A stretch of 36,725 nt of DNA from a virus, in IMG/VR virus record IMGVR_UViG_3300009784_000004; one strand, written 5' to 3'. The notes below the pieces were generated by a model that saw nothing but the letters and a program-made list of their open reading frames with translations, ran no database searches and was not told where the DNA came from. The translations under genes and the position numbers were made by a program. This document shows positions 1 through 36,725 of this stretch, piece by piece. Position 1 is the first letter of the stretch. Every line of letters starts with the position of its first letter.

Positions 1-51
1 GCAGCGGACTGAAAATCCGCGTGTCGACAGTTCGATTCTGTCCCTGGGCAC
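1..51. repeat. attL copy of the 51-nt att core (direct repeat with 36675-36725)
   Basis: Read base by base; identical to 36675-36725. The repeat may extend beyond the window edges. Confidence 0.9.
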
Positions 52-52
52 C
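1..52 (+). tRNA. 3' portion of tRNA-Phe (anticodon GAA); the 5' half lies upstream of the window
   Basis: Anticodon stem-loop GCGGA-CTGAAAA-TCCGC (4-20) with GAA at 11-13. T arm GACAG-TTCGATT-CTGTC (26-42). Acceptor 3' strand CCTGGGC (43-49), discriminator A50, CC 51-52. The layout matches bacterial tRNA-Phe as I remember it. Confidence 0.85.
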
Positions 53-178
53 TAAAAATAGGCGCTTTTGCGATCTTCATGCTTCTCATTTTTCTCATCT
101 TTCGCTGTGGTGGTGCACAACCAGTTCACAGTGGTTTGCTCTTGCGTGAAGATGAGCAGAGAGTTATCGATCAACTTT

Positions 179-220
179 CGACGCCCGCCTTACCTACCTT
201 TGGCGGGCGTCGGTTTTTTT
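179..220 (+). terminator. Rho-independent terminator (plus strand)
   Basis: 11-bp GC-rich stem CGACGCCCGCC (179-189) pairs with GGCGGGCGTCG (202-212) around a 12-nt loop, followed by G plus T7 (214-220). It lies about 130 nt downstream of the tRNA-Phe 3' end. Confidence 0.7.
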
Positions 221-481
221 GTGCAAAAAAAACTTTGACAAACGGCGAATGGAGCGACACTCATTCCCGTCTCGAGACAGTTCCCCGCTTTGGCGTGGAC
301 TTTCCTCTGAGGTAACTCAGAGGCCTAATTGAAGCGCTGCAGTACCATGAGACAGCTACGCAAGTAGATCTCACTATCCGTGTGGGAAACCATGCGGCTC
401 CATTGAAGACCGCGAGAGGCAAAATGATGCACCGATCGCGCATCATTCTATCCGTCATCGAAAGCTGACGGCTCCAGTTGA

Positions 482-518
482 AACGGCTGTCAGTCCGAAG
501 CTGACAGCCGTTTTTTTT
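482..518 (+). terminator. Rho-independent terminator, strongest on the plus strand; may also end the minus-strand late/lysis operon
   Basis: 12-bp stem AACGGCTGTCAG (482-493) pairs with CTGACAGCCGTT (501-512) around a 7-nt loop, with a T8 run at 511-518. On the minus strand the same hairpin follows the endolysin stop at 524 but is trailed only by TTTCAA. Confidence 0.7.
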
Positions 519-523
519 GCCGG

Positions 524-1072
524 CTACGACGCTGCGGGCAGAGCCTCAACGGCCGTATCGTACGCGCCCGAGCGCGCGAACTCCGCCTGCAGCGAGACGA
601 GGCTGCGCGCGTAAGTCTCCTCGTCGCCCGTGTAATAACCGCGCGCTTTGAGCGCGTAAGCAAACGCGCGCGCGTCTCCCTTCTCGACTTCGCTCCACGC
701 CGCAGCGTAGCGACGGCGGAGGAACTCGAGGTGCTCGCGCATTCCGTCAGCGAGCGACGCGTACGCGCGAAACCACGTCTGCGGATCGGGCGGGTTGAAC
801 GTCACGCGCTTGCCGTTGACGATCTCCGGAACTGATTGCAACATACAATAATCGCGGCCGTCACCCTCAACGTGTTTGACGTTGCCGATATTATTGTTCC
901 AGCAAAATTTTCCTCGTCCGGTCTCAAGCGCGTACTGCGCCCAGATCACGCCGCATGAAGCTTTGCTCGGCGCGGCGCCGTCGTAGAGATCGCGCCACGC
1001 AGCGACGAGAGCACGCGCGAAGTCTTCGGTGGAGAACTTCGTGCGCACGGTGGGTACGAGCTGCTCGGTCAC
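524..1072 (-). CDS. Endolysin, glucosaminidase-type (mannosyl-glycoprotein endo-beta-N-acetylglucosaminidase / FlgJ-like)
   Basis: 182 aa. Motifs WAQYALETGRG ... NNNIGNVK ... FRAYASL..G...H resemble the glucosaminidase (PF01832-type) family. GTG start at 1072 with GGAGG 6 nt upstream; GTGA overlap with the upstream gene. Last gene of the late operon. Confidence 0.65.
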   Translation of the reverse strand: MTEQLVPTVRTKFSTEDFARALVAAWRDLYDGAAPSKASCGVIWAQYALETGRGKFCWNNNIGNVKHVEGDGRDYCMLQSVPEIVNGKRVTFNPPDPQTWFRAYASLADGMREHLEFLRRRYAAAWSEVEKGDARAFAYALKARGYYTGDEETYARSLVSLQAEFARSGAYDTAVEALPAAS

Positions 1073-1296
1073 TGACCACCTCCGAACTTCGCCGCCTCAG
1101 CGAGATCGGCGAGGCGCTCGGCGCGCGCCCGATCAGCCTCGACGAGGTACTGGCGGAGCTCCTCGACGGGCACGAGATCGAGACCGAGCTCGACGAGCCG
1201 GCGCGAGATCTCCCCGGGCTCAGAGAGCCTGCCGGAAAGTACGCTGGCCACGAGCGTTGCCAGCTCCGCGGTGACTGCTGCCGGGATGGCGATCAT
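1069..1296 (-). CDS. Hypothetical lysis-cassette protein (75 aa)
   Basis: I chose the internal ATG at 1296 (MIAIPAAV...). It has GAAGGGGG 6 nt upstream and an ATGA overlap with the upstream gene. The longer ORF-track start at 1356 adds an Arg-rich extension. Confidence 0.5.
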   Translation of the reverse strand: MIAIPAAVTAELATLVASVLSGRLSEPGEISRRLVELGLDLVPVEELRQYLVEADRARAERLADLAEAAKFGGGQ

Positions 1297-1691
1297 TGCG
1301 CACCCCCTTCCGCGCCGGCGTCGACGCCCCATGCCTCGCGGACCTTCGCGCGACACTCACGTGACTCGGCAAGTGTCGTAGCGTAGTCCACGCATTCAAG
1401 TTGCTGCGCAAGGTAACCGGCGCTCGCTGCATCGCGCGAGGCGCTCGTGCCGCAGGCCTGCGCTGCCATCGCAGCCAGACCCACGAACAAGAGCACCGGC
1501 AACGGCGGTGGTGGGGTCGACGACGATGGCCGATAGACCCGGCGCATGACGCCCATGAGCGCAACCCCCAGCGCAGACGCCGCGCCGAACTCCACGGGCG
1601 ATGCCTCCAACCACACCATCGCGACGATACCCACCATCACCACGGCGAGTGCCACTACAGACGACCAACGAATTTCGCTATCACTCGGCAT
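1293..1691 (-). CDS. Membrane protein of the lysis cassette (holin/spanin candidate) with an internal lipobox-like motif
   Basis: 132 aa. Two N-terminal hydrophobic helices (WSSVVALAVVMVGIVAMVWL and FGAASALGVALMGVM), then RRVYRP-PPPP-LPVLLFVGLAAMAAQAC, which looks like a lipoprotein signal, then a Cys-containing soluble tail. AGGAGA lies 7 nt before the ATG at 1691. Confidence 0.5.
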   Translation of the reverse strand: MPSDSEIRWSSVVALAVVMVGIVAMVWLEASPVEFGAASALGVALMGVMRRVYRPSSSTPPPPLPVLLFVGLAAMAAQACGTSASRDAASAGYLAQQLECVDYATTLAESRECRAKVREAWGVDAGAEGGAQ

Positions 1692-1869
1692 TGTTATTTC
1701 TCCTGTCGAAAATAATATTATCTAAATCTTTCCTAATCTTATCGACAGCCTTCACGAGGCCGTCAATCGTGTTGGTCAGTTGGCCAAGTCGGTAGATTGA
1801 CCACCCGACGGCGCCGATTGCGGTAATCGACGCAGGAACAAGCCACTTCAGGACCTCATGATCAATCAC
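1681..1869 (-). CDS. Small single-TM protein, holin candidate (62 aa)
   Basis: GTG at 1869 is preceded by GAAAGGAGG with 7-nt spacing. The product VIDHEVLKWLVPASITAIGAVGWSIYRL... has one TM segment and a charged C-terminus. It is the first gene after the tail fibre. The TTG start at 1980 in the ORF track has no RBS. Confidence 0.55.
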   Translation of the reverse strand: MIDHEVLKWLVPASITAIGAVGWSIYRLGQLTNTIDGLVKAVDKIRKDLDNIIFDRRNNNAE

Positions 1870-2026
1870 GGTACGACCTCCTTTCTTTTTTGACCCGGGC
1901 AACGCTCCAACGAACACATCACCAAAGACCTCTCCCCGCGCAAGGAGACCCAGGCGGAAAACGAATCTCGTTCCTCCCAATGGTTCCAGGAGATATCCGC
2001 CACACGCGCTTGATCGCTATTGCACA

Positions 2027-3628
2027 TTACGACACCGACCCCCATTTCTTTGCCCACGTATTGAGTTTCGCTCGGAACGCCGGAGATGTTGGCTGGTCTT
2101 CGAACATCAAGACGAAGGCGCCAAACCTGTAGATTGCATTGTCGGCGCCGTTGTAACCGACGCCAATGCCGCTCACCATGACCGTGGCCGGGTCATACGG
2201 GACGAACCCTTCCACGCCTTCGGGTGAAGTGCCAACGAATGCCCGAAGGTGATTGTCCCACGCCTCGAATCCGATCATCCTTGTCTGCCCGTCGTTGACG
2301 GAACCTCCCAGTGGGAAGCGAAGAAAGTTGCCTCCCCCCATATCCCAAAAGACCTCGATAGCCCCATTGCTTAGGCCGAACTTTGGATTGCTGGTGACCA
2401 ATGTGTTGGGAGGATTATTTGACGGGTAGTTCGCGGCGCTCCTTGCGTCCGTCGTGTTGCCCACGATCCAGAACTCAAGACCGCTCTTGGTCGGCTCGCT
2501 CCCGTCGCTATCTGTCCGATAGAGTTCGTCTTCCCCCTCGAAAGAGACGGCGGGGAGAGAACCAAAGGCGTTCTCTCGGTAGTATGCGCCCCACCCTCCA
2601 AGACCGTAGCCGGCTCCCTGGGCGACCCACGACTTGACGCGCCCAGCAGTGGGAGTGACCTGGTCGGACTGCCACACCGCCGCGGTAGGAACATCCACGG
2701 TTGGATGCCAGGCCTCGAAGCCGCCAACGAGCGGAGCGCTCGATCCGTCTGGGCCAGACACCACAACATCCTGCATCCCAGCCGGCAATGCCGGAGAAAT
2801 GCAGGTAACGGTACCATCGTTCTGCACGACAGACGTACAAGCCATACCCCCGATCGTCACCGCAGAGACATCGCCGACAACTGTCAACGTGAGGGGGACA
2901 GAGCCGTAGGTATCGCCAAGAGAGGGTGATACGGAAAGGATAGCAGGGGGAGGATTGGGCGCTGGCAATGTTTCTGTGTACACGAGCACGATCGAGTTGC
3001 TGTCTCCCGCTGCTGTCGTCACGCTCACCGCCACATCTCCGGGGGCATGAGGGGGCGCAACGAACGTACACGTTACTTCGTCGCTCGAAATGGGGGCGAC
3101 GTCAGCGTCTCCCACTCGAACGTTGTTAGCTCCTGCGAGATGGGTACCGATCGCGATGACCGTCTGCCCCCCTGTCTCTTCCACCTCCGGTGGGCTCAAC
3201 ATCGTGAGGACGGGAAGGGGCAATGGTGGCGTGACCTTTGGCGCAACCATTTCCGCCGTGAGAATCCCGCAACACAGATGCAGGGTACCATCCGCCTCAA
3301 CGTTGCCAACAATGTCATCGCCCGATACAGGAGTGCATCGCTCGAGTGTGCCAGTATCTGAGACGCGAACCCATGACGAAGTTCCAGGACCAAGCTTGGT
3401 GAGCCATCGCGGAACCTGGCCAAACTGCTGAATCTCAACTGCCGAACTGGGCCAGTAGGAACCAAGAGTAATACCCGTCGTTCTTCGCCCCCCATTCCTC
3501 GCTTCTGCCGTTGCTTGAACAAAGGTCCCGGAAACCGGGTCTTGGATGACGGGGTCGCCCGCGTCTCCTTTGCTACCCATGCCAGAAAGAGTTGCGTGAA
3601 AACTGATCGAGAATTGGGGCGATGTCAT
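2027..3628 (-). CDS. Tail fibre / receptor-binding protein with two IPT/TIG-like Ig domains and a C-terminal lectin-like (LamG/ConA-like) region
   Basis: 533 aa. Two consecutive segments look like IPT/TIG repeats (SPPEVEETGGQTVIAIGTHLAGANNVRVGDADV...VTCTFVAPPHAPGDVAVSVTTAAGDSN, and SVSPSLGDTYGSVPLTLTVVGD...VTCISPALPAGMQDVVVSGPDGSS). Its position just before the lysis genes matches T7 gp17. Confidence 0.6.
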   Translation of the reverse strand: MTSPQFSISFHATLSGMGSKGDAGDPVIQDPVSGTFVQATAEARNGGRRTTGITLGSYWPSSAVEIQQFGQVPRWLTKLGPGTSSWVRVSDTGTLERCTPVSGDDIVGNVEADGTLHLCCGILTAEMVAPKVTPPLPLPVLTMLSPPEVEETGGQTVIAIGTHLAGANNVRVGDADVAPISSDEVTCTFVAPPHAPGDVAVSVTTAAGDSNSIVLVYTETLPAPNPPPAILSVSPSLGDTYGSVPLTLTVVGDVSAVTIGGMACTSVVQNDGTVTCISPALPAGMQDVVVSGPDGSSAPLVGGFEAWHPTVDVPTAAVWQSDQVTPTAGRVKSWVAQGAGYGLGGWGAYYRENAFGSLPAVSFEGEDELYRTDSDGSEPTKSGLEFWIVGNTTDARSAANYPSNNPPNTLVTSNPKFGLSNGAIEVFWDMGGGNFLRFPLGGSVNDGQTRMIGFEAWDNHLRAFVGTSPEGVEGFVPYDPATVMVSGIGVGYNGADNAIYRFGAFVLMFEDQPTSPAFRAKLNTWAKKWGSVS

Positions 3629-6321
3629 TATCTCTGTCCTCTCTGCGCTACTCCGTCGGCGCCTGACGCGGCAGGGACGGAAAGCCGGAAGTTGGAAACG
3701 CGGGAAGGTGGTGGCGGCTGTGCGGCCGGTCGCTGATACGTGGATTGAATTGTTTGCACGAAGTCCGGCGCAAGCGTTTGGTCTGTTGGCAAGTCGAGCA
3801 GAATCCCGAGTGCGATTCGTCGCGTATAGGGGATGGGTGATTTGCTGTCGACAAGAGCCTGAAACACTTGGTTGCGCATCTCATCGTAGAGTCGAGGGTA
3901 CACAGCCTTAACTGCCTCGACGTGCTCGGGGGTGAGCCCGCCGTGCACGGCTTTGCGTACGATGATGGTGGGATCATCGAGTGCTTCTTTGTACCTTCTG
4001 AATTGCGCAATCTCCGCGTCACTCGCGCGCGTCGCGGGCTGGAATTGCGGCTGCAAAGAGTATGGGTCTTTTTTTGCGCTCGGGAGTTTTGAAGCGAGAA
4101 AGGCGACCCCTCGCATGGCCGTCGCCGTTGCCGCCGTCGTCGTCTTTGGAGCGGCGTCGCTCACGGGGTTTAGCGCTGCGCCAACGCGATCGGAAAGTTG
4201 CTGCGGATTCGCTTGGAGTGCGGATATCCCGCGTTGATCGCGAATGAACTTTTCCGTCTTCACCCCTCCCGCTCTCGCGGCTTCACCTACGGCCTTCGCT
4301 TTGTCTTCCGAGCCGAGGACGCTGTTGACGCTAGATCTCGCGACTTCGTCACCAACCTTTTGCGCGCGCCCTTTGCTCGCGGCGCTGCTGATTAGCTGCG
4401 AGAAAAACCCGCTATCCACGCTCGAAGGAGACGGACTCGGCGACGGCGCTCGAGCAACGCCAACAGCCTCACGCGCGCCGCCGGTGAACTTGCGCATGAC
4501 GCTCTTCGCTTGCTGCTCGAGCATCGCAAGACGTTTCATCGTGGATATTGGGTTGACGGCTAGATCGGTTACGACGCCGACCAGCCCACCAAATTGTCGC
4601 TCATGTTCCTCCGCTTGAAGGCGTCGGATTTGGTTGATCGTCGAGGCCTCCTGCGTTGCCGAGTTGAACGTCTTCTCGAGCGAGTCGAGCGCCGCGCGCT
4701 CGTCTGCAATGGCCTGCGCCCCGCGAGCTCCGTGGTCATAGGCTTGCTCTGTCGCGTCGAGGAAGCGTCGGCGTGTCGAGAGAAAGTCTCGAACGGACTG
4801 CGCGTCGAGGTCCCTCGCTGGCGTCGTCAGCTGGTCGATGAAGCCGTGCACCGCGCCGGTATCGCCGACGAAGTCCGGGCGCCCAGCAGTCGATCCATAT
4901 CGTGTCGTGAACCTGTTTTGAAATCGTTCCCCGAGCGCGATGTTGCTCGTCGTTGCCTCGTTGACGATCCGCTGCGCCTCGCCCGCTTTGCCCCATGCAG
5001 TGTCCTCGAGTGCAGATTGCAACCCCTTCGAGTCTCTGTAGAGTGCATCAAACGTACGCCCTGATTCGGACAGACCAACGGCAGTACGACCAAATTTCGC
5101 CTCTTGTCCGACCCACCTCTTTGTGGTGTCGAGCGCATCAAAAAGCTTGGCGCTGTCACCGGAATCAATCGCATCATTGATTCTCGACACATAACCCGCG
5201 AACCTCTTCGCGCTCTTCTTGGTGAGCCCGGAATTGGCGTCTCCAATCATCGGCTCGACTTCCGCTTGTGCGCGTGAGAGCCAATCTTTTGCAATCAACG
5301 ATTGCTCTTGAAAGTTGGATTTGTCGACCAGGTTCTCGATTTGTTTTAGTTTCGCTTCCCCGAACGTTTCCATTTGGGTGATCGACTGCGCCCGTTGCTG
5401 CTTTGTAATCGACTCCGACAAGTCGCGGGCTTGTTCTGCGAGACGGCGCTCGCGAGCGACGAGAAGGTTCTGGCGGTTCGCCCAGATCTCGCCCAACGTC
5501 GAGGGCGAGGCCTGGTTCGCGAGCTCTTGGCCCGCAGCTTCCTCCGCCATCGTCTTACCGACGTTCGGCGCTGCCTCTCCGAAGGCCTTTTCCGCGACAG
5601 CATCGTAAGCCTCGGCGCTCACCTTGGGCGCTTTCCACGCCCGGTAACCTTCGCCGAGGCCGTGCATCAGACCGCCGGCAATCATGCCGCCGAGAGCTCC
5701 GTGAGAGGCACCGCCGATCAATGCCTCGCCTGTGAGGTCGGTGTCTTTAAGCGCGGACTCGGAGATTGCCTCTCCGGCGCCGTAAAACGATCCCTCGACG
5801 GCGCCACGAGCAAGGGCGCCGCCCGCGCGTGCAAGAGCACCTTCGCCGAGCACCTTTGCGAGCCCGCGCTCCGTGCCGGCGCCGATACGAGAGACCATCG
5901 CCGGAAGCGTGGAGAGTCCCTCTTCGTCTCCCGCAAGCGCGCCACCGAGGACGCCGCCGAGCTCGGAGATGGTCGACGCAATGGGCGCGTAGGACTTCCA
6001 GCGCTCGAGGCCTTCGGACGCGAGCTTCGCCCCTTCATCGCCGCGGAGCGCTCGCGTCAGTTCTACGATCGCCTTGTCGCTCAGCCCCAGCGTAAGGCCT
6101 CGCGCGGCGCCCTCGAGCGACGGCATGATCGCGCCCTCGATAGGATGCTCGGCGAAGTACGCGTCAAGGCGGGCGCGCGCCACGTCCGTGTTGGCTTGCT
6201 GCTGCGCAGCCTGCTGCTCAGCAGGTGTCGCCGCACGCACGCCTTGCCCTTCGCGCGCAATGCCCGCGGGGAGATACCCGACCTTTCCGGTAGCCGTCGT
6301 GACGGGCGTCGGATCTGCCAT
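3628..6321 (-). CDS. Large internal virion / ejection-type protein (897 aa)
   Basis: Ala/Gly-rich helical protein with Gly-rich hydrophobic stretches (GGASHGALGGMIAGGLMHGLG). GAGAGG RBS and a TGATG overlap with the upstream gene. Its position corresponds to T7 gp15/gp16. No catalytic motif recognised. Confidence 0.45.
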   Translation of the reverse strand: MADPTPVTTATGKVGYLPAGIAREGQGVRAATPAEQQAAQQQANTDVARARLDAYFAEHPIEGAIMPSLEGAARGLTLGLSDKAIVELTRALRGDEGAKLASEGLERWKSYAPIASTISELGGVLGGALAGDEEGLSTLPAMVSRIGAGTERGLAKVLGEGALARAGGALARGAVEGSFYGAGEAISESALKDTDLTGEALIGGASHGALGGMIAGGLMHGLGEGYRAWKAPKVSAEAYDAVAEKAFGEAAPNVGKTMAEEAAGQELANQASPSTLGEIWANRQNLLVARERRLAEQARDLSESITKQQRAQSITQMETFGEAKLKQIENLVDKSNFQEQSLIAKDWLSRAQAEVEPMIGDANSGLTKKSAKRFAGYVSRINDAIDSGDSAKLFDALDTTKRWVGQEAKFGRTAVGLSESGRTFDALYRDSKGLQSALEDTAWGKAGEAQRIVNEATTSNIALGERFQNRFTTRYGSTAGRPDFVGDTGAVHGFIDQLTTPARDLDAQSVRDFLSTRRRFLDATEQAYDHGARGAQAIADERAALDSLEKTFNSATQEASTINQIRRLQAEEHERQFGGLVGVVTDLAVNPISTMKRLAMLEQQAKSVMRKFTGGAREAVGVARAPSPSPSPSSVDSGFFSQLISSAASKGRAQKVGDEVARSSVNSVLGSEDKAKAVGEAARAGGVKTEKFIRDQRGISALQANPQQLSDRVGAALNPVSDAAPKTTTAATATAMRGVAFLASKLPSAKKDPYSLQPQFQPATRASDAEIAQFRRYKEALDDPTIIVRKAVHGGLTPEHVEAVKAVYPRLYDEMRNQVFQALVDSKSPIPYTRRIALGILLDLPTDQTLAPDFVQTIQSTYQRPAAQPPPPSRVSNFRLSVPAASGADGVAQRGQR

Positions 6322-7994
6322 CAGCGACCTCTCAGAGGAGCGACGAGATCGTCGTAGCTCTCCGTGCGCTGCGTGACCGGCATCGTGTTACCCGTCAGTT
6401 TGCTTGTGGGCTCAACGCCTTGCGCACCTTGTTTGTAGCTCTGTTGTCCGCGCATCAAGCCGCGCGCCTCGCCCTGCATGCGATGCTCACGCATCATCAT
6501 CTCAGCGTGCCGCGCGAGCGCCTGCTGCTCGCGCACGAGTACAAATTCTGGCTTTCCCTGCACGCTCATGCTGCCGAGCGCATCGCCAATCGCAGGATCG
6601 TCTTTGGCAACGCGCGCGACGAGCTCTTTGTTTTCTTTGTCAATCTCGTGGAGCCGCTGAAAGTCGCCTCCAACAGACGACAGCTTTTTCGCCTCTTCGA
6701 TGTTTTTGGCTATCTGCCGAAGTGCATTCGTCTTTTGAAGTAGCTGCGATCCATCCTTATTCAGTTCGTTTGCAACACCTGCGTCCGGAGCAAAGCCGCC
6801 AAGCGTCGGAACATAGGACGTCGAGCGGTCTTTGCCGCCAGTACCAGGCACGCCGTACCTTTCGGCCATATCCACGGTCGCCTTGTCGTGCGTCAGTTGT
6901 GCGAAATTGTCCGCAGCTTTTGCGCGTTCATCATCGATGCTTGCAAGCATCGTCTGATAAGCTGCCTGGTTTTTTGCGTTGCGCGATTGCGCGTAGAGTG
7001 CGCCCAATTGGACTTTTGCATTATCCAAATACTGCGCCCGCGTGGCTGCCGCTGCGCGTTCGGGGTCGCCGAACGCAGCGAGGTTTTGCGCATAAAGATT
7101 CGTTCGTAGGTCGTACGCGTTTCTCGCCTTCGCGATGTTCGCCTTTTGAGCGTCGATGTTCGCGTCGACTGCCCGGTTGACGATTGACAATGCTGCGTTT
7201 TGGCCGCCCGTCAATGAGGCGCCAAACTGGCCAAGTCCGATTGCAAGAGCGGCGAGCACCTTGGCCGCGCCGCCCTGCTCTTTCCAATACGCATTCGGAT
7301 CGATCTTGGCATTTGCATCATTGGCGAGCTGCTCAAACCTGCCTTGTTCCTGTTGGATATACGCGTTTCTCTTTTGCGTGATTTGACTGCTCACCGCTTG
7401 CGCCTTCGCACTCGCGATGACGTCGGCCTGTGCCATCTGAGATTCAGCATCGGACTCGAGCTGGGAAGCGGCGTAAGTATTCTGTGCAGCTGCAACTCGA
7501 GCGGCAGACGCTCGAGCGCGAGCCTCTTCTCCTCGCGCGAGGTCCTCGGGATCGATCCCGTATTCGACTTTGCTCGAGCGCGTGCTTGGCGTCCACCGAG
7601 GTTTGCCGGTTGCGGGGAGCGACGCGGGGGCCGCTCGCTGCAGGTCGTCGAACGACATTGCGCTGGGGAATCCGTCACCCTCAGCCGGTCCTTGCACTGG
7701 AAGAGGGGCAGCCGCGGCCGCTTCAGGCGTTGCGGTTTTCTCTCCGAGAATGCGTTGCAGCCATGGCCTTGGAGCCCCTGCGAGTTGAAGCGATTGCAGC
7801 GGGTTTGGCCCCGCAGGTTGTGGCTGCGGAGAAGGAGCGACGGGAGGCGGATCGTCGAGCTCGATGGTCGGGTTAGCAGCCTGAAGCGGCAACGGTGGAG
7901 CAGCCGAAGGAACGGGCGATCCCGTGATGCTCGCCAGTCCCGCGAGCGTGCCGGGCGAAAGGTTGTATCGTGCACCCAATGATGCGAGGTTCAT
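6321..7994 (-). CDS. Internal virion / ejection-type protein (557 aa)
   Basis: Pro-rich N-terminus, long Ala/Gln-rich helical region and one hydrophobic segment (AAKVLAALAIGLGQFGASL). TGGAGG RBS and ATGA overlap with the upstream gene. Confidence 0.45.
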   Translation of the reverse strand: MNLASLGARYNLSPGTLAGLASITGSPVPSAAPPLPLQAANPTIELDDPPPVAPSPQPQPAGPNPLQSLQLAGAPRPWLQRILGEKTATPEAAAAAPLPVQGPAEGDGFPSAMSFDDLQRAAPASLPATGKPRWTPSTRSSKVEYGIDPEDLARGEEARARASAARVAAAQNTYAASQLESDAESQMAQADVIASAKAQAVSSQITQKRNAYIQQEQGRFEQLANDANAKIDPNAYWKEQGGAAKVLAALAIGLGQFGASLTGGQNAALSIVNRAVDANIDAQKANIAKARNAYDLRTNLYAQNLAAFGDPERAAAATRAQYLDNAKVQLGALYAQSRNAKNQAAYQTMLASIDDERAKAADNFAQLTHDKATVDMAERYGVPGTGGKDRSTSYVPTLGGFAPDAGVANELNKDGSQLLQKTNALRQIAKNIEEAKKLSSVGGDFQRLHEIDKENKELVARVAKDDPAIGDALGSMSVQGKPEFVLVREQQALARHAEMMMREHRMQGEARGLMRGQQSYKQGAQGVEPTSKLTGNTMPVTQRTESYDDLVAPLRGR

Positions 7995-9133
7995 CGTCGC
8001 GCCTCCAATCTCTTGAGCCTCTCGTTTTGCTCTCGTTGCTGCGCCGCGAGATGACCAGCAGCAGCGAGTGAAAGTTTGAGCGCCTTCGGTTGGTCGATCC
8101 GCAGCAGACCGTCCGGCCCACGCATGACAGCCGATCCGGTGATGTCGTTGCGCGCCATCCGCTGCGCCATCGGTCCGACATTCTGCTCTCCCACGACTTG
8201 CCCCTGCGACTCAGCGAAGCCAGGGAGGTAGCTGTATTCATATGGCTCGAGACCCTCTTCAAGCGCTCGGCCCATATCTACATTACGGATACCTTGCTTC
8301 ATCCGCTCGTCGCTGCCTAAAGCCGCGAAGGCACCAATAGTAGATATCAACGCCTTGCCGTACCCGAGCGCCCTGTCCCAACCAGATTGTTTATTTTTCT
8401 CATCAATTGCCCCCACCTGTTGCTCGACCCCGCGCTGCTGCAATTGCGATTGTAGGTCCGCATTCTGCGCATTGTATCCCATCTGCTCATATCCGAGTTG
8501 CTTTTGGGCATTGAGTTGACGCTGTGTCATCTCAGATTGCGCCTGTGCGGTTGCCTGCTGCTGGTAGAGTTGTTGCGCGGTCAGGTCCTGCGTACCCATC
8601 GCGCCCGCCCCTTGACCGTAAGCATTGCGTGCTGTCGAGAGCTCGCCGGTTCTTGCATTGCCGTACTGCATGGCACCAGAAAGTTGCTGTTGCTGCATTG
8701 CCTGCAGCGACTGCGCATTTGCCGCCGCCTGCGCGAGGGAGCCACCCTTTGCGGCCGCCTGCGCCGTCAGCTGGCTTGCGAGCGATTGGCCCGCCACGCC
8801 TCCACCAAGGATGGCGGCCTGCGAGGGCGCTTGTCCGTTTGCCGACTGCTGCAGCAACGCGAGCGCTTGCTGCTGCGTGGCGCGATCTTGAAGCGCCTGC
8901 GCCGCAACTTCGTTCGCGCCGGAGAAATCAGCCTGGTAGGCCTGCTGCTGGGACGCCGCCCCTGCAAGACTCCGATATCTATTGACGTCCTGGTCGGAGC
9001 CAGAATATCCGATCAGGTTGCCGTCTTTGTCGTATTGCGGAGTACCAATATATCCACCAAACGCGAAACGATCGTAGAGCGGATCTTGCGTCGTCCCGTC
9101 CGAGTTGGTGCCATACAAAGTTGGGTCAAACAT
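7991..9133 (-). CDS. Gln/Ala-rich fibre-like protein with a C-terminal S74-type intramolecular chaperone (autoproteolytic) domain
   Basis: 380 aa from the ATG at 9133 (RBS GGTGGGAG). The C-terminal ~108 aa begin GSDERMKQGIRNV...LEPYEYSY...VGPMAQRMA...DGLLRIDQ...LKRLEA. This matches the SDxRxK ... Y.Y ... G.iAQ ... dG.l.vdy ... Le pattern of the endosialidase chaperone domain (Peptidase_S74). Confidence 0.7.
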   Translation of the reverse strand: MFDPTLYGTNSDGTTQDPLYDRFAFGGYIGTPQYDKDGNLIGYSGSDQDVNRYRSLAGAASQQQAYQADFSGANEVAAQALQDRATQQQALALLQQSANGQAPSQAAILGGGVAGQSLASQLTAQAAAKGGSLAQAAANAQSLQAMQQQQLSGAMQYGNARTGELSTARNAYGQGAGAMGTQDLTAQQLYQQQATAQAQSEMTQRQLNAQKQLGYEQMGYNAQNADLQSQLQQRGVEQQVGAIDEKNKQSGWDRALGYGKALISTIGAFAALGSDERMKQGIRNVDMGRALEEGLEPYEYSYLPGFAESQGQVVGEQNVGPMAQRMARNDITGSAVMRGPDGLLRIDQPKALKLSLAAAGHLAAQQREQNERLKRLEARR

Positions 9134-9134
9134 A

Positions 9135-10172
9135 TCAGCTCCCACCTACGGCTTGAGCAAGACTCAAACGACGAACTCGGAACTTCATCCGCTCGTCGCT
9201 GCCCATGGCCGCGCCCGCGCCAAGGCCAGATCCAACCATACTGGCGCCATATCCGATCAGATTCTGTATACGATTCAGGTCTTGTTGATTCGCTTGTTGA
9301 TTGACGTCGTAGACTCCAAACTCGATCTGCTGGTTCTTGAGCGCCGCCTGCTGTGCCGCGTCGTTGACGTTGTAACCCAACTGCTCATATCCCATCTGGG
9401 CTTGTTGGTTGATTTGGCGTTGCTGCAACTCGTTCTGTTGCTGTGAAAGCGTCTGCTGCTGCGTGAGGTTCATGCTCGAGTAGTCGCCCTGCCGGACGTT
9501 GTTTGCGTCCTGCATATACTGTTGTCGAGCCTGCGCTTGTTCTGCTGCCTGTTGCGCTGCAATCTGTTGGTTGCCCGTCTGCATGTAGCTGCCCTGCGTC
9601 CCTTGCTGTTGGCGCATTGCTGCTGCCTGCGCGAGGGAGCCGCCGCGCATGCTCATCGCGCCCGCACGCTGTGCCTGCGCTCCTTGTTGCAGCATCTGTT
9701 GTGACAATTGCGTAGCCTGTGTTGGAGCTCCGTTGGCCACCGCAGCATCCAAGTTCATCGCGTCGACTTGTGAGGCGCGCGCCGCGTCGCCCAACGATGC
9801 ATATTGGTTCGCCGCGGAGAAGTTTGTTTGGTACGCGGGCACCGCCGCGGCCGCCTGCGCGAGACTCTGATACCGTGCGACGTCTGCCGATTGCCCGCTG
9901 GCCGTTGGGTCGTTGACAAGCTTACTGGTGTTCGGATCGACAAAAACCGTCGACGTGTAGCCGCCCCAAACAGGCTCGTCTCCCGCAACGAACCCGGCCT
10001 TTGTCGGCGTATCGTTTGTGGCGCGCGTGGTCGTGTTGCCGGAAACGTCCGAATAGTAAATGGGGTTTGACCCGCGATATTGATGATAAAGGGCGTAGTC
10101 TTGCGCTGTTTGCGGAGAGAACGCCTTCGTGAGTTGCTTGCCAATCGAAGGGAGCGATCCAATCGTGTCCAC
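9135..10172 (-). CDS. Gln/Ala-rich fibre-like paralog ending 15 aa after a GSDERMK motif (no chaperone domain)
   Basis: 345 aa from the GTG at 10172 (GAAAGGAAGGGG RBS, 2 nt after the nozzle gene stop). Clear paralog of 7991-9133: ARYQSLAQAA vs NRYRSLAGAA, GGSLAQAAA in both, QMGYEQLGYN vs QLGYEQMGYN, GSDERMK in both. Confidence 0.65.
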   Translation of the reverse strand: MDTIGSLPSIGKQLTKAFSPQTAQDYALYHQYRGSNPIYYSDVSGNTTTRATNDTPTKAGFVAGDEPVWGGYTSTVFVDPNTSKLVNDPTASGQSADVARYQSLAQAAAAVPAYQTNFSAANQYASLGDAARASQVDAMNLDAAVANGAPTQATQLSQQMLQQGAQAQRAGAMSMRGGSLAQAAAMRQQQGTQGSYMQTGNQQIAAQQAAEQAQARQQYMQDANNVRQGDYSSMNLTQQQTLSQQQNELQQRQINQQAQMGYEQLGYNVNDAAQQAALKNQQIEFGVYDVNQQANQQDLNRIQNLIGYGASMVGSGLGAGAAMGSDERMKFRVRRLSLAQAVGGS

Positions 10173-10173
10173 G

Positions 10174-13100
10174 TCACCCCTTCCTTTCTGCGGCTGGATG
10201 CTTGAATCCCTTCTTGGTCCCGACCTCGAGGCCAAAGGTTTCGAGCACGGGCCCCTTGCCCGTAGTGAGCACAAGTCCGTTCGACGGCGCCGAGTCCGAG
10301 AAACGGAAACGAATCTGCCTTGCCTTGCGGCGCGCCCCAATCATGACCTGGCAATGTTCAAGTTTTCCCGGCGATGTCACTGCCGAACCTGCTTCGAACG
10401 TGTGCGTCTGCGTGAATGCGTCCTCGCCGTCAAAGGCAATATCGACCGTGAGATCATGGTGGTCTTGCGACACCCCTTCGAGCACCAGTCGGCGCACCGA
10501 CTGGAACGAGAGCGGCGAAGACATGGTGGTAGGAACCGTGCCCGGGGCAACGTCGGCCGCTGCCGCGTCGTAATCCGTCGTCTCGATAACTATCGGGACG
10601 TAATGGGTATCATCCTGATTTGTCGTTTCTTCCTCCACGAGCACCGTGCCAAGCGGCGTCACGAGCGTGTACTGGTCCCGGTATATGCACGCGTCCGCGA
10701 ACGGGGTGCCGTAGACACCATCCGCCCAATACTTCGATGTTGCCCATTGGTTCTCGGCATAGTCCCAAACGAGAACCAGGCCACTTGTGCCGTCTGAGGT
10801 GTTGCACGTGAAGCGCACGTGGCTCGTGTTGGCACTCGCTACCAATACCGCGCTCGTCACGTCATGGTATTGTGCAAGTGTCTCGCGGACGGGGCGGCCA
10901 ACCCATGACACTTCGAGTGCGCGACTCAAAAGCTGAAGTCCTTTGGTCGACTGGAAGAGAACTCCTACGGGCGTGCTGATAACACTACGCGGATTGATGC
11001 ATCCTGCATCGGTTGGGATCTCGAACGGTCCCTGCAGATCGCTATTTTGCCCGTTCGCCGCCGGACCTTGACCGATGATGTACTGCATCCAATTCCGGCC
11101 AAAAACAACGAGTTTGTCGTCGAGCGAAGCGAGTGCGACAACCTCACGCTCGAAGGCAAACCGAAACGCTCCCGACGCAAACCCCGGCGCCGTCCCCTCA
11201 TCGTCGAGGAACGATTTGGTGAACCATACCTCGTGCCTCGAGCCGTCGACGATCCAAAGCCGGTTCATGTGCAAGGTCATCGTCGTTTGTGCCGGCGGTT
11301 GCTCGTCTGCCAAATCCCCGCCTTGCGTGTAGATTGCAGGCCTTTCCGCGAGCGCAATACCATTGCCGATATCCCCATCCGCAATCGTGTCAACGAGGTG
11401 AGAAAGCTGCGCGCTCCCGTCGTTGAGCACCATGTTGAAGGATGGCGGAATCGACAATTGTTGCGGGTTCGCCTGTCCCATAGGAGTTCGGTACGCCGTG
11501 AGGTAGTACCACCCCGATGGATCGACCGGCCCCTTGTTGCCGACCGTAATCGAATTTAGGTCAACCAGTGTCTGGTAGTTCGCGTTTGCAAGAGTAAACG
11601 GTTTGGAGAGGAGCGCTGGCGGGCTTCGGTATTTGAGTCCTGAAGCCGAATAGTATTCAGCCACAAAACCATAAACATAATCGCCCGCCTGCATGCTGCC
11701 GCCCGCCATGCCTTCTTTGATGTCGGCGATGGTTGGCTCGCGCGAAAAGCCGTAGTCGAAAACCTGCTGCCCGTCGTAGACAGACAGAAGCCCTCCCGTG
11801 ATGAATATCTCTCGGTTGTACGACACGACACGGTCCGCATCCTTTGGACGGTTTGCGCCCATCGTCACGGACAGCAGCCTGAGCCCGCACATCTGCGATT
11901 CGCTACGGTTCTGCGAGAGATCGAGCTGATATGGGATTAGCGAGACAGCTTCGGTCGGGAGAGTGCATGCATGAGGGGGGCGAGGAAATGGGCCGCCGGC
12001 GATAGAAGTGTCGATGCGGCCGACATAATGGTGTGTCCCGGTCGCGTCCGGCACTTGCTGCGTGGCTACCAGGAGATAAGAGTTTGGCGTTTGCGTGATC
12101 GCCTCTGTCGAGGAAAACGCATCAACTACGGCGAACGTCGGAGTTAGCCCGGTGTCGAGGATACCCGTGAGCGGAAGAACGTTCGCCGTGTGCGTTGGCG
12201 AGTACATGAATCCGTCTGGCGTGACGATGCATGTTGCGGTATACGGCGCGGAAGTGTCGGCATATCCAACCCATGCCGCGGACGTCTTAGCCACGATCGA
12301 GAAGGGTGTTGCCGGCACCGCATCAATCGTAATGGGGCCCGTAGCCTGAATGAGCGAAAGCGGATCATGTGTCGTCATCCGCACCGCGCTGCCGTTCGAG
12401 TACGCAACCCAAACCTGGCTCTCGTCTGCATCTACCACGGGAGACGAACATGCTGTGGCTTCGCCTGCGGCTGAAACCGTTCCAATCGACACGGGAGGGC
12501 CGCCGCCAAACGAATAGGAGAAGCGCTGCACCCTTACCAGGTGAGTCACAATATCGACGTACGCAACGATGAATCCACCAAGAGCTGGGCAAACGTCGAA
12601 GTCCAAGGCTCCAGAAATGAGAACGGAATCGGCCGGAAAGGACGGGTCGACATCAAGGGCGGAGGTGCTCACGGCGTTGACCAAGATGTTGCTTTCGGCG
12701 TGTGTCAACATGACTGCCGTCGTGGCATCGACGCTGGCCACGCGAACAACTCCCATCGAAATGCCGAAGCGGAACGGACCCGCGATTCTCGATTTCGAAG
12801 CGGTGTCGAAAATGCCAAGCCACGACAAGCCGAAACTAGAATTCGCTGCATCTCCGTCAATCCAGCCCACAACAAGGTGCGGGCCGCAGGCGGCTAGGTC
12901 TGCACACGCAACGCCGGCCGATGACGCAAGGATGGTATCCCATGTCAACCCTGGTTTTGGTCGGTATTCGACCAAAACCCATTGCTCAAGATTTGGCTCG
13001 TAAGCAAATACTTCTCCGGTCGGCGCAAGAAGAACGAGCTGGTCGCCGCGCGCTCCAATCCTCGACGCAGAAGGGATGGCCGTCGATCCACTCCCGGGCG

Positions 13101-13269
13101 CCATCGCTTTCGACAGCGATCTGGTTCCTGCCCTTTTTTCGAGGGCATTCCCTCGCGTCCACCTCACGTTTTCCGCTCGCGCGAGCGTGCCGAACGGGTC
13201 ATGGATCGATGACGTGCCCTCAGACAAGCCCGCCTTGAACGAGGTCTTGATGGTCTGAAATTGAAGCAT
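10174..13269 (-). CDS. Tail tubular protein B / nozzle protein (T7 gp12-like), 1031 aa
   Basis: The N-terminus MLQFQTIKTSFKAGLSEG...NVRWTRGNALEKRAG parallels T7 gp12 (SQSIKNLKGGISQQ...NGWSSETEGLQKRP) as I remember it. Size and position after the capsid and adaptor genes fit. Confidence 0.6.
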   Translation of the reverse strand: MLQFQTIKTSFKAGLSEGTSSIHDPFGTLARAENVRWTRGNALEKRAGTRSLSKAMAPGSGSTAIPSASRIGARGDQLVLLAPTGEVFAYEPNLEQWVLVEYRPKPGLTWDTILASSAGVACADLAACGPHLVVGWIDGDAANSSFGLSWLGIFDTASKSRIAGPFRFGISMGVVRVASVDATTAVMLTHAESNILVNAVSTSALDVDPSFPADSVLISGALDFDVCPALGGFIVAYVDIVTHLVRVQRFSYSFGGGPPVSIGTVSAAGEATACSSPVVDADESQVWVAYSNGSAVRMTTHDPLSLIQATGPITIDAVPATPFSIVAKTSAAWVGYADTSAPYTATCIVTPDGFMYSPTHTANVLPLTGILDTGLTPTFAVVDAFSSTEAITQTPNSYLLVATQQVPDATGTHHYVGRIDTSIAGGPFPRPPHACTLPTEAVSLIPYQLDLSQNRSESQMCGLRLLSVTMGANRPKDADRVVSYNREIFITGGLLSVYDGQQVFDYGFSREPTIADIKEGMAGGSMQAGDYVYGFVAEYYSASGLKYRSPPALLSKPFTLANANYQTLVDLNSITVGNKGPVDPSGWYYLTAYRTPMGQANPQQLSIPPSFNMVLNDGSAQLSHLVDTIADGDIGNGIALAERPAIYTQGGDLADEQPPAQTTMTLHMNRLWIVDGSRHEVWFTKSFLDDEGTAPGFASGAFRFAFEREVVALASLDDKLVVFGRNWMQYIIGQGPAANGQNSDLQGPFEIPTDAGCINPRSVISTPVGVLFQSTKGLQLLSRALEVSWVGRPVRETLAQYHDVTSAVLVASANTSHVRFTCNTSDGTSGLVLVWDYAENQWATSKYWADGVYGTPFADACIYRDQYTLVTPLGTVLVEEETTNQDDTHYVPIVIETTDYDAAAADVAPGTVPTTMSSPLSFQSVRRLVLEGVSQDHHDLTVDIAFDGEDAFTQTHTFEAGSAVTSPGKLEHCQVMIGARRKARQIRFRFSDSAPSNGLVLTTGKGPVLETFGLEVGTKKGFKHPAAERKG

Positions 13270-13640
13270 CAGGGACTTTGCCCTTTCGACGCATCAACGG
13301 GGTTCGATGATCGAGGATAAAACCACAAATCGAGAACGCACGTTTCGTTCGCGATGAGAGCGAGCTGCGAGAGCTCGTCGAAACTGATACCGGCCGCCTC
13401 TGCGAGAGCAACGGGGAACCCTCTCGCATCGTAGTTCTGGCGCACAGCCATGCACGCTGCTGGCATGCCAAGCCCATGGTTTACAATTTTTGGCACCCCG
13501 CCAGAAAGCGCCACGCTCACAAGGCGTCCAAATGAAAACGGCGTCTGCTGCGCAGCGAGAGATTGCGCGGTCCGCTGTGCCTGGTCACCCACGAACGAGC
13601 CCGTATGCACTCGCCTGTAGGGCACACGTACCGGCTTCAT
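13269..13640 (-). CDS. Hypothetical virion protein (123 aa)
   Basis: ATG at 13640 forms an ATGA overlap with the upstream stop. A GTG at 13649 is an alternative start. No domain recognised. Confidence 0.5.
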   Translation of the reverse strand: MKPVRVPYRRVHTGSFVGDQAQRTAQSLAAQQTPFSFGRLVSVALSGGVPKIVNHGLGMPAACMAVRQNYDARGFPVALAEAAGISFDELSQLALIANETCVLDLWFYPRSSNPVDASKGQSP

Positions 13641-14323
13641 GGCCACCACCCGTAGACCCTGCCCGGTGCGCCAAACCCATGCGATTCGTCAACGTCCTGC
13701 ACCCTCTCCGGCTGCAGCATGTCCCGGTACGCAGAGAGAGAGTCGATATGACCATAAACTCTTTCCTTCTGCGAAAGATAAAAACCAGGATCGCTCTCTT
13801 CCTTTGCAAGCACCGTTGCGCATGCGCCGTATATGGCCGCCACCTCATATCCGTTGTAGCCGTCAAAAACATCGGACGGGTTGACGAGACGAATGCTCGC
13901 GGGCGTGTAGTAGACAGTTGCCGTATACGAGAGTGTCTTCGGTAAGAACTCAATGTTGTTTGCCTGCACTCGATACCTCGCCGCTTGGAAGGGCGAGATG
14001 GCAATGTTGCTCGAGAGGAAGCCGTGTTGAACAGGCCCAAACGAAAGCATGGGCGCAGTGATCCCGCCGTACGTCGCTGTCACTTCCTGTGCTGCCCAAA
14101 AATCAGAAGGCAAAGAGTAAAGCGACGTTGGCGGTCGAACATCAAAGACGATCTGACTGCGCAAGAAGGGTTGCCCCTGGTTGCGCGTGAGCCGGCCATG
14201 CAGCTCGGCGAGCTCTTGATTTAGATATTCCGTAAGCTCCGCGTCCGTCACAAACTGCGAGTTCTCTTGATTCGTCCTTTGGCGGATATCAAGAAGCATG
14301 TCCTGCAGCGAACGCGGTCTCAT
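13637..14323 (-). CDS. Putative head-tail adaptor (T7 gp11 position), 228 aa
   Basis: GAGGTGA RBS. Located between the capsid accessory genes and the nozzle gene. Assignment is by position only. Confidence 0.4.
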   Translation of the reverse strand: MRPRSLQDMLLDIRQRTNQENSQFVTDAELTEYLNQELAELHGRLTRNQGQPFLRSQIVFDVRPPTSLYSLPSDFWAAQEVTATYGGITAPMLSFGPVQHGFLSSNIAISPFQAARYRVQANNIEFLPKTLSYTATVYYTPASIRLVNPSDVFDGYNGYEVAAIYGACATVLAKEESDPGFYLSQKERVYGHIDSLSAYRDMLQPERVQDVDESHGFGAPGRVYGWWP

Positions 14324-14327
14324 GGGA

Positions 14328-14561
14328 TCACCTCACGCTCAAGACGGCGGCGCGGAAGGCCTCGACGAAGGCTTGTCGATCGCCTCGTTGTGACGCCTCG
14401 TAGAGTTCGTCGATGGCCGCCGAGCTCTCGTCATCGTCGCCGTCGTCGCCCAATTCGAGATCACTCTCGCTTGGGCGGTCGCTCTCTGAGTCGTCACCGC
14501 CGCGAGATTTTCGCGACTGCGAAATCACGACGGCAAGACTCGGTTTCTTCTCGTCGCTCAC
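14328..14561 (-). CDS. Small highly acidic protein (77 aa)
   Basis: GTG at 14561 forms a GTGA overlap with the upstream stop; the ORF-track start is a TTG at 14573. Asp/Glu/Ser-rich (DDSESDRPSESDLELGDDGDDDESS). Confidence 0.45.
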   Translation of the reverse strand: MSDEKKPSLAVVISQSRKSRGGDDSESDRPSESDLELGDDGDDDESSAAIDELYEASQRGDRQAFVEAFRAAVLSVR

Positions 14562-14959
14562 TTGACGCCCCAATATCCGTTGCGGAATGCAACGAAGAGC
14601 ATGATGGTCGACGTGGGATCATCGAGCGGTGTGCCGTCCGCATTCCACGTGTAGACATCAAAGGAGATGGGCGTTTGTGACGCCTCGTTGCGGACGTTAC
14701 CCGCCGTGGCGTATGCGCCTGCGCCCGCTGCTGTCGATTCGGCAACGGTTGCCGAAATCGAAATGAGGCGATTGAATGTATCCTGCAAGTTGACCGTGAA
14801 CTTGTTTGTTCCGGCTACGTGCGTAATCGAAGTTACCGCGTTCGCCCCATCAACCGCGCTTTGTGGAACGGAGGTGCCGGCACCTTGAGCGACGAATTGA
14901 AACTCGAGATAAATGCGACTCGAGCCGAAAGACTGAGACGGATAAAGGGTCCGGTTCAT
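14558..14959 (-). CDS. Beta-rich small structural protein, possible capsid decoration/accessory protein (133 aa)
   Basis: GAGGTG RBS, immediately downstream of the major capsid gene. Function assigned by position only. Confidence 0.4.
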   Translation of the reverse strand: MNRTLYPSQSFGSSRIYLEFQFVAQGAGTSVPQSAVDGANAVTSITHVAGTNKFTVNLQDTFNRLISISATVAESTAAGAGAYATAGNVRNEASQTPISFDVYTWNADGTPLDDPTSTIMLFVAFRNGYWGVK

Positions 14960-14968
14960 CGCGACACC

Positions 14969-16207
14969 TCACAACAAGCCAACGGCGTTCCAGCCGGGAG
15001 CATTGCAGCCGATGTTGCCGTAATACCCAATACGGATCTGGTACGAATCCGTTGTTGGATTACGAAGAAGACGAAGCCCGTCGCCGGACTCGCCAAGAAC
15101 ACGCGGCGCCTCAAGAAGGGACTTGAACGTCCACGTGGAGAGGGTGAGCATGTAAAACTGCCCAGTTGGACAATTGTTGTCTGAGATGATGTCGAGCGGG
15201 CCCTTGGGCCCGTGCATCTGAAGCCCCGTAACACCAATGTCCGCATCGGGGAGTTGGGAATTCAGAATGATAACCTTGCTCCCCAGCGCGATTGATATGT
15301 TCGCGAAATCTAGGGGATTGACCACGATCAAGTCCGGTTTGCCACCCTCGAGAACGAGACGTGCGGCGCACTTCTGGATCGTCTCTTCGATTGGTCCGCC
15401 CTGGGTCTTCGTCCACCTCAAACCCGAAAGACGAGTGACATCAACCGAACGGTCGATGCCAAAGAAGTTGTCTCCGGGCGCCGGCGGCACCATGGGAATC
15501 CAGCCCGCAAGCCCGGTAGGCAACGAGCGTGGAGTCTCGAAATCTCCGTTTTGGAAGATGTAGTCTCCGATGGCGGCAGTGGGGATTGCGGTGCTGATCG
15601 GCGCACTCAAGGTGAGAATGCCATTCTCTCGGTCAACTGCCGTGACCTGCACAACACCAGTCTCTTTGATTCCTGTCGTTCCGTCCGTGGCGGCGAGATT
15701 GAGCTGCATATTGATCTCGAAATTGACTACGCTGTTTGGGTCGGCCAATATGAGCTGATTCGTCGTGAGGACGGTCGTGGCACCAATCCTTCCGCGTGAC
15801 CCGCCACCGTTACCAAATAGCGTATTCGCGATCGAACGACCGGCCGTGTAAAACGCATTACTGATTTCGCTCTTCATGCCGTCGAGCATGCTGAAGTCGC
15901 CAAGCTTGGCGGCGTCGACCATGTCCCCGGCGATGTTCGCGAACACATAATCGCGAGCTCGCGGAACGTTCACGGCGCTGTAGACGGACGGCGTCGCGTT
16001 GGCTTGGCCTACAGCGAACGCCGCGCCTCGGCCCTGCGGGCTGCCGTACTGGAATGCGATCTGCCAGTTGAGGCCGCCGAACTTCGTGTTCTTCGCCATG
16101 CGGGCAAAGAGCGTCGATTCGCCGTAACAAATGTTATTTACGGTTCGTGGGTCATATTGAATTTTTAGAACTCGACCTAATGCGAGTTCGTCCAACGTGT
16201 CAGACAT
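14969..16207 (-). CDS. Major capsid protein (412 aa)
   Basis: Size, position after the scaffold gene, CCGGAGG RBS, and composition typical of abundant structural proteins. Fold not verified. Confidence 0.65.
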   Translation of the reverse strand: MSDTLDELALGRVLKIQYDPRTVNNICYGESTLFARMAKNTKFGGLNWQIAFQYGSPQGRGAAFAVGQANATPSVYSAVNVPRARDYVFANIAGDMVDAAKLGDFSMLDGMKSEISNAFYTAGRSIANTLFGNGGGSRGRIGATTVLTTNQLILADPNSVVNFEINMQLNLAATDGTTGIKETGVVQVTAVDRENGILTLSAPISTAIPTAAIGDYIFQNGDFETPRSLPTGLAGWIPMVPPAPGDNFFGIDRSVDVTRLSGLRWTKTQGGPIEETIQKCAARLVLEGGKPDLIVVNPLDFANISIALGSKVIILNSQLPDADIGVTGLQMHGPKGPLDIISDNNCPTGQFYMLTLSTWTFKSLLEAPRVLGESGDGLRLLRNPTTDSYQIRIGYYGNIGCNAPGWNAVGLL

Positions 16208-16257
16208 AACGTCCTCCGGATTGAGCGGTGGTTGTCACCGCGCAGCCGGACGAGCGA

Positions 16258-17274
16258 TTAGGTCGGGTGGAAGGCTTCCCTCAGAATACGAAGTGACGCC
16301 TCGTCCTTTTCGGCCGACGTCATCTTGCGCGGAGGGGACGCCCGCTCTCCCGACGCCGTCGTCGTCAGAGTGCGCGGACCATCGGCCCTATCCGTTGGCC
16401 GTTGTATCAGTGTCTTCTCCGCATTGTTGCTGCCATTCCCTGGCATCGGAGCAAGCTTGCTCCACGCATCCACACGTGACGAGCGTTGCTTGGCCATCTC
16501 TTCGAGAAGCCCTGCAACGTAGTCGTTGTCTGGATCTTCGCCGTGTTCTTCCTTGTAGGCGACCCGATGCTTATCTGCGAGTTGAAGTCCGTAAAAAGCA
16601 ACTTCTTCCGGGGTGAACTCTTTTCGAATATTTGGATATTTCGTGACATTACCGGCCACGAGCATGACAAAATCGCGTTGTGCCTCGCGAATCGAATATT
16701 GTGTTTGCGCCTGCTGCTTCTCGGCTTTCTCGGCCGCGAGCTCGCGACGAATGACGGCAAGCTCCTCGCGGAGCGCCGCAGTCTCGGTCTTCGTCTCTTC
16801 GCGCGCCGTCGCTACGAGCTGCGACGGATCATGTTCCGTCGCGAGCATCTCAAGAAATTTCTTTGGCTCGATCCCCGAGAGCTCGAGGAGCTTCGATGGC
16901 GACATCTTCGCCGCCTTCGCGCGCTCGGCAAACTCTTTGTCCGACCGCAATTGCGCACGCTCTTGTTCGATTTGTGCGCGCTCCTCATTCAGCTTTTTTC
17001 GGGCTTCCGCAGCCCGTAAGTCAGCTTTGCGAGCTGCAAGAATACGAACAGACACACGGTCGTCAGTCTTCGCCGCCTCGCCTGCCGGCGCATCTGCTGC
17101 TGTCGCTGCATGCTCTCCTCCTGCCGAAGGAGAAGCGGGATTAGAGGCATTGGGACCCTCTTTAAGCTTCTTTGCCGCTTCAGGGAATACTCGTTCAATC
17201 GCGGACTTGAAGTCCGCTTGCGATTCCGTTTCCGCAGTTTGCGGCTGCGCGTTCGTAGTTGCTACGTCTGTCAT
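16258..17274 (-). CDS. Scaffolding protein (338 aa)
   Basis: Highly charged, helical, Ala/Glu/Lys/Arg-rich. Lies between the portal and capsid genes. GGAGG RBS and ATGA overlap with the portal stop. Confidence 0.65.
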   Translation of the reverse strand: MTDVATTNAQPQTAETESQADFKSAIERVFPEAAKKLKEGPNASNPASPSAGGEHAATAADAPAGEAAKTDDRVSVRILAARKADLRAAEARKKLNEERAQIEQERAQLRSDKEFAERAKAAKMSPSKLLELSGIEPKKFLEMLATEHDPSQLVATAREETKTETAALREELAVIRRELAAEKAEKQQAQTQYSIREAQRDFVMLVAGNVTKYPNIRKEFTPEEVAFYGLQLADKHRVAYKEEHGEDPDNDYVAGLLEEMAKQRSSRVDAWSKLAPMPGNGSNNAEKTLIQRPTDRADGPRTLTTTASGERASPPRKMTSAEKDEASLRILREAFHPT

Positions 17275-19067
17275 GCTGCCTCCGGCATGGGCATAGGTGC
17301 GGATCCCGGTCCTGGTCCCGGCATTGGTCCAGCACCTGGCATAGGCCCGAGAGCCGGCCCTGGTGGAGGAGTTGCCTGCGCAATGAAACCCTGCGTAAGG
17401 GCCATGTAATCTCTCAGTAGGCCAAGTCTGGTATCTGGCACCATATCCAATCGAGCATCATGGTATGCCTGGTTGACCAGCCTCAACGCTAGGTGGTGAT
17501 CGTCGAACGGCTCGGGAGAGACGGCGAGACCATCGGTCAACATGGTTTTGATGTTGCGCTCGATGATACGTCGTGAAGCATTTGCCCGGCGCACGTATTG
17601 CTGCGTGTCGGGGAAGTCTACGATATCGAGAACATCCTCGGGTGGGATCATGCCTGCCTGAATCATGTCCTGCGCCCATGCGAGCTTGCCCGCGGGCGTG
17701 GAAGGGATCATCGATACGGGATAGACGTCGATAACCGGATCATCCACTGCCACGTCCGACCACCGAATCTGCTCTACAGCCCCCTGCGCCACCGAGCGCA
17801 CGCTGTAGCTCCCGCCAATCTTCTTGGCCATTCGCACCACGAGGTGCGCAATGTCGATAATGAACTGCTCGTAATCTCGGCCTACCTTCATGAACCGCTC
17901 GGACGCGATATCCTGATACGTCCTTTGCGCAGGCTCGGAATCGAGGCCCGCAGGCTTCTGACCTGTCGCATTCATTTGCGACACGCCCTCGTCCTCAAAT
18001 GCCTTATTGTAGATTTGCCACAAATGTGCGTATATCTCTTGAGATATAACCGAAGGGGCATGGTACGTTGGCGGAGTCCCGCTGTACTTGACGATGGCCG
18101 CGAGATCGTTGTTGATCTGCTGAACCAGCGTCTGCCCGTTCTGCACCATCCAGTGACCCTGGATAAGATGATGGCCCTTTTGAATTTGCTGAAGGAGCTT
18201 GTTGATCTCGCGCTGTTTGCCGGCTTGTGCCTCGGCAATGCCGACGCCGAAATAACCAATCACGTCCTCTTGCCAACGAATAACGGCGAAGGGGAAGGGA
18301 TCTTCCCATTCCTCGTCAACGAGAGTGGCGTTGTCAATGGCGATGACGTGCCGGCCCGGACTCTTTGGGCCTGCGAGATGCCATGCCTCGGTAACCAGAA
18401 CCTGGTCGGCGTTCGATTGCCAGGAGAATTCGCGGTCATCTGCCGACGCGGCCACCGTCATGATCTCTGACTCTTTGTCGGGATACGATTCCGCGAGCGT
18501 ATGCCGGTCTATGTAGAGTCGCTGATACATATTCCGGGGCTTCATGTGCAGCCCCTCGGCCTCGTCGACGACAATCGTATACGTCGGAGCGTGCTCGATA
18601 CAGACCCGACCATCCGCCTCGTACACCTTCACGAATCCGGTGCCGAAAATGCATGCATGCGCAAATGCGCGATCGGTTTCGACGTAGGCCTTCGTCTCTC
18701 GAAAAATACCAGAAACGAACTTGTCCAAGTTCTCCGCGAGCACGCGAGACTCGTAATCGCCGCCATCCGTGAGGAACTTTGGTTTTGGTCGATTCTTCGC
18801 CGCAATCTTGCTTACGGCGGTCTGCACCATATTACGAATGACGTTGAGCGATAGACTCGGCACCGTCGAATGGCGGCGAGTGCCAATTACGCCAAAACCG
18901 CTAATCGAGCGATCTGCGTAGAGTGTGGCGTTGCGCAGGTCGAGAAACTTGCGATCACCCTGCATGTTGCGCATTTCACGAACTCGCGTCACGAGCTCAA
19001 GATGCGGGGTACCCTCCACCTTCCACCATGCGAGAGGACCCGGTACGGACGCAAAGGCATTCAGCAT
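17271..19067 (-). CDS. Portal protein (598 aa) with a Pro/Gly-rich C-terminal tail
   Basis: Size and position (terminase, small gene, portal, scaffold, capsid). GAGGGGG RBS. The C-terminus is PPPGPALGPMPGAGPMPGPGPGSAPMPMPEAA. Confidence 0.65.
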   Translation of the reverse strand: MLNAFASVPGPLAWWKVEGTPHLELVTRVREMRNMQGDRKFLDLRNATLYADRSISGFGVIGTRRHSTVPSLSLNVIRNMVQTAVSKIAAKNRPKPKFLTDGGDYESRVLAENLDKFVSGIFRETKAYVETDRAFAHACIFGTGFVKVYEADGRVCIEHAPTYTIVVDEAEGLHMKPRNMYQRLYIDRHTLAESYPDKESEIMTVAASADDREFSWQSNADQVLVTEAWHLAGPKSPGRHVIAIDNATLVDEEWEDPFPFAVIRWQEDVIGYFGVGIAEAQAGKQREINKLLQQIQKGHHLIQGHWMVQNGQTLVQQINNDLAAIVKYSGTPPTYHAPSVISQEIYAHLWQIYNKAFEDEGVSQMNATGQKPAGLDSEPAQRTYQDIASERFMKVGRDYEQFIIDIAHLVVRMAKKIGGSYSVRSVAQGAVEQIRWSDVAVDDPVIDVYPVSMIPSTPAGKLAWAQDMIQAGMIPPEDVLDIVDFPDTQQYVRRANASRRIIERNIKTMLTDGLAVSPEPFDDHHLALRLVNQAYHDARLDMVPDTRLGLLRDYMALTQGFIAQATPPPGPALGPMPGAGPMPGPGPGSAPMPMPEAA

Positions 19068-19303
19068 GTAGACCCCCTCTTGAGTCGGAGGAGCCCTTCT
19101 CCGTCGAGACCGAGGTCGTCAAGTGCTACCCTTTCGACATCGACCAGCGTTGGCGCGTCATCGCTAGGAAGGTCTGGGGCAGTTTCTTTTCGTAGCGTCC
19201 CCGGCAACAAAGAGATCTTTGTGTTGCCGACCTCCAAACTGACAACGCCCCTCTCCTGCATCCAGGCGTGAAGTCGTGTCAGCTCCTCAAGGTCTACCTG
19301 CAC
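19061..19303 (-). CDS. Hypothetical small acidic protein (80 aa); start uncertain
   Basis: ORF between the terminase and portal genes. GTG start without a convincing RBS. Confidence 0.35.
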   Translation of the reverse strand: MQVDLEELTRLHAWMQERGVVSLEVGNTKISLLPGTLRKETAPDLPSDDAPTLVDVERVALDDLGLDGEGLLRLKRGSTC

Positions 19304-19399
19304 ACCGCACGCATAACGCTTTATTTCAGATCGTCAAGAACTTTTTGCGCACTATGAAACTTTTTCAGCTTCTCGTTTCGAGGCCTCGAAAAATCAGGG

Positions 19400-20773
19400 T
19401 CAATACCATCCGCTCTCTTCGCGCTCGCGAAGTGCGCGCTCTTCTGCCTCGATAAGCGCGCGTTCTTCTTCTGCCGCGCGCTCTTGCGCCGACGGGGGCG
19501 GAGCGGCTGGGCGCTCATGGTACGCCGTCGTCGCGCGCCATCCGTAGAGCACGCCGTCTGCGCAGTGATTTTCGAACCCCTCGCACTCCGTGCTTTGGTC
19601 TTCATTCCACGGTAATTCAGACCATTCTCTGATCAACGACTTGCACGCGGGACGATAGACCTTGATTCGCCCGCGTTCCAAATCTCCGTTCAGGAGACTC
19701 TGATATCCACGCTTATTGTGCTTGTCCGCCGCCTCAATGGGCAGACTGAAGCGTGCGCGCGCCTCTTCGACGTAGCCTTTGCCAAGGCCTCCAATGTCGC
19801 CGACCATGCGAACAAACTTGTATTTTGCGTTCAATCGCTGCGTCTCTTCAGCCGCAAGCGATGGCGTCATCTTGCGCCGCTTGTAGCTCTCGACGACGTA
19901 CGCGACTGGATCGTTCTTGCGCCAACCGAGAACGCTGAAGCTGCACGAGTCTGTAAATCCGTAGTCTTGGCCGAGCAGATAGAATTCGAGCTCAGGCAAG
20001 ACGTCCGTGCCGTTGCGGACGTCATCGTACGAGTAGACGAGGCCACCAGGAACGATGGTCCAGTCGCCGTCACGCAAACGCCGGCGCGTGTCCTCGTCGA
20101 GCCGCTCGAGCGATTCGATGTATTTTGCACGGTCTAAGTGCGGATTGTCGTCGAGGCGCGCCGGAACGTAGACGCCCTTGCGTGTTGCCTCGTCGACGTA
20201 CCGGTGCTTGACCCATGCGTGCCCGATGCCGATCGGGTTCGAGGCACAGCGAAAGCGAATAGGCACGTCATTGTCGATGTTGCGCCGGAGCCGCGAGAGC
20301 AGAAACACCGCGGGACGCTCAGGCCACGTCGTGATTTCGTCGATGCCGATGAACTGGAATTCTGCCGACGAAAAGCGATCGACGTCTCGCGGAGATTGGC
20401 AATGTGCGAACGTGAGCGTTGCGCCAGAAGGAAAGGTGAATTTTTTGAGATCGGCATTCCAGTGCGCGCGCGTACCCGCAAGCCATTTCTGCGCGCGATC
20501 CATGATGGCGCCCTCGAGGGCGAGCTCGGGGTACGTTCGGCGCAGAATGAGTGCCGCGTAGCCTGGGACGTCCACGTATTGGAGCGCCGCCATCAGGAGC
20601 GCGTCGCTCTTACCTCCGCCTGCTGCACCGCCGTAGAGGGCCTCGAGGCAGTCGAGCGCGAGGAATTCGCGCTGCTTTTCCGTCGGCTCGTGAGGACAGA
20701 ACGGACGCGGCGAATAACGCGTAATCGTAGCTTCGGCACAGGCCTCGATGTCGGCGAGGTCAATCGGATCCAC
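19400..20773 (-). CDS. terL: Terminase large subunit (457 aa)
   Basis: Walker A-like GGAAGGGKSDA near the N-terminus, then ...FIGIDEITTW (Walker B-like), and a C-terminal nuclease-type region. Located directly upstream of the portal module. Confidence 0.85.
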   Translation of the reverse strand: MDPIDLADIEACAEATITRYSPRPFCPHEPTEKQREFLALDCLEALYGGAAGGGKSDALLMAALQYVDVPGYAALILRRTYPELALEGAIMDRAQKWLAGTRAHWNADLKKFTFPSGATLTFAHCQSPRDVDRFSSAEFQFIGIDEITTWPERPAVFLLSRLRRNIDNDVPIRFRCASNPIGIGHAWVKHRYVDEATRKGVYVPARLDDNPHLDRAKYIESLERLDEDTRRRLRDGDWTIVPGGLVYSYDDVRNGTDVLPELEFYLLGQDYGFTDSCSFSVLGWRKNDPVAYVVESYKRRKMTPSLAAEETQRLNAKYKFVRMVGDIGGLGKGYVEEARARFSLPIEAADKHNKRGYQSLLNGDLERGRIKVYRPACKSLIREWSELPWNEDQSTECEGFENHCADGVLYGWRATTAYHERPAAPPPSAQERAAEEERALIEAEERALREREESGWY

Positions 20774-21374
20774 GCGTGCGCCGTATCTTCATCCGCCACC
20801 AATAGTATCGATCACACGAAGCGCAATACGCCGTACCTCCCGTCACCCGCTTGCGGCGGCCGCCTACGCGATCTTCTTCCGTGATCTCAAGAGCCCCGTA
20901 ACATTTGAGACATGAAAATAGCAGACCGTCTTCTTCGGTGTCTTTTCTCTCGTCCCCCTCTTTGGGCCCACTTTTTTCCGCCAGCTCTCTTTTGGTGTCG
21001 GCAAGTTGCGTCAGTGCATCATTGAGTGCGTTTTGAAGCGCCACCTTGTCTGCGACCAACCCTGACATTTGCCGACCCAAATCAACGGCTTTCCCTTCCA
21101 GCACTCGGATCTTCTCAGCGTCGCCAAGCTGGTGAAAATGCCCCGGCTGCGCAAGCGGCGGCGAACGCGCTTCAAGCTGCCACGCCCCGCAGCCATTCAG
21201 ACAACGAATCAACGAATTGATGTGGTAATACGTTGGCTCTCTGTATATCTCGCTGGATTGAGACTCGCACTCTGAATGGCATCTCAGACAGCGCGCAAAA
21301 ATACTCCCGTTCGATTTCCACTCTAGCGAAAAGGCCGGAGGAATAGCGCCTTTCTCTAGGGCGATATTGCTCAT
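20760..21374 (-). CDS. Double zinc-ribbon coiled-coil protein (204 aa); small-terminase candidate by position
   Basis: N-terminal CLRC...CLNGC and C-terminal CLKC...CASC Cys pairs flank a coiled-coil segment (ALQNALNDALTQLADTKRELAEK). Its 3' end overlaps the terL start by 14 nt. Confidence 0.5.
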   Translation of the reverse strand: MSNIALEKGAIPPAFSLEWKSNGSIFARCLRCHSECESQSSEIYREPTYYHINSLIRCLNGCGAWQLEARSPPLAQPGHFHQLGDAEKIRVLEGKAVDLGRQMSGLVADKVALQNALNDALTQLADTKRELAEKSGPKEGDERKDTEEDGLLFSCLKCYGALEITEEDRVGGRRKRVTGGTAYCASCDRYYWWRMKIRRTRGSD

Positions 21375-21583
21375 TTTTTAGCTGCCTTCCCGGGCGTCAT
21401 CCACGCAATATTGGATATGTGCGTGAGCCTACAATCGGTCCCTTTTTTGATTTGGATGATCCCCGACGCGAGGTCAAGCTCGATGTCGTATCCCTGCGCA
21501 CGAGTCATGCGTGACTCGAGTTGGCGCGTTGGCTGGTCGGGCGGAGGAACGCGATCGTGAAAAAAGACTTCGTCGAGAATCAT
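21371..21583 (-). CDS. Hypothetical protein (70 aa)
   Basis: AAGGAG RBS 6 nt upstream. ATGA overlaps at both ends. Confidence 0.5.
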   Translation of the reverse strand: MILDEVFFHDRVPPPDQPTRQLESRMTRAQGYDIELDLASGIIQIKKGTDCRLTHISNIAWMTPGKAAKK

Positions 21584-22023
21584 GATTTACTCCTTGGCCA
21601 AATTAGATATGGCCGAAATGCCCAATTAGGCGGAATGCCGAATTTTACCGCAAGGTCGGTGCGGTGCGTGTAGTCGAGGCCCATCTCGAGCAGCTCTCGC
21701 GTCATCCACGACGCGACGCCCAGTCGGCGCCATCTTGGTTTGACGGCCAGATAATGCACCACAGTTAGCGGCGCGTCTGGCGTAAGGCCCTCTCGGGCGT
21801 GCCATCCTACGATGACGTCAGGCTCAGCACGCAAACACGCAATACGCACCACCGAGCGCGCGACCAGCGCTTCCGCGATGGGCGCATAATCTGCACACAG
21901 ATCGCGGTGGTCAACGTAGCCGTGCAACCCATGCGCCGAGTAGCTACGCACCCATGACGACAAGACGTAGTTTTTGTCGCTCTCGCGCATATCGCGCAAG
22001 GTCAGTTCGGACGCGACATCCAC
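21580..22023 (-). CDS. GNAT-family N-acetyltransferase (147 aa)
   Basis: VHYLAVKPRWRRLGVASWM fits the acetyl-CoA-binding motif A (R/Q-x-x-G-x-G/A) after a beta strand. Size is typical of a single GNAT domain. AGGAG lies 9 nt before the GTG at 22023. Confidence 0.6.
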   Translation of the reverse strand: MDVASELTLRDMRESDKNYVLSSWVRSYSAHGLHGYVDHRDLCADYAPIAEALVARSVVRIACLRAEPDVIVGWHAREGLTPDAPLTVVHYLAVKPRWRRLGVASWMTRELLEMGLDYTHRTDLAVKFGIPPNWAFRPYLIWPRSKS

Positions 22024-22077
22024 CGCACGCTGCTCCTGCTATGCATTTTTTGCGTAGTAGCATGTGCTGGACGCGTG

Positions 22078-22467
22078 TCAAGTCATGAGGCTCCACAGGT
22101 AGTCACCGATCGACTGCTCCCCGCGGCAAGCATCGACGCGCTCCCACTGCTCAGTCGTCAAGTAGATCGAGCGCCGCTCCTTTTTGCGCTGCGACTCATC
22201 GAACTTTTTGCGAAGTGGGTTCTCGTAGCGCGCAATCCCGTTCGCGCGCAAAAACTGCCACACGGGCGATGTGTCAGGGTAATCGCGCGTCAAGCGCGCG
22301 AGAGGCGCGCGGCGCCACGTCGTAGAGTTCGGACCCCTCAGCCACGCAACGCGTGCATGTTTTGTGCCTGAACAAACGATACGGCTAAACCGAAGTCTAC
22401 CGCCATCAATCTCGTATTCTTGTGACAAGTTGTCCATGGGAGGGCGGGGCGGAGTCGAACAGCCCAA
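22078..22467 (-). CDS. Hypothetical protein, possible C-terminal ribbon-helix-helix-like segment; start uncertain (TTG 22467 or ATG 22437)
   Basis: ORF with coding-like composition. The C-terminal RRSIYLTTEQWERVDACRGEQSIGDYLWSLM loosely resembles a CopG/RHH strand-helix-helix. Confidence 0.4.
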   Translation of the reverse strand: MGCSTPPRPPMDNLSQEYEIDGGRLRFSRIVCSGTKHARVAWLRGPNSTTWRRAPLARLTRDYPDTSPVWQFLRANGIARYENPLRKKFDESQRKKERRSIYLTTEQWERVDACRGEQSIGDYLWSLMT

Positions 22468-22492
22468 AACCGTGCGCCCTCAGGTCCGCAAA

Positions 22493-23014
22493 TTATGCGG
22501 ACTCAAACCAAACCATCGGATCACAGTTCTGCGGCCCGTCATCGATGTCCCACCCATCCAGACGTTTCACTTTGCGTGTCCCACACCCGGGACACGTCCA
22601 CTCATAGTGATGAGCGTCCCTCGGCTGCTCCACTTGCTCCCACAGGTGGTGACACGAACCATCACCACACCACGCGCACGACACGAACCGTTGCGGGAGC
22701 GTAATATGACTGGTGGTGTGCGAGTGGTTGTCTAGGTGCGCGGAATACTCCACCACCACCGACCGCTTATTCCGCAGCTCGGATGGCCACGGGACGTGCT
22801 CTACATGCCGCTCTGACATGGTGCCACGTCCCGCGCGGAGCGTCCACGCGTGATCGTCCAGGTCCAGGATGGCGTGTCGAATAGTCTCCTCTTCCGTGTC
22901 CTGGACATCGATGACACACGGCGGCTCGTCCCTGTGGGCACCTGCCACCTTGTGGGTGACGACAAGTTCGCCTCCCACAAACTCATACCATGCACGAATA
23001 TATACCTTAACCAT
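22493..23014 (-). CDS. His/Cys-rich hypothetical protein (173 aa), probable Zn-binding C-terminus
   Basis: GAAAGGTAGGAT RBS block before the ATG at 23014. CAWCGDGSCHH...CPGC motif. Confidence 0.5.
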   Translation of the reverse strand: MVKVYIRAWYEFVGGELVVTHKVAGAHRDEPPCVIDVQDTEEETIRHAILDLDDHAWTLRAGRGTMSERHVEHVPWPSELRNKRSVVVEYSAHLDNHSHTTSHITLPQRFVSCAWCGDGSCHHLWEQVEQPRDAHHYEWTCPGCGTRKVKRLDGWDIDDGPQNCDPMVWFESA

Positions 23015-23114
23015 AACATCCTACCTTTCATCGCCGTCTAATCCAGACGACGTACGGGCTCGAGTCCCGCCTACTGCCCCACCGGTGAGGATGGGGCAGT
23101 GAGCGAAACGCGAA

Positions 23115-23294
23115 CTACTCGGTACTGACGGCGCCGTCCTCGATGGTGGCTACGGTATGCCCCTGGTCATCGCTGATATCGACGCCCCATGCTGGCTGGT
23201 GCTCGGCCTCCACCACCTTCCCCCGCTCGATGGCCTCAGCCAGCGAGCCGTCGAACTTCTCCCGCGTCTTCACAGATGAGATGACGTATTCCAC
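23115..23294 (-). CDS. Small acidic hypothetical protein (59 aa), not in the supplied ORF track
   Basis: GTG at 23294 is preceded by the same GAAAGGTAGGAT block seen at 23014. Hand translation gives VEYVISSVKTREKFDGSLAEAIERGKVVEAEHQPAWGVDISDDQGHTVATIEDGAVSTE, with a TAG stop at 23115-23117. Confidence 0.45.
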   Translation of the reverse strand: MEYVISSVKTREKFDGSLAEAIERGKVVEAEHQPAWGVDISDDQGHTVATIEDGAVSTE

Positions 23295-23356
23295 GATATC
23301 CTACCTTTCGCGCGAGGCCCATCATGTCCTCGCACCCATCACTATAATCACTGGAT

Positions 23357-23386
23357 GCCCAGCGTCTAGTACGCTGGGCGCTTTTT
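23357..23386 (+). terminator. Intrinsic-terminator-like hairpin oriented on the plus strand, inside the minus-strand gene array
   Basis: 9-bp stem GCCCAGCGT (23357-23365) pairs with ACGCTGGGC (23371-23379) around a 5-nt loop, followed by GC plus T5 (23382-23386). On the minus strand there is an A-run before the hairpin and no T-run after it. Confidence 0.5.
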
Positions 23387-23488
23387 GGTAGGATGATGTA
23401 GTCAAAGCGTTATGCGGATTTTGCGTCAAAAGACGTGCCGTCATAACCCATGCCGCATTGCTGGCACGAAATACTTTCCTCAGTGAAG

Positions 23489-23995
23489 TTAGCCGCCGTC
23501 CGGGCCATCGGCCGGAAGGGCAGCGAGGGCGGCGGCAATCTTCAACTGCGCGGCCAGTAGGCGCGCACGTTTGGTTGCTGGTGGCATAGCGTCCCATTGC
23601 GCCACCAGAACGGCGTGCTCCACTCGTATTGGGGCGTGTAGGCCCAAGAGCCTGTCCTGCTCCGCGACGGCAGCAACGGCTGTCCTGGTGTCGGGGGACA
23701 GGTAGAGCTCTCCCGTCTTCGAGTTCGGGAGCTCTCGTTTCAGTGCGACTGAAATTATGTGGTCAAGCCTCGCGCTGTTGCGGGCGATGAGCGACTCACG
23801 GTCTGCGGTAGCCATACCACGTAGCTGACGTTCGGCCTCTCGGACCCATCGCGCAACGGTGTCTTGGGTGACGCCGTGCTTGGCTTGCAGCTCGAGTGAC
23901 GTGGCGTAGCTCCACTTACATTCTGCGATATCGCGAGCAACCCCAGCAATAATCAGTTCATTGCTTGTCTCACTTTTGACTACCTTTTTCGACAT
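23489..23995 (-). CDS. HTH-containing protein (168 aa); small terminase subunit or late regulator candidate
   Basis: The N-terminal SLELQAKHGVTQDTVARWVREAERQL resembles the HTH of small terminases (Terminase_2-like). It is followed by a helical oligomerisation-like region. Confidence 0.45.
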   Translation of the reverse strand: MSKKVVKSETSNELIIAGVARDIAECKWSYATSLELQAKHGVTQDTVARWVREAERQLRGMATADRESLIARNSARLDHIISVALKRELPNSKTGELYLSPDTRTAVAAVAEQDRLLGLHAPIRVEHAVLVAQWDAMPPATKRARLLAAQLKIAAALAALPADGPDGG

Positions 23996-24003
23996 TTACA
24001 TAC

Positions 24004-24411
24004 CTATTGGCGTACGTAACTCACGTTGTAGGTACCAACACAACTTTCGCCGTCGCGAAGAGTGACGGTGAGAGTAACGGTACCTTCGATTACTGAACCG
24101 TCATCCGTAACCTGCGTCGTCACGCCGGTGCCCTTCGTCGTCGACCCATCAGGGTTCGTACATGTGAGCGTGCGTGCGTCCTGGCATTGATCGGCACTCC
24201 ACGCATCAGAAGTAACGACGCATCCAGGAGTCACGTCACTGGCTATCAGCGACGAAGGCACATCTCCGCACGTGCCAGAGAGCGTCGTAGCCGTCATTAA
24301 ATAGGTGCCCTGACGATCTGTCGGGGAACACAAGATAGGCGACGATCCATAACCTGAACTGCATGACACAAGAGAAACGAAGAGGACTGCGAGCATGAGG
24401 GAGGTCTTCAT
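24004..24411 (-). CDS. Secreted lipoprotein (135 aa), Cys-rich mature domain
   Basis: From the ATG at 24411: MKTSLMLAVLFVSLVS-C, a signal peptide with lipobox LVSC. The mature part has 8 more Cys and is Thr/Ser/Gly-rich. No SD sequence seen. Confidence 0.65.
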   Translation of the reverse strand: MKTSLMLAVLFVSLVSCSSGYGSSPILCSPTDRQGTYLMTATTLSGTCGDVPSSLIASDVTPGCVVTSDAWSADQCQDARTLTCTNPDGSTTKGTGVTTQVTDDGSVIEGTVTLTVTLRDGESCVGTYNVSYVRQ

Positions 24412-24435
24412 GGCAACACGATACTGCCGCGCTAT

Positions 24436-24723
24436 GCAGGTGATCACCAATTTTCATCACCGGCATAAAATTATCATTGATTTCAATAACTTAGGCCCAA
24501 ATGCAGGTGATCGCAGGTGATGTTGAGGGCAACCTTCGTGCGCGCCTGTGCGCGTACGCACGCGCGATCATTATATGCATTTTTCTTATTTTCACTTTTC
24601 CCTCCTTAGCATTGAAAACATCACCTGCATCACCTGCAGAATTGGTTATTTGCCTATAATATAGATGGATCATATGCAGGTGATGGTGCAGGTGATGCGC
24701 AGGTGATGCTGTGGATCACCTGC
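24436..24723. repeat. Iteron cluster: 9 exact copies of GCAGGTGAT/ATCACCTGC plus 1 degenerate copy, flanking an AT-rich core
   Basis: Forward copies start at 24436, 24503, 24513, 24676, 24688 and 24699. Reverse copies start at 24620, 24629 and 24715. A degenerate ATCACCgGC starts at 24456. The AT-rich stretch is about 24566-24619. Confidence 0.85.
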
Positions 24724-26342
24724 ACGACAACCCAAACGGCAGTGCGAGTGCGGTTGAGTTTTTGTTCGAGCTTGCATCCTACGACAATACGACCACGTAA
24801 TCTTCGAAGCGCGTAACCCAAGTCCTTCGAACTTGGCGCGCGTCCGGGTTGAACACGCGCGAGCTGCTCGATGGCCTCGCGCAGGTCGTCGTAACCGTCC
24901 GGAGGACCATCTGCGGGCGGACGCCCGCGGGGCCATAGGACGTCGATGGCCGTCTTGACCGAAATTCCCTCTGTACCCCCGAGCCGGCGCCAGTGCGTGT
25001 AGAGCGCCGCGATGGCCGAGCCGGTCAGGTCGCTCTCTGGCGTCGTTCGGCACGCCGACACGTCAGCGCCGCCGGCCCAGACGATGGCGCTCGTCACGAC
25101 CCGCGACCAGTCCTCGTAGCTGCCCCACTCGGCAGCCCCGCATGCTGGGCGACCAACAAGGGCGTGAGCTCGTAGGAGCGTGAGCGCCGCGCCGACGTAC
25201 TTCGGCCGCTCCACGAGAGCGTGCTCGGCGAGTCGGGGGAAGCGCCATCCTCCGCGCGTCTCGGGCGTCTCGGTCTGCGGCTCGATGCGCGAGAGGAGCG
25301 CGCGCCTCGTCGTGTCACCCTTGATTTGCACGTTGTTTCCACTCACGAGCATAACGGCGCGCCAAGGTAGATCGCGGCTCTGCGTCAGGCCGAGCACGCG
25401 CAGGCTCACCGCGTCGCTCGTGAGGTACTTGTCGATCGGAGCGCAACCAAAAGGTTGCGTTAGGTTGTCCCAGTGCACGATCGCGCGACCATCGAGCGCA
25501 TAGCTCGCGAGCATCTTCTCTGCCTCTTCTTCCTGCCTCGGGTACGTGCAGAGTGCAGCTATTCGACCTGTCGTAACGAGTGAGATCACCGCCGTCTGCA
25601 GCGACTTGCCCGAGCCCTGCACCGACGCGTCAAAGATGAACGCAGGGACGGGGCCGCGGATGGCAGGACGGCCGATGACTGAGAGGATGGCGGCGATGGG
25701 GACATCGCGCGAGGCCGGAGAAACGTAGGGGAAATCGACGAAGAGATCGCGCAAGAGTGCAAGCGCTTCGCGCGCGTCCTTCTCTGACGGCGCCGTCGAC
25801 AGCGGCACGTCAATGCGTGGACAATGCACGTACTTGGTTTGTGTGTCGTAGCCAGCTACGGTGTGCACAGATCCGTCCGGCCGGAGGATGGGCGTCTCAC
25901 TCACGCCGAGCAGAGGGCGAATGCCGGGATACTTCGCTCGAGCGCTTACCGCCTGCACGATCGCGTCGTTTGGAACGACGGCGCGGTAGCCTATTTTCTG
26001 ACCGCCCACGTCCTTCTCTTTGTCGTCCTTCGCGATCCACAGCGCCACGCGCGTGAGCCGCTCGCGCAGCGTTGCGAGCGGCAGAGCGCGAAGCCTCGAC
26101 ACCTCGCCGAGCTCGGTTTCGAGATCGAGCACCTCGGTGAGCTGCCCATCGCGCTGGTAGAGCGACGGCAGCGCCGAGAGCGCGTCGATCGCGTCGTCGA
26201 CCACGCGGTGTAGATCGACACCGACGCGAATCGTTGCTCGGATGCCGTCCTCGCCCGGCAGGTACGCGGACGGTCGCGCCGACTTATAGCCCGACGCACG
26301 CAGTACGTCGTTGAGCACGTCGCTCTGTCCGCTGTCAGCCAT
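24654..26342 (-). CDS. SF3 / P4-family replicative helicase-like ATPase (562 aa)
   Basis: Walker A in FIFDASVQGSGKSLQ and Walker B-like AIVHWDN. The N-terminal LYQRDGQLTEV ... GIRPLLGVSETPILRPDGSV...GYD pattern is typical of phage/plasmid primase-helicase (P4/D5-like) proteins. No primase motif recognised. Confidence 0.6.
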   Translation of the reverse strand: MADSGQSDVLNDVLRASGYKSARPSAYLPGEDGIRATIRVGVDLHRVVDDAIDALSALPSLYQRDGQLTEVLDLETELGEVSRLRALPLATLRERLTRVALWIAKDDKEKDVGGQKIGYRAVVPNDAIVQAVSARAKYPGIRPLLGVSETPILRPDGSVHTVAGYDTQTKYVHCPRIDVPLSTAPSEKDAREALALLRDLFVDFPYVSPASRDVPIAAILSVIGRPAIRGPVPAFIFDASVQGSGKSLQTAVISLVTTGRIAALCTYPRQEEEAEKMLASYALDGRAIVHWDNLTQPFGCAPIDKYLTSDAVSLRVLGLTQSRDLPWRAVMLVSGNNVQIKGDTTRRALLSRIEPQTETPETRGGWRFPRLAEHALVERPKYVGAALTLLRAHALVGRPACGAAEWGSYEDWSRVVTSAIVWAGGADVSACRTTPESDLTGSAIAALYTHWRRLGGTEGISVKTAIDVLWPRGRPPADGPPDGYDDLREAIEQLARVQPGRAPSSKDLGYALRRLRGRIVVGCKLEQKLNRTRTAVWVVVQVIHSITCASPAPSPAYDPSIL

Positions 26343-26625
26343 CGACCTTCACCGCTTCACCCTGCTGGCGCATCCACTCGATAGCTCGAGCGGGAAGGGG
26401 CGATGACGCGTCTTTGGCGAGTTTGCGAATAATATATATTCCTTGGCGTATATCTACTTTGTAGTTGATATATCCAATTCTCAGGGACGACTTGGCTTGT
26501 TCGAGCTGCCCCGAAAGAGCTATTACTCGATCAAGGAGCGTCTCGAGCTCGCGAGTTTCCTCTTCGATCTTGCTGCATAATGCAAGTATCGCAGCCTTCG
26601 CAATCTGCTCGTCTGTCGGTGTCAT
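26335..26625 (-). CDS. Hypothetical coiled-coil protein (96 aa)
   Basis: ATGA overlap with the upstream gene and an 8-nt overlap with the downstream gene. Confidence 0.5.
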   Translation of the reverse strand: MTPTDEQIAKAAILALCSKIEEETRELETLLDRVIALSGQLEQAKSSLRIGYINYKVDIRQGIYIIRKLAKDASSPLPARAIEWMRQQGEAVKVDG

Positions 26626-26960
26626 CTTGCCCTATCCACCGCTGCCAACGCCTCTTCGACGGTCGTCACGACGCACGCGACGCCACCAGAACGCTCGATG
26701 ATGCCGAGCCAAATCTGTTGCACTCGAGTGACTGTGTGCAACTTGTCTGGCCTCTTAACTTCGAGCGCCAAGAATCGTCCGTGCGGAGGAACGACGCATA
26801 TTAGGTCGGCAACGCCGATGCCTAATCCGGTGTGTAATTGCCTGTTGTCGACATGGTGTTTCCAGCAAGGAATGCATGCTTTGCCGAGCGCAATCCGAAT
26901 GTCCGTCTCAATGGCTCTTTCGGTACGCCTCTTTTCGGGTTTCCGGCGTCGGCCACTCAC
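26622..26960 (-). CDS. VRR-NUC domain nuclease; start uncertain (GTG 26960, or ATG 27023/27020)
   Basis: GIGVADLICVVPPHGRFLALEVKRPDKLHTVTRVQQIWLGIIERSGGVACVVTTVEEA matches the VRR-NUC pattern (G.pDl..., .EvK, Q..W, G....vv.s.eea). Any start overlaps the 3' end of the helicase gene. Confidence 0.65.
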   Translation of the reverse strand: MSGRRRKPEKRRTERAIETDIRIALGKACIPCWKHHVDNRQLHTGLGIGVADLICVVPPHGRFLALEVKRPDKLHTVTRVQQIWLGIIERSGGVACVVTTVEEALAAVDRAR

Positions 26961-28239
26961 CGTATGTGGCCTTGTACCGGTGCGACGCCGACCCGAGCTT
27001 GTAGCCTTTGATTCGTGCATCATGTATCCACCTCGCGAGGGACCAAATACGTTGTTCGTTCGTCTCGGTGCGCTTGCGGACGAAGCGATCGATCGGGAGA
27101 CCGAGCACGCGCGGAGCACGCTTACGGAGCTCGCCCTCGTAGCCACACGTGCATGGCGGCGCGTCTACGACGCCACCGCAAACAGGGCAGAATCGCACGT
27201 CCTGCGCGTCACGACGGCGGAGCGCTTTTCCTTCGAGCGACCAGCACCAGTCGTCCGTCGGCTCGCCTAGATCGTGCGTGCAGCCCGTCAGGTCGACGAC
27301 GATGCAATCGCTCTTACCGTCGCACGGCCGAAGTCCTCGACCTATCGCCTGCAGGAGAGGGACGGCAGAAGCGAAGCGGCGCGCGAGCACGATGGCGCTC
27401 GTACGCGGTGAGTCCCAGCCTTCAAGGAGGATTGAGTGATTGCAGAGTACATTGATGTCTCCCAGGTCGTACTGCGCGAGAACTTCAGCGCGCTCCCTCG
27501 ACGACATTCCGCTGTGAATTGCGGCGGCTCGACATCGTTCTCCGGTGCGCGTTGAGAGCTCGATCGCGAGTGTTTGCGCTTCCTCGACAGAGGAGCAGAA
27601 GACGATTGTGCTGCGCGGAATTCGCCTCCCATACGCAAAGCCGCCGAACACTCCACGATCGCCGAACACATCGATCGGATCTTGCGCGAGCTCGCCGGGA
27701 GCAAGCGCATGGTCGGGCCGGTAGATCTGTCCGTACGGCACGAGCCACCCCTCATCGATGGCTTGACGCGTCGTGAGCGGTTCGAACAAGGTGTCGAACA
27801 TCTGTTCGAGCCCTCGCCCGTCCCCACGTGCAGGTGTCGCGTCGAGGCCTAGCACCTTCGCCGTGGGGTATGCCTCACGCAGCTTGCTCCACTCGTCAGA
27901 GAGGTAGTGTCGCGCCTCGTCGAGGACAATAACGTCTGGCCTCCACTTTCCGCCGGACGAACTAGCGTCAATTAGATAATCGCACGCTTCAAGCAACTGA
28001 ATCGTCGCGACGCGCCAACGCTCGATGTCGCGACGCCTTACCCACTGATTAGCAATCTCTCTTCGGGGGGCAACAACGAGAACGTTCTTGTCTCCGTCTG
28101 CCATCCGGAAAGCGACGTGAATTCCCACCGTCGTCTTGCCCGTGCCAGTGGGCATGACGACAAGCACGCCTTTGGCGCCTCCGCGGAAGGCGGCGAGCGT
28201 CTCGCCGACGGCCGTCTGCTGGTATGGTCGGAGGGTCAC
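26908..28239 (-). CDS. SF2 DEAD/DEAH-box DNA helicase (443 aa) with a C-terminal zinc ribbon
   Basis: Motif I MPTGTGKT, motif II DEARH, motif III DATP, motif VI QAIGRGLR. C-terminal CPVCGG...CTC. GAGAGG RBS before the GTG at 28239. Confidence 0.85.
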   Translation of the reverse strand: MTLRPYQQTAVGETLAAFRGGAKGVLVVMPTGTGKTTVGIHVAFRMADGDKNVLVVAPRREIANQWVRRRDIERWRVATIQLLEACDYLIDASSSGGKWRPDVIVLDEARHYLSDEWSKLREAYPTAKVLGLDATPARGDGRGLEQMFDTLFEPLTTRQAIDEGWLVPYGQIYRPDHALAPGELAQDPIDVFGDRGVFGGFAYGRRIPRSTIVFCSSVEEAQTLAIELSTRTGERCRAAAIHSGMSSRERAEVLAQYDLGDINVLCNHSILLEGWDSPRTSAIVLARRFASAVPLLQAIGRGLRPCDGKSDCIVVDLTGCTHDLGEPTDDWCWSLEGKALRRRDAQDVRFCPVCGGVVDAPPCTCGYEGELRKRAPRVLGLPIDRFVRKRTETNEQRIWSLARWIHDARIKGYKLGSASHRYKATYGEWPTPETRKEAYRKSH

Positions 28240-28484
28240 GGCTTTACCTCTCGTATCGTGAATTCTACACGGATTTCAAAAACGTGCCCTATCCCGTCAG
28301 GAGTGACGAGACTGAGCTTTTCTTTTTTCCAGCAGTCAGATTTTGGCCAGTCTATTCTGGAAATCATGGCCGCCATATCACGTGACGAAAACGTTCGCGT
28401 TCTTAGAACGAACGTCTTGGCGTCCTCGCGTGTCTCGTTACGGTCAGGCCACCAGTATAGCCAGGCATGTCCCTCTTCATTCAA
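28236..28484 (-). CDS. Hypothetical protein (82 aa), AT-richer than its neighbours
   Basis: TTG start at 28484, supported by CAGGAGG 5 nt upstream and a TTGA overlap with the upstream stop. Confidence 0.5.
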   Translation of the reverse strand: MNEEGHAWLYWWPDRNETREDAKTFVLRTRTFSSRDMAAMISRIDWPKSDCWKKEKLSLVTPDGIGHVFEIRVEFTIREVKP

Positions 28485-28852
28485 GGCAACCTCCTGTATT
28501 TGTATTCGATCGCTGCACGTCGGCCCTCAGTCTCCACGTCTTCGGAGATGGTGATCGTGGTCTGCCGCTCGGCCTGCTGCGCAACGACCTTTTTCCTTTT
28601 CTTCGTTTTCGCCGCCTTCTCTGCCCTTAAATGTGCCGCCCACCATTTGGCGAGCTCGGGGCCGACGGGAACGATGGCGGTCACGCACACCACGTTCTTG
28701 ATCTCGCAGAGCCGGTGAACCAGGTAGTCCGTCGTCGCGCAGGCATGCCATGCGAGAGGTGGGGTTGGGCCCTTGAGCGTTGGCGCGCGGTCAATCCAGA
28801 TCGCCAGCAGGCCTCCCCAGGTGCCCTCATGCGAGACGTATGCGGTCGTCAT
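28481..28852 (-). CDS. Hypothetical protein (123 aa) with a Lys-rich C-terminal segment
   Basis: I chose the ATG at 28852 (MTTAYVSH...), with TGGAGG 6 nt upstream and an ATGA overlap with the upstream gene. Confidence 0.5.
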   Translation of the reverse strand: MTTAYVSHEGTWGGLLAIWIDRAPTLKGPTPPLAWHACATTDYLVHRLCEIKNVVCVTAIVPVGPELAKWWAAHLRAEKAAKTKKRKKVVAQQAERQTTITISEDVETEGRRAAIEYKYRRLP

Positions 28853-29046
28853 TGGCGGCCTCCAAACTCGTGCACTATGCACGGATATTCGAGAATTGGT
28901 TCAGACGACAACCCGTGTAAAACACGGTGTTTTTGTGGTGTTCTGCGACGGCGCCGTCGCTCGAGCACACACATGGCGAGGACCGCGGCGAGGCCTCCAA
29001 GGCCGAAGCCAAACAAGAGGAGGCCGGCAACCAAGACGGCACTCAC
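28849..29046 (-). CDS. Small single-TM protein (65 aa)
   Basis: GTG at 29046 overlaps the upstream stop (GTGA). The product VSAVLVAGLLLFGFGLGGLAAVLAMCVL is followed by RRRRRR. The ORF-track version (start 29163) has an Arg-rich extension that overlaps the 37-aa ORF. Confidence 0.45.
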   Translation of the reverse strand: MSAVLVAGLLLFGFGLGGLAAVLAMCVLERRRRRRTPQKHRVLHGLSSEPILEYPCIVHEFGGRQ

Positions 29047-29156
29047 GGCTGCCTCCGATCGGACTGGACGAACCACGCGTAGAGCACGGCGGCCGCGATG
29101 CCGATGACGAGCCAGTCTGGCAACGCTTCGAGCGCATCGAAGTAGGCGCGGATCAT
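29043..29156 (-). CDS. Micro-ORF, single-TM peptide (37 aa), not in the ORF track
   Basis: ATG at 29156 overlaps the cro-like stop (ATGA), with CAGGAGG 7 nt upstream. Hand translation gives MIRAYFDALEALPDWLVIGIAAAVLYAWFVQSDRRQP. Confidence 0.45.
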   Translation of the reverse strand: MIRAYFDALEALPDWLVIGIAAAVLYAWFVQSDRRQP

Positions 29157-29392
29157 GACGCAACCTCCTGGTTGCTAGGTCGAGGCCTGCGCGGGAGGTC
29201 GGCGCGCACTTCGCCTTTGCTCCACCGCTCGATCTGTTCGCGCGTTTTGTGTCGTGGGTAGCTGCCCTGGCACCAGTAGTGGATCGAAGAGAAGGAGCGT
29301 CGCAGTGCGAAGGCCGCCTGCAATTTCGCGCCCTGATTTGGGTAGCGACGCAACAAATACGCGCTGAAAACTTCCGACCAGGTCATGCACAT
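29153..29392 (-). CDS. Cro/YdaS-like HTH regulator (77-79 aa), first gene of the leftward operon
   Basis: GAKLQAAFALRRSFSSIHYWCQGSYPRHKTREQIERWSKGEVRADL aligns with the YdaS/Cro pattern (...LA..LGVs..AV..W......P.....IE..T.G.V....L). Divergent from the CI-like gene. ATGs at 29392 and 29386. Confidence 0.6.
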   Translation of the reverse strand: MCMTWSEVFSAYLLRRYPNQGAKLQAAFALRRSFSSIHYWCQGSYPRHKTREQIERWSKGEVRADLPRRPRPSNQEVAS

Positions 29393-29396
29393 TCGT

Positions 29397-29436
29397 ATTC
29401 TGATTTGAATGTCGGCGTCAACCGCGAAATCAGAAT
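29397..29436. promoter_or_regulatory. Operator: perfect 10-bp inverted repeat ATTCTGATTT-N20-AAATCAGAAT in the divergent switch region
   Basis: Arms at 29397-29406 and 29427-29436. A minus-strand TTGACG (29421-29416) sits between the arms. The left arm abuts the cro-like start. Confidence 0.65.
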
Positions 29437-29467
29437 CCGAAGGCTACGGGTGGATACGGTGCCTTTG

Positions 29468-29953
29468 ATGGCGAAGGAGATCGAGCCGGTGAGTGAATTT
29501 CTTCGGCACCTCATCGCGCAGTGGGAAGCCGAAGGAAAAATGATCAAGGACTTAGCCGCTGAAGCGGGCGTCGCTCAGTCCTTGCCTTCGCAGCTCAAAG
29601 CACGAACAACCAACGCCTCTTTCTACTCCGCAACCAAACTGGCGAAGCCGTTCGGGTTCCCCGATCTCGCGGCGCTCGTATCGGCTGCTCTAGCATGGGA
29701 CGGAACAACCGGCGTCTCGGCGCTACATCTCGCGACGTCCTCACGCACTGAAGCGGTCCGTATTGCCGAGCGGTACGGAGCAACCACGGAACAAATCTCG
29801 CGCGCGCTGCAACGCTATCCAGAAGCTGATTTCGCGCGCAAGGACACTCTTTGGTGGCTTGCGCGCATTCAGGACGAACGCGCACTGGATGCAGAGCGGG
29901 AGGCGGTAACACCCGCTGCCACGACTTACCGATCGCGGCGTAAGTCAGGGTAG
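29468..29953 (+). CDS. CI-like HTH repressor candidate (161 aa), no S24 peptidase domain
   Basis: I chose the ATG at 29468 (MAKEIEPV...). MIKDLAAEAGVAQSLPSQLKA is an XRE-type HTH. Divergent from the cro-like gene. No Ser/Lys autocleavage-domain motifs seen. Confidence 0.55.
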   Translation: MAKEIEPVSEFLRHLIAQWEAEGKMIKDLAAEAGVAQSLPSQLKARTTNASFYSATKLAKPFGFPDLAALVSAALAWDGTTGVSALHLATSSRTEAVRIAERYGATTEQISRALQRYPEADFARKDTLWWLARIQDERALDAEREAVTPAATTYRSRRKSG

Positions 29954-30053
29954 CTCATCTACTGCGTCATGTCGTCGACGAGCGCAGCACCTGCTCGCGA
30001 TCGGGCCGGTTCGGGCTAGATGTCGCAGTCAAAACAAAATGTTGTTTTGATCG

Positions 30054-30082
30054 TTGACACAACCGAATCAGAATCATAATGT
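30054..30082 (+). promoter_or_regulatory. Sigma70-type promoter of the rightward early operon, with an operator half-site in the spacer
   Basis: TTGACA (30054-30059), 17-nt spacer, TAATGT (30077-30082). AATCAGAAT lies at 30066-30074. Confidence 0.6.
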
Positions 30083-30104
30083 GAAGGCGAAAGGAACGGA
30101 CACT

Positions 30105-30272
30105 ATGACCTCCGTGGCCAAAGCTCTTCGCGCTCGCATCACCGCCACCTACGCCGAGCTCTCCGAGCTCCGAGCCACCAAGCCACGCAACTGGGAGCTG
30201 AAGGCAAGGTGCGTGAACCAGACGCTCGTGGCGCTCGAGCGGCAGCTGACGGAGATGGTGCTGGGAGCGTGA
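30105..30272 (+). CDS. Small coiled-coil hypothetical protein (55 aa)
   Basis: The ATG at 30105 lies downstream of the promoter. The ORF-track TTG start at 30054 coincides with the -35 box, so I rejected it. Confidence 0.45.
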   Translation: MTSVAKALRARITATYAELSELRATKPRNWELKARCVNQTLVALERQLTEMVLGA

Positions 30273-30296
30273 GGAAGTGGTGAGAAGGAGGATGAC

Positions 30297-30746
30297 ATGC
30301 AGTCTTTGACCGATTTTCTAAATGAGAGTGAAGTCCCCGTCGCGGACCATAATAGGAGTTTGGTGCTGGTTGCGTCCGCGATCGCCCGCACCATGCTCGA
30401 CCTATTCCCTGAGGGAGAGGTTCGGCCACTGCATGCTATCGAGGCAGCAGAGCGGTGGGCCCGTGGAGAGGACGTGTCGAGCGACGAGCTCCGCGACGCC
30501 CACGACGCTGCATGTAAGTACGCCTATGACGCGCATGTCTCCGTCATCCATGCTGCGACTGCCTCTGCCGAGGCCGCGAGAGCTGCCCGCGCTGCTTGCA
30601 GCAGCGACGGGCATGTCGTGCTGGCTGTCGCGAACGCGGCAAGACAAGCCGCCTACGGGCTCACCTCTACCAGGCGCATGAGCAAGGAGCACATAGCGAT
30701 TGTGCGCAAGTATTTCCCTAGCTGCCCGGAGTCGTTGGTTGCGTGA
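30297..30746 (+). CDS. Helical hypothetical protein (149 aa), possibly Imm-5-like
   Basis: GAAGGAGGA RBS. The segment AIEAAERWARGEDVSSDELRDAHDAACKYA recalls the conserved core of Imm-5-like putative immunity proteins. Called from memory, weak. Confidence 0.5.
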   Translation: MQSLTDFLNESEVPVADHNRSLVLVASAIARTMLDLFPEGEVRPLHAIEAAERWARGEDVSSDELRDAHDAACKYAYDAHVSVIHAATASAEAARAARAACSSDGHVVLAVANAARQAAYGLTSTRRMSKEHIAIVRKYFPSCPESLVA

Positions 30747-30793
30747 AGAGATGGATGGGGCCCTCCGGGGCCCCACCCGAAAGGAGAGGTGAC

Positions 30794-31024
30794 ATGCAAA
30801 GCACCAAATGGTTGCACGGCGCGAAGCGCCGGAGAGTGCACGCAAAGTTCAGGGCGCGCCTTCTTGGGCTTCTCGGTCAAGAGCCTGAGGGCAAGAGCCG
30901 GACCTGGGACGATAAGTACCCTGAGACCACCGGCGAGCTGCTTTGCAAGTGCCGCCATCTGTACCTGAGGCCAGGATACGAGAAGGAGAGGGGGCGGCTA
31001 TGGGACGGCGTGGAGAGTCGGTGA
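30794..31024 (+). CDS. Hypothetical basic protein (76 aa)
   Basis: ATG at 30794 with GAAAGGAGAGG upstream. Confidence 0.45.
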   Translation: MQSTKWLHGAKRRRVHAKFRARLLGLLGQEPEGKSRTWDDKYPETTGELLCKCRHLYLRPGYEKERGRLWDGVESR

Positions 31025-31179
31025 AGACATGCTCGTGCGGTGCCAAGTATCCACCGTCAAGGTGGAAGCGGCTGAAGAAGCTCCAAGACTGGGAGATGGC
31101 AGGCATGACTCTCGAGCTGCGGAATTGTTCTCGATGCCATTCTACGATGGCGCGAGAGAAAGAGGGGGTAACGCCGTGA
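31000..31179 (+). CDS. Small zinc-ribbon protein (59 aa)
   Basis: ATG at 31000 with GAGAAGGAGAGGGGG upstream. CSC...CSRC Cys pairs. Confidence 0.45.
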   Translation: MGRRGESVKTCSCGAKYPPSRWKRLKKLQDWEMAGMTLELRNCSRCHSTMAREKEGVTP

Positions 31180-31361
31180 CCGTCAACGAGGATGGCGGCG
31201 TGACCATCACGCTGGACGCGGGAGACAGGGCTCTAATTGAGGCGCTCTGCAAGCTGGTAAGAGAACGATACTGCGAAAGCCTCACCGGGGATGAGATGGT
31301 TTCCGCCGTATTGCGGCGGCATTGTGAACTCTTGACCGGGGGGAAAGAGCTGGCGATATGA
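31176..31361 (+). CDS. Hypothetical protein (61 aa)
   Basis: GTG at 31176 forms a GTGA overlap with the upstream stop. Confidence 0.4.
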   Translation: MTVNEDGGVTITLDAGDRALIEALCKLVRERYCESLTGDEMVSAVLRRHCELLTGGKELAI

Positions 31362-31552
31362 TCCGCCGGCTCGAAACCAACGAGAGAAATTCTCGCCTCT
31401 ATGCAGGATGGTGCATGTCCCTCGCGCAGGCTGGGACGAGTGTTCCGCGCATCGACGTCGACATGTTGATTCGCGTCTTCGAGCTCGGCGAGACGTGGGC
31501 GTGTTGCGCCCAGAAATGGGCGAAAAGGAAAGGTAGGAAGTCATGGGACTAG
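31358..31552 (+). CDS. Hypothetical protein (64 aa)
   Basis: ATGA overlap with the upstream gene. Confidence 0.45.
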   Translation: MIRRLETNERNSRLYAGWCMSLAQAGTSVPRIDVDMLIRVFELGETWACCAQKWAKRKGRKSWD

Positions 31553-32580
31553 AGAGAAAAAAACTAAACGTACTCACGCATTCCAGCGTCGCGTGCTTTC
31601 GGCGCTGTCCGCGCGAGTACAAGTATCGCTACGTGATGCTGCGCCGAGTGCGTGCAGGAGACGAGGCGCCGGCGTTGAAGTTCGGCACTCTCATGCACGC
31701 GGCGATGGCGGAATGGTGGAAGCATCGGATAGGTGGTGCTGCGGGATGCGCTCTGGACATGGGCCTGCGCCCTCTCTGCGGACAGGGCGATCCGTACGAG
31801 CGCGCCAAGGCACAGGAGCTCCTCATTGCGTATGACGCGTATTGGGACGATTCGCCGCTGGGCACTCACCTGCACGTTATTGGTGTGCGAGTCGAGCAGG
31901 AATTCGCGGCGCCTATTCTATCCCCGCTCGGCAAGCCTTCTCTGCGTTATGTTTACGCCGGCAAGGTCGACGCGGTCGTGACCGCTCTTGTGCAACCCGA
32001 CCGACTCACGCAACTAGTCGTCGAGCATAAGACGACGAGTGAAGACCCGAGCCCAGAGACCCATTACTGGGAGATGGCGGCCGTGATGGATCCACAGGTC
32101 ACGGGATATCTCGACGCGTACCCCGGAGCCGAAATGCTCTACGATGTCATCCGCAAGGTAGATCTGCGGCCGGGGAAGGCCACCCCGGAAGACCGGCGCA
32201 AGTACCGCAAGGATGGCGGTCTCATCGCCTCGCAGCGTGCAGAAGATGAGACGCCAGAAGAGTATCAGGTGAGGGTGCGCGAGGAGATTAAGGGGCACCC
32301 CGAGAAGTATTTCCATCGAGGTAGGATCGTGAGGCTGTCTCGCGACTCGGCACAGCATCGAGCCGACCTATGGCTAACCTGTCTTCTCATCGATGACGCG
32401 TTGGAGGTGGATGGTTTCGTTCGCCACCCCCACTCATGTGTTCGTTATAGCAGGCTCTGCGAGTATTTCGACGTCTGCTCGGGACAGACATCAATCGACA
32501 GCGATGACCGATTCCGCACCGCGGATAGGCCGCACGAAGAGTTGAGTGCGGAGATAAGCGAGAAAGGAGAAGGCGCATGA
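31543..32580 (+). CDS. PD-(D/E)XK exonuclease, Cas4/RecB-family with Cys cluster (345 aa)
   Basis: GKVDAVV ... VVEHKTTS (D...ExK), then QVTGY (QxxxY). N-terminal Cys residues (ACFRRCPREY) plus C-terminal CVRYSRLCEYFDVC suggest an Fe-S cluster. AAAGGTAGGAAG RBS. Confidence 0.75.
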   Translation: MGLERKKLNVLTHSSVACFRRCPREYKYRYVMLRRVRAGDEAPALKFGTLMHAAMAEWWKHRIGGAAGCALDMGLRPLCGQGDPYERAKAQELLIAYDAYWDDSPLGTHLHVIGVRVEQEFAAPILSPLGKPSLRYVYAGKVDAVVTALVQPDRLTQLVVEHKTTSEDPSPETHYWEMAAVMDPQVTGYLDAYPGAEMLYDVIRKVDLRPGKATPEDRRKYRKDGGLIASQRAEDETPEEYQVRVREEIKGHPEKYFHRGRIVRLSRDSAQHRADLWLTCLLIDDALEVDGFVRHPHSCVRYSRLCEYFDVCSGQTSIDSDDRFRTADRPHEELSAEISEKGEGA

Positions 32581-32801
32581 AAGGCGAAGAATATCCCTCC
32601 GACGCCGAGATGTCGAAGGTAGAGGAATTGTTGAGCGGGACGGATGATCGCATAGGGTATATTCCTAGCGAATCTCCGGCCTACGACGAGCTTCACGCGG
32701 CAAGGCATGGATTGCAGTCCGCGCGCAAACATGCGCGACATGCGCGCAACATGATGTTTGCAGCGCGAGGAAGGCTGGGGGCGCGCTATGAAAACGCGTA
32801 A
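32577..32801 (+). CDS. Hypothetical protein (74 aa)
   Basis: ATGA overlap with the exonuclease stop. Confidence 0.45.
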   Translation: MKGEEYPSDAEMSKVEELLSGTDDRIGYIPSESPAYDELHAARHGLQSARKHARHARNMMFAARGRLGARYENA

Positions 32802-33768
32802 CACCTATGCGCCGGCCGAACGTCAGCGCATGCTGATATGCGGACCGCCCGGTGTCGGCAAGAGCACGCTCGCCGCGAGCTCGCCGAACCCCATCTTTTT
32901 GGCGGCGGAGAATGGGTTGCAGTACCTGCACGCGACAGCCTACGATCCTACCCCGCGGACGTACCACGACGTGCTCCGCGCGCTGCGAGAGATTGCGGAG
33001 GATTCCACGTTCGAGACCTTTGTTGTCGACACGCTCAATTGGGTGGAGCCCATAGTGTGGGCGCACGTCGGAACCCTCGGCAAAAAGATGGCCGTAGAAG
33101 ACTACGGCTACCAGGATGGCTACCGGATGGCGGCTCGAGAATTCCGGCCAATTCTCAAAGAGCTCGAGGCCATCAACGAGCGAAAGAACATCATCCTTCT
33201 CGCGCACGTACGAGTGCGGACGCGCAAGAATCCAGAGGGTGATGATTACGAGGCCATGGCCGTAAGCGTGCACGACTTGATTGGCGATCTCATCACGCAA
33301 TGGGTCAACGTGGTCGGCTACTTGACCACTGACGCAACAGTGGGCAAAGCCAAGGGAGACCGCGTCGCGAAAGCCACCGAGAGCGAGACGCGCATCTTGA
33401 GGATGCGTTCGCATCCTGCATACCCATCTAAGAGCAGACCTGATGCTCCGGAACGGATCGAGATTCCAAAGGATGGCGGATGGGATGCGATGATGCGGGC
33501 GCTCGGGAGCGAACTTCCAAAAGCGCCTCAGGGATCCACGTGTGAGGGTCCCGAGACGGAAAATGGGAGGATATATCGCGAGGCTCTCGAGATGCTCGCG
33601 GAACATCAGCGGGTAGCGAATCCAGAGTACAGGGGGTTTGTTGACCGGATGGCTCGATTTTTGGAGGCCCCTCAGAGCACGCTCTCTATTGAGCGGCTTC
33701 TTTCGGCAAAAGAGGCGTTATTCGACCCGGCCGCGTGGCTGGCAAAAGAAAGGACGGCACGACCATGA
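32788..33768 (+). CDS. RecA-fold ATPase, Sak4-like / AAA_24-type recombination protein (326 aa)
   Basis: Walker A LICGPPGVGKSTLA right after the N-terminus, Walker B FVVDTLN. Neighbours are an exonuclease and an SSB. Confidence 0.65.
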   Translation: MKTRNTYAPAERQRMLICGPPGVGKSTLAASSPNPIFLAAENGLQYLHATAYDPTPRTYHDVLRALREIAEDSTFETFVVDTLNWVEPIVWAHVGTLGKKMAVEDYGYQDGYRMAAREFRPILKELEAINERKNIILLAHVRVRTRKNPEGDDYEAMAVSVHDLIGDLITQWVNVVGYLTTDATVGKAKGDRVAKATESETRILRMRSHPAYPSKSRPDAPERIEIPKDGGWDAMMRALGSELPKAPQGSTCEGPETENGRIYREALEMLAEHQRVANPEYRGFVDRMARFLEAPQSTLSIERLLSAKEALFDPAAWLAKERTARP

Positions 33769-34217
33769 CTGACGATATCCTGCGAGACGGAGATAGGCTG
33801 GACGCGAGAGTCGTCCGCAACCGCGGGCTGCAATACAGCCAACTGAAAGGCACGCCATACATCCTGCTGGAGTTTGAAACGTCGAAGTCTCGGCGCATTA
33901 TTCCTTGCCGGCGTTGGTTGTCTGACGGCGCCATCGAGAACGCGATTCGCACCTTTCAGGCCTGCGGCTGGAAGGGCGAAAACGTCGACGAGCTCGCGAC
34001 CGGCGACCTCTGCGGGATGGATCGCAATGAGGTGTCGGTTACGGTGCGCGTGCAGGAATACCAGGGCAAGGAACAGCCCCCTGAGGTTGGGTTCGTCAAT
34101 CCCATTACGAGCCACGTAGAGATGACGCCGAACGAGTTGAAGAGGTTTGGCGAAAAACATCGTGGCTTGGTGCGGCGTTTACAAAAAGAGATGCCGGACG
34201 ACGAACTGCCTTTCTGA
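33765..34217 (+). CDS. Phage single-stranded DNA-binding protein (150 aa) with a canonical acidic tail
   Basis: ATGA overlap with the ATPase gene. The C-terminus ...MPDDELPF matches the SSB tip motif D-D-D-I-P-F. Beta-rich core. Confidence 0.6.
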   Translation: MTDDILRDGDRLDARVVRNRGLQYSQLKGTPYILLEFETSKSRRIIPCRRWLSDGAIENAIRTFQACGWKGENVDELATGDLCGMDRNEVSVTVRVQEYQGKEQPPEVGFVNPITSHVEMTPNELKRFGEKHRGLVRRLQKEMPDDELPF

Positions 34218-34238
34218 CTTTTAGCGAAGGAGTCAGTT

Positions 34239-34472
34239 GTGGACAAACGTGCACCCGTGCAGGGAGAACGCTTAGCCGGATTGCTTCACATGGCACCAGG
34301 CACGATCGCTTGGGACGAGCACCTCGAAGTGTGGAATGCATACGCCGCGATGTTCGGTAAGAACCAGAGCGCGGAACGAATAGCTGAGCGTGGAGGATTT
34401 GGGCACTTCGAGGCGACAGCTTTGTTAGGTCGGCCTCTACGAACCTGGATCCAGAGTGCGAATCACGAGTAA
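34239..34472 (+). CDS. Hypothetical protein (77 aa)
   Basis: GTG start with GAAGGAG 6 nt upstream. Confidence 0.45.
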   Translation: MDKRAPVQGERLAGLLHMAPGTIAWDEHLEVWNAYAAMFGKNQSAERIAERGGFGHFEATALLGRPLRTWIQSANHE

Positions 34473-34611
34473 ACACGCCAACGCGGCAGCGAATAGCGTG
34501 ACAGCCGGGAGAGACCGGCACTTGGGTCGCCAGGTTTGGCACCTGCCTGTTTCAATCCTTTCCGGGTAGGTGGTGGAGTTCGATTCTCCACCGACTCACG
34601 AGGAGACTGCC

Positions 34612-34926
34612 ATGAAATATCGGTGTTACATCGAAGCCCACGTAGACATTGACGCGAACAGTAAGGGTGAGGCCGAAAGGATGGTGATGCTTGGCCAAGG
34701 AAACGTCGAGGCTGACCTGAGTCAGGATCAGTTCCGGATAGTGTGTCGCGTCAAAGAGAAGATGCGGTCGTACGACGTCGCCGTAGCCGTGAAGGGTTAT
34801 GTTGTCGCGGAAAGTCTAGGTGATGCTGAAAGAAGGTTTTTCTGCGACGTCAAAGCGGCAATCGACTCTCGCGTTCCTTGCGCAGGCATGTCCACAGTGG
34901 AGATTGTGCGATGCGCTGCCAAGTAA
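34612..34926 (+). CDS. Hypothetical protein (104 aa) with an internal tandem duplication
   Basis: ATG at 34612 with GAGGAG upstream. The two halves share the pattern Y..-V/I-alternating strand, A.S.G(E/D)AER helix, then ..IVRC/IVCR strand. Confidence 0.5.
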   Translation: MKYRCYIEAHVDIDANSKGEAERMVMLGQGNVEADLSQDQFRIVCRVKEKMRSYDVAVAVKGYVVAESLGDAERRFFCDVKAAIDSRVPCAGMSTVEIVRCAAK

Positions 34927-35213
34927 GGAGCGGACCCAAGCAATGTGACCATGAGCAGGGCCACGAAGGAGAGCATGAGTGCGCGTCCAATTCCGTGGCC
35001 GATCCTCTTCCTCCGTCGAGCGATATTGTGCTGCTCCGGAAGCAACTGCTCCGGAGCGCAGAAACGTTGCATACCATCTTCAGGCGAGCCGACTATTGGA
35101 GAGAAGGGAGGAGCATAAAAGAGACGGAATCGGAGCTCCGCTACATAGCTCAGATTGCTGAGGCGGAATTCAGCAAAATCAAGAAGCTCTTCAACGATGG
35201 GTTGAAGCCGTGA
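34911..35213 (+). CDS. Hypothetical protein (100 aa): N-terminal Cys/His cluster, C-terminal helical region
   Basis: ATG at 34911 overlaps the upstream gene by 16 nt; an alternative ATG lies at 34878. CQVRSGPKQCDHEQGHEGEHEC motif. Confidence 0.45.
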   Translation: MRCQVRSGPKQCDHEQGHEGEHECASNSVADPLPPSSDIVLLRKQLLRSAETLHTIFRRADYWREGRSIKETESELRYIAQIAEAEFSKIKKLFNDGLKP

Positions 35214-35461
35214 ATCTCGCCCGAGGTATTAGGAGGGCAAGAGAGTGGCGCCAGCTATCTGCGCGGAGAGTGTCGATCCGCATGGGTCGAGACCCGAGCC
35301 TTATCTGCCAGTACGAGAGCGGGAGGAAGACCCCTTATCTGTCTTCCGTCAAGACCATCGCTGCAGCCATACCCGGCTGCAGTCTCTGGCGGATCCTTCT
35401 GCTGTCAGCGGACGAGGGAGAGCTGCTCGAGATTCAGCGACTTCTAAACGAAATAATATAA
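35210..35461 (+). CDS. XRE-family HTH regulator (83 aa)
   Basis: GTGA overlap with the upstream gene. The REWRQLSARRVSIRMGRDPSLICQYESGRKTP pattern is a typical XRE HTH. Confidence 0.6.
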   Translation: MNLARGIRRAREWRQLSARRVSIRMGRDPSLICQYESGRKTPYLSSVKTIAAAIPGCSLWRILLLSADEGELLEIQRLLNEII

Positions 35462-35463
35462 TT

Positions 35464-35835
35464 ATGACTCGTTATCTCCGCGCGAAAGACATCGCCGAGG
35501 ACCTCGGCGTTTCACTCGCGAGCGCATATCGCATCATGCGCGAGTGCACGCGACTGGTGGCCGGCAAGTCTGTGCGCGTGACCCATCAAGCATTTCACGC
35601 CTGGAAAGAGAGACACACGGAGGGCCCGTGCGAGACACCCTTTATTTGCGTGGCCGGATCTGGTGGTGCCTCGTCACCAACCCGAAAGGGGGTAGGAGCC
35701 TCCGCAGATCGACCCGCTGCCATGACCGAGTCGCTGCCCGCAAGCGGTGGCTCGAGCTCGAGCGCGCTGTCATCACGCAGGCCGATCGTCCCCCGGACTC
35801 GCCCACGCTTGCCTTCGTCCTCGACTGGCGCCTAA
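35464..35835 (+). CDS. Excisionase-like HTH_17/MerR-type DNA-binding protein; 3' end uncertain
   Basis: MTRYLRAKDIAEDLGVSLASAYRIMRECTRLVAGKSVRVTHQAFHAWKERH is a full excisionase-type winged HTH. The frame then stays open for about 70 more low-complexity codons, overlapping the integrase gene. Confidence 0.55.
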   Translation: MTRYLRAKDIAEDLGVSLASAYRIMRECTRLVAGKSVRVTHQAFHAWKERHTEGPCETPFICVAGSGGASSPTRKGVGASADRPAAMTESLPASGGSSSSALSSRRPIVPRTRPRLPSSSTGA

Positions 35836-36686
35836 GCGAGCGCGAGACGGCCGGAAAGAAGCCGGGCACGCTCAGCATGTACGGACAGAAAGGGAGACAC
35901 CTCGTGCGCCTCCTTGGCGCCGATACGCTGCTCTCGGACATCGGCGCGCAGCAGATCGACCAGTTCGCTGCCGAGCGGCTGAAGGAGGGTGCCGCCAGAA
36001 CGACGGTCCACAAAGAGCTCGTCACGCTGAGGGGCGCGTTGAAACTCGCGCGCCGCTACCGGCAGTATCCCTACGCGCTCGACGAGGTGATGCCCGAGTT
36101 TGCGATCGAGTATGTGCCGAAGGAGCGCGCGCTGCCGCTGCACGAGATCGCGCTGTTGCTCGGGACACTGCCGGCCAAGCGCTCGGCGCTGGTCGGCTTG
36201 CTCATTGCGACGGCGGCCACGTACCCGAGCGAGATCGATCGGCTGCGCAAGACCGACATTGACCTCGTCGCGGGCTACGTCAGGCTGCGAGGGACAAAGC
36301 GCACGACGCGAGATCGCCGCGTGCCCATCGTGGACTTCGCACGCCCATGGGTTGAGCGCGCGGTGGCTTATATGCCGTTCGAGAGGTGGACCAACGTGAG
36401 GCGAGATCTGCATGTCGCCTGCAAGCGGGTCGAGATCGAAGCGTGCTCGCCGAACGACTTACGCCGCACGATGTTGACCCTCCTGCGAGCTCACGGCGTG
36501 GAGCCGTCGTTGCTCGCGGTGTTCGCTGGCCATGCCGACTCCCGGATGGTCGAGAGGGTCTACGGACGCCTCGCGCCCGAGCAGCTCGCGAAACTGCTCG
36601 AGCAAAGACTCGCGTTCACAACCAGTGCACAGAGAGCAAAAAAGATGGTAAAAACATCGAGAAAACGAACGAATGCAGCGGACTGA
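35628..36686 (+). CDS. int: Tyrosine recombinase / phage integrase; start uncertain (GTG 35628 or ATG 35544)
   Basis: N-terminal LYLRGRIWW...RRSTRC arm-type motif. Core and catalytic regions: ...TYPSEIDRLRKTDID, NDLRRTMLTLL, FAGHADSRMVERVYGRL (R...LRR...H...Y). Adjacent to attR. Confidence 0.85.
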   Translation: MRDTLYLRGRIWWCLVTNPKGGRSLRRSTRCHDRVAARKRWLELERAVITQADRPPDSPTLAFVLDWRLSERETAGKKPGTLSMYGQKGRHLVRLLGADTLLSDIGAQQIDQFAAERLKEGAARTTVHKELVTLRGALKLARRYRQYPYALDEVMPEFAIEYVPKERALPLHEIALLLGTLPAKRSALVGLLIATAATYPSEIDRLRKTDIDLVAGYVRLRGTKRTTRDRRVPIVDFARPWVERAVAYMPFERWTNVRRDLHVACKRVEIEACSPNDLRRTMLTLLRAHGVEPSLLAVFAGHADSRMVERVYGRLAPEQLAKLLEQRLAFTTSAQRAKKMVKTSRKRTNAAD

Positions 36687-36725
36687 AAATCCGCGTGTCG
36701 ACAGTTCGATTCTGTCCCTGGGCAC
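36675..36725. repeat. attR copy of the 51-nt att core (partial tRNA-Phe 3' segment without a 5' half)
   Basis: Identical to 1-51. The upstream sequence (gaaaacgaacgaat) is integrase coding sequence, not the tRNA D-arm. Confidence 0.9.

Follow-up and report, generated by a model that had tools for sequence, protein, structure and literature searches.

A tandem pair of candidate ejection proteins in a myxobacterial podovirus, one with a complete S74 chaperone domain and one with its cleavage motif alone

Introduction

Peptidase_S74 domains, also termed intramolecular chaperone auto-processing (ICA) domains, normally serve trimeric fibres. In ICA trimers the motif-bearing "cable" of one chain is presented to the "donut" of the neighbouring subunit (PMC8326128). 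For podoviruses the described gene order is tubeA, tubeB, IVP-A to IVP-D and fibre (PMC4819975). Among the internal virion proteins (IVPs), gp21 and gp22 of phage SU10 are found in virions and lost on genome release, and were thus shown experimentally to be ejected (PMC9509320), and P22 gp7 has its N-terminal 20 residues removed by host OpdA (GenBank note).

Here we analyse two adjacent genes, A (short paralog) and B (long paralog), of a 36,725-nt stretch of viral DNA (IMG/VR record IMGVR_UViG_3300009784_000004; "the window"), which is a temperate podovirus of myxobacteria with SU10/P22-type head and tail genes. A preliminary description took A and B for fibre paralogs. According to the reading proposed here, to which we give an even chance as a whole, they would represent an anciently duplicated, IVP-B-like pair of internal virion (ejection) proteins, akin in position and character to T7 gp14, P22 gp7 and SU10 gp21/gp22, in which A is reliant on B.

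Results and Discussion

The features are summarized in Table 1. Gene A begins immediately after the stop codon of the upstream gene and encodes the same 345-aa protein as P0014 of a public collection; the product of gene B is 100% identical to P0001, encoded on a 47,305-nt contig from a MAG of Polyangiaceae. BLASTP aligns A and B with 38% identity over 279 aa (E 9e-28), which bears out the paralogy claimed in the preliminary description. Hereby, A consists of a Gln/Ala-rich helical module followed by an S74 "cable-only" stub at the C-terminus, and B of the same helical module and a complete C-terminal S74/ICA domain.

Table 1. Features of the A/B locus and its surroundings (positions in the window; max KD, maximum Kyte-Doolittle value over a 15-residue window)
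Feature	Position	Strand	Basis or detail
Gene A (345 aa)	9135..10172	-	ORF; GTG start at 10172, stop 9137-9135
Gene B (380 aa)	7991..9133	-	ORF; ATG 9133-9131, stop 7993-7991
A/B junction	9131..9145	-	GTGGGAG, A stop TGA 9137-9135, one base, B ATG 9133-9131
A C-terminal stub SDERMKFRVRRLSLAQAVGGS, residues 325-345	9138..9200	-	sequence; family conservation
A Gly/Ala-rich hydrophobic segment NLIGYGASMVGSGLGAGAAMG, residues 304-324	9201..9263	-	max KD 1.13
B hydrophobic segment ALGYGKALISTIGAFAALG, residues 255-273	8315..8371	-	max KD 1.33
B Peptidase_S74/ICA domain, residues 274-380	7994..8314	-	Pfam, AF2, fold match
21-mer encoding GSDERMK in A	9183..9203	-	exact pattern match, identical to B copy
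21-mer encoding GSDERMK in B	8297..8317	-	exact pattern match
SU10-type adaptor protein (228 aa)	13637..14323	-	PF24175, 39.2 bits vs cutoff 27
1031-aa protein directly upstream of A	10174..13269	-	tubeB/nozzle position by synteny
557-aa Ala-rich protein downstream of B	6321..7994	-	ORF; IVP-C position by synteny
897-aa Ala-rich protein	3628..6321	-	ORF; IVP-D position by synteny
533-aa IPT/TIG-domain protein, fibre/receptor-binding slot	2027..3628	-	PF01833, E 7e-16, two stretches

The Pfam profile PF13884 matches residues 274-326 of B with 23.6 bits (cutoff 22), and for A no match was found in Pfam, PHROG or NCBIfam. The domain of B contains S274, K279, Y300, Y302, a GPMAQ element and a terminal helix (residues 348-379), and is predicted by AF2 with a pLDDT above 90 throughout. 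Its best PDB fold match is the MyRF ICA domain (7dc3; E 9e-4, probability 1.0), and its BFVD matches are S74 domains of fibres. S274, D275 and K279 are kept without exception across 52 long relatives, and Y300/Y302 almost without exception; the equivalent Tyr pair is required for MyRF cleavage (PMC8326128). Given the Pfam match above threshold, the high-confidence MyRF-like fold and the invariant S274/D275/K279, the chaperone of B looks functional. In A, SDERMKFRVRRLSLAQAVGGS comprises the S74 cleavage motif, i.e. the positions of the Ser-Lys dyad, and the first strand-like residues without the chaperone core, and ends 15 residues past the motif Lys (21 residues counted from the Ser). As previously described, both genes thus encode the cleavage motif, and by Pfam and fold match only the downstream gene keeps the chaperone domain.

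The short architecture recurs among relatives. Proteins ending 12-31 residues past the Ser account for 24/153 representatives, and within 26 short members conservation extends beyond the motif, to V/I at +9 (20/26), R at +10 (16/26) and L/M at +12 (19/26). Between two relatives (L003 and L005) the stub differs by three synonymous and no nonsynonymous changes, whereas the hypervariable linker beside it carries 17 nonsynonymous or indel changes; judged from this difference, the stub of the short paralog is under purifying selection. In all nine lineages with genomic context, including a Labilithrix luteola prophage, the short paralog lies directly upstream of a long S74 paralog, and in 0/9 contexts does it lack an S74-bearing neighbour. 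Since A-type and B-type modules fall into separate clades, the duplication is, by phylogeny, ancient and older than the divergence of the lineages examined. In the L019 relative the B-type gene appears frameshifted.

In the window a single base separates the stop codon of A from the start codon of B, and a ribosome-binding-like GGGAG sits 5 nt 5' of the B ATG. The same junction takes the form of ATGA, TGATG or TAATG overlaps in relatives. These are coupling-type overlaps, which suggest that B is co-translated with A.

The preliminary description also noted that the 21 nt encoding GSDERMK are identical in A and B. Indeed, a degenerate GSDERMK pattern yields exactly these two exact matches, with none expected from 100 shuffles. 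At positions with a degenerate residue common to A and B the codons are identical in 57/111 cases (51%), so that a run of six identical degenerate codons has a probability of ~0.02 (0.003 from codon usage alone); a second identical run of 17 nt is found at GGSLAQAA, and outside the motif the genes are 33-61% identical in nucleotides (30-codon windows). The identity is therefore mildly unusual, not striking. In other lineages the same 21 positions agree in only 10-16/21 bases and often encode different residues. Hence the identity is, in this comparison, unique to the lineage of the window, and the suggested recombination joint does not hold as a conserved feature. Over longer evolutionary time modules have, by their distribution, been re-assorted around the motif boundary, as A-like modules are fused to a full S74 domain in 20/85 long relatives.

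A might also be a frameshifted or truncated pseudogene, the 21-nt identity then reflecting recent gene conversion or an assembly error. The match of 21/21 nt is somewhat above expectation (about 0.02), and the B-type gene of L019 does look frameshifted. The truncated architecture is, however, seen in independent NCBI, JGI and Logan assemblies and in the finished Labilithrix chromosome; B starts 1 nt past the A stop, leaving no room for a remnant of the chaperone; the stub is under apparent purifying selection; the duplication is old; and the paralogs are only 33-61% identical in nucleotides outside the motif. We regard artefact or decay of A as next to negligible and effectively refuted by these comparative data, and with it the notions of a decaying duplicate and of a sequencing frameshift are set aside.

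The genomic neighbourhood mirrors the tubeA-tubeB-IVP-fibre order of podoviruses, with an SU10-type adaptor, a ~120-aa gene, the 1031-aa protein, A, B, the 557-aa and 897-aa proteins and the TIG protein following each other. The 1031-aa protein agrees in size and position with SU10 gp17 (1005 aa), without sequence similarity to it; it shows a weak match to phrog_511 and has conserved counterparts of ~1010-1076 aa in relatives. The 557-aa protein (A+Q+G 0.33, no Cys; counterparts ~592-667 aa) and the 897-aa protein (counterparts ~793-902 aa) gave no matches in searches that included Pfam and PHROG, and a syntenic 534-aa TIG protein is present in L003. The doubt already raised about a fibre at this place was thus justified, as the slot after the nozzle-position gene is by synteny one for internal core proteins.

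In line with this, A and B resemble ejection proteins in several respects. Their AF2 models are almost wholly alpha-helical with a helix of ~130 residues (residues 179-314 in A, where the tail is disordered). The combined Ala, Gln and Gly fraction (A+Q+G) amounts to 0.41 for A and 0.48 for residues 1-273 of B, compared to 0.41 for P22 gp7, 0.41/0.44 for SU10 gp21/22, 0.24-0.26 for tail needles and 0.17 for IVP-A proteins. A hydrophobic segment (Kyte-Doolittle maximum >=1.0) precedes the first motif in 66/105 family members vs 3/151 in a background region, and in B ALGYGKALISTIGAFAALG adjoins the cleavage site on its N-terminal side. This Gly-rich hydrophobic stretch resembles the C-termini that P22 gp7 and SU10 gp21/22 have naturally, and not those of needles. 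Moreover, the only PHROG match of B (residues 60-348, E 4.2e-5, 23.9 bits) is phrog_4287, to which SU10 gp21 and gp22 belong (E 1e-117 and 3.5e-109). When the profile of the A/B family was compared with gp21/22 alone, neither hhalign nor hmmsearch reproduced this link, which is weak and to which shared composition could contribute; homology of the A/B family to T7 gp13-15, P22 gp26/14/7/20/16 or SU10 gp18-23 was likewise not detected. With a TIG protein in the fibre slot, A and B are most likely ejection-type helical proteins and not the tail fibres originally proposed, and the S74 domain alone is most likely behind the NCBI name "tail fiber domain-containing protein". We infer their virion location and ejection from sequence and analogy.

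Against ejection it counts that the tail needle, a trimeric coiled coil, takes the place right behind the nozzle in both P22 and SU10, and that trimeric fibres are the usual setting of S74 domains. A and/or B could thus build a needle of the kind of P22 gp26 or SU10 gp18, either external or plugging the channel, its trimer nucleated by the S74 domain as in fibres, which is the reading nearest to the original fibre view. The gene position, the size of A (345 aa; SU10 gp18, 322 aa, occupies a similar position), the ~130-residue helix and the trimers imposed by S74 domains would all suit such a needle. We nevertheless consider it unlikely: there is no profile similarity to gp26 or gp18, A+Q+G matches ejection proteins and exceeds that of needles, the Gly-rich hydrophobic end is ejection-like (needles reach Kyte-Doolittle values of 0.35-0.76), the PHROG match is to ejection proteins, some long relatives match tape-measure PHROGs, and two paralogs are hard to place in one needle.

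How A and B might mature as an ejection pair follows from their layout. Each carries an N-terminal Gln/Ala-rich helical module, a Gly/Ala-rich hydrophobic segment and then the S74 cleavage motif. If B behaves like endoNF and MyRF, its C-terminal domain would trimerise, the cable of one B chain threading through the beta donut of its neighbour, and the Ser274-Lys279 dyad would cut before Ser274. The chaperone would be discarded, and mature B (residues 1-273) would end freely in a hydrophobic, Gly-rich stretch, as P22 gp7 and SU10 gp21/22 do. A keeps only the cable (dyad residues, initial strand-like residues and short tail), which would dock into, or be cut with the help of, the chaperone of B in a mixed assembly. 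Cleavage before Ser325 would make NLIGYGASMVGSGLGAGAAMG the new C-terminus of A, and both proteins would thereby mature to the same kind of end. In analogy to known ICA trimers, A is most likely dependent on co-translated B, and it is plausible that its stub is processed or docked by B's chaperone. Trans action or hetero-oligomers, as the preliminary description envisaged, would be consistent with the strict co-occurrence, the coupling-type junctions and the cable-through-neighbour geometry of ICA trimers.

The long relatives bear on this scheme in two ways. In 46/85 the S74 domain is split, the only motif closing the Gln-rich module 51-625 residues upstream of the chaperone core, which speaks for the scheme, as the family evidently copes already with a cable detached from its donut. 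The number of motifs per chain ranges from 0 to 4, with extra upstream motifs in 25/85, and many relatives have more motifs than donuts. In a B homotrimer the chains' own cables would fill all three donuts, also after cleavage, leaving no obvious free site for A, and an autonomous motif, or one recognised in some other way, explains the surplus of up to four motifs per chain no less well than 1:1 threading does. Hence SDxRxK might cleave autonomously, or a released chaperone trimer or another protease might cut many sites in trans; family members would in that case be polyproteins processed at all of their motifs, and A a one-site substrate with no need to co-assemble with B. This surplus of motifs over donuts is set against the trimeric ICA environment, including the donut Tyr pair, that MyRF cleavage requires, against the pairing of the short paralog with an S74-bearing neighbour in 9/9 contexts, and against the literature, in which we found no earlier example of separate substrates being processed by a free S74 domain. 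We consider such cutting distinctly improbable.

Finally, the stub could be conserved but neither catalytic nor dependent on B, its tail being kept for contacts with portal, DNA or a core partner or as an incorporation signal, and SDxRxK being structure inherited from a truncated ancestor. This is possible, if rather unlikely. Basic Gly endings (…ARRGGR, …LKGGR) are common in both short stubs and long proteins, and positive charges at the C-terminus of gp16 are needed for T7 to be infectious (review PMC8954989). Some short paralogs (L018) lack the motif and end in (D/N)PY repeats instead, which suggests interchangeable short linear motifs more than an enzyme site and indicates that the stub is not obligatory for the short partner; the tail of A is also disordered in its model. 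However, conservation is strictest at the catalytic Ser and Lys positions and follows a genuine S74 strand pattern, the stub in the window ends in …AQAVGGS and lacks the basic …ARRGGR ending typical of its class, and the motif always lies just past the hydrophobic segment, where cleavage would give an IVP-B-like terminus.

Comparison with known systems

B shares with known S74/ICA domains the Ser-Lys dyad of SDxRxK, a Tyr-x-Tyr pair some 26-28 residues further on, the GxxAQ element, the C-terminal coiled-coil helix and the match to the MyRF ICA fold. It differs in that what precedes the domain is a Gln-rich alpha-helical module and not a triple beta-helix or fibre shaft, that its gene occupies the slot of internal virion proteins, that the motif can be remote from the core in its family, and that a conserved partner, A, carries the motif alone.

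Tail needles (P22 gp26, SU10 gp18) have in common with A and B the gene position right after the nozzle and long helices suited to a trimeric coiled coil, but differ in profile, composition and C-terminus. The tape measure proteins of long-tailed phages are ejected, as proposed here for A and B, and share with the A/B family a long helical build. Two or three long family members match tape-measure PHROGs, and relatives lacking S74 carry an LVGExGPELV motif, which we take to be common in tape-measure C-terminal regions. A and B themselves have no tape-measure match in PHROG, and the podovirus context of the window is without tail tube genes.

The IVP-B proteins T7 gp14 and P22 gp7 occupy the same slot between tubeB and the large IVP-C/D and are likewise Ala/Gln/Gly-rich with a hydrophobic C-terminal region. 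They share no detectable sequence similarity with A and B and are smaller (196 and 229 aa, compared to 345 and 380 aa). P22 gp7 is also matured by proteolysis, at its N-terminus, whereas maturation of A and B would be C-terminal and self-catalysed. SU10 (Kuravirus) gp21 and gp22 lack the SDxRxK motif and the S74 domain. Their weak homology to A and B could not be reproduced with small profiles, and the needle, gp19 and gp20 separate them from the nozzle. Like A and B, gp21 and gp22 (~320-350 aa) are tandem adjacent paralogs, rich in Gln, Ala and Gly; they end in a Gly-rich hydrophobic segment, the structural module around them likewise includes an SU10-type adaptor and a portal, and theirs is the family, phrog_4287, that B matches.

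Gene pair and genomic context

The window is a temperate podovirus or prophage, and its gene order matches the classical podoviral order of tubeA, tubeB, the internal virion protein slots IVP-A to IVP-D and fibre (PMC4819975). Relatives show the same gene order. Genes A (the short paralog) and B (the long paralog) are flanked by the protein at the tubeB position and by two large helical proteins. Only one base separates the stop codon of A from the ATG of B, which is preceded by GGGAG. As proposed in the preliminary description, the two genes are paralogs, their products being 38% identical over 279 aa (E 9e-28), i.e. over nearly the whole shared length. A protein identical to B is encoded on a Polyangiaceae MAG contig and bears the NCBI name 'tail fiber domain-containing protein'. 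No similarity between the 1031-aa protein and the SU10 nozzle gp17 was detected by BLASTP, PDB sequence searches with B and the 1031-aa, 897-aa and 557-aa proteins returned nothing meaningful, and NCBIfam yielded no match for the two proteins, the products of the neighbouring genes or three family relatives.

Features of the window
Feature	Coordinates	Strand	Remarks
Large terminase	19400-20773	-	
Portal	17271-19067	-	P22/SU10-like
Capsid protein	14969-16207	-	
Adaptor	13637-14323	-	SU10-type; 39 bits vs cutoff 27
1031-aa protein	10174-13269	-	tubeB position
Gene A	10172 (GTG start) to 9137-9135 (TGA)	-	345-aa ORF
Gene B	9133-9131 (ATG) to 7993-7991	-	380-aa ORF
557-aa protein	6321-7994	-	Ala-rich
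897-aa protein	3628-6321	-	Ala-rich
533-aa IPT/TIG protein	2027-3628	-	fibre slot
Glucosaminidase	524-1072	-	
Integrase	35544-36686	+	
Small-ORF cluster	1069-1980		hydrophobic stretches; between TIG-domain protein and glucosaminidase
562-aa ORF	24654-26342		no Pfam match; coincides with GC peak at 25001-26000

Outside the structural genes, the small ORFs next to the glucosaminidase may be lysis genes of the holin or spanin type, and the GC peak amounts to 0.653 compared to about 0.58-0.60 elsewhere in the window.

Chaperone domain of B and shared motif

B matches the Peptidase_S74 family PF13884 at residues 274-326 with 23.6 bits (cutoff 22; E 6.6e-5), while A gives no Pfam match at E up to 1, which confirms that only B possesses the chaperone domain. 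Within the 52-member subset of the family used for the Pfam scan, PF13884 is matched by 25 of the 52 long relatives. In the alignment of these 52 proteins S274, D275 and K279 of B are invariant, and Y300/Y302 are conserved to at least 90%. Both the Ser-Lys dyad in SDxRxK at the domain N-terminus and the downstream aromatic pair are hence present in B. Cleavage of MyRF depends on the equivalent dyad and Tyr pair and takes place in trimers only, with one subunit threading its motif-bearing cable through the beta donut of its neighbour (PMC8326128).

AF2 models of A and B were built on family alignments. The B model contains a helix at residues 132-260 and a C-terminal domain with pLDDT >90, for which the top Foldseek hit was the intramolecular chaperone (ICA) domain of MyRF (7dc3; E 9e-4, probability 1.0), followed more weakly by 3gw6. 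Many viral S74 domains were matched in BFVD. B is thus predicted to adopt the ICA fold, a beta donut with a C-terminal trimerising helix. The A model shows a helix at residues 179-314 and a disordered tail, and found no structural analog in the PDB. A thus possesses S325 and K330 of the motif but no S74/ICA domain; counted from the motif Ser, its C-terminus consists of the 21 residues SDERMKFRVRRLSLAQAVGGS. For the helical module Foldseek retrieved no analog in the PDB or BFVD, B being matched through its S74 part only.

The degenerate GSDERMK pattern occurs in the window only at 8297-8317 and 9183-9203 (0 expected in shuffles), and the two 21-mers are indeed identical. At 111 positions the two proteins have the same degenerate residue, and at 57 of these (51%) the codons are identical, so that six identical codons in a row have p ~0.02. 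A further identical run of 17 nt is found at GGSLAQAA, and the identity of the two 21-mers is no more than mildly unusual. The earlier proposal of a recombination joint was rejected for the 21-mer as a conserved feature: the motif codons of A and B in other lineages are alike at 10-16 of 21 bases, and the residues often differ. The perfect identity in the window is lineage-specific and may reflect chance, codon preference or very local conversion. No 886-bp deletion variant of the window phage was seen.

Fibre, needle or ejection protein

The preliminary description regarded A and B as fibres, at the same time calling their place after the nozzle gene odd. The podoviral gene order justifies this doubt, and the unexpected slot is resolved if A and B are not fibres. 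Their N-terminal modules are predicted to be helical, with no beta-rich shaft, the fibre slot is held by the TIG-domain protein, and fold searches reach tail fibres and tailspikes through the S74 domain only. The two genes instead lie where ejection-type proteins are placed, between tubeB/nozzle and fibre and together with large helical IVP-C/D-like genes. Both products are Ala/Gln/Gly-rich and predicted to be helical, with a Gly-rich hydrophobic segment of membrane-active appearance. Composition and C-terminal hydrophobicity point to the ejection type, not to a fibre or a needle.

Composition and hydrophobicity (Kyte-Doolittle, 15-residue window) of A, B and reference proteins
Protein	A+Q+G	Maximum hydrophobicity	Segment
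A	0.41	1.13	45 aa before motif
B, residues 1-273	0.48	1.33	45 aa before motif
P22 gp7	0.41	1.57	last 45 aa
SU10 gp21	0.41	1.21	last 45 aa
SU10 gp22	0.44	1.19	last 45 aa
P22 gp26 (needle)	0.26	0.35	last 45 aa
SU10 gp18 (needle)	0.24	0.76	last 45 aa
T7 gp13, P22 gp14 (IVP-A)	0.17		

A needle-like role of the P22 gp26 or SU10 gp18 type is further disfavoured by an hhalign probability of 0.04 against gp18 and by hmmsearch scores of at most 1 bit against both needles. Assignment of A to IVP-A, the non-structural T7 gp13/P22 gp14 slot, was rejected on account of its composition and its paralogy with B.

Among the PHROGs, B is matched by phrog_4287 alone, 'DNA ejection protein' (23.9 bits, E 4.2e-5, over nearly the full length), and A by none. 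SU10 gp21 and gp22 belong to phrog_4287 with E 1e-117 and 3.5e-109, respectively. This link is weak, and the profile of the A/B family gives no match against gp21/22 alone. By our comparison gp21 and gp22, which are encoded side by side (21904-23937 of SU10), are also paralogs of one another (32% identity, E 1e-13). In the sections of the SU10 description considered here they are listed among the virion proteins lost on genome release (PMC9509320), and those sections make no mention of their paralogy. Neither hhalign nor hmmsearch found homology between the A/B family and SU10 gp18-23, P22 gp26/14/7/20/16 or T7 gp13-15, and tblastn against about 50,000 GenBank phage records gave no match to A or B, for A even at E up to 1. 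PHROGs were likewise not matched by 53 short family members and only in a scattered manner by 52 long ones, two or three of the matches being to tape-measure PHROGs.

In 66 of 105 family members, a Gly/Ala-rich hydrophobic stretch immediately precedes the first motif, compared to 3 of 151 for a background region. Given this placement, the predicted cleavage before Ser would provide A and B with a C-terminus resembling those of gp7 and gp21/22, ending in …GSGLGAGAAMG and …ISTIGAFAALG, respectively.

Conservation of the truncated paralog

An exhaustive HMMER search seeded with A recovered 256 representative clusters (50% identity) at E up to 1e-3, a lower bound for the size of the family. Among the best 153 of these 256 representatives, a set biased toward A-like modules by the choice of seed, 85 are long proteins with an S74-like C-terminal domain (own HMM), 24 are short and end 12-31 residues after SDxRxK, 42 contain neither motif nor S74 domain, and 2 are of other kinds. 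The short stubs follow the consensus SDxRxKxx[VI]Rx[LM]..A..ARRGG[RY], or SDxRxKxIADxYGK at the end of a subgroup. Positions outside the search pattern are also conserved, with V or I at +9 in 20 of 26 stubs, R at +10 in 16 and L or M at +12 in 19.

Gene contexts were compared in nine hand-picked, i.e. non-random, lineages (the window and contigs L001, L003-5, L006/L013, L014, L016, L018, L019 and L020), of which L006/L013 represents a prophage of Labilithrix luteola. The latter, from the finished sequence of strain DSM 27648 (L013; chromosome about 3.75 Mb), is the sole source in culture that was found. A long S74-type paralog directly follows the short one in each of the nine; for L020 only the family-type N-terminus of the long paralog is visible, the contig ending 147 nt into the gene before any S74 domain. 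The short/long junctions read ATGA, TGATG or TAATG. In six further viral contigs, the gene for the protein of about 1076 aa is directly followed by just one long gene. A-type and B-type modules of different phages form separate clades, and the duplication must thus be older than these lineages.

The possibility that A is a decaying duplicate is contradicted both by this recurrent pair and by a comparison of L003 with L005. Hereby, no differences are found in the B gene or in the 1020-aa gene, and the A-type genes (8748-10004 and 4593-5852, respectively) diverge only in a mosaic patch at codons 325-407, where 16 codon changes are synonymous and 17 are nonsynonymous or indels. All 17 of the latter fall into the linker, whereas the 24-codon stub shows 3 synonymous and 0 nonsynonymous changes. 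The linker patch just before the stub is a site of localised recombination or hypervariability, and an unchanged stub beside such a variable linker rules out assembly artefact as well as decay. A frameshift artefact at the end of A can likewise be dismissed, since B starts one base on, the architecture recurs in other lineages and the stub is conserved. In L019 (2549-4590) the B-type gene appears to be broken up into two overlapping ORFs, one of 594 aa, whose Pro/Arg/Thr-rich end seems to be out of frame, and one of 86 aa, which covers positions 23-99 of the S74 core. A frameshift, due to an assembly error or in a pseudogene, is more probable here than a free-standing chaperone. L003 additionally contains an HNH endonuclease gene on the opposite strand amid the head genes (3849-4289, -) and a response-regulator receiver-domain gene beside a lysozyme-like gene (18447-18842).

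A-like modules are found in 23 of the 24 short-stub proteins. The 85 long S74 proteins divide into 20 with A-like, 31 with B-like and 34 with ambiguous modules, which implies that an upstream-type module can carry a full chaperone, as in the long gene of L018. On a longer time scale, modules have been re-assorted around the motif boundary.

Split and multi-motif relatives

Only 8 of the 85 long proteins resemble B in having a single motif adjacent to the chaperone core. In 25 the adjacent motif is accompanied by one or more upstream motifs, in 46 the sole motif is an upstream one that closes the Gln-rich module, and 6 have no strict motif. Examples of multi-motif and split relatives are P0005, P0040 and P0002. 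In the 46 split proteins the core begins 51-625 residues past the motif (median ~121), and even a loose [ST]DxxxK is found near the core in just 6 of them. The motif is therefore best seen as an element that marks the boundary of the Gln-rich module. A cable far from the donut is tolerated in this family, and A represents the extreme case, in which cable and donut reside on different polypeptides.

Many relatives (P0012, P0013, P0041-43, P0052, P0056, P0103 and L018 601-1614) carry C-terminal repeats such as 'MGGREDPY' or 'GGIDRNNPY', and many short paralogs have 'DPY' in the linker right before SDxRxK, so that the C-terminal end of these proteins seems to hold another short linear motif that is conserved in the family. 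The S74-less long relatives P0011, P0012, P0013 and P0062 contain 'LVGExGPELVxP' past the Gln-rich module, a motif that also occurs in tape-measure proteins. P0002 (~370-450) and P0012 (~480-560) share the insert '…PWDTGxDYDLRGAYAxGxDRDxRGHLPDT[FY]KKPNHETFSDESxYAxY', located C-terminally or between motif and chaperone core. The insert is matched by neither Pfam nor NCBIfam and may be a cargo domain.

Proposed mechanism

At the protein level, we infer as the most likely mechanism that B self-cleaves and that A is processed by or docked onto it. B would trimerise through its ICA domain, cut before Ser274 and, on shedding the chaperone, expose its hydrophobic Gly-rich C-terminus. A, produced together with B and carrying the same module with the motif in the same place, would be matured or docked via the B chaperone in a mixed assembly. 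Against this mechanism it must be considered that in a B homotrimer each donut would be filled by a B cable, that motifs outnumber donuts in many relatives, a situation in which the SDxRxK motif might alternatively be autonomous or cut in trans, and that some short partners have (D/N)PY repeats in place of a stub. Moreover, the stub of A in the window lacks the basic end typical of the short-stub class, and a rival view takes it as a non-catalytic tail.

A wider reading of self-cleavage and A processing, which we put forward as possible but rather doubtful, is that the S74/ICA domain of the family serves as a maturation device for ejection proteins, acting on cables not contiguous with it. These would either precede the domain by hundreds of residues within one chain (split S74 proteins with cargo inserts, multi-site polyproteins) or be located on a separate, co-translated cable-only paralog (A), and cleavage would unmask the Gly-rich hydrophobic C-terminus needed for membrane insertion during DNA ejection. 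If true, the pair would constitute a two-gene enzyme-plus-substrate derivative of a fibre chaperone hitherto regarded as strictly intramolecular.

Relation to known systems

Full-text literature searches returned no description of an S74/endosialidase chaperone combined with ejection, internal-virion, ejectosome or tape-measure proteins, and the architecture is unmentioned in a review of ejection proteins (PMC8954989). The S74/ICA domain and Gln-rich ejection-protein paralogs are each known; what appears undescribed is their combination, together with the split form and a conserved partner that keeps the cable only. An S74/ICA domain counts as a hallmark of tail fibres and spikes, and annotation pipelines name proteins accordingly, so that with an S74 domain on helical, ejection-protein-like modules, host-range predictions from such fibre names would be wrong.

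In conclusion, the cable-only partner and the split and multi-motif relatives offer a natural system for examining whether an ICA domain is able to process a site provided in trans, a question which also bears on MYRF, where trimer-dependent cleavage controls a transcription factor. If self-cleavage unmasks a hydrophobic terminus, it would be a simple way of keeping a membrane-active ejection protein soluble until assembly. C-termini of the kind predicted for cleaved A and B are the natural ends of P22 gp7 and SU10 gp21/22.

Follow-up and report, generated by a model that had tools for sequence, protein, structure and literature searches.

A convergent repeat array after an SF3-type helicase gene is a probable replication origin of a Polyangiaceae prophage

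Introduction

What is the role of an array of identical 9-bp repeats that begins inside the 3′ end of one phage gene and ends shortly before the next? We addressed this question for a stretch of viral DNA of 36,725 nucleotides (IMG/VR record IMGVR_UViG_3300009784_000004), hereafter the window, in which the repeats lie between a helicase-like gene and the ORF of a putative lipoprotein. An earlier reading, made from the letters and their open reading frames without database searches (hereafter the sequence-only reading), had proposed functions for the array. Here we describe the array and the protein encoded beside it, trace both across homologous loci, plasmids and metagenome contigs, and weigh an origin of replication against a packaging site, an operator and a dispersed repeat.

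Results

Exact repeats form a single cluster

An exact-match scan of the window identified nine copies of GCAGGTGAT, all of them within the 288 bp between 24436 and 24723. Six lie on the plus strand and three on the minus strand, and a tenth copy, GCCGGTGAT, matches at eight of the nine positions; this recount agrees with the sequence-only reading in number and orientation. The chance expectation of about 0.3 copies given there also holds, as dinucleotide-preserving shuffles of the window contained GCAGGTGAT 0.29 times on average and at most twice, with 0 of 100 shuffles reaching nine. No further exact copy of GCAGGTGAT occurs elsewhere in the 36.7-kb window, and GCAGG(T/G)GAT is absent from the additional contig sequence on the right (5.9 kb) and left (0.6 kb). 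The array is the sole GCAGGTGAT cluster in ~43 kb of contig, including 5.9 kb of host flank. A search for clustering beyond the array, which had been put forward as a check, accordingly gave no second copy in this contig, while the motif does recur after the helicase genes of relatives (see below). When one mismatch was allowed, the window contained 15 matches to the motif against 8.1 expected, which is no enrichment. The signal is the clustering of exact copies and not the abundance of the motif across the window. As such a cluster, the nine-fold repeat is a genuine and strongly non-random feature.

The features of the array and of the adjacent gene are listed here by coordinate, with the strand where one applies.

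24436, 24503, 24513, 24676, 24688 and 24699, plus strand: exact copies of GCAGGTGAT (exact-match scan)
24620, 24629 and 24715, minus strand: exact copies of GCAGGTGAT (exact-match scan)
24456–24464, minus strand: the 8/9 copy GCCGGTGAT, with one mismatch to GCAGGTGAT
24654–26342, minus strand: gene of the 562-aa protein, a predicted SF3 (D5/P4/SaPI-Rep-like) helicase and presumed origin-binding initiator (AlphaFold2 and Foldseek)
24676–24723: auxiliary repeat cluster within the final 70 nt of the helicase ORF, with one minus-strand copy (24715–24723) and three plus-strand copies
24638–24675: AT-rich linker of 38 bp (GC 0.26) that holds the helicase stop codon
24620–24637, minus strand: core block 1, two contiguous copies of GCAGGTGAT with a 9-bp period, facing the spacer (repeat scan, inverted repeat)
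24571–24619: AT-rich half of the core spacer, 49 bp (GC 0.29), candidate DNA-unwinding element
24537–24570: the other half of the core spacer, a GC-rich tract (GC 0.74) of largely alternating purine/pyrimidine (cgtgcgcgcctgtgcgcgtacgcacgcgcg)
24503–24521, plus strand: core block 2, two copies of GCAGGTGAT with a 10-bp period, facing the spacer from the opposite side (repeat scan)
24465–24502: AT-rich linker of 38 bp (GC 0.24) that joins the core to the distal pair
24436–24464: distal pair, comprising the 8/9 copy (24456–24464, minus strand) and an exact copy (24436–24444, plus strand), with 11 bp between them

The core of the array is convergent

The core consists of block 1, a 98-bp spacer and block 2 in inverted orientation, with extra clusters on both flanks; altogether, 70 nt of the array belong to the end of the helicase ORF and 218 bp follow it. 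The innermost copies form part of a perfect 12-nt inverted repeat, GCAGGTGATGTT, whose arms are 100% complementary and lie 92 nt apart. When treated as single-stranded DNA, the core (24498–24642) is predicted to fold into a 22-bp stem with a loop of ~98 nt (dG −36.4 kcal/mol, z = −6.2), a fold that results from the inverted repeats. An Rfam search returned nothing near the gathering score.

The auxiliary cluster, read in the direction of the gene (24723–24676), comprises one copy, 7 bp and three inverted copies, the three plus-strand copies at 24676, 24688 and 24699 being spaced by 12 and 11 bp. With the copy at 24715, this places four repeats in the final ~70 nt of the ORF, where three had been counted before. 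The stop codon follows at 24654–24656. A comparable upstream repeat cluster was seen in one relative (L240). At the other end of the array, the distal exact copy (24436–24444) is embedded in a palindrome, GGTGATCACC.

Three AT-rich segments interrupt the array, with GC contents of 0.24, 0.29 and 0.26 against 0.59 window-wide. The single AT-rich core of roughly 55 bp described in the sequence-only reading exists and corresponds to 24571–24619, but it is one of three such segments rather than the only one. Its lowest 30-bp interval has a GC content of 0.17, and ~71% of its minus strand is purine. A (CG)n tract similar to that in the GC-rich half of the spacer follows the repeats in another relative (L064).

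Two further properties of the sequence were considered and set aside. The GC skew reaches its minimum and turns at ~29 kb, not at the array; the turn coincides with the switch in gene orientation, and skew is uninformative as evidence for an origin here. The polarity of the repeats relative to the gene is likewise meaningless, since reverse-complementing the array leaves its layout unchanged; convergence alone is informative.

The position of the array between two genes raises the possibility that it acts as an operator only, through which a regulator would switch the lipoprotein and late genes or terminate the early operon without any role in replication. The distal pair lies 25–55 bp upstream of the ATG (24411) of the putative lipoprotein ORF, and the array stands between two gene modules that share a strand, both of which would suit such a function. 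Plasmid iterons often double as operators. However, a scan of 23900–24900 revealed no sigma-70-like promoter, and of three terminator-like matches, the two within the array are artefacts of the repeats themselves, the third being at 24046–24059. Moreover, no candidate regulator gene co-occurs with the array. Taking these results together with those from relatives and plasmids described below, we regard an operator without a replication role as highly improbable; an additional operator role for the outlying copies or the distal pair is possible.

The adjacent gene encodes a predicted SF3 primase-helicase fold

The 562-aa protein gave no match in Pfam, NCBIfam or PDB sequences, whether searched as a single sequence or as a profile. 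An AlphaFold2 model built on 32 homologues had a pLDDT of 87.4, and its top PDB matches in Foldseek were all SF3 primase-helicases (6lrb, 9ivf, 7pds, 7ola and 8apl). These fold matches span NrS-1, ASFV PrimPol, vaccinia D5, mpox E5, SaPI PriRep1 with dsDNA (7pds) and SaPI5/PriRep5 (7ola). The Walker A motif GSGKS (G245, K246), Walker B (D292-N293) and motif C (N336-N337) are invariant across the 32 homologues. Thus, while no sequence library supports the label 'SF3 helicase' that the gene had been given as a guess, the model and Foldseek confirm it, and the protein has, as modelled, an SF3 primase-helicase fold.

Relatives of the protein are numerous, with 153 helicase homologues below E = 1e-10 in one search, and none of 32 family members has a Pfam match in its helicase part. 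A primase-type Pfam domain was found in 7 of the 32 relatives (five Prim-Pol, one PriCT_1 and one DnaG zinc ribbon), while none was recognised in the 562-aa protein itself. In PHROGs, the protein aligns to the C-terminal two-thirds of long proteins annotated as 'DNA polymerase/primase'.

The C-terminal domain (~aa 455–541) was modelled as helices, one of them at 505–515, followed by a beta-hairpin at 523–541, with a pLDDT of 92.9. Foldseek searches with this domain in isolation gave weak matches of winged-helix type, none of them significant (best E 0.56), and a winged helix is a plausible reading of the model. The tail that follows (aa 545–562) is disordered in the model and is encoded by repeats.

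The array lies in a prophage, between replication and packaging genes

The window sits on a 47.3-kb contig (k141_219560) from sample ERZ27257292, and a Polyangiaceae MAG encodes a hypothetical protein to which the 562-aa protein is identical. Genes on the contig encode TerL, portal, a VRR-NUC nuclease, a DEAD/SNF2-type helicase, a PD-(D/E)XK nuclease, an AAA_24 ATPase and a tyrosine integrase, and the phage genes are followed by a Ser/Thr kinase gene and other non-phage-looking, presumably host, genes. The element is an integrated temperate phage in a Polyangiaceae genome. Neither a primase nor a polymerase could be recognised in the window ORFs that were scanned, and none is listed in the contig's gene table from position 21.5 kb up to the integrase. 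Among 50,697 phage records, neither blastn nor tblastn revealed a close relative, all matches being of at most 31% identity.

Two ORFs downstream of the array bear on its function.

23489–23995: 168-aa HTH-containing ORF, downstream of the array
19400–20773: TerL (family search of window ORFs)

In the window, the array is followed by the lipoprotein ORF and then by a TerS-like ORF. The sequence-only reading had accordingly allowed for a pac site. At such a site, the small terminase would bind the repeats and start headful packaging. In this phage lineage the array does lie where the replication module meets the packaging module, and TerL is found ~400 bp downstream of the array in two relatives (L064 and L306). 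TerS is normally encoded directly upstream of TerL. The 168-aa protein, by contrast, gave no match to terminase families, and at least five ORFs separate its gene from that of TerL in the window. The distribution of the array among relatives, described next, bears on these readings.

The layout recurs at the 3′ end of related helicase genes

Homologous loci were gathered by an alignment-based scan, a single-protein query having found none, and those with enough flank (n = 80) were examined for an exact 8-mer repeated in tandem (9–12 bp) with an inverted copy 30–250 bp away. This layout was present at the 3′ end of the helicase gene in 41 of the 80 loci, a count that includes near-duplicate loci (for example, L292, L295, L296, L299 and L308) and is therefore not one of independent cases, and in none of 80 in-gene and 76 upstream controls. 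When tandem pairs were required on both sides of the spacer, 33 of the 80 loci retained an array near the gene end, while a further 478 kb of sequence held 2 such clusters. In roughly half of the homologous loci no array was detectable at the helicase 3′ end, and in two the array is elsewhere (at +1.1 kb in L003 and upstream in L241).

The arrays are placed tightly with respect to the helicase gene, the first repeat lying a median of 36 bp from the end of helicase homology. Their spacers have a median length of 82 bp and a GC content of 0.47, against 0.64 for the locus, and are below locus GC in 39 of 40 arrays. Spacer sequences cannot be aligned between loci, which fits a compositional rather than a sequence-specific role. 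We also considered whether the window spacer is inverted relative to that of L064, as both contain (CG)n and a homopurine/homopyrimidine tract; alignment scores were within the range of shuffled sequences, and this relationship was rejected.

More than 20 repeat variants occur among the loci. In relatives the unit is 8–10 bp long and often contiguous, and most variants have an RGTGR or GGGG core, with the G-rich strand running towards the spacer. Repeat divergence tracks helicase divergence (Mantel r 0.26–0.31, p about 0.001). Among loci that share GCAGGTGAT, no helicase sub-region was convincingly more conserved (ratios ≤1.3), and no protein region stood out in a Mantel test for domain-specific co-variation with repeat type.

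[quoted passage not shown] Searches of these five loci with tblastn found no homologue of the 148-aa or 168-aa protein encoded downstream of the window's array. Pairwise BLASTP revealed weak, C-terminal similarity between the 168-aa HTH protein and the product of the TerS-like ORF directly after the array in L240 only (E = 5e-7). More generally, the first large ORFs downstream of the array fall into 32 unrelated clusters among 40 loci, with products that include a ParB-methylase, a VWA-like protein and, in two cases, TerL. On these comparisons, the layout is conserved with the helicase gene and not with any downstream gene.

This pattern weighs against both alternatives introduced above. The weak similarity in L240 is a point in favour of a pac site, but the other loci with identical repeats showed no counterpart of the 168-aa protein by tblastn or BLASTP, the downstream genes vary and the distance to the end of the helicase gene is tightly kept. 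Against an operator for the downstream genes stands the retention of the architecture with the helicase gene.

The reverse search, in which loci were sought by DNA architecture alone, yielded 31 loci among 241 million metagenome records and 1 from the viral-contig scan. The helicase adjoins the array in 14 of these 32 loci, and approximately 7 more are on contigs that end where the gene should be. A tandem-only pattern, GCAGGTGAT-N0-3-GCAGGTGAT, retrieved 236 loci, of which 3 have a helicase homologue and the others appear unrelated; it was the addition of the inverted copy that made the search specific.

Five plasmids show the layout, the smallest with no annotated packaging gene

The same layout directly follows a homologous primase-helicase gene in the five plasmids inspected (pA32H2, pA17P3, pMNOD06, pCM32 and pMt-1). 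The smallest, pA32H2, is 6.5 kb long and has four annotated genes, none of them a packaging gene. Its array, at about 6373–6520 and made up of three copies of AGGTAGGGAT, an AT-rich spacer of ~90 bp and three inverted copies, occupies the sole long non-coding stretch of the plasmid, beside its sole large ORF (933 aa). We found nothing usable in the literature on pA32H2 or on the origin of pCM32.

Although the packaging module does follow the array in the phage lineage, the plasmids, the variable downstream genes and the coupling to the helicase gene all argue against a pac site, which we consider improbable. The presence of the array in so small a plasmid, next to its one large gene, also speaks against a purely regulatory role.

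Similar arrays without a helicase resemble dispersed repeats

About ten metagenome loci contain a homogeneous array, consisting of TAGCAGGGAT-GCAGGGGAT-GCAGGGGAT, a hypervariable spacer of 55–90 bp and the exact inverse, with no helicase within kilobases. These orphan arrays lie between ordinary chromosomal genes, among them a NusB-like gene and the genes of a radical-SAM enzyme and of a response regulator. One 4.4-kb contig holds two of them 1.2 kb apart, and another contig was assigned to Phycisphaerae, judged by its radical-SAM protein. The orphan arrays share the 9-mer and the 3+3 convergent layout with helicase-linked arrays, and look like a REPIN- or MITE-like dispersed repeat. As there is no helicase nearby, neither the motif nor the architecture is exclusive to helicase-linked origins, and absence of the motif from host genomes is not to be assumed in general.

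The near-identity of the orphan arrays, and their position between chromosomal genes, also lend some weight to a reading of the array in the window as a selfish REPIN- or MITE-like hairpin that had landed by chance after the helicase gene. Within the helicase family, however, the position is fixed while the repeat varies, which makes independent insertions of different mobile repeats at one site implausible. In ~43 kb of the contig, host flank included, there is no second copy, and the terminus that defines the orphan class is absent from 2.9 million viral contigs. A chance insertion of a mobile repeat is thus very hard to credit. Since the position is specific to the family and the contig has no other copy, the orphan arrays do not undermine the reading of the window's array as an origin.

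A more speculative explanation of the orphan arrays, which we think unlikely, is that they derive from origins and still bind the SF3 initiators of phages or plasmids, serving as chromosomal decoys that titrate the initiator of an invader or spreading, with the help of that initiator, as hitch-hiking mini-origins. If they were decoys, they would represent a natural form of origin-based resistance.

Discussion

Our findings suggest that positions 24436–24723 are probably the replication origin of the phage, presumably loaded by the adjacent 562-aa initiator-helicase. This had been the main proposal of the sequence-only reading, which saw an iteron origin with an AT-rich unwinding element beside an initiator-helicase gene, and it is now supported by the predicted fold, the recurrence of the array in the helicase family, the co-divergence of repeat and helicase, the plasmids and the likeness to SaPI.

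On the basis of these observations, we propose a mechanism in which the 562-aa SF3 helicase would recognise the 9-bp repeats. Analogy to SaPI Rep, P4 alpha and pRN1 ORF904 makes the C-terminal domain of helices and beta-hairpin the most likely part of the protein to do so. Protomers assembling on the convergent blocks (24620–24637 and 24503–24521) would give rise to one hexamer on each side of the 98-bp spacer, and the 49-bp stretch at 29% GC would melt first. The two rings would then move apart in the 3′→5′ direction and recruit host priming and polymerase functions. The flanking clusters (24676–24723 and 24436–24464) may be auxiliary loading or titration sites, and possibly also operators for the downstream ORF. 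In this scheme, we infer, largely by analogy, which protein and which domain bind the repeats, that replication starts at the array, and that a double hexamer assembles and melts DNA within 24571–24619.

The design of such an origin is already known from SaPI, P4 and pRN1; what is new is its occurrence in an unannotated helicase family. In SaPI, the origin directly follows rep, and its AT-rich centre is flanked on either side by two or more iterons that point in opposite directions; the SF3 self-loading Rep helicase binds these iterons through its C-terminal winged helix, independently of ATP (PMC9371898). The window shares with SaPI Rep/ori the SF3 initiator fold (7pds, 7ola), the downstream location of the origin, convergent repeats around AT-rich DNA and repeats that are specific to the element, and the C-terminal domain of the window protein is a candidate counterpart of the C-terminal DNA-binding domain of Rep. 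The likeness of the two proteins is at the level of the fold, as phmmer and profile searches of PDB sequences found no sequence homology to SaPI Rep. There are further differences: the repeats in the window are 9–10 bp long and contiguous, compared with 5–6 bp in SaPI, and additional repeats extend into the ORF; the spacer combines its AT-rich part with a GC-rich alternating tract; no adjacent primase gene was found; and the array belongs to a complete tailed prophage, equipped with terminase, portal and integrase, whereas SaPI is a satellite.

A second precedent is the plasmid pRN1, in which a stem-loop of ~100 nt located 54 bp downstream of orf904 (prim-pol/SF3/WH) is required for replication (PMC4234260). 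The element has arms of ~21 nt and a loop of ~58 nt, and is conserved in structure and poorly in sequence; the authors stress that the origin has no iteron structure (PMC4234260). We take the Bordetella phages BPP-1 and BIP-1 (PMC4234260) together with pRN1 as one known system. [quoted passage not shown] In contrast to pRN1, which is archaeal, the arms in the window are built of tandem 9-mers and the protein has no prim-pol domain.

P4 alpha, too, is an initiator with an SF3 helicase, and short repeats ('type I iterons') are bound by its C-terminal winged helix. It includes a Toprim primase and depends on two repeat clusters, ori and crr, that lie several kb from each other, whereas the window protein has no primase domain and is accompanied by a single 288-bp cluster, with none elsewhere in ~43 kb. 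At the core origins of SV40 large T antigen and papillomavirus E1, two SF3 hexamers assemble on short inverted repeats to either side of DNA that melts easily. In these eukaryotic viruses, the repeats are pentanucleotides, and the origin-binding domain has another fold and lies on the N-terminal side of the helicase.

In classical iteron plasmids, direct repeats of ~17–22 bp in helical phase are bound by a WH1-WH2 Rep protein that recruits host DnaB. The window has in common with these plasmids (RepA/Pi/TrfA) the presence of initiator-site repeats beside an AT-rich unwinding element, near the initiator gene (PMC4980987). It differs in that its repeats are 9 bp long, contiguous and convergent, and in that the presumed initiator is itself the helicase.

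These findings provide a concrete candidate for the origin and initiator of a myxobacterial (Polyangiaceae) prophage, in a group for which, to our knowledge, few replicons and genetic tools are available. They also assign a probable function to a large helicase family that profile libraries miss, and link the 'iteron' origin of SaPI and the 'stem-loop' origin of pRN1 as one layout. The value of this work lies not in a new principle but in a candidate Myxococcota replicon and a family-wide set of initiators and repeats, whose dozens of natural pairs may be used to study how SF3 initiators change their DNA specificity.

Plasmid counterparts of the putative origin

Primase-helicases homologous to the SF3 helicase of the prophage are encoded on plasmids of Psychrobacter, Methylobacterium and Saccharopolyspora. 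Directly 3' of the primase-helicase gene, each of five such plasmids carries an AT-rich spacer flanked by convergent G-rich/C-rich short repeats, and these arrays are probably the plasmids' unannotated origins.

Repeat arrays on plasmids encoding a homologous primase-helicase
pA32H2 (L319): array at about 6373-6520
pA17P3 (L320): array directly after the primase-helicase gene
pMNOD06 (L355): array after 8007
pCM32 (L356): array at 11915-12111
pMt-1 (L357): array after 4659

Composition of the array

Within the spacer of the putative origin, adjoining the repeats, lies a GC-rich, (CG)n-like tract of mostly alternating purines and pyrimidines that is Z-DNA-prone (window 24537-24570). A tract of this kind at L064, a locus with a homologous helicase gene, likewise sits within the spacer, beside repeats (2338-2360 and 2401-2423). 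The tract is partnered by a homopurine run in the window and by a 33-nt homopyrimidine run in L064, and the two spacer tracts gave no statistically significant alignment between the loci. The 288-bp array also contains five GATC sites (window 24442, 24509, 24566, 24668 and 24714), compared with 5.2 per kb window-wide, a density reached by no more than about 2% of segments of that length; three of the five are created where a repeat is followed by C.

Genes around the putative origin

Features of the window, with strand where assigned
23489-23995, minus: 168-aa ORF with an HTH-like N-terminal segment
24004-24411, minus: putative lipoprotein ORF
24501-24659, plus: 52-aa ORF, a gene-caller product spanning the putative origin
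26622-28239, minus, and 31543-33768, plus: replication and recombination module
35628-36686 and beyond (15240-21038 of L354, the source contig stretch): right-end region, tyrosine integrase followed by non-phage-looking genes

The lipoprotein ORF, missed by the contig's gene caller, lies directly 3' of the putative origin where local GC is lower (about 0.52-0.60). It has a clear lipoprotein signal (MKTSLMLAVLFVSLVSC...) and no family match, and may have been inserted as a moron between the putative origin and the TerS-like gene. The latter, the 168-aa ORF, could encode either a small terminase or a late regulator. It matched no terminase family in any library searched; its C-terminal 50 aa show weak homology (BLASTP E = 5e-7) to an ORF of the helicase-bearing locus L240 (3514-4098), itself directly 3' of the putative origin there.

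The replication and recombination module encodes a VRR-NUC nuclease, a DEAD/ResIII helicase, a PD-(D/E)XK nuclease and an AAA_24 ATPase, with no recognisable primase or DNA polymerase; many helicase relatives carry a fused primase domain of the Prim-Pol or DnaG type. The prophage is bounded on its right by the tyrosine integrase, and the genes beyond this integrase, including a Ser/Thr protein kinase and a GNAT acetyltransferase, are presumably host genes.

Arrays apart from a helicase gene

Arrays with no helicase nearby form one homogeneous class, intergenic between housekeeping genes on metagenome contigs of GC 0.61-0.72 (L324, L325, which is L340 reversed, L326, L331, L334, L341, L342, L346, L348 and possibly L332). 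L331 has two (1554-1679 and 2738-2858), and L340 is assigned to Phycisphaerae. Their form is TAGCAGGGAT-GCAGGGGAT-GCAGGGGAT, a hypervariable spacer of 55-90 bp, then ATCCCCTGC-ATCCCCTGC-ATCCCTGC. Several start at or adjoin a TAG, which in L348 looks like the stop codon of the upstream ORF. The terminus of these arrays was not found among viral contigs.

Among loci with a homologous helicase gene, the Sorangium prophage L003 carries its array (AGGTTGGGC x3 ... TGCCCCACC x3; 6684-6857) about 1 kb 3' of that gene, beyond an opposite-strand two-gene cassette of PadR and a 141-aa ORF. The sole array of L241 lies upstream of the helicase gene, at about 1534. As these two loci indicate, the origin module can be displaced.
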